Part shown: in pieces, positions 1 to 64,000 of the stretch | Layout: each line of letters begins with the position of its first letter | Numbering within the stretch: the stretch's first letter is position 1 | UHGV virus genome: UHGV-1488776 | From: a virus | Direction: 5' to 3' (one strand) | Length of the DNA stretch: 64,000 nt | Position numbers and translations under genes: made by a program | The notes under the pieces: generated by a model | What the model was told of the DNA's origin: nothing | What the model saw: the letters and a program-made list of their open reading frames with translations, nothing else | The model's database searches: none

Positions 1-2
1 AG

Positions 3-530
3 GCGATCTACGACGGTTCAACTAAACGTATCTATATCAATGCCAGCGCGCGGCAGGCAGAGGATATGCTCGCGCTTATGCGTAAGTCTCTGGGTTCTCT
101 TCCTGTTGTTCCCCTGAGTGTTGAAAATCCCATTGAATTAACGCTGACCGACTGGGTACGTGATGGTAGTGCTCCACAGGGATTTCAAATGGGGGATGCG
201 GCAGAACTTAAGGCAGTGCTTGAGGATGGCGGTATTGCCCGAGTGAAAAAGCAGGATTTGGGAAGCGATGAAATTTCCACACACCTGGAAGCTGGCAAGC
301 TCGTTACTAAGTTGGCACTCGACTGGCAGAACCGCATTAAATTTACACTGGACCATAACTTCAGCCTTACCAGCGTCAAATTTGCGGATGAATTGCTTGA
401 GCAGAACTCTGATATTGATAGTGAAGATGTTGCGCAGCGACTGGACGCAGATTTCTTCCTGTTGACCAGTGAAATTTCGTGCCTGGTTGATGCTCTGGTA
501 AATGCCCTTGGTGGAGAGGCTAAGCAGTGA
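3..530 (+). CDS. hypothetical protein, 5'-truncated at window edge
   Basis: Frame open from nt 3 to stop at 528-530; 4-nt overlap with downstream dmt start; no recognisable motif. Confidence 0.4.
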
Positions 531-2950
531 AAGAGCTGTGCTATGGATCTGTTTGCAGTGGAATTGAAGCCGCGAGTATTGCCTGGGAACCGTTGGGTAT
601 GCGTCCGGCGTGGTTTGCTGAAATCGAGCCTTTTCCATCTGCCGTTCTTGCGCACCGCTGGCCCCATGTCGCCAACCTTGGCGACATGACAAAACTTGCC
701 AAAAAAGTCCTGGCTGGGGAAATCGAATCCCCTGATGTGCTCGTCGGGGGTACGCCTTGTCAGGCATTCAGTATCGCGGGCTTACGTGGTGGGCTTGATG
801 ATGAACGCGGCGCGCTAACTTTGAAGTATGTGGAGCTTGCAAATGCAATTGACGACAAACGGTCTGAGTCCTTCCTCAAACCGACAGTTATCGTCTGGGA
901 AAATGTCCCAGGAGTCCTGTCATCGGCAGATAACGCCTTCGGATGTTTCCTTGCCGGATTGGCTGGAGAAGATGCGCCATTTGAACCAGGTGATCGACCT
1001 GAATCAGGAAAAAGTAACGCGTTCTGGCGGTGGGATGGCAAAACCGGTTGCCATGCTCCAAAGTGGCCGCAGTGTGGTTGTATTTATGGACCGCAGCGAA
1101 AGGTGGCCTGGAGAATCCTTGATGCCCAATACTTCGGAGTGGCACAACGACGCCGACGCGTGTTTGTTGTCGCAAGTGCTCGAACAGACCTCGATCCCGC
1201 AACGGTACTTTTTGAGTTCGAAGGCGTGCGCCGGGATATTGCGCCGAGCAGAGGCGAGGGGAAGGAAGTTGCCGGAAATGTTGGAAATGGCATTAAAAGC
1301 GGGAGCCATTGGGATAACCCTGTAAATCCTCACCCGACACTTAACCAGTCACACAATACTGGTGGGATTGGTGCAAGTAACCAAGAGATTTTTGCGCAGC
1401 GAGGCAGCGGACTTGTGTATTGCATGGCGCATGGGCAAGGGGGGGCAGAAATAAAAAATGATGGGACATCACCTACTCTTACTTGTAATCATGAAGCTCC
1501 AATTGTGTTTTCTTGCAAGAAAGCTATTGCGTTTACAAGCAAAAATTATGGGCAGGATGCGGGTGTTGAGATTTCCCCAACTTTACGAGCTGGTAACTCT
1601 GCTAATAGCAATCAAAACGCGGGATGCCCACCAGCTGTTGCGTATTCGCTACAACATGCACAAATTGGGCGAAAAGATGATGCTGGACCGCAGGGTAAAG
1701 GGTGGCAAAAAGAGATAAGTTTTACTCTTGATTCCCGCGCAACAGCTGACGCCGTTGCGTTATCTTTTTGGGGGCAGGAAAGTATTGAAAAAGGCGAATT
1801 AGGTGAGAATGGTTACTTACCTCATATGATGAGCGTTCGCCGTCTGACTCCTGTCGAATGTGAAAGGCTGCAAGGTTTTCCTGATGGACATACGTTGATT
1901 CCAACGGGAAAGCGTAAGAAAGTTACTTCAGATGAACTTATATACCTTCGCAATCACGATCCTGATTTAAGTGAAGAAGAGGCCGCCATGCTTGCAGCTG
2001 ACGGACCTCGTTACAAAGCGATCGGCAATAGTATGGCGATACCAGTAATGCGCTGGATTGGCGAGCGGATTACCAAGGCTGCATGTCGGCAGAAAGAAGG
2101 AAGTGAAACAAAAGAGCGAAAAGTTAAACCAGCGGCAGAATTCGAACGGTCCATATTCAAATGGGCTGGTGGAAAATTTGGTGTTCTGGAACAAATCTTT
2201 CGCTATTTGCCAGAAGGGAAGCGCCTGATTGAACCTTTCGTTGGTGGCGGAGCTGTCTTCATGAATGCCGGATACCAGGAAAATCTGCTAAATGATGTGA
2301 ATGCTGACCTGATTAACTTTTACAAGACTCTGCAACGCGAGGCGCATTCACTTATCACTCTGGCACATCGTTTCTTCCAGGACTACAACACGCAGGAAGG
2401 ATACCTGGCAGTACGGAATGCGTTTAACAAACAAGTCTATGATGATTTACATCGCGCAGCGGCGTTTTTGTTCCTGAACCGACATTGTTTTAACGGATTG
2501 ACGCGTTACAACCAAGCCGGTGAGTTCAATGTCGGTTATGGGAAGTATAAAACTCCGTATTTCCCATTGCAGGAGATGGAAGCCTTCCTTGGTGCGGAAG
2601 GGCGTTCTGAGTTTGTATGTGGTGATTTTGCTGCGGTGATTGAAGCTGCCGGAGAAGGAGATGTCATCTTTTGCGATCCGCCGTATGAACCGCTCCCAAA
2701 TACAGAGGGATTCACGAACTATTCCGGTCATGACTTTAAGTTTGAAGAGCAAAAACGCCTGGTGTCTCTGTTGACGGATGCTCATCGCCGAGGTGCAAAG
2801 GTTCTCATTACTAACAGTGGCGCGCCAAACATCAGAGAACTTTATCAGGACAGTGGCTTCAGAGTGGAACCTCTTTTTGCCAGACGTTCTGTGTCTTGTA
2901 AGGGGGGCTCTCGAGGTGTTGCTCATGACGTTATAGCAATATTGCTCTAA
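527..2950 (+). CDS. dmt: bifunctional DNA methyltransferase (N-terminal C5-cytosine MTase, C-terminal Dam-like N6-adenine MTase)
   Basis: 807 aa; N-terminal GTPCQAFS (PCQ motif) and WENVPG (ENV motif); C-terminal FKWAGGK and DPPYEP Dam motifs; position upstream of tRNAs and ban as in P1. Confidence 0.85.
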
Positions 2951-2957
2951 TAAATTT
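2941..2957. promoter_or_regulatory. C1 repressor operator, 17/17 match to ATTGCTCTAATAAATTT, with overlapping inverted partial site to 2968
   Basis: Exact consensus 17-mer overlapping the dmt stop codon; likely the operator of the tRNA-ban operon (Op72-like). Confidence 0.7.
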
Positions 2958-3134
2958 ATTAGTGTAATATCGCCTCAATGAATCGTGATTTATAGAGCGA
3001 TTTAGCTGTTAGCCGCGACAGGCGCGGCGGCAAGTATGGCGGGGTAGTGACTCCTTCCCCATCATGACGCCGAGTTGCCAGGTTGACCATACGCCTAAGT
3101 GGCAACACCGAAGTGCGTTACGAGCTTCCAGTTT

Positions 3135-3160
3135 GCCCATCTTCGGGTGGGCGTTTTTTT
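3135..3160 (+). terminator. rho-independent terminator-like hairpin
   Basis: GCCCAT-cttcgg-GTGGGC stem-loop followed by GTTTTTTT. Confidence 0.5.
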
Positions 3161-3342
3161 CAGGGTTTTCGTCATGGTTAGCGACTTTGCGGCGGTTTAG
3201 AAACTGACCATTAAAGTAAATGCAAACGATGATCTGATGATGGTAGCGGCCTAAGAAGCCAGACGCCACGGGGTATGAGTCGTCCCCCGTCAAAAAATCG
3301 ACCGCAGAGTGTCCCCGTCTGTGTATTAGGGAACGGGGAGGC

Positions 3343-3417
3343 ACAACAGGTAAGGGCGCTGGTGTGATTAACCAGATGAACGAGAAGGGGCCATCTGTTG
3401 GTCAGCGTCCTTTCCTG
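3343..3417. repeat. long imperfect hairpin repeat, unit 0 (AACAGGTAAGGG ... CCTTTCCTGTTG)
   Basis: 5' arm cacaacaggtaagggcgctg and 3' arm cagcgtcctttcctgttg are near-complementary; same arm sequence as units downstream of the tRNAs. Confidence 0.5.
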
Positions 3418-3625
3418 TTGCGTCTTCTTTTCAGCGTAACAGCGGTGCTTAACAGCACTTTGGGTACAGTTCCACGAATTTACGGGTATATCCCGTCATG
3501 CTGAAGGCGCTAATCACGCTGGAAGCCAGGGTTGTGCATCCCCTGTTACCGAATTGCAGCCAGGGCGCGGTGCGCCGAAAAGCATACGGAGGTGGAAGCC
3601 CTCGCCGGAGACGTACCCGGCAAGT

Positions 3626-3701
3626 GATGGTGTAGCTCAGCGGTTAGAGCGGTTGACTGTTAATCAACGGGTCGATGGTTCAAATCCATCCACCATCGCC
3701 A
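3626..3701 (+). tRNA. trnA: tRNA-Asn (anticodon GTT)
   Basis: Hand-folded cloverleaf: acceptor GATGGTG/CACCATC, D-arm GCTC/GAGC, anticodon loop CTGTTAA, T-loop TTCAAAT, 3' CCA encoded. Confidence 0.85.
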
Positions 3702-3703
3702 AT

Positions 3704-3779
3704 GCCGGTTTAGCTCAGTTGGTAGAGCGCCTGCCTTGTAAGCAGGATGTCAGCGGTTCGAGTCCGTTAATCGGCACCA
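3704..3779 (+). tRNA. trnT: tRNA-Thr (anticodon TGT)
   Basis: Hand-folded cloverleaf: acceptor GCCGGTT/AATCGGC, anticodon loop CTTGTAA, T-loop TTCGAGT, CCA encoded; 2 nt after tRNA-Asn. Confidence 0.85.
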
Positions 3780-3781
3780 GC

Positions 3782-3890
3782 ACAACAGGTAAGGGTATTT
3801 TGCGACGTCGGAGATCGCCGAGCTTGGCAGAGGGTTCGAATCCCTACGAAGTACCCTTACCGTTGTGATGAATGCGCAGGCTGATGCGCG
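3782..3890. repeat. long hairpin repeat unit A with GTGATGAATGC tail; loop holds a T-arm-like GGTTCGAATCC
   Basis: Arms acaacaggtaagggta / tacccttaccgttgtg, then gtgatgaatgcgcaggctgatgcgcg. Confidence 0.5.
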
Positions 3891-3992
3891 AAAGACATTG
3901 CAGCTATTGCGGAAAAGAGCTGTTCGGCGGGGCAATTAAACGCCCGTGAGAGTCTGAAATAACCGCAAGCCGGAGATCAGCACCGGTCATCA

Positions 3993-4072
3993 CAACACAA
4001 CAGGTAAGGGCATTCTCCCTTATGGGGCTTGGCTTAAATGCATCGAGTGCTCTTACCGTTGTGATGAAGTGC
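3993..4072. repeat. long hairpin repeat unit B
   Basis: Arms caacaggtaagggcattctc / gagtgctcttaccgttgtg, then gtgatgaagtgc. Confidence 0.45.
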
Positions 4073-4203
4073 AGCTCTTTGAAGCAACCAGAAGATAAGC
4101 ATCTGGCTTCACAACATAAACCGCAGGAACGACCAATAAACGGTAGTCCGTATGGAGAACACCCCGTTGAGGAAGAGGCCTGGCCGGAACCGTAACCGGC
4201 ACT

Positions 4204-4320
4204 ACAACGTTGAGAACACTGGCGTAACGGGGTCATATCCCAATCTACGAATAAATGTTGCGTTGCAGCGTGACAACCAGTGTTCTCAACATTGTGGTGA
4301 ATGCACAGGCTGATGTGCCG
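4204..4320. repeat. long hairpin repeat unit C (about 18-bp stem)
   Basis: Arms caacgttgagaacactgg / ccagtgttctcaacattg (17/18 complementary); loop contains taacggggtcatatcccaatctac; tail gtggtgaatgcacaggctgatgtgccgc. Confidence 0.5.
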
Positions 4321-4482
4321 CAACTACAGTAGTGCGCGCTTTGCGGGGCTTGCTACAACCCTGTGTCGGAGTTCAGCACCGACCATCACAGTTTGATTCT
4401 CTGGCATGAGCATAACGCTGAAATAAGTCCAGCCTGGTGCGGCCCGATCACCCGCCGTTAGCTCCACGAAACGGAGCACGTA

Positions 4483-4584
4483 ACAGGTAAGAGCATTCTC
4501 CTGTAACGGGTTCATATCCCAATCTACAGGTCCACCAAGAATGCTCTTTCCGTTGCGGTGAATGCGGCTAAGCGCACGCGGGGA
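4483..4584. repeat. long hairpin repeat unit D
   Basis: Arms aacaggtaagagcattct / agaatgctctttccgttg; loop shares taacgggttcatatcccaatctac with unit C; tail gcggtgaatgcggctaagcgcacg. Confidence 0.5.
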
Positions 4585-4707
4585 AATGGTTATATCAGTC
4601 CATTCATTTCTCCTTGTTTCCCCGTCCACGGTGGATAACCAGCCAAAGGACACCGGGAGGCACCCGGCACCGCAACCTTATTTCCCAACCAGTAATGAGG
4701 TTAATAA

Positions 4708-5133
4708 ATGCTCGGTATTCTCAAAAAGAAATTCCGCAAAGCGGCTGGCGGAGTCAAGAAGATGGAAAACCGTGATGCGGTGGAAGCGACTGTCTGGGGC
4801 GCATATTCCATTGCATACTCTGACGGCACCTGCGATGCGAAAGAAATTGCAGTATTGGAAAAAACCATTGCAGCACTTCCTGCCTTTGCGCCGTTCTCCG
4901 GTGAAATTGCCCAGATGAGCGCCAATATTCGCGCTCAATATGAAGCCTCGCCGCGCCGAGCGAATGCCCAGGCTTTACGTGAACTGGCTGACGTGTCTGG
5001 AACTAATGATGCGGTAGATGTTCTGTGCCTATGCATTGATATTGCTGACCAGGATGGCATTGGGGCAGAAGAGCAGGAGCAATTGAAGAAAATTGCCCAG
5101 GCTCTTCAATTGCCACTGGAACAGTATATCTGA
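4708..5133 (+). CDS. tciA: TerB-like (tellurite-resistance family) protein
   Basis: 141 aa, acidic, TerB-like composition; position between tRNA genes upstream of ban matches P1 tciA; true start may be internal. Confidence 0.55.
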   Translation: MLGILKKKFRKAAGGVKKMENRDAVEATVWGAYSIAYSDGTCDAKEIAVLEKTIAALPAFAPFSGEIAQMSANIRAQYEASPRRANAQALRELADVSGTNDAVDVLCLCIDIADQDGIGAEEQEQLKKIAQALQLPLEQYI

Positions 5134-5297
5134 TGGTTATAAAAGCACGTCTAATTCTGGCTTTGGTTTTTCTCGTGCTATCTGTGCTGGTGGATTTCAC
5201 CAGCACAATCCTGTCGGTTTTATCCGACGGGGCGTTGGTAGCAGTAGCTGTAACATTGGTATGGCCGATATTTAAACCAGCCTCGAAGGATCAGTGA
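5133..5297 (+). CDS. small membrane protein (54 aa)
   Basis: ATG overlaps tciA stop (ATGA); hydrophobic MVIKARLILALVFLVLSVLV...; positionally P1 tciB-like. Confidence 0.4.
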   Translation: MVIKARLILALVFLVLSVLVDFTSTILSVLSDGALVAVAVTLVWPIFKPASKDQ

Positions 5298-5404
5298 TGA
5301 GCTTCTGGGATTTTGCAGATAAGTATCCAATTGTTCTCATTATCATTGTTGCCATAGTTGTAGGCGGTATTGTTAGCGCCATTGAAGCACTTAGGAAACA
5401 GTAA
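5297..5404 (+). CDS. small membrane protein (35 aa)
   Basis: ATG overlaps upstream stop; MSFWDFADKYPIVLIIIVAIVVGGIVSAIEALRKQ; positionally P1 tciC-like. Confidence 0.35.
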   Translation: MSFWDFADKYPIVLIIIVAIVVGGIVSAIEALRKQ

Positions 5405-5407
5405 TCC

Positions 5408-5483
5408 GGCCCTTTAGCTCAGTGGTTAGAGCTGGCGACTCATAATCGCACGGTCACCGGTTCAAGTCCGGTAGGGGCCACCA
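5408..5483 (+). tRNA. trnI: tRNA-Ile (anticodon CAT, ileX/lysidine type)
   Basis: Hand-folded cloverleaf: acceptor GGCCCTT/AGGGGCC, anticodon loop CTCATAA, T-loop TTCAAGT, CCA encoded; body resembles E. coli ileX rather than Met tRNAs. Confidence 0.75.
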
Positions 5484-5768
5484 TATTTGGTTGTAACACG
5501 GCGTCTGGCACATGCGTCGTTAGCGGTCTGGTGACGTTAAAGGGGTTACCTTTTCCCCTAGCTCAGGCAACAAACCAGGTAGCCGAAATGTGCAAGTCAC
5601 CGTTGGAGGGATAGCGGATACAGGGACTCACCATCCTGGCGATTCGGTGTGACAGCCGGGAAGAGTCCGGCGCATTAATCCTGATTTTCTGGTGATGACT
5701 CATATCGTTAGGAGTGATTTGAGTATGCCGATTATATCTGACATTCAGCACGCCTGGGTGGAGTGCTA

Positions 5769-7133
5769 ATGTCTGCATCCCCTCTTGAATCCATGCCAAA
5801 TTCCCTTAGTGCAGAACAAGCTGTACTTGGTGGCTTAATGCTTGATAACTGCCGCTGGGATGAAGTTGCAGATCGTATAGTTGCTGATGATTTTTATACC
5901 AGTGCTCATCGTGAAATTTTCAGTGAGATGGAGAGGTTATTAAGTCATGGCAAACCGATTGATTTGATAACACTTGCTGAAGCACTTGAACAGAACGGTA
6001 AATTAGAACGCGCCGGTGGTTTTGCGTACCTTGCGGAGATGTCAAAGAACACGCCCAGCGCGGCAAATATTTGTGCTTATGCGGATATCGTTCGTGAACG
6101 CGCGGTTGTTCGTGAAATGATTTCCGTCGCAAATGAAATAGCTGAAGCTGGATATGCGCAGGATGGCCGGGGCAGCAATGAATTGCTGGATATGGCCGAA
6201 CGCCGCGTTTTTGAAATAGCTGAAAAACGACAAAAGAGCGGTAGTGGTCCAAAAGATATCGCCAGCATTCTCGATGCAACGGTATCTCGCATAGAAGAGT
6301 TGTTTCAGCGACCGCATGATGGTGTAACGGGACTTGATACCGGATTTACCGATCTCAATAAGAAGACGGCAGGGCTTCAGTCGTCCGATCTCATCATTGT
6401 CGCCGCCCGCCCATCTATGGGGAAGACCACGTTTGCGATGAATCTCGTCGAAAATGCCGCAGTTCGTAACGATAAGCCCGTATTGGTTTTTAGCCTTGAG
6501 ATGCCGAGCCACCAGCTGATGATGCGCTCACTGGCTTCTCTTGCACGCGTTGATCAGACTCGTATTCGGACAGGGCAACTTAACGACGAGGATTGGGCGC
6601 GGGTTTCTGGCGCAATGGGTATTCTGTTGGACAAGCAGAATATTTTTATTGATGACTCAAGCGCCCTGACACCTACAGAGCTTCGTTCCCGCGCTCGTCG
6701 TGTTTATAAAGAAAATGGTGGTTTGAGCATGATTATGATCGACTACCTGCAACTTATGCGCGTCCCCGAGCTGCAAGATAACCGAACGCTGGAAATTGCC
6801 GAGATTTCTCGCTCACTGAAGGCGTTGGCGAAGGAATTACAAGTACCGGTGGTGGCATTGTCACAACTTAATCGATCGCTTGAACAGCGTGCGGACAAAC
6901 GACCGGTAAATTCAGATTTACGTGAATCAGGAGCAATTGAGCAGGACGCAGACCTGATCATGTTTCTGTATCGCGACGAAGTTTATCACCCGGATAGCGA
7001 AATGAAGGGCATTGCCGAGGTAATTATCGGAAAGCAACGAAATGGCCCAATTGGCACGGTGAGATTGGCTTTTAACGGCCAATACTCACGGTTTGATAAC
7101 TATGCTGGTGCTGACTGGCAAGAGGATTATTAA
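5769..7133 (+). CDS. ban: replicative DNA helicase, DnaB family
   Basis: DnaB N-terminal domain (AVLGGLMLDN) and RecA-like core with Walker A RPSMGKTTFAMN; 454 aa from the ATG at 5769. Confidence 0.9.
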   Translation: MSASPLESMPNSLSAEQAVLGGLMLDNCRWDEVADRIVADDFYTSAHREIFSEMERLLSHGKPIDLITLAEALEQNGKLERAGGFAYLAEMSKNTPSAANICAYADIVRERAVVREMISVANEIAEAGYAQDGRGSNELLDMAERRVFEIAEKRQKSGSGPKDIASILDATVSRIEELFQRPHDGVTGLDTGFTDLNKKTAGLQSSDLIIVAARPSMGKTTFAMNLVENAAVRNDKPVLVFSLEMPSHQLMMRSLASLARVDQTRIRTGQLNDEDWARVSGAMGILLDKQNIFIDDSSALTPTELRSRARRVYKENGGLSMIMIDYLQLMRVPELQDNRTLEIAEISRSLKALAKELQVPVVALSQLNRSLEQRADKRPVNSDLRESGAIEQDADLIMFLYRDEVYHPDSEMKGIAEVIIGKQRNGPIGTVRLAFNGQYSRFDNYAGADWQEDY

Positions 7134-8131
7134 TGCAATGGAATGAGGAAAAGCCGATGAACATCCTGATCATTGGGCGAAAATTTGAAGCTATCAGTGA
7201 TGTGAAAACATATACGGAAATGTGGGCTTATAACCTGGCCTGCGCCTTTAGTGAGGCAGGGGTAACATTGCAATACCATCGTCCATATTCCCCTGGCGTC
7301 GAAAGCCCGGAGGATTATGTTGAAGCTGTGTTGACTGCTGCGACCGCATGTTCTGCGAAGGCCATTTTGGCACCAGGATTGAGGTATTTTACTACGGTAC
7401 CCAGGGAAATAGGCATGCAACTGTGTCGCCGATTCTCTGGATGGGTAGCCCAGGTATATGACGGTTCTATGCTGGATTCGGCACCAGTCGATATTACTTT
7501 TACTGTCCGCGATGATACCTGGCGGTACCTGGATAATCCCGGCAGGTTAGAGCGTCATAATCGTTTTAACAAACATGTTGGATGGGCAGCGAATCAGGAG
7601 CTGTTCCATCTGGAAACCAAAACAGACGATGTTCTGCGTATTTTTGTAGACCACGCTGCATTTGATGTTAGTGGTTTTGATCACTCCTTAAGTATCCTTA
7701 TGAACCTTCAGCGTCTGACCGTTCCGTATGAGGCCAGAACGTTGACTGATGACGGATTGGTTACCATTGATCCGGGGAATATTTCGGTAACTCCATACAG
7801 GCGGACGCCGGTGCCAGCAACCGAATTTGCAGCTGAATTGCGTAAGAGTGACGTTTTTATCGTTACGCATCCCGAAAGCCTTGGATTAACTGTTCTTGAG
7901 GCGGCAATGTGTGGAGCGTTGGTATTAACGCCTCCCGATTGCCTTCCGCCGGATCGCCTGGAGTTGGTGAACCATATGGTTATCAAGTCGCGGATTGATT
8001 GGGATGAGGTTATTGCTCGCGTTGATCGCGTGAAAAATGCTGAAAAGGTCCAGTGTCACACCTGGTCGGCAATTGCGGAAAAGATGCTTGAGACGTTTAT
8101 CACGCAGAAACCGTCGCGCGGTAACGGATAA
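7133..8131 (+). CDS. dbn: hypothetical protein downstream of ban
   Basis: Start overlaps ban stop (TAATG); alternative start at 7157 with GAGGAAAA SD; no recognisable motif. Confidence 0.55.
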   Translation: MQWNEEKPMNILIIGRKFEAISDVKTYTEMWAYNLACAFSEAGVTLQYHRPYSPGVESPEDYVEAVLTAATACSAKAILAPGLRYFTTVPREIGMQLCRRFSGWVAQVYDGSMLDSAPVDITFTVRDDTWRYLDNPGRLERHNRFNKHVGWAANQELFHLETKTDDVLRIFVDHAAFDVSGFDHSLSILMNLQRLTVPYEARTLTDDGLVTIDPGNISVTPYRRTPVPATEFAAELRKSDVFIVTHPESLGLTVLEAAMCGALVLTPPDCLPPDRLELVNHMVIKSRIDWDEVIARVDRVKNAEKVQCHTWSAIAEKMLETFITQKPSRGNG

Positions 8132-8157
8132 AAAATTGAACCCGTCATAACAGAAAA

Positions 8158-8176
8158 GCCCGATCGCCGGGCTTTT
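8158..8176. terminator. bidirectional rho-independent terminator
   Basis: GCCCG-atcgc-CGGGC hairpin flanked by A-run and T-run between convergent dbn and baseplate gene. Confidence 0.6.
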
Positions 8177-8177
8177 C

Positions 8178-11324
<3,147 letters not shown>

Positions 11325-12542
11325 TTATCCTTTCCGTTTACGGGCTTCGTTAATTTGTGTCTCAAGAATGCTTCGCGCCTGCGCGGTGGCAGCGGCCTTG
11401 TCCATTCCCTGACTCATGAAAAACTTTATGAGGTTGTTCGCCTGCGTTTGCAGGGCTTTTTTGAGAGCGTCGGCTTCAGCGCGAGCCTGGGCTTCCCTCA
11501 CCCGCGATGCTTTTAGTTCGGCATTCTTCCTGTTTGCCGTGGTGCGAGCTTTTTTTAACAACCGGCGAACGTTGTCCGTGGCGCTATCTTTGGCGCGTAG
11601 TTTTTTGCCTAATGCATCCTGAGATTTCAGATATAACTCATACTCACGCGCCGCTTTAGCCTGATCCGTCGTTGTTGTCCGGTTGCGCGCGAGCGATTTA
11701 GCCAGTTCGCCTTTGAAATAGGTTGTTGTCTTCCGCTTGTCATCGCCGAAGGCCACCTGTTCAGCTGCTTTTTCCAGGGCAATAATGATGGCCTTGTGCC
11801 ATGTGGGAGACTGAAAACGCGTCATAGCGTGCAAAACATGTTTGCAAGCCACACCAGTCAGATCAGGGTTGCGGATTTTAGGGAAGGCATACTCTTTTGG
11901 CGGCGTGACAGCATAGTTACCAGCCGTGGCCATATAACGATACCAGTATTGATGGCGTCCACAATCACAGTCGAAAGATACCCGGCCCTTGCAGAGATCG
12001 GCAGCGATTCGGGCTTTTTTCGCACCGTCTTCAGCAATTTCCTCAACGGCTTTATCCCATTCCTCAAATCGAATTCTGACACGGTGATGCTGGTGGACCG
12101 ACTCATCCGAGGCATTAACAGATATCAATGCAAGGTTGTGTTTTAGCCCGAGGAATGTCGCGGCTTTGATCCCTGTGCCATCAGAAACTTTGTTGTTAGC
12201 GCGTTTTATATCAATGCTGGTGGACTGCGCCACCAGCTGAGCATAGGTAATGCCGGGTACCGTGCTCTTGAATTTGGTTTTATGAGCCTGCCTTGAGGTG
12301 TTGAAACTGCGTATATCTTCGGGCGTAAAGTAGGTGCCATCTTTCTTTTTCCCAAGGCTGAGGAATGCCTCAAGTTCGCGGTTACGCATCCCCATAATCC
12401 TTGGGGTGAGTGTACGTCGCGCGTTTCGCCGATTCTGACGCTGCTGTTTACGGATAAGATCGAAGACCTTGTTAAAGTCTTTTGCACTTAATCCATCAGT
12501 CTGATAGCGACCAAGATTGTCGCGAGCATATTCAGTTGGCAT
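11325..12542 (-). CDS. hypothetical protein with Cys/His cluster and basic coiled-coil C-terminus
   Basis: 405 aa; CDCGRHQYWYRYMATAGNYAVTPPKEYAFPKIRNPDLTGVACKHVLH suggests a zinc-binding motif. Confidence 0.5.
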   Translation of the reverse strand: MPTEYARDNLGRYQTDGLSAKDFNKVFDLIRKQQRQNRRNARRTLTPRIMGMRNRELEAFLSLGKKKDGTYFTPEDIRSFNTSRQAHKTKFKSTVPGITYAQLVAQSTSIDIKRANNKVSDGTGIKAATFLGLKHNLALISVNASDESVHQHHRVRIRFEEWDKAVEEIAEDGAKKARIAADLCKGRVSFDCDCGRHQYWYRYMATAGNYAVTPPKEYAFPKIRNPDLTGVACKHVLHAMTRFQSPTWHKAIIIALEKAAEQVAFGDDKRKTTTYFKGELAKSLARNRTTTTDQAKAAREYELYLKSQDALGKKLRAKDSATDNVRRLLKKARTTANRKNAELKASRVREAQARAEADALKKALQTQANNLIKFFMSQGMDKAAATAQARSILETQINEARKRKG

Positions 12543-12551
12543 TCATTTCCC

Positions 12552-22779: not shown

Positions 22780-22780
22780 T

Positions 22781-23266
22781 ATGACCAAAATTAACTATCA
22801 GGCACTGCGTGAGGCGGCAGAACGTGCAATTCCGGCAATGGAACGCCTGTTAATGTTGCCAGTTGATGATGATCTGATAAGCGAACAGGAACTTAAAGAT
22901 TACGGTGTGGATATTGATGCGCTCAACGCCTTCAAATTTCTGGCCGGACCAGAAACCGTGCTGGCACTACTGGATGAACGGGAAAGAAACCAGCAATACA
23001 TCAAATCCCGCGACCAGGAGAACGAGGATATTGCGCTAACGGTAGGGAAGTTGCGCGTTGAGCTTGAGGCAGAAAAACAGCGGGCAAAGGATCTGTTTAT
23101 GGAAAATGCTCGGCTTAAGTCAGGTATAGCCGGTCTGATACACCTCGGTATTCGATATGCAGATGTTGATGTCATGAAAATTGCTGGAGATGCCCAGCTT
23201 TCTACCCCATGCACTGACAGCATCATAAACAGCATTGCAACAGGCATTCGCATCAAAGGAGAGTGA
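22781..23266 (+). CDS. Ead/Ea22-like protein, paralogue 2
   Basis: N-terminal MTKINYQALREAAERA. Confidence 0.5.
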   Translation: MTKINYQALREAAERAIPAMERLLMLPVDDDLISEQELKDYGVDIDALNAFKFLAGPETVLALLDERERNQQYIKSRDQENEDIALTVGKLRVELEAEKQRAKDLFMENARLKSGIAGLIHLGIRYADVDVMKIAGDAQLSTPCTDSIINSIATGIRIKGE

Positions 23267-23267
23267 T

Positions 23268-23477
23268 ATGGCTATCGCTGCAAGTTACACCATGCATCTC
23301 TATTGTGACTGCCGCCAGTGTACGGAAGGTGTATATCCAGTGCCAGACTTCGGTGAGTATATCGGTACGTCATGGTCTGGTTGTGCAAAAGAGGCCCGTA
23401 AAGACGGGTGGCGAATAAGTAAAGACAAAACACGTGCTTTTGCGCCCGGGCATAAAGTTTTGAGGATTAACAAATGA
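23268..23477 (+). CDS. small Cys-rich protein
   Basis: MAIAASYTMHLYCDCRQCTEG; preceded by AAAGGAGAGTGATATGG RBS module. Confidence 0.45.
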   Translation: MAIAASYTMHLYCDCRQCTEGVYPVPDFGEYIGTSWSGCAKEARKDGWRISKDKTRAFAPGHKVLRINK

Positions 23478-23836
23478 CCACTATTACCAAAGAACGTATC
23501 GAATTATTCATTAAAAATCCGCTTGATAACGGGCTTACCCGTGGCGAACAAATGGAACTGGCACGAATTGCGCTGGCATCACTGGAAGCCGAACCGGTTG
23601 CAGTAAACGACGACATGGCTTACGCATTCCATCACGCATTGTCAGATTCATCGCTAGGCGCTGATGAAGTAGAGGAAATTAAGGCCGGTTTGCGTGCTGC
23701 CTTTGCCAACGTCACTATCCAACCAGAGCCGGTAGTGCCGGATGAAATCGAGCCAGACGATAGCAATACGTTTGATTATGTTGATGGCTGGAACGCCTGC
23801 CGCGCTGCCATGCTTCAGGGTAAGGGAGATGAGTAA
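23474..23836 (+). CDS. hypothetical protein (ITKERL family, paralogue 1)
   Basis: MTTITKERIELFIKNP ... ELARIALASLEAEPV shared with 24711-25280. Confidence 0.5.
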   Translation: MTTITKERIELFIKNPLDNGLTRGEQMELARIALASLEAEPVAVNDDMAYAFHHALSDSSLGADEVEEIKAGLRAAFANVTIQPEPVVPDEIEPDDSNTFDYVDGWNACRAAMLQGKGDE

Positions 23837-24012
23837 TGCGTGTGGCATTTTTCGGCTTGTTACCGTACCCGACTCGTTTTTGGGCTTCTGCGCTAATTGC
23901 AAAGCCACATGTCCTGATGGCTGACAACATCATCCCGGCACCAAAGCGCCGCCATACCGGTATTGCAGCGGCACGACGAGCAGCAAAGAGACGCAGGAGA
24001 GCAAAGCGATGA
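23836..24012 (+). CDS. small basic protein (58 aa)
   Basis: ATG overlaps upstream stop; Arg/Lys-rich C-terminus; weak. Confidence 0.3.
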   Translation: MRVAFFGLLPYPTRFWASALIAKPHVLMADNIIPAPKRRHTGIAAARRAAKRRRRAKR

Positions 24013-24197
24013 AAAACCGTAAAGCAAAGATTCTGTTAGTTCGTAGAAACGCTCCTGGCGTCTGGCAGTGGGTGAGACTCAGCAACCGACGGATGGGGTT
24101 GATGAAATATTACGGGATGATGGATTGTGGTTTTTGCAAAAAGCCCAGCGCGGCGCAAAACCGCTGGAAAAACCACTTGCGCACTAAAGGAGAGTGA
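24009..24197 (+). CDS. small basic Cys-containing protein
   Basis: 62-aa ORF with ATGA overlap. Confidence 0.35.
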   Translation: MKNRKAKILLVRRNAPGVWQWVRLSNRRMGLMKYYGMMDCGFCKKPSAAQNRWKNHLRTKGE

Positions 24198-24198
24198 T

Positions 24199-24714
24199 AT
24201 GGCGTTAACACACCGCGAACTCTGTCAGATTGCGTATAAGTTCCTTAAGCGCAACGGGTTCAAGGTTTGTTTTCATGACCGCTTTATAGCTGTAACCAGT
24301 ACCGGAGAACAGCCAGATGCTATGGGATTCAGAAATTCAGCATCATGCCTGATAGAGGCGAAGTGTTCTCGTGCTGACTTGTTGGCAGATAGAAAAAAGC
24401 GTTTTCGTAAAAATCCATCTCTTGGAATGGGCGACTGGCGATTCTTTATTAGTGAGCCGGGAATTATTTCAGTTGAGGATTTACCACCTGGCTGGGGATT
24501 ACTTCACGTTGTTAACGGAAGAGTACGGAAAGTACATGGGTGGCCCAAGGGTAATTGCTGTTGGGGTAATCCTGACGATAAGCCATTTACTGGAAATAAG
24601 CAGGTTGAATGCGATTACATGTTATCTGCATTAAGGCGCATGGAGTTGAGAGGGCACCTTAATGAAATATATGACGGTGTAATTGTTAATAAGAAAGAAG
24701 GAAACGCGGCATGA
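24199..24714 (+). CDS. PD-(D/E)xK-like nuclease-fold protein (hypothetical)
   Basis: 171 aa from ATG with AAGGAG SD; PDAMGF ... CLIEAKCS resembles a D-x(n)-E-x-K core. Confidence 0.4.
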   Translation: MALTHRELCQIAYKFLKRNGFKVCFHDRFIAVTSTGEQPDAMGFRNSASCLIEAKCSRADLLADRKKRFRKNPSLGMGDWRFFISEPGIISVEDLPPGWGLLHVVNGRVRKVHGWPKGNCCWGNPDDKPFTGNKQVECDYMLSALRRMELRGHLNEIYDGVIVNKKEGNAA

Positions 24715-25280
24715 TCACTATTACCAAAGAGCGACTGCTGACAATCAAGCAGTGGCGCGAAACATACGGACCGGGTAGCAACGTTGTACTGCCAGCAGAA
24801 GAAGCGGAAGAACTGGCACGAATTGCTCTGGCATCGCTGGAAGCAGAGCCTGTAAACCAAACTTACAACTTACCAGAATTAATCGAAGGCATGGAAGTTT
24901 CCATTGATGTAAGCACTTGTGATGCTGATTTAGGTAATCGCTATTTCGGCACCGTCACCGAGGCGTTAGAACTTGATACAGCCAAGAATGGTTACATCCT
25001 CCTGGTTCAGGACGCAGAGCCAAACTTCGATGTAAATGGCAACTCTCCGGTAACTCCGGATGGCTGGATAAGCTGTAGTGAGCGAATGCCGGATACCAAA
25101 ACAGCCGTTCTTGTTGCCAGGGAGTTTGACAGGAAAGGTGACTGGCGAATGAAATGGGCGACTTACATCCCGGGGCATCCTGACGCTAATGATGGGTGGG
25201 TAATACCTGGTGCGTCGTGGATACCATCACACTGGATGCCGCTACCAGAACCGCCGCAGGAGGCGAAAAGATGGATGTAA
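24711..25280 (+). CDS. hypothetical protein (ITKERL family, paralogue 2)
   Basis: MITITKERLLTIKQW ... EELARIALASLEAEPV. Confidence 0.5.
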   Translation: MITITKERLLTIKQWRETYGPGSNVVLPAEEAEELARIALASLEAEPVNQTYNLPELIEGMEVSIDVSTCDADLGNRYFGTVTEALELDTAKNGYILLVQDAEPNFDVNGNSPVTPDGWISCSERMPDTKTAVLVAREFDRKGDWRMKWATYIPGHPDANDGWVIPGASWIPSHWMPLPEPPQEAKRWM

Positions 25281-25528
25281 AAGAGAAGGTTTTGCAGGTG
25301 ATGCGTTACCGGGCTGCCCTGCAAGATAAAGCTCTCGGCGGGGAATATCCATTCAGGATGGCAACCTGGAATCTGCGGTTGGCAATGGAGAAGGAATTTC
25401 CTGATGAAGAATGGCGTTCGGCAGATTTGCGCAAAATTCTTATGGAGCTGGCTAAAGACGGAACAGTATCCAAAGATACCCATGCCAGCCGGATTGGTCA
25501 GGCGGTATGGAGACTGGAGGTGAGGTAA
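25271..25528 (+). CDS. small hypothetical protein
   Basis: MDVKEKVLQ start with GGAGG SD; overlaps upstream gene end. Confidence 0.4.
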   Translation: MDVKEKVLQVMRYRAALQDKALGGEYPFRMATWNLRLAMEKEFPDEEWRSADLRKILMELAKDGTVSKDTHASRIGQAVWRLEVR

Positions 25529-25809
25529 TGGCTAACCTGCAACTTGCCGTTAAAGGTGAATACTTCGATGCCATGATTCGCGGGGAGAAAACGGAAGAGT
25601 ATCGCCTGTGTAATGACTACTGGAATAAGCGCCTCGTTAACCGTAAGTATTACCGCCTGATTATCACAAAGGGATATCCGAAGCGCGAAGACTTCAGTCG
25701 CAGAATTGACGTCCCGTATAACGGATATGAAATAAAAACAATCACACATCCACACTTCGGTGATAAACCGGTAAAGGTGTTCGCGATAAAAGTGAAGATT
25801 AATAGCTAG
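25528..25809 (+). CDS. ASCH-like small protein
   Basis: MANLQLAVKGEYFDAMIRGEKTEEYR (GxKxxEYR motif); TAATG overlap. Confidence 0.4.
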   Translation: MANLQLAVKGEYFDAMIRGEKTEEYRLCNDYWNKRLVNRKYYRLIITKGYPKREDFSRRIDVPYNGYEIKTITHPHFGDKPVKVFAIKVKINS

Positions 25810-25832
25810 ATTTCAATTAACACGGAGTAATT

Positions 25833-26126
25833 ATGTGGCGCGGTAATAATCATGGCGGAAGTCAGATGATACTTACCGAATATACGTTCGACCACAAAAC
25901 CAATAAATCACGTTCAGTATATTTGCTTCGGCACAATAGCCGCGTAAGAAATACCGTTCTGGAGCAAAATCTGACCGTTGAAATGGATAATTTGGGAAAC
26001 TTCAAGCCAACAATATCGCTTGATGATTTTCCGTGTGGTTTAAGCGAAAGAGAAGCAATGCTGAAATTAGCAGAATGGCTACAAAGATTAAGCATTGCTA
26101 TTGAAGATAACTGGTCTGAACCTTAA
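25833..26126 (+). CDS. hypothetical protein
   Basis: 97-aa ORF. Confidence 0.4.
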   Translation: MWRGNNHGGSQMILTEYTFDHKTNKSRSVYLLRHNSRVRNTVLEQNLTVEMDNLGNFKPTISLDDFPCGLSEREAMLKLAEWLQRLSIAIEDNWSEP

Positions 26127-26132
26127 ATTAAT

Positions 26133-26507
26133 ATGATGACACTAAAACATTTTCTTGACCGCCCATTATGGGCGGCAGCCGCAGGCTATGACTTTAATTA
26201 TATGGATTGCATGTCTTATACTGCCAATGCATACGACCATTCGTTCAGCCTGCTGTTTAATTCTTTAAGAATATTGCCGGAAACAGAAGTTGGAGAGCTT
26301 CATTTATGGATATTGGGCTTTATCGCGGCTGGAGTTGGTATTGCCGTATGGCCTTTTATTTTCTGGCTGGTGGCTGTTGTAGTGTGGTTTAAGTGCAAGA
26401 CGTACCGGAAAAAGTATTTCTTAGGTGATGGAATGACTGATATTGCCAAAATGAACATTGAAAAATGGACTAAGGAATGTGAAAAGAAATGGCGCAAAAA
26501 GAAATGA
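26133..26507 (+). CDS. membrane protein
   Basis: TM segment WILGFIAAGVGIAVWPFIFWLVAVVVWF, basic C-terminus. Confidence 0.45.
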   Translation: MMTLKHFLDRPLWAAAAGYDFNYMDCMSYTANAYDHSFSLLFNSLRILPETEVGELHLWILGFIAAGVGIAVWPFIFWLVAVVVWFKCKTYRKKYFLGDGMTDIAKMNIEKWTKECEKKWRKKK

Positions 26508-27163
26508 CTACTCTAACGACAGCATACTTACAGCAATTGGTATTTTTTGCAGGCGAGGCTACTTGTCATCCTGACGCAAACTATTTATTGGAATTTGAGA
26601 GGTTAGCGTCACCCGGTATCGTTCTGGAACTGGCCCAACAGGTGCTGGCCTTGAGACAAAAAGAGCAACATAAAAGTAATACGTGTAGATTGAATTTTGA
26701 GCAGTGGCTGGAACAGCAACGCGGAAAAATCGATGTGGACTGTGGTTGTGTGTCCACTGAAACATTCATGCACTGGCTGCGGGTAGCTTACGAGGCTGGC
26801 AACTATCCGGATATTCCGGATAGTTCGGTGCCAGCGCCAGGAAAGGGCGTCACCGGTGAACGTATCCGCATTAAGCCGCATGTTTATCGCGAACTGGTTA
26901 ACCGTCTCCACGATACAGCGATCAAGTGTGCTGGCACCCAGCAATTACGAGAAAGAATTAGCCGTGTTTTGGGCGACGTTATTACGCCATATCATCATAA
27001 ACAAGCCGAGAAAAGCGGTCTGGAAAGGTGTCATCTTGAGGCAGCATTAAACATTAAGCCGGGGCATACGCTTGGCATTATTGATGCACTGTTGGTTCAT
27101 AAGATGGCCAGGGCTTTATTGTCGTTGGTGGACGCTGGTGATACAAGCGAGGGTGAAGTATGA
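26504..27163 (+). CDS. hypothetical protein
   Basis: 219 aa from ATG overlapping upstream stop (ATGA). Confidence 0.45.
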   Translation: MTTLTTAYLQQLVFFAGEATCHPDANYLLEFERLASPGIVLELAQQVLALRQKEQHKSNTCRLNFEQWLEQQRGKIDVDCGCVSTETFMHWLRVAYEAGNYPDIPDSSVPAPGKGVTGERIRIKPHVYRELVNRLHDTAIKCAGTQQLRERISRVLGDVITPYHHKQAEKSGLERCHLEAALNIKPGHTLGIIDALLVHKMARALLSLVDAGDTSEGEV

Positions 27164-27522
27164 GAGTTGCAGATCACATCAAACACCTTGAAAGAATTAT
27201 CGAAAACGGTGAACTCTTAAGAGATCAGATGAGACGCACGGCAGAAGCCAGGGAGGCGATAATCCACAGTCAGGCTGGTAAATTAAAGCAATTGTCAGAG
27301 ATTAACACGCTATACAAGAACAGACGTAACCGGGCGGTGATGCGGCTTCAGAAAGCACGTAATGAAATTAAATTGGTGGAGGCAAAACTGAAAAAACAGA
27401 TCCAGCGTTACGATCAGCAAGATGCTTTTTATGCCGCCATCAAGGCGGCTGCTAATGAAATAGGCATCTGGAAGTTGCTGGTGGAGAAAGCAAAGACGAA
27501 GTTAAATGCCAACGAAAGCTGA
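27160..27522 (+). CDS. coiled-coil protein
   Basis: 120 aa, heptad-rich; ATGA overlap. Confidence 0.45.
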   Translation: MRVADHIKHLERIIENGELLRDQMRRTAEAREAIIHSQAGKLKQLSEINTLYKNRRNRAVMRLQKARNEIKLVEAKLKKQIQRYDQQDAFYAAIKAAANEIGIWKLLVEKAKTKLNANES

Positions 27523-27597
27523 ACTACAGGTGCCCACCAGCACATACAGAAAATGATTGTTTCCACATCAAGGAGATTTTAATGTTTCACTGAAACA

Positions 27598-27735
27598 TTA
27601 AGTAAGCCAGTGCATAATTCCATTTTTTACTGACCTTAAAAGCAAAATCAAAACGATGATGAGGATAATAGCCAGAATCTGGCTAATAATAGGCGCATCT
27701 AAAAATGCACTCAGGAACTGAAAAAAAGCGTTCAT
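27598..27735 (-). CDS. 45-aa hydrophobic peptide (candidate small membrane toxin)
   Basis: MNAFFQFLSAFLDAPIISQILAIILIIVLILLLRSVKNGIMHWLT; AAGGAA SD about 10 nt upstream; in AT-rich low-coding island. Confidence 0.3.
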   Translation of the reverse strand: MNAFFQFLSAFLDAPIISQILAIILIIVLILLLRSVKNGIMHWLT

Positions 27736-28597
27736 TCAGGTGGTTCCTTGTCAAATGTAAAGGTGCACTTGCTCACGTTGACGTAGAAACCCAACCCCTA
27801 TATAGTTGGATTCGGTGAATGAAAGTCGTTAACGTGAGCTTACGGCACATGTTTTCGGAAAAACATCAGGGAACGGCTAATTCCTTGATGCGGGTGGGGT
27901 CTGTAATGCAGACCCTATCTATTAACGTCATGATTGCATCTCAAATTTTCTCCTTATCTTCAATTAATCTACATTCATTTCATCTGTTAGCCACCACAAT
28001 ATGTAGAAAATGGCCCTCTTGCAAGTGCATAACTTTGTGGATAACTCAGGAAGGAAAAAGTGGCTTTCGCGCACCTTCGGTCAGACAAGGTGTCCGGGAA
28101 AGTCAACGCAAAGAAAAAAATTGTTAAAAATAACGTTTGTTGGAATTGTATATTTTTATCCCCTTCAATGGTTAGCATTCTATTAACATCTTTTTTTAGA
28201 GACAGAAAAACATATCGTAACAACATATATACAGTATTAAGAGGCGAGTATTATCCTGCGGTGGGAATTCTGGGCGCTGTTAGATTCGACTTTCTCAGCA
28301 GGATTACATCGTCAACTTGCGACGTTGCCGTATGACTTTCGTGTAATAGGTGACAATGATGCGGCTAGTGAGTTACTTGTGAAGTTTTTCGGAAAAGGTT
28401 TTGTGGCCTCGGATCTTGATGAGCTACAGCAACATGAAGTGTCTAATTTGATTTTTAGCCATAGCCAATAAGCCTCCCTCCTCCATCAAGGCCACAATTT
28501 GTGACCTTAAACAATTTGTTTTCTGCTTTTTCTTATTTGAGAAAATAACGTTGTTGACAGCTAATAGGCTCGTTGTTGTTATACATGCCTGTATAGA

Positions 28598-28954
28598 TTA
28601 TGACCGTAAATTATTAGCGGATTTTAAGCCATATTCACCGTTGTAGAAATTACTCATGTTCCATTCATTGGGAAGCTCTTTTCTGTCCAATGTATAGTGG
28701 CGCACGATATAACGATCTTCATCTTCTTCGATGGACAGGCGGACATAGCCAATGTGAATCACCGATACGGGCGGTGTTCGTATTGCATAGATGTCGCGGA
28801 GATATACCGGTAGCTCGACAAATGCATCAGGTGCATCTGTGACGCTCGTTTTTTCACAGTATTCATATAACGCATCGTTGATATCGTTAAGAGATTCATG
28901 ATCGTATATTTCCAGGTAATTACCGCGATCGCGATGGTACTCGATTTTAGCCAT
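28598..28954 (-). CDS. hypothetical protein
   Basis: 118-aa ORF coupled to the upstream minus-strand gene. Confidence 0.45.
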   Translation of the reverse strand: MAKIEYHRDRGNYLEIYDHESLNDINDALYEYCEKTSVTDAPDAFVELPVYLRDIYAIRTPPVSVIHIGYVRLSIEEDEDRYIVRHYTLDRKELPNEWNMSNFYNGEYGLKSANNLRS

Positions 28955-29539
28955 TCAAAATCCCCTGTTATCGTTTTGCATTTTTCTAATCCGGTTCAGA
29001 ACTACTTCATGCTGGGCTTGGATAGCGGCTTTTTCGTTTTCAAGCCGGGCGATAGACATCTCCAATTCTTTGCTGTACCAGGCGAGCTGGGCCAGGTTCA
29101 TCCGGTTGTGGTCGAGAGTTGGAGACACTTCGACGCGATCCCTTTCTTCCTGCTTTAATGAGAAGAGATTCATCTCATCCCTTGAGGAAAATTCAGCAAC
29201 AATTTCTTGTTGATGATCCGGTCGCTGCGGCATCCTCGCCAGTATAAATGGCGGTTCTTTTGAAAACATGAATGTCGGTTCAGACCGTGTTTTTACCCAG
29301 CTTGCCTGCTGTCTTTCGGCAAGTTCACAGGCTTCATCATAGTTATCTGCCAAACAAAGCACGGATGGACGGTCCCACGCCCCACCATTCAGACAATAAA
29401 CTACAATTTTCCCGTCAGGTTGTGTAACCCCATATGGATGGTCCCACCAGGCGTCCAGCTGAGCTTTAGAGCGTTTCTCGTTAGGAGTGCAGTCAAAATT
29501 TTTGGGCAATACAGGATCGAGAGGAATGCGATTAGGCAT
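28955..29539 (-). CDS. hypothetical protein, divergent from humD
   Basis: 194-aa ORF; positionally in the P1 lxr/hot neighbourhood but not identifiable. Confidence 0.45.
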   Translation of the reverse strand: MPNRIPLDPVLPKNFDCTPNEKRSKAQLDAWWDHPYGVTQPDGKIVVYCLNGGAWDRPSVLCLADNYDEACELAERQQASWVKTRSEPTFMFSKEPPFILARMPQRPDHQQEIVAEFSSRDEMNLFSLKQEERDRVEVSPTLDHNRMNLAQLAWYSKELEMSIARLENEKAAIQAQHEVVLNRIRKMQNDNRGF

Positions 29540-29675
29540 AGCTAATTCCTTATTAACTGATTGGCAACGAGGTTACGCTGATCCCGCGGTGATGAATAGT
29601 AGCAAAGCGCACAAAAATCATCAGCGGTGGTTGATGTACATAACGCGTTTGCACCAAAGGTGCTTCTTTAATGTA

Positions 29676-29695
29676 TACTGTACAGATAAACAGTA
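29676..29695. promoter_or_regulatory. LexA box (SOS operator)
   Basis: TACTGTACAGATAAACAGTA matches CTGT-N8-ACAG, 19 nt upstream of humD, overlapping a TATACT -10-like hexamer. Confidence 0.65.
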
Positions 29696-29713
29696 TTTTT
29701 GAGGTAAAACGCT

Positions 29714-30103
29714 ATGGGTTTCCCTTCTCCTGCGGCGGATTATGTTGAAAGCCGAATTTCTCTTGATCAGCAGATAATTAGACATCCATCAGCAACCTAC
29801 TTCATGCGGGCAGCTGATAGCCATCACCGTGAGGGAATATTGCAGGGTGCTTTGCTGGTGGTTGATTCTTCGCTTACTCCAGTTGATGGTTCGCTGCTTG
29901 TGTGCGCTATGGAGGGTGAATATCGCATAAAGAGATACAGGAAGTATCCGCGCCAGCACCTGGAGGATTTAAGCACCGGGAAGAAAGAGGCGTTACCAGT
30001 AGATGACGATGGATGCACGGGCAGTAATGCTGTTTTTGGTGTGATCACTCATGTCATCAATGATGCCCGAAGTGGGGAGTTTGATGATTGTCCGGTTATT
30101 TAA
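29714..30103 (+). CDS. humD: UmuD'-like SOS mutagenesis protein
   Basis: 129 aa, S24 peptidase-like core; LexA box upstream; position before phd/doc as in P1. Confidence 0.7.
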   Translation: MGFPSPAADYVESRISLDQQIIRHPSATYFMRAADSHHREGILQGALLVVDSSLTPVDGSLLVCAMEGEYRIKRYRKYPRQHLEDLSTGKKEALPVDDDGCTGSNAVFGVITHVINDARSGEFDDCPVI

Positions 30104-30138
30104 GCTGCAAAGGGCTGGTGCTTTATGCCTGTGAGGTT

Positions 30139-30169
30139 TATAATTGTGTACACATAACGAGTACACGAG
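30139..30169 (+). promoter_or_regulatory. phd-doc promoter and operator palindromes
   Basis: TATAAT at 30139-30144 followed by TGTGTACACA and GAGTACACGAG palindromic sites just upstream of phd. Confidence 0.5.
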
Positions 30170-30175
30170 GTATTT

Positions 30176-30397
30176 ATGCAATCCATTAACTTCCGTACCG
30201 CGCGCGGCAACCTTTCTGAAGTGCTCAACAATGTTGAAGCCGGGGAAGAGGTTGAAATCACCCGCAGAGGCCGTGAGCCAGCAGTAATTGTCAGCAAGGC
30301 TACTTTCGAAGCCTACAAAAAAGCGGCGCTGGATGCTGAATTTGCATCCCTGTTTGACACCCTGGACTCCACCAACAAGGAACTGGTTAACCGATAA
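30176..30397 (+). CDS. phd: antitoxin Phd
   Basis: 73 aa, [39 protein letters not shown]; overlaps doc start. Confidence 0.95.
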
Positions 30398-30777
30398 TGA
30401 GGCATATATCACCGGAAGAACTTATTGCGCTTCATGATGCGAATATAAGCCGCTACGGCGGCCTGCCTGGCATGTCAGATCCGGGCAGGGCAGAGGCCAT
30501 TATCGGGAGAGTTCAGGCCAGAGTTGCCTACGAAGAGATCACCGACCTTTTCGAAGTCTCCGCCACCTACCTGGTGGCTACAGCGAGAGGGCATATATTC
30601 AATGATGCCAATAAGCGTACCGCGCTAAACAGCGCGCTGCTATTTCTACGCCGTAACGGGGTGCAGGTATTTGATTCACCTGAACTGGCAGACCTTACTG
30701 TAGGCGCTGCGACTGGCGAGATATCTGTATCTTCTGTCGCCGACACGTTACGTAGATTGTATGGTTCTGCGGAGTAG
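30397..30777 (+). CDS. doc: toxin Doc (Fic-fold kinase)
   Basis: 126 aa; Fic motif HIFNDANKR. Confidence 0.95.
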
Positions 30778-30781
30778 ATTA

Positions 30782-30961
30782 ATGGCACGCAAATACAACA
30801 AATTGTCCCGTGAAGCGTTAAAGATGCTTCTTGATGGCGTGAGTCGCCGCGAGGTAAAGCAATACCTGGTTGGTAAGCAAATTGGAGCCAGGACTGCTAT
30901 TGCTGTGTTATGCCGTCAGGAAATGGTTGTGCTTAAACAGAGAATGCCGGGCAGCAGATAA
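30782..30961 (+). CDS. small hypothetical protein downstream of doc
   Basis: 59 aa from ATG at 30782; positionally P1 pdcA-like. Confidence 0.35.
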   Translation: MARKYNKLSREALKMLLDGVSRREVKQYLVGKQIGARTAIAVLCRQEMVVLKQRMPGSR

Positions 30962-30988
30962 AGCCCAATCAGTGATGAAAGGTGTGAT

Positions 30989-32032
30989 GTGAAAGCCGTA
31001 ATTACTCCCTTTGTACAAAAAGAGCTTGGCGTCGCCACATTCAAAGTGGATCAGGAAGTCAGAAAGCTGGTGGAGGCTGGCCGTAAATTTATTATGGAGC
31101 CGGTGCCGCGTGAGTTAATCGAGCACATGGACGACGGCCTCGTTGTTTCCGAGCAAACTATGGCAACAAATGAGGCGTTGCAGCCGTTTTTTAACAGCGA
31201 TGAACTGTTTCGCCGTATTGGTGGAATTGACGCGCTGGTGGCGTGGTTGCGCAGGAAAGAGGGGCAATGCCAGGCCGCAGATCGTAGCTGGTGTGACAAC
31301 CATATTGTCCACGCAGAACGAGACAATAGCGCGGTGTTGTTGTGCTGGCATCACGATAACCATTACCGGATGCGTGGTTTTAATGAGCTGAAAGAAACGC
31401 TGCATAATAATCGCGTTAACTGGATACTGGATGTCGCCCGTCAGGAAATGGGGCTTTCAGATGGCCATGATTTAAGTATTCAGGAACTGTGCTGGTGGGC
31501 TTTCATGCGCAACATGATGCACCTGATGCCGGAAGAAGTTTGCCGTATATCAATAAATAAGATGAAAGCCGCAACGCAGGATAGCGGACCTCTGAAAGAG
31601 GCGGATATTCGCCCGTATGACGATCGCGCTACAGCATATGTTCAGATGATGGAAGAACGCGCCGCGCCGATGCGTGCAAAAGTATGCCCTGTGGATGTTG
31701 ACTCCGACCCTGGCATGGCGCATTTCAAAATACCAAAACTGCAATCGCTAAAATTACCTGAGTACATGGACTTTGTTGCTTCCCGTCCATGCTGTGGGTG
31801 TGGAGCGGCGGGAGCTGGCGCTCACATTACGCCTTATATCGTTCGTCATAGTCGATTATGCGCGCATGACATTTACGCAATTCCTCTGTGCCAGTCATGC
31901 CAGCGTGATATTGAGCGTGACCGCGATAATTGGGAGAAGACGCACGGTAGGCTGGCGATGCATCAACGATTGTTCTTTGATTACGCGCTTGGAGTCGGCG
32001 CTATCACAAGTCACTCGTCGAGTGTTAGATAA
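30989..32032 (+). CDS. hypothetical Cys-rich protein downstream of doc
   Basis: 347 aa; C-terminal [12 protein letters not shown] ... CQSCQRD cluster; positionally P1 pdcB-like. Confidence 0.5.
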
Positions 32033-32033
32033 A

Positions 32034-32050
32034 ATTGCTCTAATGTATTG
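32034..32050. promoter_or_regulatory. C1 operator-like site (14/17)
   Basis: ATTGCTCTAATGTATTG right after the stop codon. Confidence 0.35.
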
Positions 32051-32120
32051 CTATTTCTTTAATCGAGGGTATTATATTCCACGTTGATTAGTTGACATGG
32101 GCTAATCAGTAGGTGACAGG

Positions 32121-32573
32121 ATGTTACTTAACTGGCAGGGACGCCACTTCATGGAAATAAATCACTCACGAATAACATCGTACGAGATTGCGGATTACAT
32201 GATCCGCACTAAATCTCTTCTATCAGCGAAAGAACTCGCAGCAATTCTTGAAAAGGAATACCCGCATCTGGATGTCGATAAGCGCGATGTTTATCTGCGC
32301 TTAAAGGCTATCGCTGTGTCTAAGTATTCGTCTGTTTTGATTGATGACAGTACACGCCCACGTAGATTTCAGATCCACTCTCTGAATCCTGAATTCTTTC
32401 GCCGTAGCCGCGCTCCGCGCCGGTTTGATGAAAAACTCCAGAACGAACTCTATATGACGCAGGACGAAAAGGAACGCCGGGAGCACCAGCCTTGGGTAAT
32501 GGCGCGTCAACTTTTCAATAAGGTGGCCCGTCAGCACCGTCATTACGGTAATGCCACATCCGCACGTATCTGA
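32121..32573 (+). CDS. lpa: late promoter activator (Lpa-like)
   Basis: Position immediately upstream of pacA as in P1; start may be the ATG at 32151. Confidence 0.5.
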   Translation: MLLNWQGRHFMEINHSRITSYEIADYMIRTKSLLSAKELAAILEKEYPHLDVDKRDVYLRLKAIAVSKYSSVLIDDSTRPRRFQIHSLNPEFFRRSRAPRRFDEKLQNELYMTQDEKERREHQPWVMARQLFNKVARQHRHYGNATSARI

Positions 32574-32658
32574 TTGATTGCTTGCCCGTTCCGGGCCTTT
32601 TGACATGTGACTTTCGTTACCCTCGCGTCAAAAAGAGTTTTTACGAAAGGAAGCATAA

Positions 32659-33852
32659 GTGACCTGGGACGATCATAAGAAGAATTTTGCTCGCCTGGCG
32701 CGAGATGGTGGTTACACCATCGCACAGTATGCCGCCGAGTTTAATCTTAACCCTAATACTGCACGTCGTTATCTCCGTGCCTTCAAAGAAGACACCAGGA
32801 CAGCGGACAGCCGCAAGCCAAATAAGCCAGTCAGGAAGCCACTAAAAAGCATGATCATTGATCACTCTAATGATCAACATGCAGGTGATCACATTGCGGC
32901 TGAAATAGCGGAAAAACAAAGGGTTAATGCCGTTGTCAGTGCCGCAGTCGAGAATGCGAAGCGCCAAAATAAGCGCATAAATGATCGTTCTGATGATCAT
33001 GACGTGATCACCCGCGCCCACCGGACCTTACGTGATCGCCTGGAACGCGACACCCTGGATGATGATGGTGAACGCTTTGAATTCGAAGCTGGCGATTACC
33101 TGATAGATAACGTTGAAGCGCGGAAGGCCGCGCGCGCTATGTTGCGTCGGTCCGGGGCCGATGTTCTGGAAACCACTCTTCTGGAAAAGTCTCTTTCTCA
33201 TCTCCTTATGCTGGAGAACGCCAGGGATACGTGTATTCGTCTGGTGCAGGAAATGCGCGATCAGCAAAAAGACGATGATGAAGGGACTCCGCCTGAATAT
33301 CGTATCGCGAGCATGCTAAACAGCTGTTCCGCGCAGATAAGCAGCCTGATCAACACCATTTACAGCATCCGGAATAACTATCGAAAAGAAAGCCGGGAGG
33401 CGGAAAAGCACGCTTTATCTATGGGGCAAGCTGGCATTGTTAAGCTGGCATACGAACGAAAGCGTGAAAATAACTGGTCAGTGCTGGAAGCAGCTGAATT
33501 CATCGAGGCGCATGGCGGAAAAGTGCCGCCCCTGATGCTGGAGCAAATCAAAGCCGATCTGCGTGCTCCTAAGACCAATACCGATGATGAGGAAAGGCAA
33601 ACAGCCGTCGGTGGCCCTTCTCTTGAAGATCTGGACAAAGTTGCGCGAGAACGGGCCGCCAACCGCCGCGCCGATGCCGCATTGTGGATTGAGCAGCGTA
33701 GGGAAGAAATCGCCGATATCGTTGATACAGGCGGTTATGGAGATGTTGATACTGAAGGTGTATCAAACGACCCATGGCTGGAACAAGACCTGGACGAAGA
33801 CGAGGAGGAAGACGAAGAAGTTACCCGCAAGCTATACGGGGATGATGATTAA
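32659..33852 (+). CDS. pacA: terminase small subunit PacA
   Basis: 397 aa, GTG start with AAGGAAG SD; contains the pac hexamer clusters; acidic C-terminus. Confidence 0.8.
32852..33010. other. pac packaging site (4 + 3 TGATCA/G hexamers with GATC Dam sites)
   Basis: Four TGATCA hexamers at 32852-32892 and TGATCG, TGATCA, TGATCA at 32982-33010 inside pacA. Confidence 0.8.
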
Positions 33853-35336
33853 TGGCCAGAAGTTGCGTAACGGATCCACGTTGGCGCGAGCTGGTGGCGC
33901 TATATCGTTATGACTGGATTGCTGCCGCTGATGTTTTGTTCGGCAAAACACCTACCTGGCAGCAGGATCTGATTATTGAGTCTGTGCAGGAACAGGGTAG
34001 CAAGACATCTGTTTCGTCTGGTCACGGTACCGGGAAATCAGACATGACTTCTATCATGATCATGTTGTTCATAATCATGTATCCCGGTGCCCGCGCCATT
34101 ATCGTTGCGAACAAAATTCAGCAGGTAATGACCGGTATATTCAAGTACATCAAGATAAACTGGGCTACTGCCACCAGCCGTTTTCCATGGCTTGCTGATT
34201 ATTTTGTTCTGACAGAAACCGCTTTCTATGAGGTTACTGGTAAAGGTGTATGGACTGTAGTACCGAAGGGCTTTCGTCTGGGAAGTGAAGAAGCTCTCGC
34301 CGGTGAACACGCAGATCATCTTCTGTATATTATCGATGAAGCCTCCGGTGTCAGTGATAGAGCTTTCGGTATCATCACCGGTGCTCTTACCGGACAGGAT
34401 AACCGCATCTTATTACTGTCACAGCCTACACGCCCAAGCGGCTATTTCTACGATACTCACCATAAACTGGCCAAGCGTCCTGGTAACCCTGATGGCGTTT
34501 ATACGGCGATCACGCTTAACAGTGAGGAATCACCGCTGGTAACGCCAGCATTTATCAAAATGAAGCTGGCGGAGTACGGCGGGCGTGATAACCCTATGTA
34601 CATGATTAAGGTACGCGGACTATTCCCTAAATCACAGGATGGCTTCCTTCTTGGACGTGATGAGGTTGAACGTGCGACGCGGCGGAAAGTCAAGATTGCC
34701 AAAGGATGGGGCTGGCTTGCATGTGTGGACGTTGCTGGTGGTACGGGACGGGATAAGTCCGTTATCAATATCATGATGGTGTCCGGCCAGAGAAATAAAC
34801 GCCGTGTAATCAACTATCGAATGCTGGAATACACAGACGTTACAGAAACGCAGCTTGCCGCCAAAATTTTCGCAGAATGTAATCCTGAGCGATTCCCAAA
34901 TATCACCATAGCGATAGACGGCGATGGGCTGGGTAAAGCAACGGCGGATCTGATGTACGAGTATTATGGTATTACCGTACAGCGTATACGCTGGGGTAAA
35001 AAGATGCATAGTCGTGAAGATAAGAGCCTGTACTTTGATAAACGTGCTTATGCCAACGTTCAAGCCGCAGAGGCCGTAAAATCTGGTCGTATGAGACTGG
35101 ATAAGGGTAATGAAACTATTGAGGAAGCGTCGAAAATCCCTGTAGGGATTAACTCCGCAGGTCAATGGAAGGTGATGAGTAAGGAGGATATGAAGAAAAA
35201 ACTCAACCTGCACTCACCAGACCATTGGGATACATATTGTTTCGCTATGCTGGCGGATTATGTTCCCCAGGATGAAGTGCTTAGCGTCGAAGACGAAGCG
35301 CAGGTTGATGAAGCTCTGGCATGGCTTAATGAATAA
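33852..35336 (+). CDS. pacB: terminase large subunit PacB
   Basis: 494 aa; Walker A-like SGHGTGKS; ATG overlaps pacA stop. Confidence 0.85.
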
Positions 35337-35360
35337 CTCATTGACCATGCCGGATGGAAA

Positions 35361-36212
35361 CTATTGCGCGCTTTCGGGGTTGTCGTTTACTGGCTGCCCT
35401 TTCTTAGTTTTACGGCTGCGCGTAACTGATGCGGCTGATTTGACCTTTTTCTCTTCGCGAGTGATGGCAATTTGTTTTTTTACATTTTCAATATCTGCCA
35501 GGCGATATATTTTTGCCTGCGGCCAGCGGTCGCAGATGATCGGTTCTATAGAGTCATAAAGGCTAAATTTTGCTTTCTCGAATTCACCGTTGATGATAAT
35601 TCCATCACGGAGAGTTTCATCGCAGATAAACACACCACATAGCGGCACATGGTAACTAACTGATTTACCATCATTGTAGTTAGGGCTACTAGAAATGTAA
35701 TGGACGCGCAGCATTGTTTCGCTAAAGCCGTGTACGCGCATACGGAATTTTTCATCCTCCGGGTACTGCTTCATTAGCTCTTTTGTTGCTTCCAGGTTCT
35801 CTATGTATTTCGCACTGTGCTCATTGATCCCTGCGCTTTTCTGGATGCGAATGTCCTTATCAATCAGATGAATAATGCGGCCAGCGGTCATGTTGACGCT
35901 GTTCACAGCTTCTGTCTGATAAGTCGTAACCTTACGCACACCGCGAAGGATGTTAGGCACTGGATATAAAATAGTCTTTGGGATATTGAGGTCTGGGTAC
36001 TGTTCCAGTTCCCGCGCCATTAAAGTCCATTTATCAATTTCAGCCTGAATGCTGTCAGTTTCTTTGAACGGCAGAACGACAACCGGGCGTACAGGACGAC
36101 CGTCGCTGGCGGCATCAACGTGTTGGGCGCGTGCAACAGCTTTTTTTAGAAAGAGATCCCTGAAGCTGACGAACTCCTGGTACAGTTGTTCGCCGTAGAC
36201 ATAATTTATCAT
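35361..36212 (-). CDS. c1: C1 repressor of lysis
   Basis: 283 aa, MINYVYGEQLYQEFVSFRDLFLKK; adjacent to coi, operators and loxP. Confidence 0.95.
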   Translation of the reverse strand: MINYVYGEQLYQEFVSFRDLFLKKAVARAQHVDAASDGRPVRPVVVLPFKETDSIQAEIDKWTLMARELEQYPDLNIPKTILYPVPNILRGVRKVTTYQTEAVNSVNMTAGRIIHLIDKDIRIQKSAGINEHSAKYIENLEATKELMKQYPEDEKFRMRVHGFSETMLRVHYISSSPNYNDGKSVSYHVPLCGVFICDETLRDGIIINGEFEKAKFSLYDSIEPIICDRWPQAKIYRLADIENVKKQIAITREEKKVKSAASVTRSRKTKKGQPVNDNPESAQ

Positions 36213-36306
36213 TGATCCTCCTCCAGAATTGACATGGCCAACAACTCACAGCGGATTACACTGGGAGTTGTTGGCCACCATTATAGAAGGATCCAACGAA
36301 AATAAT

Positions 36307-36323
36307 AGATTTATTAGTGCATT
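36307..36323. promoter_or_regulatory. C1 operator-like site between coi and c1 (14/17)
   Basis: AGATTTATTAGTGCATT. Confidence 0.45.
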
Positions 36324-36532
36324 TATTGTGAGTCTGGCTGGTTAGTGGCCATGAGATATTCGATTGTGTCAGTGAGATCATCCAGGTCGTCTTGGGTGAT
36401 GCGGTACTCCTGATTGGATATCTTTGAGTAGTGTTCAGCAATGGCGCGGGCAGCGTCGGTTTCGGCGGGGTCTACAGATAAAGCGTTAGAGCAATGTCTA
36501 ACGTCGTCGATGGTTGGTGGAATGAAAGCCAT
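36323..36532 (-). CDS. coi: C1 inactivator Coi
   Basis: 69 aa, MAFIPPTIDDVRHCSNALSVD; immediately upstream of c1. Confidence 0.85.
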   Translation of the reverse strand: MAFIPPTIDDVRHCSNALSVDPAETDAARAIAEHYSKISNQEYRITQDDLDDLTDTIEYLMATNQPDSQ

Positions 36533-36769
36533 AATTATGCCTCACTGTATTGACAACACAGAGCCTGAAGCTCTGACCTACTGTTTCACCCATGATCCAT
36601 GCTGGGGTAATCTAACAACATTGCGCTGTGTGTAAGATGAGCAATGCATAGCTGTAATGCCGTTGTATAAGGTTTCCCTGTTTGCTCATTTCCTTCTGAG
36701 CCGCTCTACAACGCTGAAGACACATTAAATAGTGAATCCAAAGTCGTATTACGAAACGGCGGCAAAACT

Positions 36770-36786
36770 ATAATTTATTAGAGCAA
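36770..36786. promoter_or_regulatory. C1 operator, inverted (16/17)
   Basis: TAATTTATTAGAGCAAT upstream of coi-c1. Confidence 0.6.
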
Positions 36787-36853
36787 TTGTCAAACAACTA
36801 TGAAAAACAATCCAGTTTTTGGCTGGTGGAGTGGGATTTTTCTCTCAAAATTT

Positions 36854-36870
36854 ATTGCTCTAATAATTCT
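36854..36870. promoter_or_regulatory. C1 operator (14/17) overlapping promoter-like CTTGATTTTTA
   Basis: ATTGCTCTAATAATTCT; same module as at 18767. Confidence 0.55.
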
Positions 36871-36913
36871 TGATTTTTATGCGCAGCTGGACGTAAACTC
36901 CTCTTCAGACCTA

Positions 36914-36947
36914 ATAACTTCGTATAGCATACATTATACGAAGTTAT
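36914..36947. other. loxP site-specific recombination site
   Basis: Exact ATAACTTCGTATA-GCATACAT-TATACGAAGTTAT. Confidence 0.98.
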
Positions 36948-37136
36948 CTTAAGGGTTATTGAACATGATCAATTTACCTGTAAATCCATACAGTTCAATA
37001 CCTTATCAGGTCAAATAGTGATCACTTGATCATTTGATCAAGGTTGCGCTACGTAAAATCTGCGAAATGTTGGCAGTGTTAGTGCTCCAGATTTCGCGTA
37101 GCGCACTTAGCACCACCAATCAATCAGAGGTGAAAA

Positions 37137-37358
37137 ATGGGATATTCAGCTGCTAAAGTGTCCACTCATCTTGAGCTTGAGAAAAACCGTGGTTACTGGC
37201 GGGCAAAAGGGTTTGATCGTGATAGTTGCCAACTGTCATTATCGCGCGGTGAAGAGAAAATAGAACGCACGCGCGGTCGCTGGCGTTTCTATGACGAGAA
37301 CCATAAACAGGTAAAGGCAGAGCCGATCCTGTACACTTTACTTAAAACCATTATCTGA
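37137..37358 (+). CDS. small hypothetical protein upstream of cre
   Basis: 73-aa ORF with GAGGTGAAAA SD; preceded by a long inverted repeat. Confidence 0.4.
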   Translation: MGYSAAKVSTHLELEKNRGYWRAKGFDRDSCQLSLSRGEEKIERTRGRWRFYDENHKQVKAEPILYTLLKTII

Positions 37359-37365
37359 GTGTTAA

Positions 37366-38397
37366 ATGTCCAATTTACTGACCGTACACCAAAATTTGCC
37401 TGCATTACCGGTCGATGCAACGAGTGATGAGGTTCGCAAGAACCTGATGGACATGTTCAGGGATCGCCAGGCGTTTTCTGAGCATACCTGGAAAATGCTT
37501 CTGTCCGTTTGCCGGTCGTGGGCGGCATGGTGCAAGTTGAATAACCGGAAATGGTTTCCCGCAGAACCTGAAGATGTTCGCGATTATCTTCTATATCTTC
37601 AGGCGCGCGGTCTGGCAGTAAAAACTATCCAGCAACATTTGGGCCAGCTAAACATGCTTCATCGTCGGTCCGGGCTGCCACGACCAAGTGACAGCAATGC
37701 TGTTTCACTGGTCATGCGGCGGATTCGAAAAGAAAACGTTGATGCCGGTGAACGTGCAAAACAGGCATTGGCGTTCGAACGCACTGATTTCGACCAGGTT
37801 CGTTCACTCATGGAAAATAGCGATCGCTGCCAGGATATACGTAATCTGGCATTTCTTGGGATTGCTTATAATACCCTGCTACGTATAGCAGAAATTGCCA
37901 GGATCAGGGTTAAAGATATCTCACGTACTGACGGTGGGAGAATGTTAATCCATATTGGCAGAACGAAAACGCTGGTTAGCACCGCAGGTGTAGAGAAGGC
38001 ACTTAGCCTGGGGGTAACTAAACTGGTCGAGCGATGGATTTCTGTCTCTGGTGTAGCTGATGATCCGAATAACTACCTGTTTTGCCGGGTCAGAAAAAAT
38101 GGTGTTGCCGCGCCATCTGCCACCAGCCAGCTATCAACTCGCGCCCTGGAAGGGATTTTTGAAGCAACTCATCGATTGATTTACGGCGCTAAGGATGACT
38201 CTGGTCAGAGATACCTGGCCTGGTCTGGACACAGTGCCCGTGTCGGAGCAGCGCGAGATATGGCCCGCGCTGGAGTTTCAATACCGGAGATCATGCAAGC
38301 TGGTGGCTGGACCAATGTAAATATTGTCATGAACTATATCCGTAACCTGGATAGTGAAACAGGGGCAATGGTGCGCCTGCTGGAAGATGGCAATTAG
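37366..38397 (+). CDS. cre: Cre tyrosine recombinase
   Basis: 343 aa, MSNLLTVHQNLPALPVDATSDEVRKNLMDMFRDRQAFSEHTWKMLLSVCRSWAAWCKLNNRKWFPAEPEDVRDYLLYLQARGLAVKTIQQHLGQLNMLHRRSGLPRPSDSNAVSLVMRRIRKENVDAGERAKQALAFERTDFDQVRSLMENSDRCQDIRNLAFLGIAYNTLLRIAEIARIRVKDISRTDGGRMLIHIGRTKTLVSTAGVEKALSLGVTKLVERWISVSGVADDPNNYLFCRVRKNGVAAPSATSQLSTRALEGIFEATHRLIYGAKDDSGQRYLAWSGHSARVGAARDMARAGVSIPEIMQAGGWTNVNIVMNYIRNLDSETGAMVRLLEDGN; matches Cre as I recall it, except the last residue. Confidence 0.98.
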   Translation: MSNLLTVHQNLPALPVDATSDEVRKNLMDMFRDRQAFSEHTWKMLLSVCRSWAAWCKLNNRKWFPAEPEDVRDYLLYLQARGLAVKTIQQHLGQLNMLHRRSGLPRPSDSNAVSLVMRRIRKENVDAGERAKQALAFERTDFDQVRSLMENSDRCQDIRNLAFLGIAYNTLLRIAEIARIRVKDISRTDGGRMLIHIGRTKTLVSTAGVEKALSLGVTKLVERWISVSGVADDPNNYLFCRVRKNGVAAPSATSQLSTRALEGIFEATHRLIYGAKDDSGQRYLAWSGHSARVGAARDMARAGVSIPEIMQAGGWTNVNIVMNYIRNLDSETGAMVRLLEDGN

Positions 38398-38414
38398 CCA
38401 TTAACGCGTAAATG

Positions 38415-38431
38415 ATTGCTCTAATTCTTTG
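38415..38431. promoter_or_regulatory. C1 operator-like site (13/17)
   Basis: ATTGCTCTAATTCTTTG. Confidence 0.35.
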
Positions 38432-38447
38432 ATATTTATGGTGGCAT

Positions 38448-38759
38448 ATGAGAAAGGATTTCAACATCGACGGAAAATATGTAGTGCTGTCTGTAAGCAC
38501 TAATATTCTGTCGCCATCTGTCATTGTCACCGTAAAGTTGAGCGATAGGATGCCTGATATCGACTCGATATCTGTTGCGTTCCCCGTTAAAAGCATGCGG
38601 AGTGCTGAACATTTTGTGATGAATGCAACGGAGGAGGAAGCGCGGCGCGGGCTTACTAGAGTGATGGGGGAATTTGGCGAACTCCTGGGTAAGGTAAACA
38701 ATGCCCTTTCAATCAGTTCAGCAAGGTCCAAAGCGTTAACCGCTTCCATGATGAAATAA
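38448..38759 (+). CDS. cra: hypothetical protein between cre and ref
   Basis: 103-aa ORF; position cre-cra-ref-mat as in P1. Confidence 0.5.
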   Translation: MRKDFNIDGKYVVLSVSTNILSPSVIVTVKLSDRMPDIDSISVAFPVKSMRSAEHFVMNATEEEARRGLTRVMGEFGELLGKVNNALSISSARSKALTASMMK

Positions 38760-38764
38760 AAAAA

Positions 38765-38785
38765 AGCCTGGCAAGGAGCCAGGCT
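38765..38785 (-). terminator. terminator-like hairpin, T-run on minus strand
   Basis: AGCCTGGC-aagg-GCCAGGCT preceded by A8 on plus strand. Confidence 0.4.
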
Positions 38786-38891
38786 GCACAAAAGAGCGGG
38801 TTTGTATTCCGCATCCAATCAATCAAGAAGGAGTATAGCACACAGGTACTGAAGTGAAAAAATGTGATTCGCGAGAAACAAAATATATACC

Positions 38892-38921
38892 ATTGCTCTA
38901 ATTGATTGCTATAATTTGGCC
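38892..38921. promoter_or_regulatory. tandem C1 operator-like sites overlapping a TATAAT upstream of ref
   Basis: ATTGCTCTAATTGATTG and ATTGCTATAATTTGG; -10 at 38910-38915. Confidence 0.5.
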
Positions 38922-38975
38922 GCAGTTTTTGTCAACTACGAAGACGTTGCCATTACTTCACTCCTTGACATCATT

Positions 38976-39001
38976 GGCGGCCATTAGGCCGCCTTTTTTT
39001 T
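38976..39001 (+). terminator. rho-independent terminator-like hairpin in ref leader
   Basis: GGCGGCC-atta-GGCCGCC followed by T9, ending 5 nt before the ref ATG. Confidence 0.5.
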
Positions 39002-39006
39002 GCCAT

Positions 39007-39567
39007 ATGAAAACAATCGAACAAAAACTTGAACAGCGCCGCGAGTGGCAGAAGGCAGCCAGAGAACGAGCGATCGCTCGGCAACGGGAAAAGTTGGCTG
39101 ACCCCGCCTGGCGAGAATCGCAATATCAGAAAATGCGGGATTCTATCGACCGCCGTATCGCTAAACAGAAAGAGCGCCCACCAGCCAGCAAAACGCGGAA
39201 AAGTGCGGTAAAAATAAAATCTCGTGGCTTGAAGGGGCGAACACCGACGGAGGAGGAACAGACTATCGCCAATGCTCTTGGCACTCTCCCCTGCATTGCC
39301 TGCTACATGCATGGAGTAATATCTGAAGAGGTGTCTCTGCACCATATCTCCGGTCGTACCGCGCCGGGTTGTCACAAAAAGCAATTGCCCCTTTGCAGAT
39401 GGCACCACCAGCATGCAGCACCGGCTGAAGTAAGAGAAAAATACCCCTGGCTGGTCCCTGTTCATGCCGATGGCGTGGTAGGAGGCAAGAAAGAATTCAC
39501 CTTGTTGAACAAGTCAGAGATGGAGTTGCTGGCTGACGCCTATGAAATGGCAAACATCATGCACTAA
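39007..39567 (+). CDS. ref: Ref, HNH-family recombination enhancement endonuclease
   Basis: 186 aa from MKTIEQKLEQ; basic N-terminus; HNH-like LHHISGRTAPGCHKKQLPLCRWHHQH. Confidence 0.8.
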   Translation: MKTIEQKLEQRREWQKAARERAIARQREKLADPAWRESQYQKMRDSIDRRIAKQKERPPASKTRKSAVKIKSRGLKGRTPTEEEQTIANALGTLPCIACYMHGVISEEVSLHHISGRTAPGCHKKQLPLCRWHHQHAAPAEVREKYPWLVPVHADGVVGGKKEFTLLNKSEMELLADAYEMANIMH

Positions 39568-39718
39568 TAAATATATTATTTTTAATCTTAAATGATTGAC
39601 AACTGACAAGTGACTTGAGTCAGAATCATCACACGCCCGGTACGGATGGATCCCTTTTCAAATATTCCATGGACGGCACAGTCTGAGTACCGGGCGCTAC
39701 CTTCAGTTGTATTGCTAA

Positions 39719-39745
39719 GCCGCCGCTGGTGGCTTTTCTTTTTTG
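39719..39745 (+). terminator. rho-independent terminator-like hairpin
   Basis: GCCGCC-gct-GGTGGC followed by TTTTCTTTTTT, ending about 10 nt before the mat ATG. Confidence 0.45.
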
Positions 39746-39755
39746 TAGGGGCGCT

Positions 39756-40397
39756 ATGGATAAGAAAATATGCGTTGTTTCGATGAGCGTCGGCAAACCG
39801 GCGTCAATGACTGCTGCATGGATCAACAACGAGCTGATAATGGCTGAGCGGACCAGCTACCCTGAACGCCGCCGCGACATGGAACTCCAGCTGCTGCGCG
39901 AATTGCGAGAAAAAGAGGAAAAGGGTTTTATCGTGCTGGTGGAAGAGGAAAACAGCTTTATTACTGGTCGAGTTGGCCAGCGTGTAAGGTTGCGCGATCC
40001 CTTCATGAACGGCAGGCCGGTACTGATTGAAGCAATGCAGATTTACAAGGAGCTGGAACGCCAGAAAGCGATCAAGTTACCGCGCAAGGAATCCGGCAAA
40101 TACATCCTCCACCAAAGCATCTTCGATTCCGAACACGATAAAAAAGGCGATGAATTTTTCAACATCAACTGGAGCGAAATAACGACAGAGCATGTTCTGA
40201 CGTTACTATGTTGCTTTGCGACGGAATACAACAACGTTGCCAGCGCCGACTACATCAGGGCAATGGCTGGAGAAGTTGAAGCCCGCCAGGAACCATCGTT
40301 ACTAAGTCCACTTATTAACATAATTCTGGGTACCCAGACACTGGAACAAAAAAAAGTGCCGAAAGGGGTATTAACAGGCAAGCATAATTATTTCTAA
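39756..40397 (+). CDS. mat: hypothetical protein (P1 mat position)
   Basis: 213 aa from MDKKICVV; position after ref as in P1. Confidence 0.5.
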   Translation: MDKKICVVSMSVGKPASMTAAWINNELIMAERTSYPERRRDMELQLLRELREKEEKGFIVLVEEENSFITGRVGQRVRLRDPFMNGRPVLIEAMQIYKELERQKAIKLPRKESGKYILHQSIFDSEHDKKGDEFFNINWSEITTEHVLTLLCCFATEYNNVASADYIRAMAGEVEARQEPSLLSPLINIILGTQTLEQKKVPKGVLTGKHNYF

Positions 40398-40564
40398 TAA
40401 TTTATAGTGGGGACTTTTGATGGTGTAAAACCCCATGAATTATTATTTTTTAGTTTTTTGATTCTATTTTTTTTTGCATTACCCGTCATAAAAATGAGCT
40501 TGCTTACATAATAGAAAATTATTTTATCAACACTATTACAACAAACGATTATCACTGATAACAT

Positions 40565-40588
40565 GAGTCCTTTGAAAACAAAGGACTC
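40565..40588 (+). promoter_or_regulatory. perfect 10-bp hairpin abutting the GNAT start codon
   Basis: GAGTCCTTTG-aaaa-CAAAGGACTC, 8 nt upstream of the ATG at 40597. Confidence 0.4.
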
Positions 40589-40596
40589 ACCATACT

Positions 40597-41205
40597 ATGT
40601 CTAATACCTCGGCAAATGAAATTGTACCGCACTTACCGCTAATTTTCGAAAATGAAGCTAATGGGATTCTTCAGGATCTGGCCTATACTCCATCGCTTAT
40701 GGGGTTGATGATGTTCCCGACAGAAGAGGAGCTGAAAGCAGCGAGAAGCTACATAATTAACGTTTTTGAAGAGTGTTACCGAGCCGGTCATTTGCGCATT
40801 ATGGGCTTTACTAATGAAGAAAACTTGTTCGGATACGCCTTAATCTTCGGACATCCATCGGGAAATTTTCCGTTGTACTGTCATAAAATATATGTATATG
40901 AGCAATATCGTGGTAATGGACTTGGAAGTAATATACTGGCAGAAATACTTGCATTTCCAAATGAGGTCGCTTTGATTTGCCAGTCTGATTTGGTTCCTTT
41001 TTATGAATCAGCCGGAATGCACTTTAAAGGAAATTACACCACTCCATCAGTCGCCAATTTCAAAAAAACTCGCGGCATGTATGAGGGGCTTTGTTTGATG
41101 AGCACTGAAAAAAATGCAAACTCTAATGGTGTACCTATATTCATGCTGAACGATAACGATATTGATAACATCATACAGGCTATCGCATCATCGGCACCAC
41201 GATAA
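40597..41205 (+). CDS. GNAT-family N-acetyltransferase
   Basis: 202 aa; GNAT motif A YEQYRGNGLGSNIL and FYESAGMHF; AT-rich codon usage unlike flanking phage genes. Confidence 0.7.
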   Translation: MSNTSANEIVPHLPLIFENEANGILQDLAYTPSLMGLMMFPTEEELKAARSYIINVFEECYRAGHLRIMGFTNEENLFGYALIFGHPSGNFPLYCHKIYVYEQYRGNGLGSNILAEILAFPNEVALICQSDLVPFYESAGMHFKGNYTTPSVANFKKTRGMYEGLCLMSTEKNANSNGVPIFMLNDNDIDNIIQAIASSAPR

Positions 41206-41260
41206 TATTAATAATTCATCTCGCCGCAGGAACTACAAACCAGTTGATTGTTTGTGAAAC

Positions 41261-41278
41261 GCCCGGTGCAAACCGGGC
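41261..41278. terminator. GC-rich hairpin between convergent genes
   Basis: GCCCGGT-gcaa-ACCGGGC. Confidence 0.4.
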
Positions 41279-41287
41279 CAACAAAAC

Positions 41288-41536
41288 TCAATCAGCATTG
41301 AGAAGCAATGCATTATCTATGATGATCTGCTCCCATTCTTCGAATGCCCGGTCGCGGACGCCCTGGGGAACACTGTTTGTTTTGAAATCGACGACTGTAC
41401 GCCATTTCCCGTCCGGACGGTACATGCGCAGAGCTTTACTTCCCCCTTCCCTGCGCACCTCAACGTTATGCTTGTCAGCAAACTCTTGTAATGCTCGTAG
41501 CGTCCCATGCTTTACTGTGTAGTATCGCTTTTTCAA
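41288..41536 (-). CDS. small hypothetical protein at end of darB operon
   Basis: 82-aa ORF overlapping upstream stop; size and position fit my memory of P1 lxc (bof), unverified. Confidence 0.4.
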   Translation of the reverse strand: MKKRYYTVKHGTLRALQEFADKHNVEVRREGGSKALRMYRPDGKWRTVVDFKTNSVPQGVRDRAFEEWEQIIIDNALLLNAD

Positions 41537-41973
41537 GTTTTCTCTCCAGCCTGTGCCAAGGCTTCAACTTCCAAATCGTAAGACTCAAACTCATAGTCCT
41601 GGTCGTCAACTTCTTCAGGCACTGGCAGTAAATGCCAGGCTGAGTATATCTGACCATTATCAAAACGCTCCTGGCTGTAGAGCGTCGCGGCTATGAGTGT
41701 TAGCGCCGGGCGGTCATAACGGTAAATTTTGCGAACGTCACGGTCAACGAGACGACCGAAATTACCATAACCGCGCTCCAGTAATAATTTTTTAATTTCC
41801 GGCCAGTATGGACCATAGCTGCGGTACAGGCGGGGATTTTTCAGTAATCGCCCGCGTAGCCCTGACAGGAAGAAATCAACGTATTCGTCTTCTGTCTTTC
41901 CTAACAACGCTGTACGGAGTACCGCCTCAAGATATGTTTTATTCGGTTTTATTGTATCAGATAGTGTGGCCAT
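41533..41973 (-). CDS. hypothetical protein co-oriented downstream of darB
   Basis: 146-aa ORF 34 nt downstream of darB; P1 ulx/hrdC neighbourhood. Confidence 0.45.
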   Translation of the reverse strand: MATLSDTIKPNKTYLEAVLRTALLGKTEDEYVDFFLSGLRGRLLKNPRLYRSYGPYWPEIKKLLLERGYGNFGRLVDRDVRKIYRYDRPALTLIAATLYSQERFDNGQIYSAWHLLPVPEEVDDQDYEFESYDLEVEALAQAGEKT

Positions 41974-41982
41974 ATTATGCGA

Positions 41983-42000
41983 CGCCCGGCGAACCGGGCG
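41983..42000. other. GC-rich hairpin in darB 3' intergenic gap
   Basis: CGCCCGG-cgaa-CCGGGCG, same motif as the hairpin at 41261. Confidence 0.35.
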
Positions 42001-42006
42001 CTCCTG

Positions 42007-45000
42007 TTATGCGTATTGTTGGATGACGGCCAGAACGTCCGCCACGTTGTGTTTTGTCTCGATAATCCACCAGTTACCTGGGAAGTCGCTGTTCTTCGCC
42101 TTCGCTGGCAACCAGCGAGCGCCGAATTTCGCCTTGATTGCGTCTTTCGCACGGAAAAGAACCCCTTTCATGCCGGAGGCTTCCTGAAGCCCAAATACCT
42201 CGCCAGCGGCGAATTTTGGTGCGTACATCATCTTCAGGTCGGCGGTGGATACGCGATAATTCAGACCAAGAGACTGAGCTATGCTGGTGGCATCACCCTG
42301 TATTGATGATAACTCTTCTTGTTTCTCGTTTCTGGCAGCAATTTCTTCCTCCGTGATGTTGCCAAGGGCCAGGTTTATCCGATCAGCGTCTGCCTGTTTC
42401 TCTTCATCGGTGCGCCCGGCAAGTACCGTGTTAATTCTGTGCAATATCTCCACATGATTCTTGCGCATGCTGAGCAATTCCGGCGTAACCTCGTTAAGGT
42501 CCACCAGCCCAAGGATGGCAAGGTCGGTAAACATTGATACCAGGTTGTAGGTCATGCGATAGCTGAGTTGCCCATAGGCTGATGGCAACTGCACCGCATC
42601 CATTTTATAGGCATCCATAAATTTAGAGCCGTCGTTTACGACATCCGCAATTGCCGGTGTGATTTTCCCTGTGGTGGCGGCCTCCCTGATTGCTGTTACC
42701 CACGATTGAGTCAGCGCGGCGACTGCATGATTCAGATTGGCTTTCCGTTCTGCTGCAATGCGCGCGCTTGCTGCGTCCATTGTCTGCTTGATCTCGTCTT
42801 TATTGCTGTAAATGCCAATGGTGCCAAACTGTGCTGTGGTGATCTCATAATCTGACGCCCGGAACTCATTGGTACCGAAAATGGCATTGGTGACTTCAAG
42901 TTCAGAATCCCCGTTACGAGTAGCCCCCTGGCTTGTTTTTTCCGGCATTCTGGCGATCGCATCCGCTATTTTCTCCTGAATTGCTTCAGGGGATAGCGTA
43001 TCTCCGTATGACGCGATTACATCGCCATAATTGGAGCCAAACAGTTCAACCAGGAATGTTTCTGCCGAACGGATCTGGCGGTTATTCCCTTCCGACATCA
43101 TACCAAGCACCCATTTTGCAATTGACGACTTCAGCGCGCTGTCACGGCGATCCGGGTAAACCGCATGCTTCAGTGGGTCCGTATAGGTACCAACAAAATC
43201 AATGCTATAGCCTGACTCTGTAGTCTGAACGCCGTACGAGTCAGTTATTTTGATCATGCCGCGCTGCTGGAAACGGTAGAAATCGTCACAGGAAATGATG
43301 TCGTTAATCCCGGCGATGGAGACGCCACCACTGATTTTCTGCATAACAGCATCTTCATCGGGAGTTACATCCACCTGTTTATCCAGCGTCTTCACATCCC
43401 AGTTACCCGATTTGGTGCCTTTGAAGGTAAAGATGATCTCCACGTCTGCGCGCTGGCTGTCGAAGTCCAGCGACTTAATGCGAACGATATCACCGGCATA
43501 ATCGTAGTATTGGCCTACACGCCATGAGCGATCGCCGATAACAAGGAACTCACTCGCATGGTTTACCAGGTCAGGATCAACATCCAGAATGCCTTTATTT
43601 AATGCATCCTCCACCAGCGGGCGCAGGCGTTTGATATCCGTCGCGGCCTTCTGAGTACGGTTCAATAATTTCTCATAGCGGGAGATGGCTTGAGAGATAT
43701 TAGCCTTGCGCTGAATGGCGCTTTTCAACGACGCGCGATACTGTGCTAACAACATACGGTCTGTGTGATGGACACTCCCCCAGCGTGCCTTCCAGTCTGC
43801 GTTATCCGCTGCCTTGGCCATTGCCGCCTGTTTGAATTTAGCTACCTCGGCGGTGGTCTTTTCAAGTTCCGCTTTGCTTCGCTCCAATTCAGCGGTAAGT
43901 ACCTCCACATCCTCACCAGCTGCGTGCTGCGCCTTGATGTAGTTCTGAAGGTCGATAGTAGCCTGTTCTTTCTGGCGAGCGCGTTTCGCAGCTTTCGCCT
44001 TATCCATTTGAACCTGCATCATTGCCAGACGTTCGCCGTCATCCTTCGCGGTATACATCTGCATTTCGATCATATCGTTGGCGTCGGCGTTCTCCATTTC
44101 TGACTTATCTGAACGGAGGATATCGGAGATCCAGCCTGCTTTACGCTTCAGCGTCTTCAGTCGGTATTCATCGAAAGACCCCTTGCCGCAGTAGTAGTGA
44201 ACGCGAACGCTTGCACGGTTGGAGCCAACTCGGGCACCGCGACCGTTTCGTTGCGCAATACTGGCTGGAGTCCATGGCAACGTCAGATGATGGATGTCAG
44301 TCGTTCCTCGATGCAGGTTGATACCCACCTCTGCCTTTTTGTTGCAGATGATGATCGGAGTCCGGCCCTCCTGGAAGTCGGCTGCAATCTTTTCCAGACC
44401 GCCCAACGACATTTCATTTTGCTGCGCGATATAGGCGTCATACAGAGCCATTTGCTCGTTGTATTTCGCTATCTGTGCATCTGTTGGTTCATCCGGTAAC
44501 TCTTTCGGCGGTTTAACCGCTTTCAGTTTCTTACCGGTTTTACCTGCCTCGGCAACCGTCTGAGCATTCAGTATCCCCACCTTTGAAGGTTCAAGGTTAA
44601 GAGCATTGCAGATAATGCGCTTGAGCTTCTGGTGCTGCGTTTTTTCATCGGTGAAGATGATTTGCTTACCTTCCGGGAAAAACTCCTTCAGCGTGGCAAT
44701 CAGCTTCGCGTATTTGGGCGTAACGGGGTGAGTTACGGTCTGTTCGTCAATGCCAAACCTGGCCAGGCGCTTATTCACTTCCTGCTCGAACGCTTCCGGA
44801 ACCTGCAACTGAATAAACTCGCCCTTATCTATCAGGGAGTATTGCGATTGCTGCGTGATTGAATCATCACTGTCGTCGTCTTCGCTGGTGGCTTGTTTAG
44901 GCAAACTGTCCGCCAGCTGCTGCACCGCATCGGCGTACTCCGGCAGGAAACGATAGGTGATCCGGCGATAGTACAGGTCCATGTCAGTACATACGCGGTC

Positions 45001-48000
45001 CATATCCCTGATTATTGAGAAGATCGGACGGGCTTTCTCGTGCTCAATCACGCCGTCTTCATTGACCGAGGTCGTTACGCCATTGTTGGCTTTGGCCGCC
45101 GCTTCCGCCTGCTGACGCAATTCTTCATACGCCGCCAGTTGTTCTTCAGTAAGTGGTGCATCCTGCTGGTGTTCGTCCAGCTCCGGGATCTCCACGGTAT
45201 CCTTAACGTCTTCCGCCGTTTTAAGCGTTACCCAGCGATGGAATATACCGCGCAGCGCATCAAGGTTTTCAAAGCCCACCAGCGCCATTTTTTCTTCAAC
45301 TTCACCGCTAATTTTCTGTACCGTTTCCAGCCTGGTCTTGCCGAAGAATTTAACGAAGTCATCAGGACCGTAGATCCCCATGTTCTGCCAGTACTCCTTC
45401 GGCAGAACATGAGAAAGCATGTTGTATGCATCGATCGGGGTGTTAACGACTGGCGTTGCAGTCAGGAGAACCGGCCCGCGCCCACCATTCTTTTTCATCA
45501 GGTACGCGTTTTTAATTGCCATATCTCGCGCCGATTGCGCCACCGCGCTGGTGGGCAGATAGGCCAGTTGTGACGCTTCGCGACCATTTTTATAGCTATT
45601 GCGGTAGTTGTGACCTTCGTCAGCGATCACACTATCGAAGCCCATATCCTCAAAGTACGGATACTTCTCTGCTTTTTCGGTGCCGGTATCTGAATACTCC
45701 GACAATACCCGGCGACGCGCGGCCTCTTTGCGGTGGGAGTCGGAGTCCATTGCGCTGGCTACGCGTCCGGCGGCAACGAAGTCATAAAGCATATCCTGTG
45801 CATGCTCATCTACGGTGTCATCACGTAGCGGAATGCGGGCGTATTGTTCTTTGGTAAACACGACTGCACGGTAATTTGAGTGCGGGATCGCGTTCATCCG
45901 CGCCGTGATAGTGGCTTCATCTGCCAGCTTAAGAGCATCGCGCATAACTGGAGTGCCATCAGTACCAAGAACAGGTTTACCGTTCTCATCGAGCACCTGC
46001 ACCTGGCGAATCTGATCGCCATCCATCAGCACATCAAGACCGACGAACAGGTAGTTACTGAATGCCTCTTCACTCAGGAATTCTTTTGCTTCGTAATACC
46101 AGTTTTCCAGCACTGATTTAGGCACTACATACGCAGTACGGGTGGAGCGACCGTTCTCATAGTTGAACGCCTCAAGCGCCAGCGCGGTCGTGGTTTTACC
46201 CAGCCCGGTGCCGAAGCCCAGGATGCCGCGCCCATCTTCGGACAGTCGGCGCACCTCGCTATTCTGGTAATCAAATGGCTGGCGCTTACCGCTTAATCCC
46301 TTCAACCCAAGCGGATCGCCAGAGTGTTCATACGGGATATTGCTATTGAACACATCGTTGTATTTGGCAACCAGCTCATCGTAGCGATCGTGCGTCTTGA
46401 TCCACTTATTGAACTGGTCCTCAAGCAGTGCCATCTGCTCGCGGTAGCCGTTCGCCGTCGCGCTATCTTTGCCACCGATACGCGCACCATTGAGATACTT
46501 TTCCAGCTGTGCCGGGAACCCGGTCGCGTTTTCACCTGATTTACGGTCCCACTCGTAGCGAATCTCACCTGTTTCTTTATCCTTGCGCTGGACGACACCG
46601 TATCGGTGCCCGACGAACAGACCATCACCACCGTGATAGGTGTCAGAAACCATTTCGTCGCCTTCCAGCTGCACTGACTGCACATAGCGCAGATCCGGAT
46701 AGCCGTTTTCCTGCAAAAATTCCAGAATGACGGAACGGTCGAACCAACGGCTATTGAGCTTAAACCGGATATTCTCTGCTGGCGTCTTGATGCGCTTCTC
46801 TTCGATAGCTGCCAGCTGATTAAGGACGTTGTTCTTTACTGGACCGTCGGGGAGTGTGGCAAGGAATTCCTGTTTTGGTGCCACTATCTCGTTAATGTCG
46901 CCGCTGGTGGCGCGGGCGAACGGAAAAATCCCGCCATACGGTGAAACCGCAATGCCAGGGGTGCTGGCCAATAAATTAAGCAACTCGTCATCACTGGCTG
47001 GCAGTTCGCCGGTAAACGCAAGGCGGAAATCATCGAGCTGGATTGGATCGCGAGTGAGATCACTGTAGAGATAACGCAGGGTGTCCTGATAGCTGGTGGA
47101 GTCATAACTGGCGCTGGAATCATGCGTAACCAGTTTTCCTGTCAGCTCGTCAGAAATAGTGCCATCCAGCTTAATTGCACCACGGAAAGCAAACCAGGCG
47201 CGCGCACCGCTCCCCGATAATTTCGCTATCGGACCGCGACCGGGGTTACCAAAACGGTCAATCTCTGCCTGCAAACGGGATACCAGAGAAAGGCGCTGCT
47301 GTTCGATTTGTTCAGCACTATGCCCGGCGGCCTTCATGTCCTGATATTCAATTAACATCCGGCCAATCATCGCCCCGCGATACAAGCGTTCACGGTATTT
47401 TTCAGGCTGGCTGTTAATCCAGTCCACCAGCTGCACCATATCGTCGCTGATTGATGTGGTGTATTTATCGCGGACATTTGCCATCTGGGTAAATGTCATA
47501 CCGAGACGGCCTTCTGTTGTAGTCAGGTTACGCTGAAGAGCCTCCCAGCTGTCCGCGCCATAACTGGCAACATCAATCTTCAGCTCCTTCCCTGCATCAG
47601 ATTCAATCCAGCGACCACCAGCATATTTTTGCCATACGCCATTAATCAGGCGCATTTCCCCTTCATCAACAACGTCTGCGGTCGGTGACGGTTCAGCCAT
47701 ATTGAGCAAAGACCAGTCGATACGACTTTCGAAACGATGAATCAGCTTCGCTTTAAGAGCCTGGTTATCAATCTGCCCGTCGGCACGAACCTCAATACGC
47801 CCCTGGAATCCCTTCTCCTGGGTGCCATGAACAAACCGGCGACCGTCCTTTTCAAACCACTTGCCAGAAATAAACGTTGGCCAAAGCACATTTGCCGATT
47901 CGAGAGTGCTTTCATCCACCAGGGGGATTTTCTCAGCCATCTCTGCCGGATGTTTGCGCATCAGCACCACATCTACGACCGTACTGGTCCCGTTAGCGTC

Positions 48001-48774
48001 AAAAGTACCGGTAGGCAAGCGGTGGGCACCAAGAAATTCAGCTTTCCGTGATAGGCGCAGGCGTAACCGCTTCATGTTTGAACCTGAAACAATGGACGGC
48101 GGCACAATCACGCACATGAATCCGCCTGGCTTTATCTTGTCCAGCATGCGGAGCATGAAGTAAGAACCCATGTCCGTTTCTTCTGCGTAAGGCTTATCGA
48201 TGTTGCGTGTGTTATCACGACCACCGAACGGAACGTTACCCACAACATGGTCGAATGAATCGTTAGGCGTGCTTACAGCCAGTTGTTCGAACGGAGAAAT
48301 CTGTACGCTGTCTTCCGGGTGCAACAGCTGGTTTATACGACCGGAAACACTGCTGATCTCAGTCGCGGTCATCACCGTACCAACCGGTTTTGTCTCATTA
48401 AAAACGCCGGTTCCCGCCGATGGTTCCAGAGTGTTACCTACGTCCGCGCCGTAGAGCTTCATGATCTCCCAGACACCTTCAGCGATCGGCTTTGGTGTGT
48501 AATATTCGGAGACGGACCCGCCAATGCCGCCTTCGCCGGTGTACCCAGCCAGGATCTGGCGCTGTTCATCTGTCAGTGTCGCGCCGTCCACCAGCGAATT
48601 AAGCAAATCTATCGCCTTCTGATTCGCCTCCCGGCGTAGTCGGTCATAGCTTTTGCCTTCCACCTTTTCCACGCCGTATCTAATCGGCGCTCGGTGAGAT
48701 GTTATTGCCCTAATGTATTTCAATATTTCGCTGACACTTGAACAGCGAAACACCCCCATAGATAGCTTGTTCAT
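42007..48774 (-). CDS. darB: DarB-like methyltransferase-helicase (defence against restriction)
   Basis: 2255 aa; N-terminal N6-MTase motifs (EPSAGTGVF, GNVPFGG); SF2 helicase motifs GFGTGLGKTTTA and VIADEGHNYRN; length matches P1 DarB as I recall. Confidence 0.85.
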   Translation of the reverse strand: MNKLSMGVFRCSSVSEILKYIRAITSHRAPIRYGVEKVEGKSYDRLRREANQKAIDLLNSLVDGATLTDEQRQILAGYTGEGGIGGSVSEYYTPKPIAEGVWEIMKLYGADVGNTLEPSAGTGVFNETKPVGTVMTATEISSVSGRINQLLHPEDSVQISPFEQLAVSTPNDSFDHVVGNVPFGGRDNTRNIDKPYAEETDMGSYFMLRMLDKIKPGGFMCVIVPPSIVSGSNMKRLRLRLSRKAEFLGAHRLPTGTFDANGTSTVVDVVLMRKHPAEMAEKIPLVDESTLESANVLWPTFISGKWFEKDGRRFVHGTQEKGFQGRIEVRADGQIDNQALKAKLIHRFESRIDWSLLNMAEPSPTADVVDEGEMRLINGVWQKYAGGRWIESDAGKELKIDVASYGADSWEALQRNLTTTEGRLGMTFTQMANVRDKYTTSISDDMVQLVDWINSQPEKYRERLYRGAMIGRMLIEYQDMKAAGHSAEQIEQQRLSLVSRLQAEIDRFGNPGRGPIAKLSGSGARAWFAFRGAIKLDGTISDELTGKLVTHDSSASYDSTSYQDTLRYLYSDLTRDPIQLDDFRLAFTGELPASDDELLNLLASTPGIAVSPYGGIFPFARATSGDINEIVAPKQEFLATLPDGPVKNNVLNQLAAIEEKRIKTPAENIRFKLNSRWFDRSVILEFLQENGYPDLRYVQSVQLEGDEMVSDTYHGGDGLFVGHRYGVVQRKDKETGEIRYEWDRKSGENATGFPAQLEKYLNGARIGGKDSATANGYREQMALLEDQFNKWIKTHDRYDELVAKYNDVFNSNIPYEHSGDPLGLKGLSGKRQPFDYQNSEVRRLSEDGRGILGFGTGLGKTTTALALEAFNYENGRSTRTAYVVPKSVLENWYYEAKEFLSEEAFSNYLFVGLDVLMDGDQIRQVQVLDENGKPVLGTDGTPVMRDALKLADEATITARMNAIPHSNYRAVVFTKEQYARIPLRDDTVDEHAQDMLYDFVAAGRVASAMDSDSHRKEAARRRVLSEYSDTGTEKAEKYPYFEDMGFDSVIADEGHNYRNSYKNGREASQLAYLPTSAVAQSARDMAIKNAYLMKKNGGRGPVLLTATPVVNTPIDAYNMLSHVLPKEYWQNMGIYGPDDFVKFFGKTRLETVQKISGEVEEKMALVGFENLDALRGIFHRWVTLKTAEDVKDTVEIPELDEHQQDAPLTEEQLAAYEELRQQAEAAAKANNGVTTSVNEDGVIEHEKARPIFSIIRDMDRVCTDMDLYYRRITYRFLPEYADAVQQLADSLPKQATSEDDDSDDSITQQSQYSLIDKGEFIQLQVPEAFEQEVNKRLARFGIDEQTVTHPVTPKYAKLIATLKEFFPEGKQIIFTDEKTQHQKLKRIICNALNLEPSKVGILNAQTVAEAGKTGKKLKAVKPPKELPDEPTDAQIAKYNEQMALYDAYIAQQNEMSLGGLEKIAADFQEGRTPIIICNKKAEVGINLHRGTTDIHHLTLPWTPASIAQRNGRGARVGSNRASVRVHYYCGKGSFDEYRLKTLKRKAGWISDILRSDKSEMENADANDMIEMQMYTAKDDGERLAMMQVQMDKAKAAKRARQKEQATIDLQNYIKAQHAAGEDVEVLTAELERSKAELEKTTAEVAKFKQAAMAKAADNADWKARWGSVHHTDRMLLAQYRASLKSAIQRKANISQAISRYEKLLNRTQKAATDIKRLRPLVEDALNKGILDVDPDLVNHASEFLVIGDRSWRVGQYYDYAGDIVRIKSLDFDSQRADVEIIFTFKGTKSGNWDVKTLDKQVDVTPDEDAVMQKISGGVSIAGINDIISCDDFYRFQQRGMIKITDSYGVQTTESGYSIDFVGTYTDPLKHAVYPDRRDSALKSSIAKWVLGMMSEGNNRQIRSAETFLVELFGSNYGDVIASYGDTLSPEAIQEKIADAIARMPEKTSQGATRNGDSELEVTNAIFGTNEFRASDYEITTAQFGTIGIYSNKDEIKQTMDAASARIAAERKANLNHAVAALTQSWVTAIREAATTGKITPAIADVVNDGSKFMDAYKMDAVQLPSAYGQLSYRMTYNLVSMFTDLAILGLVDLNEVTPELLSMRKNHVEILHRINTVLAGRTDEEKQADADRINLALGNITEEEIAARNEKQEELSSIQGDATSIAQSLGLNYRVSTADLKMMYAPKFAAGEVFGLQEASGMKGVLFRAKDAIKAKFGARWLPAKAKNSDFPGNWWIIETKHNVADVLAVIQQYA

Positions 48775-48840
48775 TGGTAATCCTTAACAAGTGACTAGTG
48801 TTAAATTCCGTTCAAACACGATGCGAATTATTCTAATTAA

Positions 48841-51571
<2,731 letters not shown>

Positions 51572-51584
51572 CCACCAAAAATAA

Positions 51585-51602
51585 CCCCGGCAGCTGCCGG
51601 GG
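51585..51602. terminator. palindromic GC hairpin (bidirectional terminator-like)
   Basis: CCCCGGCAG/CTGCCGGGG perfect palindrome after pro stop. Confidence 0.5.
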
Positions 51603-51615
51603 TTCTCGTTAACTA

Positions 51616-51870
51616 TTATCGCCTTCGTGCCATATATTTGCGCACCGCGCGGCGTGGACAATCTGAAGCGGTTTCTTTCTGCTGCATCAATCTCGCAGCC
51701 ATGCTCAAAAATGTCAGGCACAGCCGAAGCCCGGCATACAATAGCGGTTCCAGTGGCCACGTCTCATTGAGCACATATACCGCCATGAAAATCGAGTCAA
51801 AAACTATCGCCGCCAGCGATAACTTCATTGTCGAAAGTCGGCGGAGCTGCCGGAGTTTATTCATTGACAA
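51616..51870 (-). CDS. small membrane protein downstream of lyz (possible lysis accessory)
   Basis: 84 aa with TM segment LSLAAIVFDSIFMAVYVL; overlaps lyz 3' end by 14 nt. Confidence 0.35.
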   Translation of the reverse strand: MSMNKLRQLRRLSTMKLSLAAIVFDSIFMAVYVLNETWPLEPLLYAGLRLCLTFLSMAARLMQQKETASDCPRRAVRKYMARRR

Positions 51871-52459
51871 GCCCCGTCAGGCAAAGCTGGCGTTCTTTTT
51901 CACGGCGAATCTTTAAACCTCGCAGGGGCACGCCGTTACTGTTCACGAAATCAGGGAGATGGTTACACATATTCACCCATTCCCCTTTCTGCGCCCACTT
52001 GTGGATGGACGTTTCTACTCGCATGCCTCGCGCTTTGCTGTAGTAGGTCCGTAAGCTATTGCATCCCATATTGAATGCCGCGCTTGTCATTGCACTGAAG
52101 GCATTATCGGGCATGTCTTTGCCCCGGAAGTGCTGATTAATACAGCGTTCAGCGATCAGGATATTCTTTTCCCAATCAGCGGCGATTTGCTGGTCGGTTT
52201 TTCGCACGCCTGGCGTTACCCCGTGTGTATTACCAATCCCGTCAGTCCATACACCCGCCGGGCACATGTATGGGTCACGTCGGCAACCTTCAGCGTTTCC
52301 GATAAGCTCAAGCCCCGCCTGGTTGGTTCGCACATTGCCATTACCCATCACGATGGTAATCATCACCGCGATAGCGCAAATTGCACCGCCTCCTGCGGCT
52401 GTTTTTCCCTTCATAAAGACCTCATAAGCGAATTTTTTACGCTCCAGGACAACACCCAT
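51857..52459 (-). CDS. lyz: SAR endolysin (T4-lysozyme family)
   Basis: N-terminal SAR-like hydrophobic stretch AICAIAVMITIVMG; catalytic region ELIGNAEGCRRDPYMCPAGVWTDGIGNTHG. Confidence 0.85.
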   Translation of the reverse strand: MGVVLERKKFAYEVFMKGKTAAGGGAICAIAVMITIVMGNGNVRTNQAGLELIGNAEGCRRDPYMCPAGVWTDGIGNTHGVTPGVRKTDQQIAADWEKNILIAERCINQHFRGKDMPDNAFSAMTSAAFNMGCNSLRTYYSKARGMRVETSIHKWAQKGEWVNMCNHLPDFVNSNGVPLRGLKIRREKERQLCLTGLVNE

Positions 52460-52546
52460 TCACAGCCAATACCGACTGACTCGATCCCTTTAGAAGGCAC
52501 AGGATAATGCAAATCACTTGTTAGCTACGTTTCAAAGATATACATT

Positions 52547-52563
52547 ATTGCTCTAATTAATTT
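52547..52563. promoter_or_regulatory. C1 operator (16/17) upstream of ssb
   Basis: ATTGCTCTAATTAATTT. Confidence 0.6.
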
Positions 52564-52582
52564 ATTTTATTAGGTAAGATAA

Positions 52583-53071
52583 GTGGCACAACGCGGTGTA
52601 AACAAAGTCATCCTGATTGGTACCCTGGGGCAAGACCCGGAGATCAGGTATATACCAAATGGCGGAGCGGTCGGAAGATTCAGCATCGCAACGAATGAAT
52701 CATGGCGCGACAAGCAAACGGGCCAACAGAAAGAGCAAACAGAATGGCATAAAGTCGTTTTGTTCGGAAAACTTGCTGAAATTGCGAGTGAGTATTTACG
52801 AAAAGGTTCTCAGGTCTACATCGAAGGGAAACTTAAAACCCGTAAGTGGACAGATGACGCCGGTGTAGAACGTTACACGACGGAAATTATCGTCAGCCAG
52901 GGCGGCACCATGCAAATGATCGGCGCTCGCCGTGACGATTCACAGTCCTCAAATGGCTGGGGGCAATCAAACCAACCTCAAAACCACCAGCAATACAGTG
53001 GTGGCGGTAAACCTCAGAGCAACGCCAATAACGAACCTCCAATGGACTTTGACGACGATATTCCGTTTTGA
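52583..53071 (+). CDS. ssb: single-stranded DNA-binding protein
   Basis: 162 aa; OB-fold N-terminus; Gly/Gln-rich linker; acidic tail DFDDDIPF. Confidence 0.92.
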
Positions 53072-53268
53072 ATGTGTAAAAAACGACTGAAAGAAAAGCG
53101 GTGGTCCAGACGCCAACAAAAGCACGAACTCGCTAAAAAACGCCAAAGTTGGCAATGGCACGCGTTTTTAACGAACAGAACACCACGAGATATTGCTTTC
53201 GCTGGTGGGAAAACATTCCTAACCCACCTGAAGACGCAATACATCAGTTTTTAAGCAGAGAAAAGACT

Positions 53269-54057
53269 ATGACAGCACAAAAAACTAAAACCATTCAATA
53301 CCGCCTACGTAATGGCCAGAGTGTCGAAGTGACCATCAATAATGATGGAGTACCTGGCGAAAAAGTTTCTATCTCTGATCTGGCTATCGAAAAAACCATC
53401 ATGTGCCACCTTGGCTTTACTGAAGAAGTGAGCAAAAAGCATGGTGTAGCAATCTGGAGCGCAATGGATACTGGTATGCGCAAATTCATTACTGCTCGTA
53501 CCCCAGGGATGACCATGATGGACCTCATGCAGATTGCGCCGCTGTTTGAATGTGAGCCTTTAGATGTATTCAGCAATCCAGCTATCTGCCAGCAGTTATA
53601 TGGTGAGATGAAACTCGCGGTTACCCCCATTGTGCTGCATGAAGGATCGCTTGCTGGCGTGTGGAAAGTAGAGCGTATTTCAAGCTACATGCCTTTCCAT
53701 GTCAACGGCGTAATCACTGGTGAAAATCAACCTGTTTCCGTTATAAAGTCAGACCTCAAGCGCGCAATTCTTGAAGCAAGTTGTCGAGTTGTCGGGCTGG
53801 GCAAACAGTCTTATGTTTCCTTCCCGGCTGGCCCTGAAGGCCCGGCAGAAATTCTGATTATGGATGCCGATCTGCTCTGGCAAATACAGTTTCTGATTGG
53901 CAAAAGCATCATCCGCGCTGAAGAACTCGATCAGTACATTACCTGCACGATGACGGATGAAGTCAAAAGTGTGGCTATAGCCAATGCCCGGAACCTATGT
54001 CGTGCTGCATTAACAGAACTGCAAGAAAACACCACGGAAGAAGTGGAAAGCGATTAA
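53269..54057 (+). CDS. hypothetical protein
   Basis: ORF open from 53149; MTAQKTKTIQ start at 53269 more likely. Confidence 0.45.
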   Translation: MTAQKTKTIQYRLRNGQSVEVTINNDGVPGEKVSISDLAIEKTIMCHLGFTEEVSKKHGVAIWSAMDTGMRKFITARTPGMTMMDLMQIAPLFECEPLDVFSNPAICQQLYGEMKLAVTPIVLHEGSLAGVWKVERISSYMPFHVNGVITGENQPVSVIKSDLKRAILEASCRVVGLGKQSYVSFPAGPEGPAEILIMDADLLWQIQFLIGKSIIRAEELDQYITCTMTDEVKSVAIANARNLCRAALTELQENTTEEVESD

Positions 54058-54062
54058 AAAAA

Positions 54063-54088
54063 ATCCCGCCGATTGGCGGGATTTCTTC
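54063..54088. terminator. bidirectional rho-independent terminator
   Basis: ATCCCGCC-gatt-GGCGGGAT flanked by A8 and TTTCTTC. Confidence 0.65.
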
Positions 54089-54395
54089 AATATACGATCT
54101 GGTCTACATGATCACCAAAATCATCGTCGTCGTCCTCATCGCCACCATCTACTGCTGGCCAATCAACAAACCAGCCAGCGTAAAGATGCAGCGTTCGGAG
54201 AACATCACTTGCGGGAGCATCAAGGGTGTTAACGAATCCCATATAGCTATTGGGATTTGCTCCAGCTATGGCTTCAGCGATCATGTCCTCGGTAATGTCA
54301 CCGGAGATAATGCTTAAACGCCCGGAAACTTCTTCATTATCATCAAATTCGATAATGGCATCTCCGCCTAATGGCGCTGCGATTTTAATCTGCAT
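54087..54395 (-). CDS. acidic hypothetical protein, last gene of dar operon
   Basis: 102 aa, C-terminal DGGDEDDDDDFGD; overlaps upstream gene end. Confidence 0.45.
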   Translation of the reverse strand: MQIKIAAPLGGDAIIEFDDNEEVSGRLSIISGDITEDMIAEAIAGANPNSYMGFVNTLDAPASDVLRTLHLYAGWFVDWPAVDGGDEDDDDDFGDHVDQIVY

Positions 54396-57372
54396 TATTT
54401 AGCTCCTTTGCCACACCTAATAACAGTTCCAGCAATCCGTCACCATTCATCAGTGATGCGGCAGCGGCCTCTTTGTCATGATACAACTGAAGAGCCATAG
54501 AGAATACTTCCGTTGCTGACGTTTTGGAAATAGTCGGTGATTTCTGCCGAATTTTCCCGGAATTACTCACTGAGGCTGGCGGGTATACCTTCGCCATATA
54601 AATATTACTCAATCGAGATCTGAAGCACCATTCAGGCTTGCCACGCCCACCGATATTAACGAAAGATGGCTTATCCCCTTCAACATTGGCCTTCAGGAAT
54701 GACCGGGCTTTCTCTAACAAACCAGGGTTACTGTACTCAAGATGATGACCCAGCTCGTGCCACAGTGCACTTGCATTTTCATCGTTCAAATTGACAGCAA
54801 CAACACCATTAAGATTTGCATATGCCCTTCCCTGGTGGTGAACCACCTTTGTTAAGGTCGAAATTTTACCGCCGGTCAGGCGATAAATATCAGCAAGTTC
54901 CTTGCGCAGGTCTATCCCACCATTCTGTCCAGCGCGGGCTTCTTCCACTTCTTCCGTGATAAAAGAGTCGGCCCACTCAAGAGCTTTTTCTTCAGATACG
55001 GATGAGTTGGCGATCGCACTGTTCATGGCAGATAACACTTTCTCGTGGACCGAACCCATACTTCGCTGATTCATTTGCCAGCGTGTCTGCGGGTTATATG
55101 AGAATCGCTTAAGTAGTTGGTCAAGCTGCTCAAGTTCTTCTTCACTGACATACTTTTTAGCCTCACCAATAATGCCAGGGAGAATATTGCCGTTAGGATT
55201 AAACGCTCGCGAAAGGAAGAGTTTCAGCGCCCCCATGCCCTCCGATGCTTCAATATCACCAATAACCCGGTTAACAATGGCCGCACTCTTCGGATTAGCA
55301 TCCGCCAACGCTCTGGCTACGATTTGCAGGGACGATACGACCTCACGCTGCATATCCGTCCTGATCTCATCAATAAACTCTGGCGTTATGCCGTGCTCTT
55401 TAAGGATATCCCGGCCTTCCGCCGTTACCCCATCGATATCACCGACATGTTTATTAACACGACTTTGCAATGCCTTAAATGCCTTCAGAATTCCACGGGC
55501 ATCACCCGCTTTACTAACGGCCTTCCTGAATGCTGGCAAGAAGTCAGAGTTAACCTCATTTTGTTGATCGGCCCACTGAATGGAGGCTTCTTTCATCTCG
55601 TCCAGAGTCAGATCACCCAACGCGGTATGGTCTGTGAATATGAGCGACAACCTCTGAACCATTTCTGCCAATGGTGATGCCGAATGCGCCGCGCTAAGGA
55701 ATGCTTTCACCCTGGTTGGGCGAATGGAAAACCAGTCAATAGCTGGTGGCATATCTCCGTTTTTTATCGCCTGCGCTATCTCATCAAAGCCGTCGCGCCC
55801 AAGGGAGGATGCGTGATTTAACAATCCGCGAAGTAACGAATTGCTGATACCGAATAATCGGCACCATTTATTCACGTCGGCAACAGGCATTCGAACAAAA
55901 TGCGCAAGCACTTGTACAAGCTGTTCATCCTGGGGATCTGTACGGGAAAGCAGCCTGATCAGATGAATAATGTCTTTGATGCCGGATGCCCGATGTAATA
56001 GCAAGCTGGTATATGGAGCAACACCGTTGTAACTACCGCCGGAAACGGACTCGAAAAGACCGCCGGATATCCCTTGCATGCCTTCGTTTTCCAGTTCCTG
56101 AGACACCTGGCGAAGGATATCCTGTAACGACACATCACCACCGCCAAACATATCCCCCAGCGCCTGGCCCTGGTGCTGTAACTCATCATTGATACGTTGA
56201 GCCATCAATTTAAAGGCGGTGGCCATACGCTTCGCGCTACGGTTATTCGCGACGATGAACAACGCGAGAGCTTTCACTTCCGGGGCTGTTTCGCTGAACA
56301 TATCCCCCTGAGCAATAACATCGGTAATATGTTGGCCTGACTCCTTCGATTGCCTTACCAGGTCTACCGCATCTTTCAATGCCGCCAGCGCCTTTTTATC
56401 GAGACTATCCGCTGTCTCAATACCATCAACAATAGTTGTCACAGCCTGCTTGTGCGCTTCTCCTGATAAAGCCTGCATCTGGACAAAATCATTGGCTGCC
56501 GCATTAAGCGCCGTCAGAACATTACGCATATCCGGATCAGGTTCTTCTGCAACCATTCTTACCAAGCGCGCATCCTTATATGCCTTGGCAAAGATCGCGT
56601 TTTGTATACGGTCAACAAGTTGCCGTGTTGGTCGCCCATCTTCCGTTACAAGGCCAGCAGCCTGTGTGGCACCAACTTGCGTCATGAATCCGCGAATAAA
56701 CGCGTCATTACTGCGGCTAAGCAGATCTCCGCTTTCTGATGGGTTAAACAGCGCCATCATCGCCGGAGTTATGCTGTCGGCATCAACAAAAGCCTTTTCA
56801 CTGGCTGCCATTTCCTGGAGATCAGAAATATTTGAGTCCTTGGCAAACTGAACACGGTCAACCTTCGTTAACCGGCGGCGCACCAGTACCGGAGCCGTCA
56901 TTGATTCAACCTTTTCAGGTCGTATTCCGAATTCGGTCGCATGTTCAATCAGGTACTCCCGATACCGATCCGCATTACCGTCCTGATAGGCTTTAATGAT
57001 CCCCATGGTCCTCCCATTACCTGACTCAACGGCATTGTCCTCACCAATTATCGGCGCGCCATGGCTGGATAAACCGGAATCAGTAAGCTGAGCAGGCCGC
57101 AAATCTTTGGATATCTGGTTAACCTGAAGAAGGCTGGATGCGCGGGTCCGGTCGCGCGGTTGAAGTTCCTGGGGATAGTCAGGATTAATTTTCCCATCCA
57201 GAGTATTGGATACCAAAAGAGCTGAGGCATCGACGATATCAAACGCTGTTTTTACCTCGTCTCCCTTCGCTGTCACCACATACGAAACCCGCCCATAATC
57301 GGGCAGGTTCTTTAGCAGCTCGATCAGCGTTTCTATGCTGGTGGCCATTACCACCTGATCGCTTAAGCTCAT
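54385..57372 (-). CDS. ddrB: DdrB-like capsid antirestriction component with HExxH motif
   Basis: 995 aa; position after darA-ddrA; C-terminal ALWHELGHHLEY zincin-like motif. Confidence 0.6.
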   Translation of the reverse strand: MSLSDQVVMATSIETLIELLKNLPDYGRVSYVVTAKGDEVKTAFDIVDASALLVSNTLDGKINPDYPQELQPRDRTRASSLLQVNQISKDLRPAQLTDSGLSSHGAPIIGEDNAVESGNGRTMGIIKAYQDGNADRYREYLIEHATEFGIRPEKVESMTAPVLVRRRLTKVDRVQFAKDSNISDLQEMAASEKAFVDADSITPAMMALFNPSESGDLLSRSNDAFIRGFMTQVGATQAAGLVTEDGRPTRQLVDRIQNAIFAKAYKDARLVRMVAEEPDPDMRNVLTALNAAANDFVQMQALSGEAHKQAVTTIVDGIETADSLDKKALAALKDAVDLVRQSKESGQHITDVIAQGDMFSETAPEVKALALFIVANNRSAKRMATAFKLMAQRINDELQHQGQALGDMFGGGDVSLQDILRQVSQELENEGMQGISGGLFESVSGGSYNGVAPYTSLLLHRASGIKDIIHLIRLLSRTDPQDEQLVQVLAHFVRMPVADVNKWCRLFGISNSLLRGLLNHASSLGRDGFDEIAQAIKNGDMPPAIDWFSIRPTRVKAFLSAAHSASPLAEMVQRLSLIFTDHTALGDLTLDEMKEASIQWADQQNEVNSDFLPAFRKAVSKAGDARGILKAFKALQSRVNKHVGDIDGVTAEGRDILKEHGITPEFIDEIRTDMQREVVSSLQIVARALADANPKSAAIVNRVIGDIEASEGMGALKLFLSRAFNPNGNILPGIIGEAKKYVSEEELEQLDQLLKRFSYNPQTRWQMNQRSMGSVHEKVLSAMNSAIANSSVSEEKALEWADSFITEEVEEARAGQNGGIDLRKELADIYRLTGGKISTLTKVVHHQGRAYANLNGVVAVNLNDENASALWHELGHHLEYSNPGLLEKARSFLKANVEGDKPSFVNIGGRGKPEWCFRSRLSNIYMAKVYPPASVSNSGKIRQKSPTISKTSATEVFSMALQLYHDKEAAAASLMNGDGLLELLLGVAKELNNAD

Positions 57373-57384
57373 CCCTGTTACGCC

Positions 57385-57750
57385 TTATGCTGCCTCTTTA
57401 ATGTTGGCGGCTATCCATGCCGCCGTGTGCTGTTTAACCTGGTCCAGGTCGATGTATGTGCCAACATATTGATTCAAATCCTGCAAGGTACCGATAAATG
57501 CATCGGTGCTCTGATCGACGAATTTATCAGCCAGGAAATCAGCAACCAGTTTTGGCACACCATCATGTTCCGAAGGTTGTTTTTCCTCGCCACTACCACC
57601 GCCGGACGCGCCGTACCCCATCTGTTGCATGATCTGGTCAATTTCATCGCTGATATCCAGCAACTCCATACCACTCGCGGTAGCCGCTTTGGACATCAGA
57701 GCATCCAACTTATCGCTGAGATCCATTAACTCAATAGCTGATAGTGTCAT
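57385..57750 (-). CDS. ddrA: DdrA-like small acidic protein
   Basis: 121 aa; start overlaps darA stop. Confidence 0.5.
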   Translation of the reverse strand: MTLSAIELMDLSDKLDALMSKAATASGMELLDISDEIDQIMQQMGYGASGGGSGEEKQPSEHDGVPKLVADFLADKFVDQSTDAFIGTLQDLNQYVGTYIDLDQVKQHTAAWIAANIKEAA

Positions 57751-59666
57751 GCCGCTACCCCCGCTTTCTGGATTGCTACCAACAGATCAGCCAGGTGGCG
57801 AGCTGCGCCGTTAACCAGCTCTTCGTTTTCCTCAAAACGTCCGGCAGCCTGAAGGGCTGCAATCGCTTCCCGGACATTGCCCCGGGCGTTACGGATCTCC
57901 GCCATGTCAGTGCTTTGCATATCCATCACGTTATTGAGATATTCAATGGCTTTATTAGCCTCTGCATCTGCTTCGCTAACCGTTTCATCAGGCTGTGCCG
58001 GGGCCGGTTCTGGCTGAGTAATCTCACCGACTTCGGCCTGCAATGCATTGATCATGCTCTGCACCATTTTCTCGGTGCCAGCGCCCCCAGGAAACGCAAT
58101 ATTGGGGAAAGTTTTTTGAAACTGAGTTTTCAGCATTACGCAGAACTCGTCTGGTGAGCTGGTGGCCAGCTCCAGAGCTTTTTGTGCATATTTGCCAAAC
58201 GGACCATTAGTAAGTGTCTTCGCCAGGAAATCGAAAGAATCCTCGCGAGGCAATAACTTCAGGTCGTACTCACTCATTTGCTGATCAGAAAGCGGGGTAT
58301 CGTAAGTAGCAATGCCGTAGCGTGCATATTCATAATACGGGTCACCTTCATCAGGGCGCGGCAGAATTGCTTTGTTACCTTCAGGTATTGCGCCAGGGGC
58401 CGCCGGACGCATTTGCAGGGCATATCGATATGCACCTACAGAGACTTCTGGTTCAGGCGAAGAGCTACCGGTATCCTCCGCTGGTTCAGGTTCGACGTTT
58501 TCCGGTTTATGTTCTTCTGGTTGGACCAGGTATTCCGATACATTACCCGCTTTATAGGCTTTAAACAGCTTGCCGATCGCATCTGCCATGTCCACACCCT
58601 GTATGGATTTAGCCTTGATCATGTATACGCTGCCATCCGGATCGGTTAACTGGATATACCCTTCGCCGTCCCCAATGAATTGCTTCATTGATGCACCATT
58701 ACTGAGCGTCGCTTCCCCGTCCATATGCATACGATTTTTGATACTGGCAAGGCGATCCGTCAGCGCGCGAGAGTGCCCACCAGTCATCCCCGCAGGGGCA
58801 ATGGTATCGCGCCCACCAGTGCGATTGAGCCGATCAATCTCCCCCTGCAAACGCTCATTCTCTTCATAAAGAGAATCCGCTTCCGATGCAACAGCGTTAA
58901 TTTTCTGCTCCAGATCTGCCTTCTGCCCTTCTACCGCTGCCACCTGATCCGCGAGGTCGCTCATGGCGTCCTCTTTCTGGTCACTGTCAGCCTGTAGTTG
59001 GGTTATTTCATCAACAAGGGCTTTTTTCTTCTTCTGCGCACGCTGGAATTTTGCCGAGTTTTTCTCTGCAAGGTTGGCAAGTTTCATGGTGACCTGCGCC
59101 AGCGTCATATCACGTCCACTCATCGGAGCAACGGTGTGAGTAACGTCTTTTTTATTCAGTAAGAACTGGAAAGCAACCAGCGTATCGCTATTGGTGATCC
59201 GGTTTTCCGCTGTCGGGCTATGAAACAGAATGCTGATAGTCTGACCATCACTGAGCGGAATAATGGCTGGCAGGACCGGCAGCCCGTTAACGTTACGTGC
59301 CCGGCCAATTTCAGCCCCGCCGATCGCGCGTGCACCGTTCTGGGCCACATCCCCCGTTTTATCACTCCCCGCAGAGATTCCGGTACCATTCAGCTTCTGG
59401 TTCAATGCCCGGACAAATGCCTGCATGGTCCGGTGTAACTGCAAACGAGTAGAACTAATCGCCTCCAGTAAATCCGTAGCACACCAGTGGATTGGCGTGT
59501 CATAGAAGAACGTAGCCTCGATTTCCTCCAGGGTGTTGGATTCCGTCATCAGATAGCGGTCCTCACCGGCCATTAATGCGCGATATTCATCATCAGTCAC
59601 TGGCGGGGGAAGCACGTCAAGCCCAGGCTTGATCGTCACCCCTTTATTGATATTGAACTGTTCCAT
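57747..59666 (-). CDS. darA: DarA-like internal head protein (defence against restriction)
   Basis: 639 aa; central coiled coil; shares KNSAKFQ segment with upstream Hdf-like protein. Confidence 0.65.
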   Translation of the reverse strand: MEQFNINKGVTIKPGLDVLPPPVTDDEYRALMAGEDRYLMTESNTLEEIEATFFYDTPIHWCATDLLEAISSTRLQLHRTMQAFVRALNQKLNGTGISAGSDKTGDVAQNGARAIGGAEIGRARNVNGLPVLPAIIPLSDGQTISILFHSPTAENRITNSDTLVAFQFLLNKKDVTHTVAPMSGRDMTLAQVTMKLANLAEKNSAKFQRAQKKKKALVDEITQLQADSDQKEDAMSDLADQVAAVEGQKADLEQKINAVASEADSLYEENERLQGEIDRLNRTGGRDTIAPAGMTGGHSRALTDRLASIKNRMHMDGEATLSNGASMKQFIGDGEGYIQLTDPDGSVYMIKAKSIQGVDMADAIGKLFKAYKAGNVSEYLVQPEEHKPENVEPEPAEDTGSSSPEPEVSVGAYRYALQMRPAAPGAIPEGNKAILPRPDEGDPYYEYARYGIATYDTPLSDQQMSEYDLKLLPREDSFDFLAKTLTNGPFGKYAQKALELATSSPDEFCVMLKTQFQKTFPNIAFPGGAGTEKMVQSMINALQAEVGEITQPEPAPAQPDETVSEADAEANKAIEYLNNVMDMQSTDMAEIRNARGNVREAIAALQAAGRFEENEELVNGAARHLADLLVAIQKAGVAA

Positions 59667-59667
59667 G

Positions 59668-60279
59668 TTAATTTCCTGCTTTCAGTTGCTTAAGACGGCG
59701 TTTGAGTTCGCCATTTCGGGCCTTTTCGTTATTGAGTCGGCCTGTCTCCTTATCCAGCTTCGCCCGCAAATCAGTGATCTGCTGTTGATTGAAAGACACC
59801 GAGTTCTGCGCTGATTTATAAGCGGCAACCACCTGAGCATTCCGCTGTTTTGCCTCTTGCAGGCGCTGAAAGTTGGATTTTACTGCCGGTTTCTTGTCTA
59901 CCGGATTGGCAACACGTTTCGCTTTGGCGATCAGTGATTTCTGGAATTTTGCGGAGTTTTTGCGGGCCGCTTGCCCCATGACGGTACCAAGCGTCTTGAT
60001 ATCCGGCGACTGAGCGTTAGGAATAGCTTTTCCATTCAGCCTCACAGACGATATATCGCCAGTATCGTTTACCTGTATGGCAAGAATTTGTCCGTCGTTA
60101 AGAACCAGCTTTGCGGTTTTAACTTTAACGCCATCTTTCGTTGTTGCGCGGTTGCTGGAGTCAACCTCAATTACCGTAACACCGGTTTTATTGATCGCCG
60201 CGATAAGGGATTTCAGCCCCTTTTCATTAACCTGGTCAAAATCGACCGTTGCATACTTATTTTTCGTCATCTGACACAT
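59668..60279 (-). CDS. hdf: Hdf-like protein (homologue of DarA fragment)
   Basis: 203 aa; KNSAKFQ and coiled-coil segment similar to DarA; directly upstream of darA. Confidence 0.55.
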   Translation of the reverse strand: MCQMTKNKYATVDFDQVNEKGLKSLIAAINKTGVTVIEVDSSNRATTKDGVKVKTAKLVLNDGQILAIQVNDTGDISSVRLNGKAIPNAQSPDIKTLGTVMGQAARKNSAKFQKSLIAKAKRVANPVDKKPAVKSNFQRLQEAKQRNAQVVAAYKSAQNSVSFNQQQITDLRAKLDKETGRLNNEKARNGELKRRLKQLKAGN

Positions 60280-60700
60280 CCTGTGCGAGATTTATTACGT
60301 AACTTCTGCGGATTTGCTGAGTAACAGGGAAAATCCGATACAACGGGTTAATGAACGAGTCGCCATGCGTAACCATGACGTTGAAATGCCACAGTCGCTC
60401 TCCTTTACCCATATATTCAGTGGGTATGTACAACCATTCACTGTTTTCGCCCTGTTCAGCCGACGTCAAACAACGTTGTTCGCCTTCAATCACTGTCGTC
60501 GGCTTCTGAACATCGCGGATCCAATATCTGACCGTTGCGCCGCGCAAAAACGGGAATTTAGACCGGTATTTGAACGGCACCCGGATGAAACCCGGTTTAA
60601 TTTCCACATCACCAAGTTCTAAATGCGTGATGTCCTTGCGTTTTAGCAAATAGCGATCGGCTAAGGCTAACGCAAGAACGCATACACCCCAGCCAATCAT
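60257..60700 (-). CDS. lydB: antiholin-like protein
   Basis: 147 aa; directly downstream of holin-like gene with 4-nt overlap. Confidence 0.5.
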   Translation of the reverse strand: MIGWGVCVLALALADRYLLKRKDITHLELGDVEIKPGFIRVPFKYRSKFPFLRGATVRYWIRDVQKPTTVIEGEQRCLTSAEQGENSEWLYIPTEYMGKGERLWHFNVMVTHGDSFINPLYRIFPVTQQIRRSYVINLAQDVSDDEK

Positions 60701-61026
60701 TTCCCGCCTCCCTTTTTCACCAAACTTGTAAGAACATTCAGAATGCTATCGATATTCACTCGTTTCATCCCTGAAATCACCTCATGACCGTTATTGCTGG
60801 CTATCGTTACCATTAAGTACGTAATTGATAACTCCCAGCCCTCGTGTTGCCCCAATAGGTACGCCACCGCGCCAGCTGTCACTGCAACAAAGATCTCCGT
60901 AACCAATCCCAACAAATTGCCAGACTGGCGACCGTCTCGGACATCCATCAGGAACGTGCCTATCCCACCAATTACTGAAAGCAGGAGCGCAATAGCAACT
61001 GGAGCTAATTCCTGTGTGTCAAGCAC
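60697..61026 (-). CDS. lydA: holin
   Basis: 109 aa; three predicted TM segments and basic C-terminus KKGGGK. Confidence 0.6.
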   Translation of the reverse strand: MLDTQELAPVAIALLLSVIGGIGTFLMDVRDGRQSGNLLGLVTEIFVAVTAGAVAYLLGQHEGWELSITYLMVTIASNNGHEVISGMKRVNIDSILNVLTSLVKKGGGK

Positions 61027-61100
61027 AAGTTCCCTCCTACGTTGTCAGGAGGTAATGGTATGCAAAGTAACTTCTCAACCGGTTATGTTGCATAAGAGAC

Positions 61101-61364
61101 TTACCTATTCAACCGACTTTTGGAACCTTCAATAATAAGCCTGCTATTGGCGCTGAAAATAAGAACCATGCAGCTCTGAAGGCTTTCATTCATATCCTTA
61201 TATTCCGCGAGATACATGCCAATAAAGCCAGCAAGTACGGCGGAAATACATTCGTCCAGCAATTTCTTGCATGAAGACTCGTAACGGTTTTCACATAGCC
61301 CACTCAAATACGAATACACCCCACCAAGAAGGGATAACATCACGATATGTACATAAAATGTCAT
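61101..61364 (-). CDS. small membrane protein, first gene of lyd/dar operon
   Basis: 87 aa with two hydrophobic segments. Confidence 0.4.
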   Translation of the reverse strand: MTFYVHIVMLSLLGGVYSYLSGLCENRYESSCKKLLDECISAVLAGFIGMYLAEYKDMNESLQSCMVLIFSANSRLIIEGSKSRLNR

Positions 61365-61799
61365 TTTTTACCTATACAACAGTAAGTTGAACAACATTTG
61401 AGAACGGTATGCACTTTGTGATTTCCACACACACTGGTTTTGTTAATTAAAACCTGTGGCTTGCAATAAATAACGATAGTGGGCAAAAAATATGCTAATA
61501 GGCTATGTACGCATATAGACAAATGAACAAAACACAGCTATGCAGTGAAAAGCACTTGAAAGCGCAGGATGTGAGCTAATTTTTGCGAATAAGGCGAGCA
61601 GCAAAAAGGCTGGGCACCCTGGGTTAAAAAAGGTTCTGCGTATGCTTTCCAGAGGTGATACCCTAGTCTCGGACTAGGGACAACATTTCGAGAACAGTTT
61701 TCATTAGCGGTCAGCAGGCGCTAGATACATCGAATTGATGTGCCGCGCGATAAATGTACCTATTCTATCATGATAAATTACACCGACGCGGCATTAGAA

Positions 61800-62372
61800 T
61801 TACAGCTCAGATTGAGTTTGGCGCTTCTCTACAGGATGATAACGATAAATCGTCGATACACCGATATCGTAAATAATTGCCAACTGTTTCCTGCTGTAGC
61901 CATTTTCGATCAACCTCGCTATTTGCTCATGTTGTTCTTTTGTCAACTTCGGGCGACGTCCGCCAATGCGTCCCTGTTCGCGTGCAGCTGCCAGTCCGGC
62001 CAGTGTTCTCTCAACAATTAATTCACGTTCCATTTCTGCTAAAGCACCCATGACATGAAAAAAGAAACGCCCCATGGGTGTTGATGTGTCAATACTGTCT
62101 GTCAGACTACGGAAATTAACACCTTTTTCCCGCAACTCCTCTATAAGCGTGATAAGGTGTTTCATACTTCTGCCAAGCCTATCCAGCTTCCAGACAACCA
62201 GCGTATCTCCTTCTGATAACGTTCTGAGCAGCTTTTTCAAGCCTGGTCTGGCTGACTTTGTTCCGCTTATTTTATCTTCAAAAATCAGTTCACATCCTGC
62301 GCAGTTCAGTGCATTTCTTTGTAAATCTGTGTTTTGGTCATTTGTTGACACACGAATGTAGCCAATTTGCAT
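61800..62372 (-). CDS. cin: Cin-family serine DNA invertase
   Basis: 190 aa from MQIGYIRVSTNDQ; resolvase catalytic domain plus C-terminal HTH. Confidence 0.9.
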   Translation of the reverse strand: MQIGYIRVSTNDQNTDLQRNALNCAGCELIFEDKISGTKSARPGLKKLLRTLSEGDTLVVWKLDRLGRSMKHLITLIEELREKGVNFRSLTDSIDTSTPMGRFFFHVMGALAEMERELIVERTLAGLAAAREQGRIGGRRPKLTKEQHEQIARLIENGYSRKQLAIIYDIGVSTIYRYHPVEKRQTQSEL

Positions 62373-62433
62373 GAAAAACAACCTCTTTGTTTAGTTAAAA
62401 ATACATCGTTGGTATAGGTAGGGATTAAGACTA

Positions 62434-62452
62434 AAACGTTGGTTTGGGGGAA
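62434..62452. other. cix-like crossover site 1
   Basis: AAACGTTGGTTTGGGGGAA; complement TTCCCCCAAACC matches invertase half-site family; 60 nt from cin start. Confidence 0.55.
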
Positions 62453-62920
62453 GGCTCTGCATTGCCTGTTGGCGTACCTGTTCCGTGGCCCTCAGCCACT
62501 CCGCCAACAGGCTGGCTAAAATGCAACGGAGCAGCATTTTCTTCTGAAATGTACCCCAGGCTGGCAAAGGCTTATCCCACCAATAAATTACCGGATTTAC
62601 GGGGAGAATTTATTCGCGGCTGGGATGATGGGCGCGGGGTGGATGCGGGACGTGCTTTATTGAGCATTCAGACAGGAATGCTGGAAAAGCACCGACATAT
62701 TGTTGTAGCCAATGATGGTTACGACACAAAAGATGAATGGGAGCTGGCGACAATTTTCAAAAAAACATACACACAAGGACGGGGGCTTGATGCCTCAAAT
62801 ACAGGAGGGAATTTGATTCCATCACCGACACTTCATTCTCGAGGGAGTATTGGTAATACTGGCGGGAGTGAAACCCGTCCACGAAATATCGCATTTAATT
62901 ACATCGTAAGGGCGGCATAA
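62444..62920 (+). CDS. tail-fibre C-terminal cassette 1 (tail-collar domain; no own ATG)
   Basis: Conserved GEGSALPVGVPVPWPSATPPTGWLKCNG ... LPDLRGEFIRGWDD head, variable middle, RPRNIAFNYIVRAA end; begins inside cix-like site. Confidence 0.6.
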   Translation: MGEGSALPVGVPVPWPSATPPTGWLKCNGAAFSSEMYPRLAKAYPTNKLPDLRGEFIRGWDDGRGVDAGRALLSIQTGMLEKHRHIVVANDGYDTKDEWELATIFKKTYTQGRGLDASNTGGNLIPSPTLHSRGSIGNTGGSETRPRNIAFNYIVRAA

Positions 62921-62939
62921 AAACGTTGGTTTGGGGGAA
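62921..62939. other. cix-like crossover site 2
   Basis: Identical 19-mer AAACGTTGGTTTGGGGGAA. Confidence 0.55.
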
Positions 62940-63392
62940 GGCTCTGCATTGCCTGTTGGTGTGCCCGTTCCGTGGCCCTCAGCCACACCACCAACGGGCT
63001 GGCTGAAATGTAACGGAGCAGCATTTTCTTCTGAAATGTACCCCAGGCTGGCAAAGGCTTATCCGACCAATAAATTACCGGATTTACGGGGCGAATTTAT
63101 CCGTGGCTGGGATGACGGACGAGGTATTGATGCAGGACGAGAGATACTTTCATTTCAGGAAGGCACTATCGTCTCCGGTTTTGATGATAATGATACTGGG
63201 GATATCAGTTCACTCAGCTCAACACAATACGGATTTGGTGACACTTTAACCTCTAATCAATGGGGGGCCATAAATGGCAAAAAGTGGATATTTGATGCAT
63301 CCAGTAAAGGTGCCAAAAAATATGACTGGTGGGCTTATGTATCAGCTCGCCCCCGTAATATTGCATTTAATTACATCGTAAGAGCGGCATAG
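62931..63392 (+). CDS. tail-fibre C-terminal cassette 2
   Basis: Same conserved head and RPRNIAFNYIVRAA end; different variable core. Confidence 0.6.
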   Translation: MGEGSALPVGVPVPWPSATPPTGWLKCNGAAFSSEMYPRLAKAYPTNKLPDLRGEFIRGWDDGRGIDAGREILSFQEGTIVSGFDDNDTGDISSLSSTQYGFGDTLTSNQWGAINGKKWIFDASSKGAKKYDWWAYVSARPRNIAFNYIVRAA

Positions 63393-63411
63393 AAACGTTG
63401 GTTTAGGGGAA
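63393..63411. other. cix-like crossover site 3
   Basis: AAACGTTGGTTTAGGGGAA (1 mismatch). Confidence 0.5.
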
Positions 63412-63906
63412 GGCTCGGCACTGCCCGTTGGTGTACCTGTTCCGTGGCCCTCCGCCACACCACCAACGGGGTGGCTGAAATGTAACGGAGCAGCATTTTC
63501 TTCTGAAAAGTACCCAAATCTGGCAAAGGTTTACCCAACGTTAAAATTACCTGATTTACGCGGTGAGTTTATCCGTGGTTGGGATGATTCGAGAGGGATT
63601 GATACAGGGCGTTCATTGCTAAGTGGTCAGACTGCAACATTTATTCGTACAGCTTTGCAGGATTATTACGGTGTCGATCTGACTACTAATGTCAAAGTAG
63701 GTATCGCTTATGCTACTGCTGATTCTGTTATAACTGTTGGAAACCCTGCTAATCCTAAAGCAGGAGATAATAGCGATTATGTTCCAGCATCATCAGATAA
63801 CTCCATAACAGGCACTCAAAGGACGGCAGAGGATAATTTTACCGGGGCATGGATATCAATGCGCCCCCGCAACGTTGCTTTTAATTACATTGTAAGGGCC
63901 ACATAA
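63403..63906 (+). CDS. tail-fibre C-terminal cassette 3
   Basis: Frame LGEGSALPVGVPVPWP ... RPRNVAFNYIVRAT opens at the cix-like site with no start codon; ORF track only shows the part from 63616. Confidence 0.55.
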   Translation, partial: LGEGSALPVGVPVPWPSATPPTGWLKCNGAAFSSEKYPNLAKVYPTLKLPDLRGEFIRGWDDSRGIDTGRSLLSGQTATFIRTALQDYYGVDLTTNVKVGIAYATADSVITVGNPANPKAGDNSDYVPASSDNSITGTQRTAEDNFTGAWISMRPRNVAFNYIVRAT

Positions 63907-63923
63907 AAACGTTGGTTTGGGGG
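63905..63923. other. cix-like crossover site 4
   Basis: AAACGTTGGTTTGGGGGAA. Confidence 0.55.
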
Positions 63924-64000
63924 AAGGCTCTGCGCTGCCCGTTGGTGTGCCTGTTCCGTGGCCCTCAGCCACACCGCCAGCAGGGTGGCTGAAATGTAAC
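63915..64000 (+). CDS. tail-fibre C-terminal cassette 4 (truncated by window edge)
   Basis: Same conserved head sequence continuing to window end. Confidence 0.5.

Follow-up and report, generated by a model that had tools for sequence, protein, structure and literature searches.

The five long hairpins of the ban operon leader, designated units U, A, B, C and D, are real, conserved RNA structures. They were found in the window (the whole analysed stretch of DNA, 64,000 nucleotides long), which belongs to a P1-like phage, and they lie between the C1-controlled ban promoter and tciA, where the DNA is free of coding sequence. Based on sequence comparisons, the units probably punctuate a polycistronic non-coding/tRNA transcript for cleavage by RNase III. 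P1 is among the classic model phages, yet about 1.5 kb of its ban operon leader is annotated with no more than the dicF-like region, two tRNAs and a pair of doubtful ORFs. The hairpins are part of a conserved modular RNA architecture of hundreds of temperate and virulent enterobacterial phages. The literature searched contained nothing on these hairpins, on a tmRNA-like RNA of P1 or on the ends of P1 transcripts.

Hairpin units and the domains between them

The tRNA genes identified by ARAGORN, tRNA-Asn(GTT) at 3626-3701 and tRNA-Thr(TGT) at 3704-3779, both on the + strand, reached 74.5 and 72.9 bits with the Rfam tRNA model, and the pair is bracketed by units U and A. All five previously proposed units, one upstream and four downstream of the tRNA pair, were present at the positions given for them, on the + strand. 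Unit U (~3342-3422) has a basal stem formed by CACAACAGGUAAGGGCGCUGG and CCAGCGUCCUUUCCUGUUG. Unit A (3780-3869), which begins 1 nt 3' of the tRNA-Thr CCA, has a 21-bp stem (inverted repeat I4) and a top composed of a small hairpin and the T-arm-like GGGUUCGAAUCCC; the T-arm-like element GGGTTCGAATCCC earlier noticed in this unit is indeed there. Unit B occupies positions 3995-4066. Unit C (4200-4300, inverted repeat I1) consists of a 23-bp stem with a three-way junction and the conserved loop GUAACGGGGUCAUAUCCCAAUCUAC, while unit D (4479-4558, inverted repeat I3) combines the basal stem of the U/A/B class with an apical loop of the unit C type.

As had been predicted, each unit folded as a long hairpin (-32 to -49 kcal/mol), with stems of 18-23 bp in 5/5 units and z-scores against mononucleotide shuffles of -4.0 for U, -5.0 for A, -6.3 for B, -8.1 for C and -6.2 for D. 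The repeat search recovered four repeat sets, among them the 5' arm GCACAACAGGTAAGGG in three copies (3341, 3780 and 3995) and the 3' arm with its tail CTTACCGTTGTGATGAATGC in four (3856, 4052, 4285 and 4546). A 25-nt loop segment was found twice (4224 and 4503) with 96% identity, which bears out the loop common to units C and D. The inverted repeats I1, I3 and I4 were also recovered, the arms of unit C being 23 nt long and 91% complementary. The proposal of one family with common arms held for the basal stem of U, A, B and D and failed for unit C, the stem of which differs in sequence.

The common tail ascribed to the units was only partly recovered: the full GTGRTGAATGCRCAGGCTGATG follows units A and C only, and diverged versions are present at B and D. 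The tail is the 5' portion of separate inter-unit domains with stems of the GUUGUGAUGA...UCAUCACAAC type (inverted repeats I11 and I12). Domain A-B (3856-3998, +) folds into a cloverleaf shape, with GUUGUGAUGA/UCAUCACAAC as its closing stem. It shares 98% identity with lambdoid phages and is missing in the P1 reference, and the closing stem covaries in mEp460 (GUUGUGGUGA/UCACCACAAC), for which the Rfam scan gave no match. The short domain B-C (4058-4114, +) has a GUUGUGA..UCACAAC closure and a CCAGA-AGAUAAGCA-UCUGG hairpin; compensatory stems CCGG/CCGG, GUCGG/CCGAC and CCAGA/UCUGG were found in the respective repeat family (D2). Domain C-D (4291-4391, +) is closed by UUGUGGUGA/CCAUCACAG and contains the GCACAGGCUGAUGUGC hairpin. 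A compensatory change is seen between the sequences of these domains, the GCGCA/UGCGC hairpin of A-B being GCACA/UGUGC in C-D.

The domain after unit D (4552-4676, +) is closed by GUUGCGGUG/CACCGCAAC and stops 31 nt short of the start codon of tciA (4708). It matched STnc100 (RF02076) with 37.8 bits (E 5.3e-6, model positions 31-147 of 206), which is below the gathering threshold of 47; therefore it is treated as a relative and not called a member. The closing stem UGGUGAAU...CACCA and the hairpin CACCGGGAGGCACCCGG are shared with STnc100, which was described as a prophage-encoded sRNA and occurs downstream of stx2. Together with the PasD prophage sRNAs, STnc100 is among the closest known systems. 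However, STnc100 was not described as flanked by hairpin units, and the other inter-unit domains did not match it. A similar STnc100-like domain was recognised by eye in the E. coli prophage Qin, directly upstream of the dicB start codon.

Structural classes, covariation and distribution

The units form two overlapping classes: U, A, B and D are defined by a basal stem of ~20 bp with variable tops (consensus CACAACAGGUAAGRGC / GCUCUUWCCGUUGUG), and C and D by an apical three-way junction carrying a CAU-anticodon-like loop. In alignment A4, the AACAGGUAAG-class 20-bp stem reads CACAAC(A)GG(U)AAGRGCAUUG / CAGUGCYCUU(U)CCGUUGUG, in which an A bulge, a U·U mismatch and a U·G wobble are conserved; units U, A, B and D fit it with gaps only at the bulge. 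The analysis of 26 sequences from unrelated phages and Qin showed 95% of cells paired, compared with 35-54% when the partners were slid, in an alignment that is convincing by eye but in which the arms had been picked by folding. Both sides had changed in 12 of the 20 pairs, a level reached by 0/500 shuffles. The wobble, the mismatch and the bulge are conserved and specific to the + strand. For the C/D class, 92% of cells were paired in 20 diverse sequences (41-54% when slid), and 19 of the 28 pairs showed double changes, which none of 500 shuffles matched.

The covariance model R1 comprises a basal stem of ~17 bp, the inner hairpin ACGGG-NUCAUAN-CCCAAUC and a second, variable hairpin. Units C and D, both of which are in the seed alignment, scored 58.8 and 58.6 bits (E ~7e-16), with 58-59 bits on the + strand versus 20-22 on the - strand. 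Unit B reached 20.4 bits, and the search with R1 gave no match for units U and A. A second R1 search, in the loci of the tag module described below, returned almost solely P1-like copies. The loop motif of the C/D class was mostly forced by the search pattern, which means that part of its conservation reflects ascertainment, and the sole independent variant of the anticodon-like loop is that of locus L155. Reading this loop as a T-loop was rejected because of the misfit at positions 54 and 58; an anticodon loop (U33, CAU, A37, variable 32/38) is the better match.

Both classes thus support the structured-RNA family that the initial annotation had listed among three options, through covariation and without any Rfam family match to the units. 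The Rfam scan of positions 2900-5800 (E up to 10) yielded only tRNAs, sub-threshold STnc100, weak tmRNA and chance microRNA matches.

The units are not specific to P1. Each of the two classes is found again in many enterobacterial phages (lambdoid, P1-like and virulent), where base changes are compensated and G·U pairs are strand-specific. The units consistently lie where modules meet. The position directly after the tRNA-Thr CCA is occupied by unit A in P1 and in the window, by unit B in P7, by a C-type unit in loci L027, L080 and L082 and by a D-type unit in L112. In lambdoid phages, a C/D-type unit lies after an intrinsic terminator and before the first ORF of the leftward operon. Moreover, the window is ~197 nt longer here than the P1 reference, the difference being domain A-B and unit B: P1 carries an A/B fusion with the junction exactly inside the common 3' arm, and SJ46 a C/D hybrid joined in the common loop. 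Extra tRNAs were found in the interval of relatives, namely tRNA-Ser in P7 and D6 and tRNA-Tyr in Ro157c2YLVW. Recombination inside the common arms would account for the transfer of modules between phages.

Putative processing by RNase III

The initial annotation had also proposed RNase III-type processing sites. This proposal is the best supported of its three options, through a cleaved homologue in Qin, and extends to P1 by homology. The homologous hairpin of Qin, upstream of DicF in the dicBF operon (locus L008, 2173-2258), has the same basal-stem consensus, formed by CAUAACGCGAAAGCGCAUGG / CCGUGCGCUUCCGGUUGUG, and matches model R1 weakly (17.8 bits, E 6.6e-5). Like the P1 units, it is a long hairpin within a polycistronic phage transcript beside small-RNA modules, and the Qin sequence after the hairpin has a homologue, judged by eye, in the P1 leader at ~3025-3110. 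Unlike the P1 units, it occurs in a single copy, is not associated with tRNAs and has a degenerate top (GGUUCAUAGAU); it was not described as a member of a repeat family. The 190-nt DicF species of Qin has its 5' end at position 814 and is lost in the rnc mutant (Faubladier et al. 1990; Ragunathan et al., bioRxiv 10.1101/2023.04.14.536235). This end is 137 nt upstream of the 5' end of DicF (L008 2383), so that the cut falls at GUGCG|CUUCC within the 3' arm (computed position, L008 2245|2246).

Transferred to the window, the cut in the 3' arms is predicted at 3409|3410 in U, 3855|3856 in A, 4051|4052 in B and 4545|4546 in D. The predicted staggered cuts enclose two base pairs, which are C-G and G-C in Qin, but A-U and G-C in the family consensus, and which fit the in vivo RNase III rule (PMC6212723). 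Units U, A, B and D have, at the transferred cut, A-U/G-C, or G·U or G-C plus G-C. The predicted stems of all five units span the approximately two helical turns of an RNase III substrate.

Between Pban/Oban and the array, an intrinsic terminator detected by the terminator scan at 3134-3160 (+) ends the dicF-like region, which, like Pban/Oban, is annotated in the P1 reference; its location upstream of the whole array counts against punctuation of a single transcript. The scan of positions 2850-5800 (ban starts at 5763) revealed no sigma-70-like promoter and no + strand terminator after 3160, which fits a single transcript.

For the P1 units, we infer cleavage, the positions of the cuts and the re-pairing of the remainders as follows. 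A single long, mostly non-coding transcript from the C1-controlled ban promoter would carry, in this order, the tag module, the tRNA pair, the inter-unit domains, tciABC, tRNA-Ile/Met(CAU) and ban, and host RNase III would cleave the ~20-bp basal stems of its + strand units. A staggered mid-stem cut would detach the tRNA pair, with a short 3' trailer past the tRNA-Thr CCA left for exonuclease trimming, and the domains between units, like the tag RNA, would come free as individual molecules. Because the arm sequence is common to all units, the stem remainders freed in this way could pair, the 3' arm of one unit with the 5' arm of the next, and close the excised module with a terminal helix. The architecture could thus show how phage tRNAs and prophage small RNAs (DicF, STnc100-type) leave long transcripts. 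RNase III needs neither a conserved stem sequence nor a junction with a CAU loop; therefore, the units likely have an additional sequence-specific function or partner. In SJ46 and L083 the arms of the C/D hybrid unit no longer pair, so individual units are dispensable.

In T7 early mRNA and at the N-leader and sib sites of lambda, repeated, related stem-loops between functional units are likewise cut by host RNase III. What they separate are protein-coding cistrons, and internal loops are present where they are cut, whereas in the window tRNAs and non-coding modules are set apart by units with hypervariable tops and with arms that could re-pair between neighbours. In bacterial rRNA operons, inverted sequences bracket the stable RNA and form the RNase III substrate, and tRNAs are released from the same precursor. 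The rRNA processing stems are long-range only, while the units of the window are able to fold as local hairpins or, presumably, as module-enclosing stems.

The tag-coding module and alternative readings of the units

Directly upstream of unit U lies a tmRNA-like tag module (3165-3341, +), composed in order of the 5' motif GUUUUCGU, a PK1-like region, the tag frame, a stop-codon hairpin, a PK2-like pseudoknot and a further hairpin. The tag frame (3222-3254, GCA...TAA) encodes ANDDLMMVAA*, and its stop codon sits in the hairpin loop. DNA homologous to the module was present in 333 phage records. The tag has exactly 10 codons in 133/133 copies (16 tag variants, 30 distinct nucleotide versions), all of which fit AN[DE][DEN]xx[LM]x[AV]A* except one ending in AP. 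Synonymous variants are present in this frame; the other two frames are 2 to 31 codons long. Conventional translation of the tag was rejected based on an in-frame TAG 8 codons upstream and the lack of a conserved start codon.

The module resembles tmRNA, especially the two-piece (permuted, RF04321) form, in the GCA resume codon after UAAAU, the 10-codon AND...AA tag, the stop codon in a hairpin loop and the pseudoknots on either side. It differs from tmRNA in its length of ~190 nt and in that neither ARAGORN tmRNA mode nor the T-arm motif scan revealed a tRNA-like domain. Likewise, no alanine identity pair (G3·U70) or encoded CCA end was found, and the search for an acceptor partner (the reverse complement of the tag-RNA 5' end plus CCA) gave nothing consistent. 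Rfam tmRNA models reached 14-24 bits in the tag region only, 20-24 bits standing against a threshold of 47, and ARAGORN made no call. The tag RNA, missed by both programs and exposed by the architecture described here, is apparently undescribed. Among 61 non-redundant contexts, a unit 3' arm precedes the module in 27 and a unit 5' arm follows it in 48, with the position of unit U after the module conserved in 37. All tRNAs downstream of the module (44/44) are on the same strand. A promoter-driven version (TTGACA-17-TAGATT) is seen in phage C1 and pIS4-A. In Ackermannviridae, a tRNA-like minihelix without G3·U70 lies ~209 nt upstream.

These associations allow a second, clearly less probable reading than punctuation alone, which we put forward tentatively: the units may be maturation or end-forming elements of an unrecognised, phage-specific tmRNA-like system that reprograms or hijacks host trans-translation tagging. 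RNase III cuts in the units would set free a ~190-nt tag RNA (AND..AA, 10 codons) as well as tRNAs and domains of tRNA shape, the tRNA-like function would come from the unit tops or in trans, and the users would be P1, Vi01-like, N4-like phages and small siphoviruses during infection. If the tag RNA functions, it would be a new phage route to manipulating ribosome rescue and protein tagging.

It is doubtful that the units and their flanking domains are themselves parts of such a tmRNA-like machine, with tRNA-like or ribosome-binding functions supplied by the tops or the terminal helices. The tag module adjoins a unit in most contexts, and its frame is clearly coding-constrained, yet has no adjacent tRNA-like domain. 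Tops of the unit A type join a D-loop-like UUGGYAGAG to a canonical T-arm, and the C/D loop GGG-CUCAUAA-CCC is identical to the anticodon arm of the E. coli initiator tRNA; this initiator-like loop is kept in L155, where a stem change is compensated (GGA/UCC). On the other hand, the candidate stems lack G3·U70, any other alanine identity element and an encoded CCA, and the unit tops are hypervariable. In phage C1, the unit beside the tag module has a top without a tRNA-like motif and no tRNA follows within 1.8 kb downstream of the module, while lambdoid phages have C/D-type units without a tag module.

An unlikely explanation is that the units work at the DNA level, as palindromic miniature repeats or as hot spots at which recombination shuffles modules between phages, and have no RNA function. 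The mosaicism of the region agrees with it (the P1 A/B fusion, the SJ46 C/D hybrid, the tRNA-Ser gained by P7 and D6), as does the start of the 98% lambdoid identity of 3856-3998 at an arm. However, recombination at the arms is an expected by-product of repeats and does not amount to an alternative function. The G·U and U·U features are strand-specific, model R1 favours the + strand by more than 35 bits, and in all contexts examined the units point the same way as the tRNAs and the tag module. Moreover, the stem changes are compensatory, and the Qin homologue is cut as RNA.

The third option of the initial annotation, decayed genes of a formerly larger tRNA cluster, is very improbable. The T-arm-like element of A, the anticodon-like loop of C and D and the genuine extra tRNAs at the interval in P7, D6 and Ro157c2YLVW are in its favour, but ARAGORN and Rfam RF00005 found no match inside the units (E up to 10), the conserved part is a 20-bp stem absent from any tRNA, covariation shows that the pairing is under selection, and the same stem frames unrelated, hypervariable tops in dozens of phages.

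Equally remote is the explanation that the units are attenuators or terminators, put-like antiterminator RNAs, or coding sequence for the minus-strand Plp and Upl, despite the lambdoid C/D-type unit between an intrinsic terminator and the first ORF of the leftward operon and the plp and upl ORFs annotated across the units in P1: no U-tract follows any unit, no + strand terminator was called inside the array, R1 had no match in the put-carrying HK022 (20000-40751, E up to 1), and plp and upl were rejected as real genes, having no Pfam match and, for the plp-like product, a C-terminus that changes with module content, which agrees with the earlier view that no credible protein is encoded over the units.

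Integron attC-like sites were dismissed too, as the arm ends CACAAC/GTTGTG, read directly, do not fit RYYYAAC/GTTRRRY. The Correia elements of Neisseria are likewise repeated inverted repeats with variable cores, the transcript hairpins of which are sensitive to RNase III. They are dispersed, mobile and found in either orientation, whereas the units of the window have a fixed position and orientation in a conserved module order.

Layout of the locus and the two hairpin classes

Judged by its sequence, the window is a P1-like phage: positions 2950-4720 match phage JL22 at 98.3% identity and, over 91% of the region length, the P1 reference at 97.9%. The coordinates of the layout were carried over from the annotated P1 record and complemented with tRNA and gene calls on the window. 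Based on the P1 record, the end of dmt (2950) is overlapped by the ban promoter and operator, which C1 controls, and the 'dicF-like region' lies at approximately 3065-3166; the intrinsic terminator closing the latter was located at 3134-3160 by the terminator scan. They are followed by tRNA-Asn (3626-3701), tRNA-Thr (3704-3779), tciA (start at 4708), a tRNA with the CAT anticodon (5408-5483) and ban (start at 5763). As the promoter and terminator scan called neither a sigma-70-like promoter nor another plus-strand terminator in 3160-5800, the hairpin units look like parts of one transcription unit. The comparison by eye with the E. coli Qin prophage showed that 3025-3160, the P1 'dicF-like region', is homologous to the Qin stretch between the RNase III hairpin and dicF, and not to DicF itself. 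The strong intrinsic terminator closing this stretch directly adjoins the 5' side of a tmRNA-like tag module (3165-3341), so expression of the array from Pban needs read-through or an unrecognised promoter.

Sequence inspection located all five hairpins of the initial annotation: units U (approximately 3342-3422), A (3780-3869), B (3995-4066), C (4200-4300) and D (4479-4558). The repeat search recovered a 5' arm common to the units in three exact or near-exact copies, a 3' arm with its tail in four copies (62-100% identity), a 25-nt loop common to C and D (96% identity) and the inverted repeats of A, C and D. The folding that the initial annotation had recommended gave energies from -32 to -49 kcal/mol with z-scores from -4.0 to -8.1. 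The repeats of the proposed single hairpin family were thus confirmed, but two features turned out to be combined in a mosaic manner among the units. U, A, B and D have one basal stem in common, CACAAC(A)GG(U)AAGRGC... / ...GCYCUU(W)CCGUUGUG, and a three-way-junction top is common to C and D. Unit D combines the U/A/B-type basal stem with the C-type top; the stem of unit C differs in sequence from that of U/A/B/D. In unit A-type tops, a D-loop-like UUGGYAGAG is followed by a canonical T-arm.

The C/D loop motif was found by an exact-pattern scan in at least 120 IMG/VR contigs. Its contexts in lambdoid and P1-like phages take one shape, consisting of a basal stem of about 20 bp, a motif-bearing inner hairpin and a second, variable hairpin, with stem sequences that differ widely between phages. 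RNAalifold analysis of 20 aligned diverse representatives, from which the covariance model R1 was built, gave 28 pairs, 19 of them with compensatory changes; 92% of the cells were paired versus 41-54% with the partners slid, and none of 500 shuffles reached the observed values. The R1 scores of units C and D were about 58 bits for the plus strand and 20-22 bits for the minus strand, and this preference, together with the frequent U·G pairs, identifies the plus-strand RNA as the structured molecule.

The U/A/B/D basal stem recurs in many unrelated phages around tops of 30-90 nt that have nothing in common. Compensatory changes occurred in 12 of the 20 pairs in an alignment of 26 such stems, and an A bulge, a U·U mismatch and a U·G wobble are conserved. 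Pairing reached 95% versus 35-54% for slid partners (0/500 shuffles reached the observed values); as the arms were located by folding, this percentage is inflated and the count of compensatory changes is not. With covariation in both classes and a family for neither in Rfam 15, the suggestion of a structured-RNA family is supported.

The loop of units C and D (4224-4248 and 4503-4527) has the form GGG-NUCAUAN-CCC, and its P1 version is GGG-KUCAUAU-CCC. The lambdoid loop (e.g., L003 3215-3250), GGG-CUCAUAA-CCC, is identical to the anticodon arm of the initiator tRNA of E. coli: it has U33, CAU and A37 and a stem of three G-C pairs. One independently found variant (L155) keeps CUCAU with a compensated GGA/UCC stem. 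The loop might mimic an initiator or CAU anticodon stem-loop; as the search pattern imposed most of the motif, its conservation is partly forced and should be read as a lead, not a result.

Probable RNase III processing and other explanations of the units

A hairpin of the Qin prophage (L008 2173-2258), with the 5' arm CCAUAACGCGAAAGCGCAUGG and the 3' arm CCGUGCGCUUCCGGUUGUGG, aligns with the unit stems and was scored by R1 at 17.8 bits (E 6.6e-5). According to Faubladier et al. (1990) and Ragunathan et al. (2023), the 190-nt DicF species is RNase III-dependent; it is lost in the rnc mutant, and its 5' end lies between positions 813 and 814. The 53-nt DicF has its 3' end in common with this species, which places the 5' end of the 190-nt species 137 nt upstream of that of DicF (L008 2383), and the computed cut falls between L008 2245 and 2246 (GUGCG/CUUCC), in the middle of the 3' arm of the hairpin. 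At the two base pairs that staggered cuts would enclose, Qin has C-G and G-C and the family consensus has A-U and G-C. Both agree with the rule for in vivo sites, by which the two positions are paired and at least one of the pairs is G-C (PMC6212723). Transferring the Qin position by alignment, we infer predicted cuts in U (3409/3410), A (3855/3856), B (4051/4052) and D (4545/4546). In A, the predicted cut falls exactly where the block with 98% identity to lambdoid phages (3856-3998) begins, as expected if modules exchange by recombination in the shared arms.

The position of the units points in the same direction. In P1-like phages, tRNA-Thr CCA is always adjoined by a unit, whatever the module content: A in P1 and the window, B in P7, a C-type unit in three phages (L027, L080 and L082) and a D-type unit in another (L112). 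This constancy argues for a processing role. Of the mechanisms raised in the initial annotation, RNase III processing is the best supported, by homology to one mapped site (Qin), structure, covariation and position, and we consider it fairly probable that the units are such sites. RNase III would cut the unit stems mid-arm and staggered. Since the arm sequences are common to the units, what is left of the 3' arm of one unit would match, as its complement, what is left of the 5' arm of the following unit, and these remainders could form a terminal helix that closes the excised modules. RNase III may not be the whole story, since cleavage requires no conservation of the stem sequence or of the C/D top. 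Phage RNase III processing hairpins are a known kind of element; as far as could be determined, what is new is this hairpin family, the modular architecture that it has in common across very different phages, and the connection of the family with a tmRNA-like tag RNA.

Purely DNA-level repeats would fit the mosaicism, namely the A/B unit fusion carried by the P1 reference, the C/D hybrid in SJ46 and the tRNA-Ser gain in P7 and D6, but not the strand asymmetry, the fixed orientation or the RNA cleavage in Qin. Decayed tRNA genes, also proposed initially, cannot explain a conserved, covarying 20-bp stem framing unrelated tops, and the tRNA models of ARAGORN and Rfam had no match in the units. 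The counterparts of the annotated P1 genes plp (3904-4323) and upl (4324-4653) run antisense, on the minus strand, through the hairpin units; these ORFs were rejected as probably not genes because they have no Pfam match and the C-terminus of the plp-like product varies with module content, in agreement with the earlier statement that no credible protein is encoded here. Terminator or put-like roles found no support in the terminator scan or in the R1 search of HK022.

Inter-unit domains and module exchange

The 'shared tail', initially assigned to the hairpins, instead opens separate domains lying between the units, as the repeats and folds showed. The closing stem of one such domain, present in both inverted repeats and folds, is formed by GUUGUGAUGA (3862-3871) and UCAUCACAAC (3987-3996). 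Small hairpins within the domains show compensatory stem changes from copy to copy (GCGCA/UGCGC to GCACA/UGUGC), and the loop AGAUNAGCA is enclosed by CCGG/CCGG, GUCGG/CCGAC or CCAGA/UCUGG, depending on the copy. The last domain (4552-4676) is related to the prophage sRNA STnc100, although its Rfam score stays below threshold (37.8 bits, gathering score 47); it ends 31 nt before the tciA start codon. A similar domain was seen by eye in Qin (L008 2450-2596), immediately 5' of the dicB start codon. The similar domains before tciA and dicB suggest a putative conserved 5' leader element of the first ORF after the RNA array.

The 143-nt block 3856-3998 is 96-99% identical to lambdoid phages (mEp460, IME207, Stx2 phages), where its counterpart lies in the leftward operon, downstream of a cI-like repressor and upstream of a DicF-like sRNA; the P1 reference lacks the block. 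This distribution indicates that the block moved recently, by module exchange, across unrelated phage groups. In lambdoid phages, a C/D-type unit sits between the terminator of a DicF-like sRNA and the first operon ORF, and a related unit is located 5' of an A-B type domain.

In Salmonella phage SJ46 (L007 2554-2636) and one further phage (L083 3791-3873), the 5' half of unit C is fused, within the shared loop, to the 3' half of unit D, and the arms of this hybrid no longer pair. The hybrid is a deletion through recombination between repeats, and individual units can be lost. A tRNA-Ser(TGA) was gained between units C and D in P7 (L006 2777-2863, without annotation in the P7 record) and D6 (L004 2607-2693), and Ro157c2YLVW has an extra tRNA-Tyr(GTA) between tRNA-Asn and tRNA-Thr (L005 2254-2340).

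The tmRNA-like tag module

Positions 3222-3254 read GCA AAC GAT GAT CTG ATG ATG GTA GCG GCC TAA (ANDDLMMVAA*), close to the E. coli ssrA tag, ANDENYALAA. DNA homologous to the module was present in 333 GenBank phage records, with similarity stopping at the stop codon; the carriers are P1-like phages, Vi01-like Ackermannviridae, N4-like Schitoviridae and small siphoviruses of Escherichia, Salmonella, Klebsiella, Cronobacter, Serratia and Aeromonas. Of 185,579 species-representative bacterial genomes, just 4 contained the defining pattern, so the module is a phage element. The tag frame is under coding constraint: it has exactly 10 codons in all 133 copies, with lengths between 2 and 31 codons in the other two frames. 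There are 30 distinct nucleotide versions, synonymous ones included, and 16 peptide variants, all but one of which fit AN[DE][DEN]xx[LM]x[AV]A. A conventional translation start was rejected, given an in-frame TAG 8 codons 5' of the tag frame and no start codon conserved among the copies compared.

The module resembles tmRNA in the resume GCA after UAAAU (the consensus of the Rfam permuted tmRNA model), the 10-codon tag, the stop codon placed in a hairpin loop and the pseudoknot-like folds on either side of the tag frame; the 3' pseudoknot covaries in both stems (e.g., CCGA/UCGG, CCAG/CUGG, CCAA/UUGG). It differs in that no tRNA-like domain was found for it: ARAGORN called no tmRNA in the window region, the Rfam tmRNA models scored 14-24 bits on the module without a call, and the search for an acceptor partner of the tag RNA was negative. 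The 2014 tmRNA gene survey has no enterobacterial phage among its entries (PMC4131195), and our literature search found no description of a tmRNA-like tag module.

Of 61 non-redundant contexts, 27 have a unit 3' arm and 14 a sigma-70 promoter on the 5' side of the module; phages C1 and pIS4-A have the promoter TTGACA-17-TAGATT just 5' of it. A unit 5' arm follows in 48 contexts, in 37 of these at +100 to +130, so unit U is the unit that normally follows the module. All 44 downstream tRNAs lie on the strand of the module. In the virulent Ackermannviridae Klebsiella phage K751 (L010 1500-4800) and Salmonella phage Vi01 (L132), about 3.3 kb free of CDSs repeats the module order known from the ban leader of P1, with the tag module followed by the AACAGGUAAG hairpin, an inter-unit domain, a T-arm-like element, the CAU-loop hairpin, the STnc100-like domain and tRNA-Met(CAT). 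These phages also have a tRNA-like minihelix, not called by ARAGORN, about 209 nt 5' of the tag.

Follow-up and report, generated by a model that had tools for sequence, protein, structure and literature searches.

Does the interval of about 1.1 kb between two gene blocks of a P1/P7-type phage-plasmid carry a function of its own, and is this function, as had been proposed from an inspection of the letters alone, that of a type I toxin locus? The interval (positions 27523-28597) lies in virus genome UHGV-1488776, of which a stretch of 64,000 nucleotides (hereafter, the window) was analysed.

Overall layout of the interval

The sequence-only reading had described the interval as an AT-rich island without a convincing protein gene. 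Its AT-richness was modest only, with 36-43% GC versus 45-52% in the flanks. The two plus-strand ORFs that had been dismissed as noise (27819-28127 and 28060-28335) indeed matched no family, and in a sequence type 77% identical to that of the window, an indel of 1 nt and an insertion of 19 nt disrupted their frames. The ATG at 27819 was confined to the type of the window. The description was thus correct for these frames, but it missed a gene remnant (28271-28471) and a vestigial humD start (28226-28262), and it overlooked a copy of the nrdA promoter region (28006-28134). The conserved core and this captured promoter, the most informative features of the interval, had both escaped notice.

The two halves of the interval differed in nature. 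The left half (27560-28134) was a conserved unit containing a gene for a 45-aa peptide (hereafter, ORF45) and a candidate antisense RNA facing it, and it is, on sequence evidence, a conserved two-strand module. The core of about 190 bp upstream of ORF45 was 89-95% identical between sequence types, whereas its flanks were 54-76% identical. The combination of a conserved membrane-peptide gene, an nrdA-type promoter, and a facing antisense RNA suggests that the left half might constitute a module resembling type I toxin-antitoxin systems that has not been described before, a reading that we consider no more than plausible, with a probability of about 0.35.

Gene debris in the right half

Alignments indicate that the right half (28226-28552) consists of debris left by recombination and has no function: a vestigial humD start has become joined to the terminal 66 codons of an SSU5-type gene. 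The humD/umuD start (28226-28262, plus strand) was characterized by half a LexA box (TATACAGTA), the Shine-Dalgarno (SD) sequence AAGAGG, and first codons interrupted by deletions; in the aligned sequence of phage Cyrano, an intact LexA box, an SD, and ATGGGCTTCCC begin an S24 peptidase gene. The 3' remnant (28271-28471, plus strand) corresponded to the end of a 174-aa gene of SSU5-type phage-plasmids, shared 88% identity with the PhiR41_1 protein (residues 109-174), and matched phrog_17952 (E = 2.4e-26). The parent gene is labelled primase or toprim-like in some annotations. In P7, IS903 is inserted within this remnant, at 28343/28344.

The consensus TTGACA hexamer, which had been placed at 28553-28558, actually occupies 28554-28559 (plus strand), outside the module. 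It had no usable -10 (no TAnnnT at 17 nt) and was not flagged in the promoter scan; moreover, this stretch differed in the related SSU5-type PhiR41_1, from which the hexamer was absent. That the island might be a decayed known gene, an outcome that the sequence-only reading had raised against itself, proved true of the right half and not of the left half.

Distribution and conservation of the left element

Three sequence types of the left element were found, and their carriers were P1-like phage-plasmids and some of the SSU5-like ones. Searches of phages, plasmids, E. coli genomes, IMG/VR, and metagenomes returned these same three types only, a 15-mer scan of genome contigs for divergent copies gave chance matches only, and the upstream regions of 80 hot homologues contained no further type. 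Carrier plasmids had unrelated replicons (IncY, IncHI1B-typed, and rep_cluster_488). The comparison with P1 that had been suggested earlier located the left element in P1 as well, the shared part differing by 2-4% from the type of the window. P1 and type C always had the element directly upstream of hot, which encodes a homologue of DNA polymerase III theta; 55 of 80 other hot loci were without it, and a hot-less type was common (93 plasmids at at least 99% identity).

Identity between types A and C alternated sharply over short distances along the element (65, 95, 89, 91, 66, 95, and 54%). It was 76% in ORF45, 65% in the SD spacer, 95% in the plus-strand promoter, 89% in the plus-strand RNA, 91% in an SD-like block, 95% in the block formed by the DnaA boxes and the -35, and 54% farther upstream. 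Blocks of high identity matched the positions of promoter hexamers, stems, and the SD-like block; changes fell in loops or were compensatory. Compared with the pS of 0.40 in ORF45, these segment identities suggest that the non-coding core is more constrained than the synonymous sites of the peptide gene. Uneven identity along a mosaic element can also stem from recombination events of different ages.

This last point bears on the possibility that the whole island, left half included, is a non-functional recombination scar in which a piece of nrdA was captured, its conservation reflecting recent exchange and not selection. Such a scar would be in keeping with the demonstrable debris of the right half, with host DNA that was clearly copied in, and with the location of the interval in one of the eight hypervariable regions of P1-like elements (PMC9603915). 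Moreover, P7 tolerates IS903 here, and the region is non-essential, the locus being dispensable for P1 lytic growth (PMC10695390); this dispensability shows no essential role and is neutral with respect to a toxin-antitoxin function. We nevertheless consider the scar unlikely, because the blocks of high identity are those with promoter hexamers, stems, and the SD-like block, the fold of the plus-strand RNA is far more stable than that of shuffled sequence, and ORF45 was unbroken in every locus fetched. Four frameshifted or truncated copies are nevertheless present in protein databases.

A conserved hydrophobic peptide gene

The minus-strand ATG ORF reported earlier was present at 27598-27735 and encoded 45 aa (MNAFFQFLSAFLDAPIISQILAIILIIVLILLLRSVKNGIMHWLT). 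Its hydrophobic, single-transmembrane character was confirmed (GRAVY 1.56; residues 14-33 with a score of 3.0; one predicted helix), and the peptide ended in a basic C-terminal tail. The AAGGAA ribosome-binding site was likewise found, at 27749-27744 (minus strand), 8 nt ahead of the ATG. ORF45 was open and 45 aa long in 77 of the 77 loci fetched, which encoded six protein variants. Between types that are 77% identical, its dN/dS was 0.40 and it contained no indel, although its flanks did; substitutions were conservative and hydrophobic, with a GRAVY of 1.72 in the divergent type. The SD (27744-27749, minus strand) is GAGGA in the divergent type, such that a purine-rich core and a spacing of 8-9 nt were retained, while the surrounding 35 nt were just 65% identical. 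In GenBank, the P1 and P7 entries list ORFs in this interval that are not conserved, and the conserved ORF45 is unannotated there; in P1-type plasmids, it is annotated by PGAP as WP_000123562.1.

No homologue of ORF45 outside the element was found among 5.8 and 1.8 billion proteins, which contained only its own frameshifted or truncated copies, and the window contained no paralogue. Searches of Pfam and NCBIfam at permissive thresholds gave no match, whether to Hok/Gef, Ldr, TisB, Fst, Ibs, or another toxin family; searches of PADLOC, PDB, and PHROGs gave nothing meaningful, the best hits overall, Pfam and NCBIfam included, being phrog_1184 (E = 0.058) and ASFV_J13L (E = 0.25).

ORFs of 25-60 aa with a GRAVY above 1.3 numbered six in all six frames of the window, and the chance of finding one in the 1.1-kb island from composition alone was about 10%; the case for ORF45 therefore rests on its conservation and not on its presence. 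In 41% of simulation trials, a frame of this size remained free of stops, and the non-synonymous changes counted in ORF45 were not unusual in number. Together with the dN/dS, these simulations make the coding evidence moderate. From its sequence, ORF45 is a candidate toxin or small membrane protein.

An inverted repeat with perfect 11-bp arms forms a hairpin over the ORF45 stop codon (27579-27601, minus strand). In the divergent type, an 8-bp stem was kept on the minus strand only (U-A to C-G and G-C to G-U) and was lost on the plus strand. This hairpin, which is AU-rich, weak, and without a U-tail, is a possible 3' structure of the mRNA. We also considered a conserved structure sequestering the ORF45 SD; a local hairpin was observed in the type of the window but was unsupported across types, and this candidate was rejected.

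A minus-strand promoter copied from the host nrdA gene

A core promoter resembling E. coli PnrdA was found on the minus strand (27996-28024), with a -35 TTGCAA (28024-28019), a 17-nt spacer, and a -10 TATTGT (28001-27996). With 8 of 12 positions matching the consensus, it aligned hexamer for hexamer with the nrdA promoter of K-12, whose -10 is TATCTT, and the -35 and its spacing were retained in all three types. Two DnaA boxes, TTATCCACA and TTATGCACT, lie directly upstream of the -35 (28024-28044, minus strand), in a stretch identical to the boxes of the nrdA promoter; one of them (28036-28044) is the sole perfect DnaA box of the window. The P1 record also notes two predicted DnaA boxes here.

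The stretch at 28006-28134 (minus strand) corresponds to a copy of the upstream regulatory region of the host nrdA gene, a region that in E. coli also contains, on the other strand, the annotated ypaB ORF. Identity was 93-95% over 129 bp among the matches listed, and the chromosomal site, at ypaB beside nrdA, was found in all 5,426 complete E. coli genomes. The annotated P1 and P7 ORFs upfO and upf91.6 seem to be a ypaB-like frame running across this copy. Homology to the nrdA region ended at the -10, with divergence at and past this hexamer. The phage and E. coli nrdAB promoters thus have the same two DnaA boxes, -35, and spacer, and their -10 hexamers align; however, the NrdR boxes, the nrdA 5' UTR, and nrdA itself are absent here, a phage-specific leader being present instead. 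In K-12, the two NrdR boxes lie at and downstream of the nrdA -10. DnaA has been reported to repress nrdAB via these 9-mers (PMC2500167).

By its sequence, the nrdA-type promoter is a candidate promoter of the ORF45 transcript, which would then have a leader of about 250 nt. No LexA box was found at this promoter, the only remnant of one (28226-28237) belonging to the humD start, on the other strand. A C1 operator or an NrdR box in the core was examined by eye and rejected, the spacing being unfit.

A plus-strand promoter and a candidate antisense RNA

A sigma-70-type promoter (TTGACG-17 nt-TATAGT) was detected at 27778-27806 on the plus strand, with 10 of 12 matches in the scan. Both hexamers were invariant, the enclosing 42-bp block was 95% identical between types A and C, and the site was the same as that of PupfN, predicted in the P1 record. 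We consider it the candidate promoter of an antisense RNA of about 110 nt (27813-27928, plus strand; both ends predicted), with three hairpins (27826-27858, 27864-27890, and 27892-27920), the third being GC-rich and followed by UAUCUAUU. Another promoter-like sequence on the plus strand, CTGAAA-17-CATAAT (27590-27618; P1upfM of the P1 record), was rejected because it is destroyed in type C.

The predicted fold of the plus-strand RNA had a minimum free energy of -43.2 kcal/mol (z = -4.85) versus -29.1 kcal/mol (z = -2.99) for the complementary strand, a difference of 14 kcal/mol that is due to about eight G-U pairs. The same fold was obtained for the divergent type C (z = -4.07). Over the 35 pairs, 97.6% of cells were paired across types, with one compensatory change (U-A to C-G) and two one-sided changes; in hairpin 2, three loop positions varied while the stem was unchanged. 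Variable columns amounted to 6 of the 70 paired and 11 of the 49 unpaired ones (p = 0.06, with three sequence types), and covariation, with a single compensatory pair, is thin because there are three sequence types only. No Rfam family was matched in a cmscan of positions 26500-30000 with E up to 1 (Sok, Rdl, IstR, Sib, OhsC, OrzO, RNAI, CopA, and C4 included). Hairpin 3 had a poor U-tail and was not flagged by the terminator scan. The RNA sits 78-190 nt upstream of the ORF45 start, and direct control of this start is therefore not obvious.

The same core could also be a sigma-70 promoter and the structured 5' leader of a plus-strand transcript feeding hot, in which case ORF45 would be accidental and the module a recent orphan where debris replaced hot. 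The plus-strand promoter is aimed at hot in P1 and type C, where the element lies directly upstream of this gene; with only 2-4% divergence from P1 in the shared part, the loss of hot in the type of the window could be too recent for decay, and the coding evidence for ORF45 is not decisive. However, hot has its own late promoter immediately upstream, the hot loci that are without the element and the common hot-less type do not fit such a leader, and hairpin 3 resembles a stop more than a leader element. This explanation would moreover leave unaccounted for the retained SD, start, length, and hydrophobicity of ORF45, the opposite-facing nrdA-type promoter, and the invariant minus-strand UAAGGAG-AUG described below, and we regard it as possible but rather improbable.

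A three-hairpin RNA of about 110 nt opposite the 5' portion of a longer transcript, with DnaA boxes alongside, is also what a ColE1-like replication or incompatibility determinant would present, with a primer-like transcript from the DnaA-box promoter controlled by the antisense RNA. We judge this highly improbable: Rfam returned neither RNAI nor another plasmid antisense family, oriR/repA and oriL/repL suffice to explain all of P1 replication, the element is shared by IncY, IncHI1B-typed, and rep_cluster_488 plasmids, and the conserved ORF45 and its SD would have no explanation.

Small ORFs and annotated ORFs of the leader

A UAAGGAG followed, after 10 nt, by an AUG was present in the leader (27937-27955, minus strand). 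It was invariant, within a 35-bp block (27926-27960) that was 91% identical between types; its AUG begins an ORF of three codons here and is followed at once by a stop codon in the divergent type, and its sequence suggests a possible ribosome loading site. A 21-codon upstream ORF (27866-27931, minus strand), which overlaps the antisense RNA, was found in all three types. Since it exhibited six amino-acid replacements in its 21 codons, RNA structure explains its conservation better than a protein does, and it is probably non-functional on its own. A 25-codon minus-strand ORF in the core was rejected as a gene, having no SD. Between the ends of the leader ORFs and the start of ORF45 lie 130 nt and 37 nt. 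All the other annotated P1/P7 ORFs of the interval, namely upfM, upfN, upf91.4, and upf91.7, were broken in type C, by a stop in upfM and a frameshift in upfN.

A possible type I toxin-antitoxin-like module

We propose that the nrdA-type promoter, with its two DnaA boxes, would start a minus-strand transcript near 27989, comprising the 250-nt leader and then the 45-aa membrane peptide. The invariant plus-strand promoter inside the leader would produce the three-hairpin RNA, which would be complementary, along its whole length, to the leader's first half and end a few bases from the UAAGGAG/AUG. Pairing of the antisense RNA with the leader might block ribosome entry and expose the duplex to RNase III, such that peptide synthesis would require a drop in antisense RNA or de-repression of the nrdA-type promoter. 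Type I toxin-antitoxin systems arranged like hok/sok or ldr/rdl operate in this manner. This predicted layout matches what is expected of a type I toxin/antisense-RNA pair. The original suggestion of such a locus is thus supported by the conserved peptide ORF, its SD, the facing promoter, and the structured RNA, but not by any match to a toxin or antitoxin family.

The conservation evidence would be the same if ORF45 were a real but non-toxic small membrane protein (for example, with a role in lysogenic conversion, exclusion, or regulation), expressed from the nrdA-type promoter and tuned by the antisense RNA. ORF45 resembles no toxin family, and many small hydrophobic proteins of bacteria and phages are non-toxic. 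We nonetheless hold this to be a somewhat doubtful alternative, because a short hydrophobic peptide, a long conserved leader, and a strong cis-antisense promoter with a weaker sense promoter constitute a type I layout, and no partner gene or operon context points to another role. Should it be correct, the core of about 190 bp would still be a strongly constrained non-coding element in a well-studied genome.

Within the type I toxin-antitoxin-like reading, we suggest, more tentatively, that the locus is a second, RNA-controlled addiction or stress module of P1-type and some SSU5-type phage-plasmids, with a toxin of no known family and a promoter taken from host nrdA, such that the toxin would be expressed in step with DnaA and replication status and not with the SOS response. 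If true, one of the most thoroughly studied phages would carry a type I toxin-antitoxin system able to sense replication. We found no paper in which the interval is connected with a small RNA or with toxin-antitoxin function, and the locus goes unmentioned in the P1 RNA-seq papers that we found. P1 has long served as a model and as a tool phage, and P1-like phage-plasmids, which carry resistance genes, are widespread in Escherichia, Salmonella, and Shigella. A peptide/antisense-RNA module that escaped recognition 2.5 kb from phd-doc would bear on plasmid maintenance, the behaviour of cured cells, and annotation. The predicted use by a phage of a host nrdA promoter with its DnaA boxes also offers a testable case of a mobile element wired to the host replication cycle.

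Comparison with known systems

The module occupies the same DNA as upfM/upfN/upfO of P1 and upf91.3-91.7 of P7, and its plus-strand promoter is the predicted PupfN; however, unlike ORF45, these ORFs lie on the plus strand and are not conserved. With ColE1 RNA I/RNA II, it has in common an antisense RNA (about 110 nt, predicted here) that folds into three stem-loops opposite the 5' region of a longer transcript, but differs in having no Rfam match to RNAI, no link to replicon type, and a conserved peptide ORF downstream.

As in tisB/istR-1, dinQ/agrB, and zorO/orzO, type I systems whose long 5' UTRs contain a ribosome standby site, the antisense RNA would have its target well ahead of the toxin start, where ribosomes enter a long leader, and expression would be tied to a DNA-replication or damage signal. 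In those systems, however, the RNA is divergently encoded and pairs over about 20 nt, whereas the RNA predicted here is fully cis-antisense over about 110 nt; tisB and dinQ have LexA boxes, in place of which DnaA boxes are found here, and the ORF45 peptide is longer.

Compared with hok/sok and ldr/rdl, whose peptides are about 50 aa (Hok) and 35 aa (Ldr) long, the locus exhibited no match to Hok/Gef, Ldr, Sok, or Rdl, and its RNAs and toxicity are predictions; moreover, no mok-like ORF overlaps ORF45, and no tac/fbi long-range pairing was identified. The shared features are a short hydrophobic single-helix peptide, a long leader, and, inside this leader, a strong promoter for a short, structured cis-antisense RNA that would cover an upstream translation start and not that of the toxin, the whole locus being carried by a plasmid-like element.

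Distribution and sequence types

The island at 27523-28597 is AT-rich, as the sequence-only reading had it (GC 36-43% versus 45-52% in the flanks), and comprises a left half (27560-28134) and a right half (28226-28552). The surrounding interval, 27400-28700, was 99.8% identical to phage P7, IS903 aside, and 96% identical to P1 over the first 675 bases of the query. Annotated ORFs in this interval are upf91.3, 91.4, 91.6 and 91.7, followed by upf93.6 and upf94.2 (lxr) on the minus strand. P1-like phage-plasmids have eight hypervariable regions, of which this interval is one (PMC9603915), and upfN, upfO and hot were non-essential for P1 lytic growth in a CRISPRi screen (PMC10695390).

Phages, plasmids, all complete E. 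coli genomes, IMG/VR and metagenomes were searched for 27532-28100. The sequence was present in several hundred elements, as three types only: type A, found in this window and in P7; type B, found in P1 and 92-96% identical to A; and type C, 77% identical to A. Type C was carried by P1-like plasmids (locus L008) and by one SSU5-like plasmid (locus L006), where it is flanked by a type I restriction-modification system on one side and by hot and a umuD-like gene on the other; the unit is thus mobile across families of phage-plasmids. Inter-family homology starts about 60 bp past the stop codon of ORF45, the minus-strand ORF of 45 hydrophobic residues.

Identity between types A and C alternated along the unit: 73% in the 3' flank of ORF45 (27532-27597), 76% in ORF45 (27598-27735), 65% in the SD and spacer (27736-27770), 95% in the plus-strand promoter block (27771-27812), 89% in the three-hairpin RNA (27813-27925), 91% in an SD-like block (27926-27960), 66% in a variable stretch (27961-28005, with a 19-bp insertion in C), 95% in the -35 and DnaA boxes (28006-28045), and 54% further upstream (28046-28134). 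Compared with a pS of 0.40 in ORF45, these values indicate that the core, a stretch of about 190 bp lying upstream of ORF45, is under more constraint than the synonymous sites of the ORF. A non-functional scar within a hypervariable region is improbable, as both the alternating profile and the placement of the changes run contrary to it.

Plus-strand promoter and candidate antisense RNA

A plus-strand promoter, TTGACG-17-TATAGT (27778-27806), scored 10/12 in the promoter scan and coincides with the predicted PupfN site of the P1 record; both hexamers were invariant in every copy. The putative RNA starting at about 27813 is predicted to form three hairpins (MFE -43.2 kcal/mol, z -4.85), with an identical fold in type C (z -4.07). 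The complementary strand reached merely -29.1 kcal/mol (z -2.99), about eight G-U pairs of the plus strand being A-C mismatches on the opposite strand. Among seven distinct sequences, 97.6% of the cells in the 35 pairs were paired, with one compensatory pair (U-A to C-G, hairpin 3) and one-sided changes in two pairs. In hairpin 2, three loop positions varied and 9 of the 10 stem pairs were invariant, the basal pair alone being broken in type C. Overall, variable columns accounted for 6 of 70 paired and 11 of 49 unpaired positions (p = 0.06). Hairpin 3, which is GC-rich, leads into UAUCUAUU, a tail of mediocre terminator quality; it went unflagged in the terminator scan, and the RNA had no family match in the Rfam scan. 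A ColE1-like replication or incompatibility determinant seems very improbable here.

The plus-strand ORFs did not hold up as genes: upfM/upf91.3 gains a stop in type C, upfN is frameshifted by a 1-nt indel, and the ATG of upf91.4 (27819), which opens an ORF that looked like noise in the sequence-only reading, was found in type A only.

Another possibility is that the core supplies hot with a sigma-70 promoter and a leader; ORF45 would then be accidental, and the window, which like P7 lacks hot, would retain an orphan once that gene was lost. Such an origin is compatible with the small A/B divergence; however, hot has a late promoter of its own and the element is missing from 55 of the 80 other hot loci, and we consider it unlikely.

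A captured nrdA promoter upstream of ORF45

The segment 28006-28134 was 93-95% identical, among the matches listed, to an E. coli chromosomal site present in 5,426/5,426 complete genomes, annotated as ypaB and located immediately 5' of nrdA. In the nrdA-sense alignment (minus strand of the window), the DnaA boxes TTATCCACA aag TTATGCACT, the -35 TTGCAA and the 17-nt spacer were all identical; the -10 reads TATCTT in K-12, TATTGT in A and B, and TACTGT in C. Homology stops downstream of the -10, which in the K-12 row of the alignment lies 113 nt from the nrdA ATG by hand count, in agreement with the leader of roughly 110 nt in the nrd literature.

Type A was 95% identical to K-12 across this 129-bp upstream stretch. 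Types B and C carry the entire 130-bp stretch at lower identity, only about 55-75% outside the DnaA-box/-35 block (loci L002 and L006); the capture is therefore older than the type split, and type A appears to have been gene-converted later against the E. coli chromosome. At 28036-28044, the stretch carries the one perfect DnaA box of the 64 kb window. DnaA reportedly acts on nrd through such 9-mers, the repressor being DnaA-ATP (PMC2500167). The nrdA-type promoter would tie expression to replication status. An nrdA-like promoter was observed again in phage Cyrano (about 2890-3045, minus strand), with DnaA boxes and a -10 TATCTT, followed about 70 nt on by a strong terminator, AAAAAGCCCAG-ttgacta-GGCTGGGCTTTTT; this suggests that the same captured promoter drives a different short RNA there.

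In our window, the minus transcript would begin near 27989 and extend to ORF45, with the core contained in its leader of about 250 nt; ORF45 is the only conserved ORF between the nrdA-type promoter and the converging pmgV operon. About 35 nt past the inferred start, an invariant UAAGGAG is followed after 10 nt by an AUG (27955-27937), which opens a three-codon ORF in A and B and is a start-stop (AUG UAA) in C. This AUG overlaps or abuts that of a 21-codon ORF (27931-27866); given its six amino-acid replacements in 21 codons, we interpret the latter as a route for ribosomes and not as encoding a product. Complementarity between the leader and the plus-strand RNA, if the RNA ended at about 27921-27928, would begin a few bases past the start codons, within a ribosome footprint. 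In type C, a hairpin spanning the ORF45 stop codon (27579-27601) keeps its pairing in minus-strand RNA (U-A to C-G, G-C to G-U) and loses it in plus-strand RNA, a faint hint that the relevant RNA at this position comes from the minus strand. No conserved structure sequestering the ORF45 SD was found across the types.

The ORF45 peptide

The 45-aa ATG ORF described at 27598-27735 is present, as is its AAGGAA RBS (27749-27744, with the ATG 8 nt further on); it is unannotated in the GenBank records of P1 and P7, and in plasmids with type B, PGAP lists it as a hypothetical protein, WP_000123562.1. ORF45 was open and exactly 45 aa long in 58/58 viral and 19/19 metagenomic loci, as six protein variants. 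Types A and C differed by 33 substitutions and no indels, versus five indels in the flanks; replacements were mostly I/V/L/F exchanges (dN/dS 0.40), and hydrophobicity was preserved (GRAVY 1.56 and 1.72). In type C the SD reads GAGGA instead of AAGGA at unchanged spacing, in a spacer otherwise just 65% identical. Statistical support for coding is modest: with equal substitution numbers, the ORF stayed open in 41% of simulations, and the hydrophobic core was equally kept in 11% of those. Its mere presence is worth little, since hydrophobic ORFs of this size are not rare (six of 25-60 aa with GRAVY above 1.3 in the window). A very hydrophobic 54-aa ORF (GRAVY 1.45) was also noted at 5133-5297, plus strand, just 5' of tRNA-Met (5408-5483); tRNA-Asn and tRNA-Thr lie at 3626-3779.

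The peptide had no match in Pfam, NCBIfam, PADLOC or PDB, and protein databases contained no homologues outside the element, the sole matches being four altered copies: three C-terminal frameshift variants (P0001, P0003, P0004) and a truncated fusion (P0002). In a metagenome contig (OGIW01000442.1; locus L299), element homology begins within the 3' end of ORF45, at the locus start, and the peptide, still 45 aa long, ends in a substituted tail (..SVKNGVMTPTY). Together with the P0001-P0004 variants, this marks the tail as the part under least constraint. ORF45 could be a real small membrane protein, antisense-controlled and non-toxic, a reading that we regard as rather doubtful.

Right half of the island

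The plus-strand ORF 28325-28471 (48 aa) matched phrog_17952 ('DNA primase'; E 2.4e-26). Extended back to 28271, this frame was 88% identical to the C-terminal 66 residues of a protein from PhiR41_1, an SSU5-type phage; the full protein has 174 aa, and the first 108 codons of the gene are gone here. Upstream, 28226-28262 aligned to the start region of Cyrano's umuD-like gene (LexA box, SD and first codons), with deletions of 11 bp and 13 bp. The stretch 28226-28552 is therefore patchwork debris: a humD start that is now vestigial, a truncated gene and the spacer that follows this gene. P7 has IS903 inserted here (28343/28344). A decayed known gene, named beforehand as grounds for refutation, thus accounts for the right half only, whereas the left half is conserved as a unit. 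In Cyrano, the gap 5' of the umuD-like gene contains an amphipathic ORF of 27-31 aa (2504-2599, minus strand; MVNLLFKIVPPMFAIIKAIIEYVNQRP) ending in its own GC-rich terminator, a further candidate for a small peptide at the corresponding place in SSU5-type elements.

The TTGACA reported for this region exists, one base off, at 28554-28559; no TAnnnT follows at 17 nt, and the hexamer was unflagged in the promoter scan and is missing from PhiR41_1. The sole perfect TTGACA-17-TAnnnT in the window is TTGACAATTGCTCTAATAAATTATAGTTT (36765-36793, minus strand). It overlaps what we take to be the P1 C1 operator consensus (ATTGCTCTAATAAATT), and is therefore probably a C1-controlled promoter.

Comparison with known type I systems

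On the basis of the three sequence types, we propose the left half as a candidate peptide/antisense-RNA module. It may be a type I toxin-antitoxin locus of hok/sok or ldr/rdl layout, to which we assign a probability of a little over one in three. The observations of the sequence-only reading were partly confirmed and its type I interpretation partly supported: the anatomy fits, but peptide and RNA have no known relatives. The locus is unmentioned in the P1 RNA-seq papers that we located, and our literature search found no type I system described at this interval. The module is of moderate interest, being located in a classic phage, easily tested, and equipped with an unusual captured host promoter.

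As in hok/sok and ldr/rdl, a short hydrophobic peptide follows a long conserved leader, the sense promoter is weak by consensus, and a strong promoter within the leader would produce a short, structured cis-antisense RNA covering an upstream ribosome entry site. What is new here is a peptide and a candidate RNA without relatives, together with a sense promoter derived from host nrdA; whereas tisB and dinQ have LexA boxes, this module has DnaA boxes.

Follow-up and report, generated by a model that had tools for sequence, protein, structure and literature searches.

The stretch of DNA analysed here (64,000 nt; hereafter the window) contains a region that matches bacteriophages P1 and P7 and many P1-like phage-plasmids at 97.7–99.5% identity, and c1 (35361–36212, minus strand), coi, loxP, cra and cre were all located in it. 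The records used for comparison were those of the P1 genome (AF234172/NC_005856), P7 (AF503408) and the cre sequence of 1986 (GenBank X03453); a position N of P1 corresponds to position 36930+N of the window. The loxP site (ATAACTTCGTATAGCATACATTATACGAAGTTAT; 36914–36947), which is annotated in all three records, consists of 13-nt perfect arms and an 8-nt spacer. Upstream of it, on the plus strand, is the C1 operator Oc1e (formerly Op99e; ATTGCTCTAATAATTCT; 36854–36870, mapped from P1 94724–94740), which is located 60 nt before lox in all lineages examined, followed by the promoter P4cre (36870–36899, plus strand; −35 TTGATT at 36870–75, −10 TAAACT at 36894–99). P4cre is annotated in AF234172 with the comment that it "may control expression of cra and cre", and promoter-like hexamers are retained in divergent lineages at the same distance from lox. 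It is oriented rightward, through lox and the whole of the inverted repeat described below, such that lox and both arms of the repeat would be crossed by early or induced cre transcription from this promoter.

The interval between loxP and cra begins with a first Dam site (36967–36970) lying within a TGATCA hexamer, which is annotated in P1 and P7 and kept in all lineages but one. Next to it is the leftward promoter P2coi (36971–36998, minus strand; P1 annotation 41–68), overlapped by a LexA binding site (36976–36995, core CTGTAAATCCATACAG at 36978–36993) that is likewise annotated in P1 and P7. An imperfect palindrome with 21-nt arms (36957–37000) is centred on the LexA box CTGTAAATCCATACAG and carries mirrored TTGAAC hexamers, the minus-strand copy of which is the −35 of P2coi. 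Three further Dam sites (37020–37039) and the inverted repeat follow, and downstream of the repeat the 73-aa open reading frame and cre reported in an earlier note on this DNA were located at 37137–37358 (cra, plus strand) and 37366–38397 (cre, plus strand), respectively, the latter encoding a tyrosine recombinase of 343 aa.

The GATC sites start at 36967, 37020, 37028 and 37036, the last three being 8 bp apart. The earlier note had reported these four sites correctly, including the string GTGATCACTTGATCATTTGATCA at 37018–37040, but had put their extent at about 60 bp; the four span 73 bp and three of them fall within 20 bp. In the P1 record three "Dam methylation sites within the regulatory region of cre" are annotated and in that of P7 there are four, the second site being GATC in the window and in P7 (four GATC in total) and GACC in P1 (three). 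The P1 record places one GATC inside the −35 hexamer of P3cre, which is equivalent to pR1 of Sternberg et al. (1986). This hexamer is TTGATC at 37034–39 in the P1 record, with an alternative −35 at 37026–31 in X03453, so that the last two Dam sites each sit within an alternative TTGATC −35 hexamer of pR1/P3cre. The corresponding −10 hexamer, TAAAAT, is at 37054–37059 on the plus strand (P1 annotation 124–129; X03453 175–180), and what appears to be a −10-like hexamer with the A2 and T6 positions can be read within at most two bases of it in every lineage. Regulation by DNA methylation is named in the title of the report by Sternberg, Sauer, Hoess and Abremski (1986). The GATC cluster is thus the already known Dam-methylation-sensitive −35 region of pR1/P3cre, the Dam response being taken from that title together with the P1 record; the suggestion in the earlier note that a cre promoter is under Dam control is borne out by the same title, by the annotated Dam sites of P1 and by the GATC in the P3cre −35.

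Considered on its own the cluster is unexceptional, since at least three GATC sites within 24 bp occurred at least once in 29% of shuffled versions of the window; it is taken as real because it is conserved across lineages and annotated in P1. The TGATCA hexamers of site 1 and of the −35 block are retained in nearly all lineages despite diverged flanks, in two to four copies. One 8-bp TGATCACT unit is absent from some alleles of the P1 clade, and site 1 reads GATT in a single allele. A scan with the promoter consensus gave no match, pR1 being missed because of its non-canonical spacing (14 or 22 bp), and a terminator scan of both strands detected none. Dense GATC clusters of four sites each are also found at 32853–32890 and 32983–33037, of which the one beginning at 32853 is the only other in the window with at least three sites in 24 bp and the second passes only a criterion of four sites in 80 bp; both probably correspond to the Dam-regulated pac packaging site of P1.

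Between the −35 block and cra lies an inverted repeat that is without annotation in the P1, P7 and X03453 records and is mentioned nowhere in the papers found by a search of those citing the P1 genome paper and the 1986 paper. Its left arm (TGCGCTACGTAAAATCTG) occupies 37045–37062 and its right arm (CAGATTTCGCGTAGCGCA; consensus CAGAWTTYRCGTRGCGCA) 37088–37105, with a spacer of 25 nt (37063–37087), free in sequence, between them. The repeat had been described in the earlier note as having 17-bp arms and a 25-bp gap, and it was found as such, each arm being one base longer: the arms are 18 nt each and 16 of the 18 positions are complementary. When the 64-kb window was shuffled 60 times (dinucleotide-type), repeats with 18-nt arms, at most two mismatches and a spacer of 3–40 nt arose in only two of the shuffles (mean 0.05 per shuffle). 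In X03453 two bases (GC) of the right arm are missing at 214–226, equivalent to 37095–37105 of the window, in comparison with all later sequences, and the visible dyad is shortened in the 1986 record for this reason.

The annotated −10 of pR1 falls inside the left arm of the repeat. By the usual spacing from the −10 hexamer, pR1 transcription would start at about 37066, within the spacer, and transcripts from pR1 would for this reason carry the right arm only. Neither the remainder of the 64-kb window nor the remaining 32 kb of P1 contains another copy of the half-site, the one match with three mismatches being at chance level.

Conservation of the repeat was assessed with relatives that had been gathered via the Cra protein, and not via the repeat, to avoid circularity; extra relatives were obtained via orf356, a gene present only in divergent clades. 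The comparison comprised about 60 distinct sequences of the interval from lox to the first gene, 49 of them from the P1 clade, and identities between lineages were calculated for six lineages whose Cra proteins are 59–68% identical. Within the P1 clade only 3 of the 36 arm columns vary (two of 18 in the left arm and one of 18 in the right), as against 12 of the 25 spacer columns (Fisher p = 6.5e-4), and the spacer exists in about 17 alleles. P1-like elements recombine frequently, and polymorphism counts in this clade are therefore not counts of independent events. Between lineages all 25 spacer columns vary. Mean pairwise identity among the six lineages is 0.97 for loxP, 0.90 for the LexA box, 0.90 for the right arm and 0.77 for the left arm, compared with 0.41 for the spacer and 0.39–0.49 for other unconstrained segments, such that the right arm is conserved to the same degree as the LexA box.

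Conservation across P1-like elements, which the earlier note had put forward as a check, was thus observed for both arms in all lineages compared, and the repeat is retained where the surrounding non-coding DNA is only 40–50% identical. Even L261, a much more distant lineage in which lox has changed, retains the operator, the Dam sites, the LexA box and the repeat with its 25-nt spacer. The invariant blocks are GCTACG, AA and T in the left arm and CAGA, T, CG and GCGC in the right arm, while positions 10, 11 and 14 are often mismatched. In most lineages the repeat begins at +131 from the start of lox. No spacer indel was seen in the ~60 sequences, although indels occur nearby; by a rough estimate about one would be expected by chance, and the constancy of spacer length is not significant. 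We conclude that the unannotated inverted repeat is a real element, confined to this locus and maintained by purifying selection.

The interpretation that we favour, and to which we give about an even chance of being correct, is that the repeat constitutes a protein operator with two half-sites which would control pR1 and act as a roadblock to read-through from P4cre. The earlier note had left the choice between a dimeric protein-binding site and an RNA stem undecided; conservation of the arms without covariation (see below) and the position of the left arm over the −10 hexamer favour the protein site, short of proof. As read from the aligned sequences, the putative recognition sequences would be two copies of ~17 bp, GCGCTACG-YR-AAWTCTG, inverted with respect to one another and 43 bp apart from centre to centre, a distance of about four helical turns, so that both would face the same side of the helix. 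Of the two, the left would cover the pR1 −10 hexamer and the right would span about +22 to +39. A protein dimer or tetramer occupying both could block open-complex formation or promoter escape at pR1 and, once bound, could also obstruct transcripts arriving from the upstream, C1-controlled P4cre; the level of cra and cre expression would then be set by the putative repressor on the repeat. The left arm departs further from the half-site consensus than the right arm, as would be expected if the left copy doubles as a −10 element, and the presence of a single copy of the half-site in the genome would suit a dedicated local regulator.

A −10 hexamer overlapped by an operator is a classical arrangement, and the repeat shares with the operators of classical phage and plasmid repressors a dyad, a second site just downstream of the presumed transcription start, conserved half-sites and a spacer that is free in sequence (25 nt in every sequence compared). 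It differs from them in that the half-sites are long (~17 bp) and far apart (43 bp) and in that the candidate binder discussed below is without a recognisable DNA-binding signature; simple dimeric repressors do not usually have half-sites of 18 bp separated by 25 bp. A further likeness is to autoregulated small-protein operons, in that a single-copy repeat adjoins the gene for a small, conserved, basic protein. The C1 operators of P1 (the bivalent Oc1ab, and Oc1e next to lox) are found in the same neighbourhood and are 17-bp sites, some of them arranged as inverted pairs, that overlap promoters, but their consensus, ATTGCTCTAATAAATTT, is unrelated in sequence to the half-site and they are numerous in P1, whereas the half-site is unique. 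The locus as a whole resembles the known P1 cre regulatory region (pR1–pR3, equivalent to P3cre–P1cre), with the GATC sites, pR1 hexamers, LexA box, P2coi, cra and cre at their annotated positions, and differs from it in having four GATC sites, as in P7, and in the repeat that the annotation of the three records lacks.

The first alternative, which we consider unlikely but the least so of those entertained, is that the repeat acts in RNA, as a hairpin with an 18-bp stem and a 25-nt loop in the long P4cre leader, some 30 nt ahead of the first start codon. P4cre transcripts would hold both arms and those from pR1 would start in the loop, without the left arm; the stem might mark early or induced transcripts for processing (by RNase III, for example) or alter their stability or translation, and the two promoter classes would thereby be given different outputs. 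Hairpins that serve processing or stability are known from phage early leaders, where they constitute RNase III sites, and a stable 18-bp stem in the leader from one of two promoter classes is similar to these. P4cre and Oc1e are annotated in P1 and are conserved, with an unchanged distance to lox, in all lineages, complementarity of the arms is found in every lineage (13–17 of the 18 pairs, counting G.U), and the predicted fold is stable (−26.3 kcal/mol, z = −3.9) and persists when the whole P4cre leader is folded. The fold energy is nevertheless not diagnostic, because the lox, LexA-box and TGATCA palindromes of the same leader, which are known DNA sites, fold equally well. The leader RNA beginning at the presumed pR1 start had no unusual structure (z = −0.13).

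What distinguishes between a stem and a protein site is whether the arms vary as pairs. Among 16 alleles, standard pairing between the arms was 84.7%, precisely the value obtained when the 3′ partners were shuffled, and 282 of 500 shuffles reached a value as high; two double-changed pairs were observed against a shuffled mean of 3.0, a set of 14 alleles gave the same result, and the power of the test is limited in that 6 of the 18 pairs are invariant among the 16 alleles. Covariation is no greater than column composition gives, and conservation of each arm's own sequence accounts in full for the complementarity. Where pairs deviate from Watson–Crick, G.U is equally frequent on the two strands; G.U does not outnumber A.C on the transcribed strand, and the pattern favours neither direction of transcription. 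An A.C mismatch is the commonest state at the internal pair 11/51. One P1-clade allele repairs the A.C mismatch by a C to T change at 37095; symmetric changes at pairs 11/51 and 14/48 are compatible with a protein site or a stem. Unlike the processing and stability hairpins mentioned above, then, the repeat exhibits no covariation, no strand-specific G.U and no match to an Rfam family, and the sequence of both arms is conserved to the degree seen in a protein site. A scan of 36500–37600 against Rfam 15 at a permissive E-value returned only sub-threshold matches of the kind expected by chance, there is no U-tract, and a structural loop would not need a fixed length of 25 nt. An intrinsic terminator was rejected on both strands, the loop being 25 nt and neither arm being followed by a T-run, as was a coding explanation, no frame being open across the repeat in all lineages.

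It is less probable again that the two arms have no function as a pair. The left arm might owe its conservation to the pR1 core promoter and the right arm to something unrelated, such as a leader RNA element or the site of another factor; alternatively, the repeat might form a cruciform, or simply reflect low divergence and recombination among P1-like elements. The unequal conservation of the arms (0.77 for the left, which carries the −10, and 0.90 for the right) is in keeping with separate constraints, and frequent recombination deprives the polymorphisms of the P1 clade of independence. Two 18-mers under independent constraint would not, however, be reverse complements of one another by chance, as judged from the shuffled sequences, and the dyad is kept where the neighbouring non-coding DNA is 40–50% identical and where lox itself has changed. 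Against a cruciform are the central mismatches of the stem, which as DNA attains only −15.8 kcal/mol.

If the repeat is an operator, candidates for the protein that binds it may be sought among the genes that it precedes. The first gene after the repeat varies and is cra in the P1 clade, orf68–orf356 or orf356 alone in other clades, and orf188 in L261; cra and cre are the only genes that are in the operon in every architecture. Given this, and since the arms are unlike lox, the foremost candidate is Cra, as an autoregulator; a host factor conserved in Enterobacteriaceae, or a different protein of the phage, is just as possible. The small (73 aa), basic (pI 9.6) Cra is a genuine protein and is conserved, with the motifs ELEKNRGYWRAKGF and VKAEPILYTLLKTII. 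Searches of Pfam, PHROGs, NCBIfam, PADLOC and a PDB sequence profile matched it only to phrog_804 (function unknown), and a Foldseek comparison of its AlphaFold model (pLDDT 71) with PDB and BFVD gave no significant or informative match; structure and profile searches alike return only uncharacterised phage proteins, and no helix-turn-helix, ribbon-helix-helix or other DNA-binding signature was recognised in Cra. With regard to host factors, we know of no match in the repeat to the motifs of FNR, CpxR, ArgR or IHF, to a XerC/dif arm or to the ParB box A. To our knowledge no function has been described for Cra since 1986. Lytic growth requires neither cra nor cre (PMC10695390).

An extension of the operator model, distinctly improbable at present, is that Cra binds both arms as a dual factor similar to Cox or Xis, an autorepressor that would clamp pR1 and stop read-through from P4cre and also an architectural accessory that would bias Cre-lox recombination in vivo, for instance towards dimer resolution. 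The architectural role is suggested by the location of the repeat at a near-constant ~100 bp from lox; we know of no established explanation for the in vivo bias of Cre-lox recombination.

The weakest proposal, that the arms are binding sites for Cre (as autoregulator) or for the C1 repressor, both of which the earlier note had listed as candidate binders, is very improbable: lox and the C1 operators Oc1d and Oc1e are close by and the operon of every lineage encodes Cre, but the best match to a 13-bp lox arm is 7/13, a score reached by 24% of random 18-mers from the window, the weak lox-like similarity is arranged tail-to-tail, which is incompatible with a lox-type site, with a spacer of 25 nt in place of the 8 bp of lox, the lox of L261 has diverged without any parallel change in the arms, and matches to the C1 operator consensus number 4–6 of 13 where the true operators nearby have 1–2 mismatches in 17, so that both proteins were rejected on sequence, the similarity being at chance level.

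In terms of wider relevance, few genetic tools are used as much as Cre-lox, but only part of the native control of cre has been described and the adjacent cra has been without a function for four decades. Within the regulatory region the GATC cluster, pR1/P3cre, the LexA box and P2coi were already known; the conserved inverted repeat is the part that lacks annotation. An operator-like repeat that is unique in the genome and lies over the start of the main cre promoter provides a concrete cis-element and a first test for a function of Cra, and also a handle on the balance between P4cre, under the control of C1, and pR1, sensitive to Dam. Should its role be confined to that of a local operator, the outcome would be a better annotated P1; should it affect lox recombination as well, it would bear on the difference between the behaviour of Cre in vivo and that in vitro.

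The first gene begins 29–40 nt past the right arm, or 64 nt in L261. A conserved block (CCAATCAATCAG; 37116–37127, plus strand), positioned immediately 5′ to the first gene's ribosome-binding site, has a between-lineage identity of 0.82 compared with 0.48 in its flanks. This CCAATCAATCA block always precedes the first gene after the repeat, and in L261 it is 33 nt farther from the repeat and stays with the start codon. Outside the P1 clade, cargo is present between the repeat and cra (L004 1188–2504, L010 1434–2504 and L261 935–2984), consisting of orf68 (phrog_19934) and orf356 (phrog_7674), of orf356 alone, or of orf188, orf352 and orf143; these five genes had no match in Pfam, NCBIfam or PADLOC. 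Distant homologues of orf356 from metagenomes (30–60% identity) are in unrelated contexts without lox or the repeat and added no alleles to the comparison.

Several homologues of Cra (P0002, P0005 and P0024–P0031) are named "creatininase" in NCBI/nr sources. Since a protein of 73 aa cannot be that enzyme the name is wrong, and it looks like a mix-up over the gene symbol cra that has been spread by automatic annotation. The sole other inverted repeat of comparable quality in the window (36234–36276; TGGCCAACAACTC ... GAGTTGTTGGCCA) is situated in the c1 leader, between the promoter Pc1 and the c1 start codon, and is not annotated in AF234172. The divergent lox of L261 (ATTACTTCGTATAGCTCCAATTATACGAAGGAAT; 679–712 of that sequence) has altered outer arm bases and another 8-bp spacer, in an element that is otherwise syntenic and P1-like; L261 lox and its Cre may represent a natural heterospecific pair.

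Follow-up and report, generated by a model that had tools for sequence, protein, structure and literature searches.

Conserved hairpins before ref and mat in a P1-like phage-plasmid: probable leader terminators downstream of C1-controlled promoters

In a P1-like phage-plasmid carrying cre, c8, ref and mat in that order, ref and mat are each preceded by a GC-rich hairpin and T-run lying between an annotated promoter and the start codon, and on comparative evidence both hairpins are genuine structures under selection. We consider it fairly probable that both are functional Rho-independent leader terminators, each likely serving to insulate its gene from upstream transcription as well as to attenuate expression from the gene's own promoter. 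Among phages P1 is a workhorse, and resistance genes often travel on P1-like phage-plasmids. The combination of a C1 operator with a leader terminator would put two nuclease-type genes under a double lock, and may account for the silence of Ref in lysogens despite the constitutively needed cre-c8 unit directly upstream. The mat leader, marked by very strong conservation and by covariation, is moreover a concrete candidate regulatory RNA. The features discussed are collected in Table 1, in coordinates of the window, by which we mean the whole 64-kb stretch of DNA that was analysed.

Table 1. Features of the ref and mat leaders and their surroundings.
Feature	Position	Strand	Basis
Terminator hairpin AGCCTGGC-TCCTT-GCCAGGCT with T8	38765..38785	-	hairpin scans
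P2ref, C1-controlled ref promoter	38887..38915	+	P1 GenBank features via alignment
C1 operator Oref, ATTGCTCTAATTGATTG	38892-38908	+	P1 annotation
P2ref -10, TATAAT	38910-38915	+	P1 annotation
ref 5' leader, ~85 nt, non-coding	38922..39006	+	length polymorphisms; start inferred from -10 position
GUUGCCA, candidate antiterminator partner of the terminator 5' arm	38946..38952	+	predicted pairing with 38975-38981
ref-leader intrinsic terminator (putative): stem 38976-38982 / 38987-38993, loop ATTA, T8 38994-39001	38976..39001	+	scans, fold, covariation
ref, RecA-dependent HNH nuclease, 186 aa, ATG start, no Shine-Dalgarno	39007..39567	+	ORF, homologues, structure
C1 operator Omat, overlapping the end of ref	39558..39575	.	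P1 annotation
Pmat (sigma-70), -35 TTGACA	39596-39601	+	P1 and P7 annotations
LPmat, late promoter, -22 element	39608-39616	+	P1 and P7 annotations
-10 common to Pmat and LPmat	39621-39626	+	P1 and P7 annotations
mat 5' leader, structured part, followed by linker	39633..39716	+	folds, covariation
mat leader, long closing stem enclosing two small hairpins	39634-39643 / 39687-39696	+	fold
mat leader, small hairpin one	39646-39650 / 39666-39670	+	fold
mat leader, small hairpin two	39671-39674 / 39681-39684	+	fold
mat-leader intrinsic terminator (putative): stem 39717-39724 / 39728-39735, loop GCT, tail TTCTTTTTT 39736-39744	39717..39744	+	scans, fold
mat ribosome-binding site AGGGG (39747-39751) and mat coding sequence (ATG 39756, 213 aa)	39747..40397	+	ORF, homologues

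A preliminary description of this DNA had drawn attention to hairpins ending just before the ref and mat start codons, and both were found where it had put them. The ref hairpin (GGCGGCC-ATTA-GGCCGCC, 38976-38993) comprises seven G-C pairs around a loop of 4 nt, with a predicted energy of -15.0 kcal/mol; it begins at the position given in that description, but its T-run is T8 rather than T9. The mat hairpin (AAGCCGCC-GCT-GGTGGCTT, 39717-39735) has eight pairs, including five G-C and one G-U, a loop of 3 nt and an energy of -11.0 kcal/mol, and is followed by the tail TTCTTTTTT, then GTAGGGGCGCT, then ATG 39756. The distance from hairpin to start codon is 13 nt for ref and 20 nt for mat. The reported placement of the ref hairpin between a C1-operator/TATAAT region and the ATG was likewise borne out, with 38892-38915 matching Oref and P2ref of P1. 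The description's claim that ref has no room for a canonical Shine-Dalgarno sequence also held, the 5-nt spacer GCCAT alone linking T8 to ATG 39007; mat, unlike ref, has an ordinary Shine-Dalgarno-like GGGG (39748-39751) downstream of its hairpin.

Both hairpins have the G+C-rich stem (roughly 5-11 bp) and short loop of intrinsic terminators, with a U-tract of about 7-9 nt directly 3' of the stem, and both are unidirectional, the T-run being absent from the opposite strand. A scan of both strands of the whole window under strict criteria (stems of six or more pairs, five or more of them G-C, and at least 6 T in 8) returned six sites, compared with 0.5 +/- 1.0 in 30 first-order Markov randomisations, and the ref and mat hairpins account for two of the six. 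A generic hairpin scan over 5 kb gave no enrichment (8 sites vs 5.5 +/- 2.2 in shuffles). Both also occupy the position of an attenuator, between the promoter or transcription start and the start codon, where promoter positions are those annotated in P1 and P7 and start codons those given by conserved N-termini; for both, the arrangement is kept with the gene and shows compensatory pairing.

The start codons on which this geometry depends, 39007 and 39756, were upheld by N-terminal alignments. Ref sequences of 66% identity from different lineages begin in register at residue 1, and the same 186 residues make up the crystallised protein (3plw). An N-terminal extension of Ref from the in-frame TTG at 38947 was ruled out by variants of the hairpin-ATG spacer in natural isolates (T7-T10, +A) and further by the alignment of N-termini at residue 1. 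Homologues of Mat down to 33% identity are 210-218 aa long and align from residue 1. The GenBank records of P1 and P7 give instead a Mat of 250 aa from the equivalent of ATG 39646, which runs through the leader and the hairpin. This ATG is in frame in only ~43% of close relatives, and in more distant relatives its frame is shifted or broken by stop codons. The 250-aa product was ruled out as coding on these grounds, as was a 46-aa frame from the same ATG, the frame of which varies and the peptide of which is unconserved. The comparison thus supports a mat start at 39756 (213 aa), with the annotated P1 start too far upstream, and it is the 213-aa start that should guide the design of knock-outs, CRISPRi guides and expression constructs. 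Loop or spacer indels in relatives rule out that the hairpin regions of either gene are coding.

Across the ref/mat region the window is ~96-98% identical to P1 by alignment, and the ref leader from GCCGCAG through the ATG is identical in the two; promoters are annotated in P1 upstream of both hairpins. Beyond P1, the order of C1 operator/TATAAT, leader, and hairpin with T-run recurs in the ref lineages of Escherichia, Salmonella, Klebsiella and Pantoea. All ref genes under a C1 operator show it: operator and TATAAT are followed by a leader of 50-60 nt and a hairpin with T7-T9. The stems themselves differ (GGCGGCC/GGCCGCC, GACGGTC/GACCGTC, GCCGCC/GGCGGC). Among 13 variants of the ref hairpin 97.8% of cells are paired and three of the seven pairs carry double-sided changes, giving a covariation score that was reached by none of 500 shuffles. 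Taken over its full length, the ref leader shows no more conservation than ref's coding sequence (95.9% for both). In Pantoea the hairpin lies 95 nt upstream of the ref start, and in Salmonella and Klebsiella a GGG/GGAG follows the T-run. Ref homologues in other genomic contexts had neither operator nor hairpin; the genome-contig scan for Ref yielded two near-identical loci only. Plasmids that lack ref retain the ref-leader hairpin beside a convergent ant gene, in some cases together with a promoter that has been weakened or has lost part of its sequence. Such retention fits a role for the hairpin as terminator of the cre-c8 unit.

The ref leader offers a possible means of regulating its terminator. 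Folding of the nascent RNA predicts pairing of the terminator's 5' arm with a probability of ~1.0, while in the full-length leader the terminator is still preferred by 8.5 kcal/mol. In most lineages, too, prediction places the 5' arm in such a pairing, though with partners at non-homologous positions, and in Pantoea with none; the antiterminator-like pairings of other lineages are analogous and show no positional covariation. A reading frame shared by the ref leaders was not found, as start-codon identity, frame and stop position vary between lineages; candidate starts are GTT, ATT, GTG or ATG, and frames shift. Rejected, too, was a leader peptide with its stop codon in the hairpin loop, which fits three ref-less lineages; elsewhere the start position is mostly GTT, and variants with an ATCA loop have no loop stop.

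The mat leader is of a different character. It is 98.4% identical among close relatives, compared with 87% at third codon positions of mat, and a TTGAC-type -35 is kept upstream of all mat leaders. In the window's group the hairpin is preceded by a covarying long stem, the closing stem of the leader, in which four of the ten pairs have changed on both sides among six sequences. More distant mat leaders are unrelated in sequence and adopt the same architecture in individual folds, which together with inspection were the basis of this judgement because MAFFT alignments mis-registered the stems. The hairpin itself occurred in each of the 17 distinct upstream sequences (Mat 33-100% identical), the ribosome-binding site always following at once. 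Its loops measured 3-8 nt, its stems were of the type GCCGCC/GGYGGC or GGCCGC/GCGGCC, and it showed compensatory changes from A-U to G-C and from G-U to G-C. In several distant lineages the U-tract is interrupted (UUUCGCCUUUUC), and termination would be expected to be weaker there. No pairing that would compete with the mat terminator was predicted in the nascent RNA; the predicted leader fold does pair the U-tract with AUGGAUAAGAAAA at the mat start. The covariance model found no second copy of the mat leader in the window and gave only marginal homology between the two leader groups (E-values 0.003-0.7). In a search of the whole window against Rfam 15 tRNAs alone reached the gathering score, and between 37000 and 42000 there were only three sub-threshold matches at chance level, leaving the mat leader without a family. 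No mention of a mat-leader terminator came up in full-text literature searches, and the element appears to be undescribed. A plain leaky terminator would leave the strong conservation upstream of the hairpin unexplained.

Gene order bears on what the hairpins may do. Directly past the c8 stop codon lies another strong hairpin (38765..38785), near-invariant across all lineages of alignment A2, but it should not stop cre-c8 transcripts because it has no T-run on the + strand. The first + strand terminator after cre-c8 is the ref-leader hairpin, and the first after ref is the mat-leader hairpin. That the latter is not merely the terminator of the upstream gene follows from two relatives (L092 and L102), in which the gene upstream of mat ends at a terminator of its own before the mat promoter. 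The place of the hairpins as first terminators after the preceding unit, the retention in ref-less plasmids and the P1 mat annotation all lie beyond the preliminary description.

Attenuation on top of C1 repression, which that description had suggested together with antitermination, is the natural reading of the layout, since the hairpins sit between promoter and start codon. What stands of the suggestion is the promoter-hairpin-start arrangement and the selection upon it; no antitermination factor and no conserved leader peptide were found. Two points bear on the coupling of translation initiation to the structure, which the description had also raised: the spacer-length variants rule out an in-frame extension of Ref through its hairpin, and mat has its ordinary Shine-Dalgarno sequence past the hairpin. 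Since an annotated promoter precedes each hairpin and the start codon follows closely, all ref and mat transcripts must cross their own hairpin, with the sole exception of those from P1ref, a predicted promoter (-10 at 38969-38974) whose transcripts would begin inside the 5' arm and so skip the ref hairpin. From the sequence we infer that both hairpins terminate in vivo and are partially read through. By way of insulation, the ref-leader hairpin would halt read-through from cre-c8 and the mat-leader hairpin would halt ref transcripts, and the downstream nuclease-type gene would thereby be guarded from transcription outside C1 control. By way of attenuation, the hairpin would cut short most of the transcripts initiated at the C1-controlled promoter of the gene itself (P2ref for ref; Pmat/LPmat for mat), and only the read-through fraction would reach the coding sequence, keeping expression low even after induction. 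Read-through might in addition be regulated, by the predicted alternative pairing in ref or by the structured domain in mat. Such a double lock makes sense for Ref, a toxic HNH nuclease with a weak or absent Shine-Dalgarno sequence, and for Mat, the predicted fold of which is terminase-nuclease-like or RNase H-like. The same prediction led us to drop the notion of Mat as an RNA-binding autoregulator.

The promoter-to-terminator units could alternatively be small-RNA genes (~75-80 nt from P2ref and ~105-110 nt from Pmat/LPmat), acting in trans or as decoys, with ref and mat expressed by incidental read-through. A promoter, a short non-coding RNA and a strong terminator with a long U-tail make up the typical layout of an enterobacterial small RNA; the ref unit outlives ref and stands well apart from it in Pantoea; the mat leader is structured and extremely conserved; and P1 offers a precedent in the C1-operator promoter followed by a 'dicF-like' region with a strong terminator (window 2941-3153). 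We nonetheless regard this explanation as unlikely, given that within the window the ref leader finds no better complements than chance would supply (9-11-mers only), that ref-less plasmids lose or weaken the promoter but keep the hairpin, which points to the terminator rather than the RNA as the selected part, that the mat hairpin adjoins the ribosome-binding site of its gene in all lineages, as a cis element would, and that there is no Rfam match. Even less probable, in our estimation, is that the hairpins act mainly after transcription, through 5' or 3' stability or by modulating translation initiation, with termination a side effect; this we would call very unlikely. The U-run might serve as a landing pad for ribosomal protein S1 in ref, which has no Shine-Dalgarno sequence and whose T8 ends 5 nt before the ATG, while in mat the predicted pairing of the U-tract with the A-rich start could mask initiation, and the short distances to both start codons would suit such roles. 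Against them stand the distant hairpin of Pantoea and the ref-less plasmids without any downstream gene, the freely polymorphic length of the T-run (T7-T10), and the GGG/GGAG of Salmonella and Klebsiella, by which the U-run is no general substitute for a Shine-Dalgarno sequence.

For mat specifically, the leader could be a regulated antitermination switch, its domain binding a phage or host factor or a ligand, or modifying RNA polymerase, so that passage is timed, for example late, with Lpa-dependent transcription. The covarying closing stem, the common architecture of unrelated distant sequences, the excess of leader conservation over third codon positions and the location of the domain directly 5' of the terminator speak for such a switch, as does the lack of a competing nascent pairing, by which relief would need a factor. 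We judge it quite unlikely all the same: no factor has been identified, the nuclease-like fold of Mat is untypical of a regulator, with only one copy in the window the leader is no general late-operon device, homology between the leader groups is marginal by covariance model, and the 5'-terminal stem-loop might just stabilise the mRNA. In its boldest form, which we put forward as doubtful, the mat 5' leader would be an undescribed, family-wide cis-regulatory RNA of P1-like phage-plasmids, with a domain read by a phage or host factor or by RNA polymerase to decide passage of the terminator. If this were true, a terminase-nuclease-like maturation protein would be timed by an antitermination or attenuation switch of a new kind.

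For ref, leader terminators as we propose them have a direct antecedent, in that 'attenuator-antiterminator control' of P1 ref, in addition to promoter-operator control, is named in the title of an earlier study (Windle, Laufer and Hays, 1988, J Bacteriol 170:4881). As far as that title and the ~96-98% identity of the region indicate, the hairpin in the window is the same element. New for ref are the compensatory changes, the recurrence in Salmonella, Klebsiella and Pantoea, the retention in ref-less plasmids and the second role on the cre-c8 unit. Within P1, the dicF-like region after dmt also combines a C1 operator/promoter, a non-coding transcript and a strong hairpin with T-run, and in the c4 RNA of immI a C1-controlled promoter is likewise followed by a non-coding RNA; these RNAs are thought to act in trans, whereas nothing in the analysis points to trans action of the ref or mat leader, the complementarity of the ref leader being at chance level. 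The lambda N/nut and Q/qut systems and the put RNA of HK022 resemble the mat leader in placing a structured RNA between a phage promoter and a terminator, but the mat leader has no sequence or Rfam similarity to them, no boxA/boxB-like motif and a single copy in the window, and we know of no P1 antiterminator. Like the leader-peptide attenuators of trp, his and pheA, ref has a short leader with a terminator at its end, and an upstream pairing that would exclude the terminator is predicted; unlike them, neither ref nor mat has a conserved leader open reading frame. In E. coli, the rplL-rpoB attenuator and T1 of rpsU-dnaG-rpoD are leaky constitutive terminators placed before a lower-expressed gene, which is expressed by read-through. 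The likeness to our proposal is that of a leaky terminator just before a low-expressed gene; ref and mat differ in having a repressor-controlled promoter between the upstream gene and the terminator, and because this dedicated promoter precedes it, the terminator would attenuate both its own promoter and read-through from upstream.

In the ref-mat region, the best-supported reading is that the hairpins standing before these two genes are working intrinsic terminators inside leaders. A terminator-like hairpin just ahead of each start codon had been noted in the preliminary description, and both are found in the sequence: GGCGGCC-ATTA-GGCCGCC at 38976-38993, followed by T8 (rather than the T9 first described), GCCAT and the ref ATG, and AAGCCGCC-GCT-GGTGGCTT at 39717-39735, followed by TTCTTTTTT, GTAGGGGCGCT and the mat ATG. 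Their folding energies are -15.0 (ref) and -11.0 kcal/mol (mat), and because neither carries a T-run on the minus strand, both are assigned as plus-strand terminators. A loose consensus terminator scan of the 5-kb region detected no enrichment (8 sites vs. 5.5 +/- 2.2); a strict scan of both strands of the whole window returned six sites against 0.5 +/- 1.0 in Markov randomisations, half of them within 38765-39735. Elsewhere, at 18208-18236, a strong plus-strand terminator with an 11-bp stem and T7 stands ~10 nt or less before GAGGAGGG and a TTG, another terminator tight against a ribosome-binding site.

Across 38760-39800 the window shares 96-98% identity with phage P1 and its relatives, and P1 features were transferred from an alignment with AF234172 at a constant offset of 36930.

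Open reading frames and transferred P1 features of the cre-mat region (window coordinates)
Feature	Position	Type
cre	37366-38397	ORF
c8	38448-38759	ORF
C1 operator Oref	38892-38908	transferred P1 feature
P2ref -10	38910-38915	transferred P1 feature
P1ref (second promoter, predicted)	-35 38947-38952; -10 38969-38974	transferred P1 feature
ref	39007-39567	ORF
Operator Omat	39558-39575	transferred P1 feature
Pmat -35	39596-39601	transferred P1 feature
Late promoter LPmat -10	39621-39626	transferred P1 feature
mat	start ATG 39756	ORF

Omat lies upstream of the Pmat -35, an unusual site for repressing Pmat, and is abutted or overlapped by the top promoter-like match of the region (minus strand 39602-39575, TTGTCA-16-AATAAT, 10/12), which is directed antisense into ref. 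Where the ref regulatory region of P1 has the reported H-NS site CGATAAA (PMC4713147), the window has CGAGAAA (38870-38880). On the 3' side of mat, a 202-aa plus-strand ORF (40597-41205; PHROG 10454, unknown function) occupies the place of the P1 res/mod type III restriction genes.

The proposed ref start is supported: a 66%-identical Ref of the Salmonella lineage aligns from residue 1, and crystallised Ref (3plw) comprises the same 186 residues. For mat, the GenBank records of P1 (locus L001, 2387-3139) and P7 (locus L343, 223-975) give a 250-aa protein from an ATG equivalent to 39646; this ATG precedes the conserved start by 110-111 nt, and its frame crosses the leader terminator. A G-run reads GGGG in the window against GGGGG in P1, and this one-G difference breaks the 250-aa frame in the window. 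Among close relatives, the upstream ATG is 111 nt from the mat ATG, in frame, in 115 locus instances and 109, 110 or 112 nt away, out of frame, in 152; in more distant mat lineages the upstream frame is shifted or carries stop codons, and the peptide is not conserved. Mat homologues are mostly 210-218 aa long, including those of 72-76%, 56%, 40% and 33-38% identity, whose alignments begin at residue 1; the 212-position profile of PHROG 1837 matches Mat end to end, and RefSeq RCS47 is annotated with a 213-aa Mat. The frame breaks in relatives, the non-conserved upstream peptide and the homologue lengths argue against the 250-aa form. Homologue starts and lengths, together with the upstream-frame breaks, support the initially proposed ATG at 39756, which AGGGG precedes, and make 39633-39755 a non-coding leader.

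In 83 IMG/VR loci sharing the common ref leader, the stem is nearly invariant among close relatives, with rare, mostly wobble-compatible variants and a loop of ATTA or ATCA. The T-run varies from T7 to T10, at times with an extra A before CCATATG, and this variation rules out a reading frame across the spacer between hairpin and ATG. In a 13-variant alignment, 97.8% of cells pair, with double-sided changes in three of seven pairs; the covariation score was reached by none of 500 shuffles, and slid registers fall to 16-69% paired. Leader and coding sequence are equally conserved (95.9% against 95.9%), with no excess for the leader. The Salmonella and Klebsiella lineages (Ref 53-66% identical) repeat the order of the window, with ATTGCTCTAATA... 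operator, TATAAT, a ~50-nt leader, a hairpin with a different stem (GACGGTC-TTCG-GACCGTC) and T7-T9; a weak GGG/GGAG follows, and the start is GTG or ATG. Pantoea ref also has the operator and a short leader, but its hairpin, GCCGCC-TCCG-GGCGGC with T7, stands 95 nt 5' of the start. Operator and hairpin are both absent from Ref homologues in other genomic contexts.

For mat, a G+C hairpin with a T-rich tail, and after it a Shine-Dalgarno sequence and the start codon, occurs in every one of the 17 distinct upstream sequences (Mat 33-100% identical; Escherichia, Salmonella, Citrobacter, Klebsiella, Pantoea, Leclercia, Buttiauxella and metagenomic contigs). The stem is of two types, GCCGCC/GGYGGC and GGCCGC/GCGGCC, with replacement of A-U or G-U pairs by G-C; loops of 3-8 nt and spacers of varying length indicate that this region is non-coding. 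The mat hairpin is also the first plus-strand terminator after ref in the window. It is not merely the terminator of the preceding gene, since in two relatives (L092 and L102) that gene has its own before the mat promoter. Further 5', leaders of the window type have two small hairpins enclosed by a closing stem of 10 bp (39634-39643 / 39687-39696); across six sequences, four of the ten stem pairs show double-sided changes, and pairing holds in 95% of cells, compared with 37-47% when the register is slid. Three distant leaders (L103, L184 and L204) are unrelated in sequence, and their individual folds give the same layout; a covariance model of the window group matches them weakly at the homologous place (E-values 0.003-0.7). 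That model found no second copy in the window, and the leader has no Rfam match. Among 64 distinct close relatives, identity to the window is 98.4% for the mat leader, 94.4% for mat coding sequence and 87% at third codon positions. Such strong constraint on the structured part goes beyond what a plain leaky terminator explains and would be compatible with a regulated switch or with an effect on mRNA stability.

That the ref and mat leader units are instead small RNAs is an alternative weakened by two observations: the mat hairpin always adjoins the ribosome-binding site of mat, and the promoter is decaying in a class of P1-like plasmids that lack ref at this position. In this class (pO111_2, p779-3, pEA4_97), drawn from plasmid-search matches of 78-83% identity, c8 and the minus-strand terminator are still in place, as are the operator region, the leader and the hairpin, here with T6. 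The homology to the window stops exactly after the T-run (CP086223, NC_013370 and CP117679, about 1400-1700), and a convergent ant (KilAC antirepressor)/icd operon abuts the terminator. The stem carries at most one mismatch, whereas the loop is TAAA, unlike that of the window; 13 nt are missing from the operator and -10 region in p779-3, and the -10 of pEA4_97 reads TACGAT. Its retention there argues for selection on the ref hairpin even when ref is gone and the promoter is decaying, most likely because it provides the first plus-strand terminator downstream of cre-c8; the T-run of the hairpin that directly follows c8 is on the minus strand only.

Between c8 and ref (38757-38860), the minus strand may encode a small RNA of ~68 nt: a promoter-like site at 38860-38832 (TTTTCA-17-TATACT, with TG) is combined there with a small hairpin and a strong terminator (38785-38765 plus T8). 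This region has a fold z-score of -3.4, is almost invariant even where the ref leader is just 78% identical, and carries no annotation in P1. Within 2941-3153, dmt ends at a perfect C1 operator (ATTGCTCTAATAAATTT), after which come ~190 nt of non-coding sequence, the 'dicF-like region' of the P1 record, which reached no Rfam gathering score; it ends in a strong terminator (3134-3153 plus T7), and two tRNA genes lie downstream (3626-3776).

As terminators, the hairpins would insulate ref and mat from the transcription unit to their left and attenuate each gene's own C1-controlled promoter, and Ref or Mat would be made from the read-through fraction only. The hairpin structures, their positions and their conservation are observed; that they terminate in vivo, how efficiently, and whether this is regulated are matters of inference. 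Predicted P1ref would start RNA near 38981, within the 5' arm, and its transcripts would therefore escape termination; this promoter is not conserved in Salmonella-type leaders. The ref leader also contains a perfect 6-bp inverted repeat (TGTCAA ... TTGACA, 38930-38935 and 38965-38970), which might form an RNA helix or serve as a protein-binding site; in Salmonella-type leaders the terminator 5' arm takes part in a related pairing, CUGUCA with UGACGG.

Folding of the nascent mat RNA predicts no pairing that competes with the terminator. In nascent ref RNA without the 3' arm, the predicted partner of the 5' arm is GUUGCCA at 38946-38952 (P ~1); once the RNA is complete, GUUGCCA is predicted to pair with the 5' end instead, and the terminator is favoured by 8.5 kcal/mol. 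The 5' arm is likewise sequestered in nascent folds of other lineages, with partners at non-homologous positions, and is not sequestered in that of Pantoea. We found no description of the mat leader terminator in the literature, and in the reference annotation the element is hidden inside coding sequence. Attenuation of ref, by comparison, is already in the literature, at least at the level of a title: that of Windle, Laufer and Hays (1988), on control of P1 ref, speaks of an 'attenuator-antiterminator', wording with which the predicted alternative pairing agrees.

Follow-up and report, generated by a model that had tools for sequence, protein, structure and literature searches.

A conserved hairpin, possibly part of a split ribosome-binding site for ulx, and a second hairpin at the lxc-mat cargo site in a P1-type darB-ulx-lxc block

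In phage P1 the DarB protein is packed in the head and ejected with the DNA, and it shields incoming DNA from type I restriction by EcoK and EcoB (PMC12810830, PMC9024508, PMC8546580). The incorporation of DarB into the capsid needs the head protein Ulx (PMC12810830, PMC9024508), which has been detected in P1 virions by LC-MS/MS (PMC9024508). The product of lxc is a corepressor that tightens binding of the C1 repressor, and lxc mRNA has been observed by smFISH (PMC8546580); according to the P1 literature and annotation lxc is expressed from promoters of its own, located inside ulx. In phage T4 the distance between Shine-Dalgarno and AUG is cut by a hairpin from 22 nt to 5 in gene 38, and from 27 nt to 11 in gene 25 (PMC3014915).

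In this work a stretch of viral DNA (positions 41261 to 48774) was analysed within a 64 kb window, the window being the whole of the DNA at its full length of 64,000 nt. Over 7.6 kb the DNA is 98% identical to P1, P7, SJ46 and RCS47. Judged by its sequence the analysed region belongs to a P1-type (Punavirus) plasmid prophage of Escherichia coli and represents its darB-ulx-lxc block, the genes of which are already known. We consider it very probable overall that this is a P1-type block in which one hairpin (hairpin 1) forms part of a split ribosome-binding site while another (hairpin 2) bounds a cargo site, the two not being a functional pair.

The darB-ulx-lxc block and other Dar genes

The genes and control elements of the block and of the adjoining region are as follows.

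42007..48774, minus strand: darB, ATG start, 2255 aa, N6-adenine methyltransferase-like domain and SF2/SNF2-type helicase (homology, Pfam, motifs, P1/P7 annotation)
41533..41973, minus strand: ulx (olxA in P7), ATG start, 146 aa (homology, phrog_1629)
41288..41536, minus strand: lxc (bof), TTG start, 82 aa (homology, P1 annotation)
41581..41609, minus strand: P1lxc, sigma-70 promoter inside ulx, transferred from the P1 annotation with 0 mismatches
41759..41787, minus strand: P2lxc, promoter inside ulx, transferred from the P1 annotation with 0 mismatches
41904..41930, minus strand: P3lxc, promoter inside ulx, transferred from the P1 annotation with 3 mismatches
48704..48720, plus strand: C1 operator-like 17-mer inside the 5' end of darB, hypothetical Op(pro) of the P7 annotation
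48830..48860, minus strand: PdarB, predicted sigma-70 promoter, transferred from the P1 annotation with 0 mismatches
48850..50559, plus strand: prt, portal gene divergent from darB (569-aa ORF, P1 annotation)
54385-57372, minus strand: ddrB (ORF and P1 homology)
57385-57750, minus strand: ddrA (ORF and P1 homology)
57747-59666, minus strand: darA (ORF and P1 homology)
59668-60279, minus strand: hdf (ORF and P1 homology)

The three minus-strand reading frames of 2255, 146 and 82 aa agree fully with the initial annotation, and the overlap it described between the 82-aa gene and the stop of the 146-aa gene is one of 4 nt (TTGA). The methyltransferase and helicase content it had proposed for the largest protein is borne out by Pfam matches to N6_Mtase, Eco57I, SNF2-rel_dom, ResIII and Helicase_C and by the motifs LEPSAGTGVF (I), NVPF (IV), GTGLGKTT, DEGH, TATP and QRNGRGAR. 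What had been called DarB-like is the DarB orthologue of a P1-type element, 98.8% identical to DarB of P1 and 98.6% to that of P7. The small genes had been suggested to be equivalents of ulx, hrdC and lxc: the 146-aa protein is indeed Ulx (100% identical to P7 OlxA, 98.6% to P1 Ulx; E 4.5e-66 to phrog_1629, 'Ulx-like anti-restriction') and the 82-aa protein is Lxc/Bof (100% identical to Lxc of P1 and P7, with which it shares the TTG start), while hrdC is not involved; in P1 ulx and lxc alone are annotated between darB and mod. No hrdC annotation was found within the first 50 kb of the P1 record OP279344. Homologues of the small genes were present in every P1-like element examined; together with the detection of Ulx in P1 virions and of lxc mRNA this goes against the possibility, raised by the initial annotation, that the small reading frames have no counterparts in such elements and are not expressed. 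In relatives darB, ulx and the lxc-like gene are generally found together, with the exception of one locus (L156) with no darB upstream of ulx. The ddrB, ddrA, darA and hdf proteins, encoded in the block 54385..60279, are 97.0-99.1% identical to their P1 counterparts; on sequence evidence all six Dar genes are carried in the 64 kb window.

The hairpin at the darB-ulx junction

Two elements occupy the darB-ulx spacer.

42001..42005, minus strand: Shine-Dalgarno AGGAG for ulx, 1 nt past the darB TAA stop, with hairpin 1 immediately downstream
41983..42000, minus strand: hairpin 1, CGCCCGG-UUCG-CCGGGCG, between the Shine-Dalgarno and the ulx AUG; proposed split ribosome-binding site hairpin

Hairpin 1 (-18.1 kcal/mol, z -2.05) begins 6 nt past the darB stop, ends 9 nt before the ulx ATG and is unchanged in P1 and P7. 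The distance from AGGAG to the ATG is 27 nt unfolded and 9 nt with the hairpin folded. This is the sole instance in the 64 kb window of a site composed of a Shine-Dalgarno, a GC hairpin and a start codon, and hairpin 1 has no match in Rfam.

The conservation of the junction was analysed in ulx upstream sequences from Escherichia, Cronobacter, Pantoea, Enterobacter, Citrobacter and viral contigs, with Ulx proteins about 45-100% identical to that of the window or to a D6/Pantoea-type query. A layout of darB stop codon, GGAG, GC stem and ATG was found in 39 of the 41 distinct sequences, with the GGAG 0-2 nt 5' of a GC stem of 6-8 bp, a loop of 3-5 nt and then 5-9 nt to the ATG (14 nt in one clade); a comparable hairpin arises in 0.9% of shuffled upstream sequences. 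The stems are of ten types with compensatory changes, on both sides in six of seven pairs. As the arms were chosen because they pair, the percentages paired are inflated, both for the 69/70 positions paired, against 3.5/7 after arm swaps between types, and for the 99.3% of cells pairing in a loop-anchored alignment, against 61.4% in shuffles. The covariation score was 0.857 versus 0.198 in shuffles, none of 500 of which reached 0.857. It is the positional recurrence, i.e., the layout in 39/41 sequences and its frequency in shuffles, which gives unbiased support. Stems and loops differ in length among the ulx upstream sequences, and for this reason unguided MAFFT/RNAalifold returned no consensus structure for them. 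The free variation of the loops, many of which are UUCG or GNRA tetraloops, speaks for a role that is structural only. The spacers between stem and ATG mostly have no Shine-Dalgarno of their own, and the 3' flank of the hairpin is A-rich in relatives.

From this conserved structure we infer that hairpin 1 may form a split ribosome-binding site for ulx, like those of T4 genes 25 and 38. It separates the only Shine-Dalgarno of ulx from the AUG, and its folding would shorten the 27-nt gap to 9 nt, a spacing at which a ribosome could start ulx afresh or straight after finishing darB.

The single relative without hairpin 1, L156, is also the one in which darB is missing upstream, so that the hairpin could serve darB, for instance as a stabiliser of the mRNA 3' end, and not ulx. 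Hairpin 1 would then lie outside the ulx ribosome-binding site, as an intercistronic stabiliser or processing barrier guarding the long darB message from 3' exonucleases, or as a damper of ulx-lxc relative to darB expression. REP hairpins between malE and malF are a parallel for protection from 3' exonucleases. Such a role agrees with a hairpin which starts 6 nt past the darB stop, is present wherever darB precedes ulx and is very stable (-15 to -21 kcal/mol), but it leaves unexplained the GGAG abutting the 5' arm at 0-2 nt, the constant stem-ATG distance of 5-9 nt and the spacer devoid of its own Shine-Dalgarno; we regard it as possible but rather unlikely as the explanation in place of a split ribosome-binding site. 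The stabilising and the ribosome-binding roles are not mutually exclusive.

Hairpin 2 and the lxc-mat cargo site

Beyond lxc the following features were identified.

41261..41278, no strand assigned: hairpin 2, GCCCGGU-UUGC-ACCGGGC (lxc sense), between the convergent lxc and GNAT genes
40597..41205, plus strand: GNAT-family acetyltransferase cargo gene, 202 aa (Pfam Acetyltransf_10 and Acetyltransf_1, plasmid annotations), in the position of res/mod in P1
39729..40397, plus strand: mat, conserved gene flanking the cargo site on its other side (homology and annotation)

On the minus strand hairpin 2 (41278-41261) begins 9 nt past the lxc stop and forms the core of an imperfect hairpin of greater length (41245-41295). 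For the region the folding energy of the minus strand is -19.4 kcal/mol (z -3.2), that of the plus strand -21.5 kcal/mol (z -4.6). In P1-like elements a hairpin of this kind is found between lxc and mat, which are convergent. The homology with P1 and P7 stops at the lxc stop codon and leaves hairpin 2 outside, the corresponding position in these phages holding merely a degenerate sequence (GGCTG...CCGAGC). Among 82 P1-close loci there are about 18 junction types after lxc, and a GCCCGG stem follows lxc in 22, with six loop types. Occupied lxc-mat sites hold GNAT, RelA/SpoT-like, SIR2, PIN, KilAC-type antirepressor or res/mod genes, and a diverged allele of the GNAT cargo, 85% identical, is found in one locus (L016); in two 'empty' sites (L043 and L050) the hairpin alone parts the lxc and mat stop codons. 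By these comparisons hairpin 2 marks the boundary of a hypervariable lxc-mat cargo site, with accessory genes swapped in just beyond it. Its role is probably to form the 3' ends of the convergent transcripts or to insulate them. The literature search found no description of a cargo site with its lxc side bounded by a hairpin.

The same 6-bp stem recurs with unrelated loops and flanks, and a simple terminator-like role does not fully explain this recurrence. In the window the pattern GCCCGG-N3-8-CCGGGC, defined after looking at the data, matches hairpins 1 and 2 only, against a mean of 0.02 matches in dinucleotide shuffles and never two (0/100). Two sites where 0.02 are expected are unlikely by pure chance, post hoc though the pattern is.

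The initial annotation described the hairpins as near-identical and implied a matched pair: their positions hold and the arms agree over 6 bp, whereas the plus-strand loops differ (CGAA in hairpin 1, TGCAAA in hairpin 2), and of the two hairpin 1 alone is part of the conserved P1 module. That they are functionally matched, either as sites of one binding factor or as ends of a mobile or exchangeable ulx-lxc unit, could draw on the identical arms, on the occurrence of only two such sites in 64 kb where 0.02 are expected and on the 22 of 82 related loci in which the stem recurs after lxc with unrelated loops. P1 and P7, however, keep hairpin 1 intact while the hairpin 2 position is degenerate, and relatives of the D6, Pantoea and Citrobacter types have changed hairpin 1 stems (CGGCCCC, CGGCCC, GGCCCAG and others), without a matching hairpin after the lxc-like gene; moreover the homology breaks at the lxc stop and never at hairpin 1, and darB, ulx and the lxc-like gene always travel together, L156 apart. 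We consider such a pairing very unlikely, and treat the shared stem as coincidence or shared local sequence with no functional link. It is also highly improbable that both hairpins are ordinary intrinsic (Rho-independent) terminators, of the darB and the ulx-lxc transcripts respectively. Both do have GC-rich stems and short loops just past stop codons, and hairpin 2 is located between convergent genes, but no T-run follows either on either strand (flanks TCGCATAAT and GTTTCACAAAC on the minus strand, CTCCTGTTAT and CAACAAAACT on the plus strand), and the 3' flank of hairpin 1 being A-rich in relatives also speaks against termination. Neither was reported by a terminator scan, and the P1 record has no terminator annotated at these positions.

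Comparison with known systems

The block matches those of P1 and P7 (GenBank AF234172, AF503408) in gene order, strand, lengths (2255/146/82 aa), overlaps and start codons, in the 33-nt darB-ulx spacer with its hairpin, in the TTGA overlap of ulx and lxc, and in the divergent prt gene and the annotated promoters; the proteins are 98.6-100% and the DNA 98% identical. The difference lies downstream of lxc, where P1 and P7 carry type III res/mod genes, whereas in the element analysed here a 0.9-kb segment contains a single GNAT acetyltransferase gene as well as a clean GCCCGG hairpin that is absent in P1. The genes are thus ordinary, and the ulx hairpin is a modest new detail.

The ulx site resembles T4 genes 25 and 38 in that the distance from Shine-Dalgarno to AUG is too long (27 nt at ulx; 27 and 22 nt in T4) and is brought to a working spacing (9 nt at ulx; 11 and 5 nt in T4) by an intervening stable hairpin, at an intercistronic junction and with conservation across relatives. 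There is no sequence relationship, the stem here being all G-C, of 7-8 bp and with a tetraloop; and while the T4 cases are founded on mutational and probing data, it is conservation and covariation that point to the function here.

The lxc-mat site has parallels in the hotspots where temperate phages and phage-plasmids carry accessory (defence) genes, for example those of P2/P4 and the res/mod locus of P1. Its position is likewise constant, with the conserved genes lxc and mat on either side, and it holds one or two unrelated cargo genes depending on the isolate, many of a defence type (type III R-M, SIR2, PIN, RelA/SpoT-like). What sets it apart is a short hairpin delimiting it towards lxc; several alleles that are otherwise unrelated retain the 6-bp stem of this hairpin.

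The darB-ulx-lxc block and its Dar partners

The initial annotation described a DarB-like giant protein followed on the same strand by two small genes, and ORF calling recovered all three minus-strand reading frames exactly where they had been placed:

42007-48774, minus strand: darB, 2255 aa, ATG start
41533-41973, minus strand: ulx, 146 aa, ATG start
41288-41536, minus strand: lxc, 82 aa, TTG start, which overlaps the TGA stop of ulx (TTGA)

The DNA from 41290 to 48900 is 98% identical to phage P1 without a gap, and the same stretch is at least 98% identical to P7, SJ46, RCS47, JL22 and others. In the P1 and P7 records it is annotated as darB, ulx (olxA in P7) and lxc (formerly bof), with the same gene lengths, spacing and TTG start, and the neighbours of darB are those found in P1, i.e., a divergent prt on one side and ulx next to it on the other. 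At the protein level DarB is 98.8% identical to that of P1 over the full 2255 aa and 98.6% to that of P7, Ulx is 98.6% identical to P1 Ulx and 100% to P7 OlxA, and Lxc is 100% identical to both. Pfam places N6_Mtase at residues 145-291 of DarB, together with Eco57I, SNF2-rel_dom and ResIII (833-912) and Helicase_C (1455-1517), which corresponds to an N6-adenine methyltransferase-like domain at the N-terminus and SF2/SNF2-type helicase domains after it. Identity, synteny and domains together identify the protein as the orthologue of P1 DarB. The motifs read from the protein are LEPSAGTGVF (motif I), NVPF (motif IV), GTGLGKTT (Walker A), DEGH, TATP and QRNGRGAR; the strict patterns DPPY, GxxGKT and DExH had no match in DarB, which carries the variants NVPF, GLGKTT and DEGH instead. 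Motif IV (residues 181-184) departs from the canonical (D/N)PP(Y/F), and residues 180-185 (GNVPFG) lie outside the 27 substitutions between this DarB and that of P1.

Of the three P1 genes proposed as possible equivalents of the small genes, ulx and lxc were confirmed by protein comparison as the 146-aa and the 82-aa gene, respectively, and their identity to the P1 proteins means that what both small proteins are is already settled. The third, hrdC, had to be dropped as ulx and lxc account for both genes; P1 has just these two between darB and mod, and there is no hrdC annotation in the first 50 kb of the P1 record OP279344. Ulx matches phrog_1629 ("Ulx-like anti-restriction", E = 4.5e-66) and Lxc matches phrog_2160, while neither has a match in Pfam, NCBIfam or the PDB sequences. 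A tblastn search with Ulx gave matches only in P1-like phages and D6. In two viral contigs among the numbered loci of relatives carrying ulx or lxc (L089 and L090) the ORF walk ended early inside ulx so that no lxc ORF was placed, which may reflect a premature stop or a frameshift.

The wider context is that of a P1-like plasmid prophage, with pacB, c1, cre, ref and mat upstream, prt and pro on the other side of darB, and 13 C1-operator matches in the window versus 0.32 expected. Of the promoters annotated in P1, PdarB, LPpro, P1lxc and P2lxc are present with no mismatches and P3lxc with three; the P7 operator Op(pro) also has none. Several E. coli plasmids of about 95 kb share the 1.1 kb around lxc at 100% identity. 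The remaining four Dar genes are also present and are 97-99% identical to P1:

54385-57372, minus strand: ddrB, by homology to P1
57385-57750, minus strand: ddrA, by homology to P1
57747-59666, minus strand: darA, by homology to P1
59668-60279, minus strand: hdf, 97% identity to P1

The hdf ORF has 203 aa here and 200 aa in OP279344, a difference which may be due to start-codon choice alone. On every sequence feature tested the region belongs to the P1 darB-ulx-lxc block; this is an already known, textbook module, found here in one of many P1-like E. coli plasmids. The Dar system comprises at least six head proteins, and Ulx, DarB and DdrB counter EcoB/EcoK type I restriction (PMC12810830). 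In P1, DarB is packaged in the capsid and shields incoming DNA from EcoK/EcoB restriction (PMC12810830; PMC9024508), and Ulx, which "aids DarB localization", was seen in virions by LC-MS/MS (PMC9024508). Lxc is a corepressor which raises the affinity of C1 for its operators, and its expression is thought to be constitutive (PMC8546580). What is known of packaging, restriction evasion and C1 corepression comes from P1 alone, and for the present genes these are predicted roles. Directly downstream of lxc, the more distant P1-like elements JK004 (L003, about 3075-3091), L092 and L007 carry C1-operator-like 17-mers with 2-3 mismatches by eye to the consensus ATTGCTCTAATAAATTT; unlike these, the window has no such 17-mer at this position.

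All of the distant relatives (L004, L008-L012, L093-L156) carry a gene of 69-95 aa directly after ulx, which in L004 (8438-8698) is orf13 of D6. BLASTP of Lxc gave no match to this D6 gene; profile-profile comparison relates the D6/Pantoea-type gene to Lxc (probability 95.7%, E = 9.8e-9, 73 columns). The darB, ulx and lxc-like genes always travel together, and by the profile relationship a C1-corepressor-like gene is syntenic with the genes for antirestriction throughout the P1/D6 group.

Two GC-rich hairpins and the lxc-mat cargo site

Both hairpins described in the initial annotation were found at their positions and read on the minus strand as follows:

42000-41983, minus strand: hairpin 1, between darB and ulx, CGCCCGG-TTCG-CCGGGCG
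41278-41261, minus strand: hairpin 2, after lxc, GCCCGGT-TTGC-ACCGGGC

The pattern GCCCGG-N3-8-CCGGGC, set after the data had been seen, occurs at these two sites only in the 64-kb window versus a mean of 0.02 in shuffles. The description of the hairpins as matching holds for the 6-bp arms, which are identical, and fails for the loops, which differ; the equivalence that it implied is not upheld. The two are probably not a pair, since P1 and P7 retain hairpin 1 and lack hairpin 2, since in distant relatives the stem of hairpin 1 changes freely and finds no match after the lxc-like gene, and since homology never breaks at hairpin 1 and darB, ulx and the lxc-like gene are always together. The shared stem may be a coincidence among stems made of G and C only, although a common factor binding both hairpins is a possible explanation of the identical arms. 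Stems of 7-8 bp, mostly G-C, would suit intrinsic terminators, but there is no T-run 3' of either hairpin on either strand and a terminator scan reports neither; on these grounds the terminator reading was rejected for both. No feature is annotated at either hairpin in the P1 and P7 records. A literature search, with the P1 genome paper and the primary Dar-system paper outside its scope, found no description of either hairpin or of a cargo site bounded by one, and we claim no priority.

For the extended hairpin 2 region the folding energy is -19.4 kcal/mol on the minus strand and -21.5 kcal/mol on the plus strand (z -3.2 and -4.6, respectively). On the lxc strand a T-rich run precedes the stem rather than following it. 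The P1 alignment begins at 41290 and homology to P1 and P7 ends at the lxc stop codon (TGA in the window, TAA in P1); at the position of hairpin 2 all that both phages have is a degenerate GGCTG...CCGAGC. The genes lxc and mat are convergent, and the 0.9 kb that separates them in the window (40398-41287) contains one gene:

40597-41205, plus strand: GNAT-family acetyltransferase, 202 aa, converging on lxc

In P1 its place is occupied by the res/mod type III restriction-modification genes. The GNAT gene matches phrog_10454 (unknown function), and of the 684 plasmids that match, 19 carry it at 80% coverage or more; L016 carries a diverged allele which is 85% identical. When the lxc 3' ends of 82 P1-close loci were taken by ORF-based extraction, the sequences that follow fell into about 18 junction types with no relationship to one another, a hairpin of some kind being present in nearly all of them, and 22 of the 82 had GCCCGG...CCGGGC within 50 nt of the lxc stop, with six loops and several flanks. 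In loci L013-L092 the site lies from about 3687 onward; in two of the junction types, L043 and L050, it is empty, the hairpin alone lying between the convergent stop codons of lxc and mat.

Table. Cargo between lxc and mat in P1-like loci
GNAT acetyltransferase: window, L016
RelA/SpoT-like: L032, L035
SIR2_2: L039, L064
PIN: L024
ORF6N/KilAC antirepressor: L077, L026
DUF2971: L022
Deoxyribosyltransferase-like (below the Pfam cut-off): L020
AraC-type regulator: L056
P1 mod: L018

The exact GCCCGG/CCGGGC stem follows lxc in L016, L020, L025, L032, L043, L057, L077 and L079 as well as at 41261-41278 of the window, and the loops of the recurring stem (TTTGCA, TCTATCG, CACTCGA, AATTA, TTAATA and CATCAA) are unrelated to each other. 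The junction of L043 is composite: its left flank and loop are those of L032, and its right flank is that of L050.

In our reading hairpin 2 is native to the junction of the convergent lxc and mat genes, and cargo is exchanged beside it. That it acts as a 3'-end or insulating structure is a tentative proposal, which we rate at somewhat under even. A more specific role, with the stem as the recognition or joining point for the exchange of accessory, mostly defence-type, cassettes, is suggested by a stem which stays exact in alleles with different loops and with different flanks on either side, by the empty sites in which the hairpin alone parts two stop codons, and by cargo that starts at the 3' edge of the stem; even so, we consider it very unlikely. 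Were it true, the P1-clade darB-ulx hairpin with the same stem could be a secondary site. The sharply bounded cargo site is a modest addition to what is known of this block; as a compact junction it could be mined for phage-plasmid defence or counter-defence genes, including the GNAT gene of the window.

The leader of ulx

In the mRNA the darB-ulx junction reads TAA (darB stop) C AGGAG CGCCCGG-UUCG-CCGGGCG UCGCAUAAU AUG (ulx), and it is identical in P1 and P7. The only Shine-Dalgarno sequence of ulx, AGGAG, is 27 nt from the ATG and 9 nt from it with the 18-nt hairpin folded out; the spacer TCGCATAAT contains none. The folding energy is -18.1 kcal/mol (z -2.05), and the hairpin itself has -17 to -18 kcal/mol. 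It is the only Shine-Dalgarno/GC-hairpin/start-codon site in the 64-kb window, and Rfam returned nothing at E ≤ 1 for 40300-42300.

Conservation of this arrangement was analyzed in ulx homologues from the annotated phages JK004 and D6, from one genome per species of Pantoea, Enterobacter and Citrobacter, and from viral contigs; the 156 ulx upstream sequences reduce to 41 distinct 50-nt leaders. In 39 of these the darB stop is followed by GGAG, located 0-2 nt before a GC stem of 6-8 bp with a loop of 3-5 nt, and the stem ends 5-9 nt before the ATG (14 nt in one clade). The two exceptions are L116, in which the match starts inside ulx, and L156 (IMGVR_UViG_2890906962_000004, upstream of 3001). 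Each of the 16 further representative loci has a DarB homologue upstream, with 30-77% identity over the last 1000 residues, whose ORF ends 30-41 nt before the ulx ATG; L156 is the sole locus that lacks darB upstream and also the sole one that lacks the GC hairpin. In its AT-rich leader an AAGG is found about 11 nt ahead of the ATG.

Ten stem types were distinguished.

Table. Stem types of the ulx leader hairpin (5' arm/3' arm)
1-4: CGCCCGG/CCGGGCG; CGGCCCC/GGGGCCG; CGGCCC/GGGCCG; CGGCCTC/GAGGCCG
5-7: GGCCTGG/CCGGGCC; GGCCCAG/CTGGGCC; CTGCCCC/GGGGCAG
8-10: GCGCTCA/TGGGCGC; GCCCCC/GGGGGC; GCCGGGC/GCCCGGC

Within the types 69 of 70 positions pair, compared with 3.5 of 7 when arms are swapped between types. 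As stems and loops vary in length from clade to clade and 3' arms were misaligned, unguided MAFFT and RNAalifold found no consensus structure in the ulx leaders; loop-anchored arms were used in place of that alignment. In the loop-anchored alignment 99.3% of cells pair versus 61.4% in shuffles, a percentage biased upward by the picking of arms for pairing, and slid-partner controls gave 33-58%. For covariation the score is 0.857 compared with 0.198 for shuffles, none of 500 reaching 0.857, and six of the seven stem pairs show changes on both sides. The positional test, which is unbiased, finds the hairpin in 39 of 41 leaders versus 0.9% of composition-matched shuffles. The loops vary freely, many being UUCG or GNRA tetraloops, and the spacers after the hairpin in relatives are A-rich and mostly without a Shine-Dalgarno sequence of their own. 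Structure and geometry of the leader hairpin are conserved, and this too is a modest addition.

Translation of ulx

Three features expected of a split ribosome-binding site are found in the leader: a distant Shine-Dalgarno sequence and none at normal distance, a stable hairpin that fills the gap and leaves a spacing (9 nt here, 5-9 nt in relatives) within the expected range of about 5-11 nt, and compensatory changes in its stem. We slightly favour the view that the folded hairpin aids translation of ulx by bringing AGGAG to 9 nt from the AUG. The main rival, which we hold to be unlikely though worth consideration, is that the hairpin is an intercistronic stabiliser of the darB message; L156, with neither darB nor the hairpin, fits a stabiliser and fits a split ribosome-binding site as well. 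If the hairpin does serve ulx initiation, initiation might further be coupled to darB termination, a step in which we have less confidence than in the aid to translation itself. As the Shine-Dalgarno sequence directly follows the darB stop, a ribosome finishing darB could restart at ulx: it would melt the hairpin, and restart would occur once the hairpin has refolded. With such coupling the level of Ulx would follow that of the DarB which it helps to package, and the Shine-Dalgarno/hairpin/AUG layout offers a concrete idea of how Ulx synthesis may be linked to that of the giant DarB.

The same layout is found in the split ribosome-binding sites of phage T4 genes 38 and 25, where a hairpin cuts the distance between the Shine-Dalgarno sequence and the AUG from 22 nt to 5 nt in gene 38 and from 27 nt to 11 nt in gene 25, and where stem mutations lower translation initiation (PMC3014915). 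If the ulx leader works in the same way, the few documented cases would extend to a second phage family.

Follow-up and report, generated by a model that had tools for sequence, protein, structure and literature searches.

A P1-like ddrB operon

The window analyzed here, the whole 64,000-nucleotide stretch of UHGV virus genome UHGV-1488776, is that of a P1-like phage, and the gene in focus is a 995-residue open reading frame plus stop on its minus strand (54385..57372), which the list of open reading frames and its translation give as running from ATG to stop. The product is identical to P1 DdrB (AF234173) at 981 of 995 residues (99%) and is essentially the same protein, with no difference of substance; none of the 14 substitutions falls at a conserved catalytic position, and the nucleotide sequence is 97.7-98.6% identical to 19 P1-like phages. 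Its upstream partners occupy 57385..60279 on the same strand and appear as in P1: hdf (59668..60279, minus strand; 203 residues with a DarA_N domain), darA (57747..59666, minus strand; 639 residues with DarA_N and DarA_C domains), and ddrA (57385..57750, minus strand; 121 residues). Downstream, the frame list and the P1 annotation identify hxr (54087..54395, minus strand; 102 residues, 98.4% to P1 hxr), the first 11 nt of which are shared with the end of ddrB. The order hdf-darA-ddrA-ddrB-hxr is the same as in P1, and this synteny marks the gene as the ortholog of P1 ddrB. The window also harbors darB (42007..48774, minus strand), the 2255-residue product of which has N6 methylase, Eco57I, and SNF2 helicase domains. 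The preliminary description had called the protein DdrB by position, and the call is right, given the 99% identity to P1 DdrB, the Hdf, DarA, DdrA, and Hxr neighbors, and a ddrB-ParB domain. The Deinococcus protein also named DdrB is unrelated, the shared name being a coincidence.

DdrB is a head protein of the P1 virion and one of six head-packaged proteins by which P1 and transduced DNA escape type I restriction; according to the literature, DarB is cargo whose incorporation into the head needs DdrB. All features of DdrB given below lie on the minus strand. The ddrB-ParB domain (Pfam PF18763, E=1.3e-39) covers residues 36-167 (56872..57267) and, together with a conserved extension, makes up an N-terminal module of residues ~20-440 (56053..57315), where sliding-window identity among 11 DdrB-like proteins runs from 0.3 to 0.67. 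A poorly conserved middle region follows (residues ~441-740; 55153..56052), with identity of 0.04-0.16 and many gaps, and then the C-terminal metallopeptidase (MPTase) module (residues ~741-995; 54388..55152), delimited by the HMMER family, AlphaFold2 modeling, and a stand-alone homolog. As a prediction, the metallopeptidase is already known: the P1 GenBank record AF234173 (Lobocka 2004) describes DdrB as a "possible metallopeptidase", the P7 annotation AF503408 has Prt as a "putative protease", Lenart 2013 (PMC3650047) records a suspicion based on HExxH, and Iyer 2017 (J Bacteriol; PMC5512222) names the P1 DdrB C-terminus among the zincin-like MPTase domains of polyvalent proteins and proposes self-cleavage. 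No experiment on metal-dependent peptidase activity of DdrB was found in the literature searched.

Conservation and predicted fold of the C-terminal module

An HExxH motif had been claimed for the C-terminal part of the 995-residue frame, and inspection of the minus-strand translation confirmed it: ALWHELGHHLEY corresponds to residues 869-880 (54733..54768), with H872-E873-L-G-H876 at 54745..54759. From the composition of DdrB itself, 0.026 matches to HExxH would be expected by chance, and six-frame translation of the window, with its 147 stop-free stretches of 100 residues or more (29,141 residues altogether), holds no other. Using HMMER against 1.84 billion representatives at a threshold of E<=1e-3, we placed the C-terminal ~255 residues in a family with at least 381 members. 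HExxH is present in 154 of the 156 relatives retrieved, and an alignment of 35 domains with pairwise identities of 20-46% shows R849, H872, E873, H876, E879, E914, Y925, and E955 to be invariant, with partial conservation of H877 (77%), K928 (88%), Y930 (97%), and S958 (>90%). We rejected the reading of HExxH as a chance motif on account of this conservation in distant relatives. Also rejected was a metzincin assignment, since HELGHHLEYSN departs from HExxHxxGxxH by having Glu for Gly and Asn for the third His. Word-indexed homolog searches with the C-terminal fragment and the family alignment found only near-identical P1-like fragments.

Members of the family differ widely in architecture, from ddrB-ParB plus MPTase, through InPase with two ParB domains plus MPTase, to MuF followed by two to three tandem MPTase copies, and the catalytic-type residues are invariant in every tandem copy too. 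The module also occurs by itself, in a homolog of 257 residues (at locus L014) that aligns to DdrB residues 761-994.

AlphaFold2 modeling of residues 736-995 gave a pLDDT of 89.8 and a pTM of 0.84, and a second model of the domain gave a pLDDT of 89.9. In both, DSSP assigns a helix, three strands, the HExxH helix, and a later helix opening at E955-x-x-S958. The N-terminal helix (residues 822-832) and three-stranded sheet (residues 842-860) of this predicted zincin core (54793..54909) include a conserved FYRLTGG-type motif and the invariant R849 (54826..54828). The predicted active-site helix, residues 867-881 (54730..54774), bears ALWHELGHHLEY with HExxH inside it in both models, as well as the invariant E879 (54736..54738). 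Between the two catalytic helices lies a conserved, family-specific insert (54583..54633) with E914 (54631..54633) and a PYxGKxY-type motif containing Y925, K928, and Y930 (54583..54600), which possibly lines the active site. The conserved E955-V-F-S958 (54499..54510), with E955 at the start of the modeled helix of residues 956-962, is a candidate "glutamate helix" motif; in sequence and secondary structure it fits the gluzincin motif (E,H)xx(A,F,T,S,G) described for E229 of ArdC. At this level it supplies a candidate for the third ligand downstream of HExxH that the preliminary description had proposed as a check, and E955 is the likely third metal ligand. As modeled, the order of the elements is the gluzincin layout. 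[quoted passage not shown]

Comparison with known zincins

In the polyvalent-protein MPTases the zincin core is made up of an N-terminal helix, three strands, the helix bearing HExxH, and the Glu helix (Iyer 2017, PMC5512222); the DdrB C-terminus is predicted to have the same core. It further resembles these domains in carrying an acidic residue three positions past HExxH (E879 in DdrB, Asp in one of the Iyer clades) and in occurring in multidomain proteins delivered from phage heads, together with ddrB-ParB, InPase, or MuF and sometimes in several copies. Unlike them, the DdrB clade inserts ~75 residues, including the invariant E914 and Y925, between the HExxH and Glu helices, and its strand region carries the invariant R849, where one Iyer clade has a conserved His at the end of strand 2. 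The clade also escapes the Pfam model built for such domains: PF18818 (MPTase-PolyVal) matched neither DdrB nor its C-terminal fragments (E<=10), nor any of 35 relatives, with ArdC as a positive control matching at 1.2e-48.

Other comparisons with characterized zincins gave similarly faint signals. At a threshold as loose as E<=10, neither full DdrB nor its C-terminal fragments matched a zincin model of Pfam or NCBIfam. No zincin came up in PDB sequence searches either, whether the query was the whole protein, a C-terminal fragment, or the family profile; weak single-sequence matches of family members were enriched for Pfam zincins (M91, Zincin_1, SprT-like, reprolysin, and lethal factor). A Foldseek search of the PDB with the 260-residue model returned only noise with no zincin, and a search of BFVD returned only uncharacterized family members. 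With the trimmed model, PprI/IrrE took the first three places among the PDB matches (8slm, 8sln, and 3dti), none of them significant (E=0.29-1.0, best probability 0.63, TM about 0.25, ~90 aligned columns, 16-17% identity), and the other weak matches included M1 peptidases and DUF955 proteins. Comparison of the family profile with the ArdC peptidase family by hhalign gave a score of 21.5-22.0 (P=0.01-0.018, probability only 2.5%), which 4 of 600 column-shuffled controls also reached. This alignment reaches from the N-terminal helix through the RAY strand to HExxH, leaves out the Glu helix, and pairs DdrB residues 822-860 with FFAATGA and RAYY of the ArdC peptidases; run in global mode, hhalign found no match to ArdC. 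The zincin-type signature proposed earlier holds up, with HExxH on a predicted helix directly after a three-stranded sheet and with the invariant E955; matches to solved zincins are weak.

ArdC of plasmid R388 (PDB 6I89 and 6SNA; PMC7213743), the closest solved candidate relative, holds its metal through H201, H205, and E229 in the crystal structure, where the zincin core of helix, three strands, HExxH helix, and later helix is also seen. Like DdrB, it is an anti-restriction protein that arrives with incoming DNA, it combines HExxH with a Glu-helix metal site (in DdrB a predicted one), and its nearest solved fold is IrrE/PprI, which is also the best, though non-significant, match of the DdrB model. 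The two differ in that ArdC is a member of PF18818 (1e-48) and DdrB is not matched, in the N-terminal partner (ArdC-N, which binds ssDNA, as opposed to ParB), in delivery by conjugation rather than in a phage head, and in the short inter-helix spacer of ArdC. Its metal-ligand mutant E229A was without phenotype, and the same study found no substrate and no cleavage of a restriction enzyme (PMC7213743). Deinococcus IrrE/PprI (COG2856, peptidase M78) is a small gluzincin whose partner, DdrO, it cleaves at a single specific site; apart from the non-significant Foldseek matches it has no sequence-level relationship to DdrB, and its biology is unrelated.

The silence of the curated zincin models and the lack of significant fold matches would suit a domain in which the motif is non-catalytic, serving a structural or adaptor role with HExxH as a relic or a structural metal site, or one that hydrolyzes a non-peptide substrate; plaque formation proceeds without ddrB, and the protease site of ArdC is dispensable for the known function of that protein, both in keeping with such a reading. 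Relics usually lose the Glu first, however, whereas here E873 and both His are kept without exception, along with three more Glu residues, at 20-46% identity and in every tandem copy, and the models predict the topology of a zincin core. We therefore regard this explanation as very improbable.

Proposed function in Dar assembly

Our preferred reading, with a rough probability of 55%, is that the C-terminal ~255 residues of DdrB are a true gluzincin-like MPTase domain of the polyvalent-protein kind known from phages and plasmids, most likely active, and that it performs limited proteolysis among the complexed Dar proteins as the P1 head assembles. Of the proposals for such a step, the best documented has DdrB cutting itself in its poorly conserved middle, at around residues 690-740, which would part a ParB-bearing N-terminal piece of ~76 kDa from the ~30-kDa protease module. 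Processing of DdrB to 76 kDa is given by Iyer 2017 (PMC5512222), citing Lobocka 2004 and Walker 1981, and a cut yielding this fragment would lie at about residues 690-700, in the region of residues 441-740. Virion mass spectrometry covered 59.5% of full-length DdrB, the equivalent of about 86% of a 690-residue fragment, and packaging may therefore extend to the C-terminal part. A purely self-releasing role is weakened by module proteins that stand alone, such as the 257-residue protein at L014, in which there is no evident partner domain to set free. The usual candidate for processing of DarA and the capsid is Pro, the T4-type prohead protease of P1, and Pro could instead process DdrB. By our estimate, about nine (L/I)xE sites of the T4-type prohead protease are expected by chance in a protein the size of DdrB.

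Gene neighborhoods of distant relatives add a clue that is new. We sampled six contexts of family members outside the MuF proteins, and in all six the member directly follows Hdf-like, DarA_N, and small-protein genes; the small protein preceding it is homologous to DdrA in five of them, and a gene for a DarB-like methylase-helicase often comes next. Some members lack ParB altogether, being proteins of 620-708 residues with no other known domain. At one locus (L009), a 629-residue module protein is followed by a separate protein with InPase and ParB domains, and the stand-alone L014 protein adjoins a 425-residue ParB protein. In distant phages the protease module thus trails DarA and DdrA homologs and is sometimes a protein of its own, a context that leaves room for action in trans.

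Under such an alternative, the module would be a maturation or loading factor that cleaves or remodels DarA, DarB, Ulx, or DdrA in the assembling head, with self-cleavage secondary, and this would explain why DarB incorporation needs DdrB. The placement of the module beside Hdf-like, DarA_N, and small-protein genes in every sampled context, the frequent DarB-like gene after it, and its occurrence apart from ParB all agree with this, as does the proteolytic processing that DarA is known to undergo. Against it, direct evidence of a substrate is absent, Pro already stands as the candidate for the DarA cuts, adjacency can mean co-assembly without catalysis on partners, and the contexts sampled number only six. 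We hold this alternative to be possible at rather long odds. We are equally tentative about a broader form of it, in which the module would be less a self-releasing domain than an autonomous core component, acting in trans, of a widespread Dar-type cassette (Hdf-like, DarA-like, DdrA-like, MPTase protein, and DarB-like, beside a portal gene), processing or licensing DarB or DarA for head loading or release.

Dar proteins are ejected along with the DNA, and a further explanation makes the domain an injected effector with a proteolytic target in the host, for instance a component of restriction-modification or of another defense. Effector action is listed as a possibility for domains of this kind by Iyer 2017 (PMC5512222), and the MuF-fused relatives carry two to three tandem, active-looking copies with no other recognized cargo domain. 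Protection in trans would be expected of a freely diffusing protease that destroyed restriction enzymes, yet Dar guards only DNA from the same head and a co-infecting Dar-minus phage is still restricted, so the host targets that the preliminary description had raised beside packaged Dar proteins fit badly. The known role of ddrB is moreover in DarB loading, and ArdC cleaved no restriction enzyme and showed no phenotype as the E229A mutant. An effector role is accordingly doubtful, less probable than action in trans on Dar partners, though not as improbable as a non-catalytic motif.

The metallopeptidase prediction for DdrB has been standing since 2004, and catalytic-site mutants have not been reported. 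The value of the present analysis lies not in discovery but in confirmation, in the residue targets it supplies (H872, E873, H876, and E955, plus R849, E879, E914, and Y925), and in the gene-context clue. If true, a working DdrB protease would give Dar assembly a concrete step, either self-cleavage or the processing of a partner, and would help in engineering P1 for the delivery of proteins.

DdrB and its HExxH motif

The single ATG-to-stop frame at 54385..57372 on the minus strand encodes a 995-aa protein that the preliminary description had named DdrB by position. That name was correct, because the protein matches P1 DdrB at 981 of 995 residues and its same-strand neighbors Hdf (203 aa, DarA_N domain), DarA (639 aa, DarA_N and DarA_C), DdrA (121 aa) and Hxr (102 aa) are those of P1; DNA identity to 19 P1-like phages was 97.7–98.6%. 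In both the window and P1, portal, protease, lysis and ssb genes stand between the darA operon and darB (42007..48774; 2255 aa, methylase and SNF2 helicase). The hxr frame opens 11 nt before ddrB stops, and the resulting overlap (54385..54395) suggests that this putative Xre-like repressor is translationally coupled to ddrB. Between isaA and hxr (53072..54090), about 1.7 kb of the P1 reference, comprising isaB and an IS1 copy, is absent, the two blocks aligned to P1 being only about 30 bp apart; in P7, JL22 and phi456 this isaB/IS1 region is replaced by a porin gene (nmpC/ompD). An antisense frame within ddrB (56450..56851, plus strand; 133 aa, TTG start) matches the P1 annotation 'iddB', a putative gene with no Pfam match.

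Translation of ddrB places ALWHELGHHLEY at aa 869–880 (54733..54768, minus strand), and the HExxH reported earlier was confirmed within it as H872-E873-L-G-H876 (54745..54759, minus strand). Only 0.026 such motifs would be expected by chance from DdrB's own composition, and it is the sole HExxH among the 29,141 residues of the window's 147 stop-free stretches that reach 100 aa. Sequence conservation and predicted topology support the protease-like domain proposed from this motif, a proposal that had been made before. The P1 GenBank entry reads 'DdrB: unknown protein function; possible metallopeptidase', the gene is annotated 'prt, putative protease' in P7 and 'putative metallopeptidase' in phage JL22, the idea was on record in Lenart et al. 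2013 (PMC3650047), and Iyer et al. 2017 (PMC5512222) defined the C-terminus of DdrB as a zincin-like MPTase domain. We found no literature report of a catalytic-site mutant or biochemical test of DdrB, and the metallopeptidase is an already published prediction.

Conservation and predicted fold of the C-terminal domain

Curated libraries recognized only the ddrB-ParB domain (aa 36–167, E=1e-39); at E≤10 the C-terminal part still drew no match. Searching exhaustively with HMMER and aa 736–995 as the query, we collected 381 relatives at E≤1e-3, and HExxH was present in 154 of 156 retrieved family proteins. Across an alignment of 35 domains that are 20–46% identical, R849, H872, E873, H876, E879, E914, Y925 and E955 were invariant and G835, A852, Y930, S958 and G986 at least 90% conserved, giving the signature hWHEhGHHhE ... 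E ... PYhGKhY ... TEVhSMG. Relatives with two or three tandem protease domains (P0024, P0051, P0071, P0094 and locus L013) retain an intact motif in every copy; these copies are C-terminal to a MuF head-protein domain in P0024 and P0094, and no further cargo domain was recognized. At the sequence level, this pattern looks like a selected catalytic site, not a chance motif or relic, and a domain that is non-catalytic or not a peptidase is highly improbable. No Pfam or NCBIfam model exists for the family (aa 741–995), and its PHROG families 2299, 20397 and 33618 are labelled 'unknown function'. The whole DdrB clade (at least 381 members) goes undetected by PF18818, Pfam's curated model of polyvalent-protein metallopeptidases, and the domain is outside PF18818 as currently modelled.

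Confident AlphaFold2 models of aa 736–995 (pLDDT 89.8, pTM 0.84) and aa 815–995 (pLDDT 89.9, pTM 0.86) place a helix (aa 822–832) and three strands (aa 842–860) before the helix bearing HExxH and E879 (aa 867–881), followed by a helix (aa 883–896), a hairpin and short elements with E914, Y925, K928 and Y930, a helix (aa 956–962) opening with E955-V-F-S958, and two more helices. This predicted order is that of the zincin core of Iyer et al. (PMC5512222), who also describe in a phage clade an extra acidic residue that corresponds to E879, three residues past the second His. The same helix, strand, HExxH and Glu-helix order is seen in the crystal structure of the plasmid antirestriction protein ArdC (PMC7213743), where H201, H205 and E229 are the metal ligands and the Glu-helix motif is (E,H)xx(A,F,T,S,G); E955-x-x-S958 fits this motif in a predicted helix, making E955 a candidate third ligand.

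Links to solved zincins were weak but concordant. Foldseek of the 260-aa model found no relevant PDB match; with the trimmed model, PprI/IrrE zinc peptidases ranked as the top three (8slm, E=0.29, probability 0.63; then 8sln and 3dti), with M1 peptidases and DUF955-type proteins among the other weak matches, none of them significant. When hhalign compared the DdrB family with a profile built for the ArdC peptidases (PF18818, whose positive control gave E=1e-48), the score was 21.5–22.0 (P=0.01–0.018, probability 2.5%), which only 4 of 600 column-shuffled ArdC profiles reached; the aligned segments were the N-terminal helix, where FYRLTGG pairs with FFAATGA, the RAY strand and HExxH. Zincin families were also over-represented among weak single-sequence Pfam matches of family members. 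We consider a zincin-like domain very probable, and the metallopeptidase interpretation, supported by conservation and predicted topology, appears reasonable.

Dar-type cassettes in distant phages

Gene context was examined for six non-MuF family members 21–47% identical to DdrB (loci L005–L007, L008, L009–L010, L011, L012 and L014). All six contain the same cassette of a DarA_N protein (501–810 aa), a small protein and the MPTase-family protein; the small protein is a DdrA homologue, directly or through a chain, in five, and an Hdf-like gene (about 205 aa) is present in the four where the upstream sequence read sufficed. A DarB-like methylase/helicase gene (2068–2390 aa) often comes after the MPTase-family gene, with a T4-type portal gene after it in one context. 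In a second class, MuF head-protein domains are fused to two or three tandem MPTase copies, and some of the family's PHROG matches are to 'minor head protein' families.

In other elements the two modules of DdrB, ParB and protease, are split between distinct genes. At L009 (8001..14368) the gene for a 629-aa MPTase protein is followed by one for a 1493-aa InPase+ParB protein, while L014 (6610..8774, GCA_000307305.1), a P1-like element, encodes a 425-aa ParB protein that shares 57% identity with DdrB aa 32–185 and then an MPTase protein of 257 aa that stands alone and shares 26% identity with DdrB aa 761–994.

Possible roles of the predicted peptidase in head assembly

The best explanation, at a probability of roughly 55%, is an active gluzincin-like peptidase that would carry out limited proteolysis inside the Dar complex while the head assembles. 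DdrB is non-essential, plaques forming without it, and its published role is to help incorporate DarB into the head. An injected effector acting on host proteins is unlikely, because Dar protects in cis only and ArdC sets a precedent (PMC7213743) in which no restriction enzyme was cleaved and E229A had no phenotype. Processing or loading of Dar partners in trans is a less favored possibility, raised by the stand-alone protease of L014, which has nothing obvious to release.

The leading specific version of limited proteolysis within the complex would be DdrB self-cleavage, as Iyer et al. 2017 (PMC5512222) proposed to account for a reported 76-kDa form of the protein in heads. In a comparison of 11 DdrB-like proteins, aa ~20–440 and ~780–995 are conserved and aa ~441–740 little conserved and gap-rich; this middle region (aa 441–740; 55153..56052, minus strand) has no domain assignment, and the middle third varies even among DdrB-like proteins 39–47% identical overall. 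A 76-kDa N-terminal product would stop near aa 690–700, within the variable region, leaving about 30 kDa, the size of the protease module. These sizes fit self-cleavage without proving it, and taken alone it falls somewhat short of even odds. The virion proteome covered 59.5% of full-length DdrB, which would be an unusually high ~86% if only a 690-aa fragment were packaged, so heads may contain the C-terminal part as well. What is new here is the gene-context linkage, the conservation of the Dar-type cassette around this putative peptidase family in distant phages.
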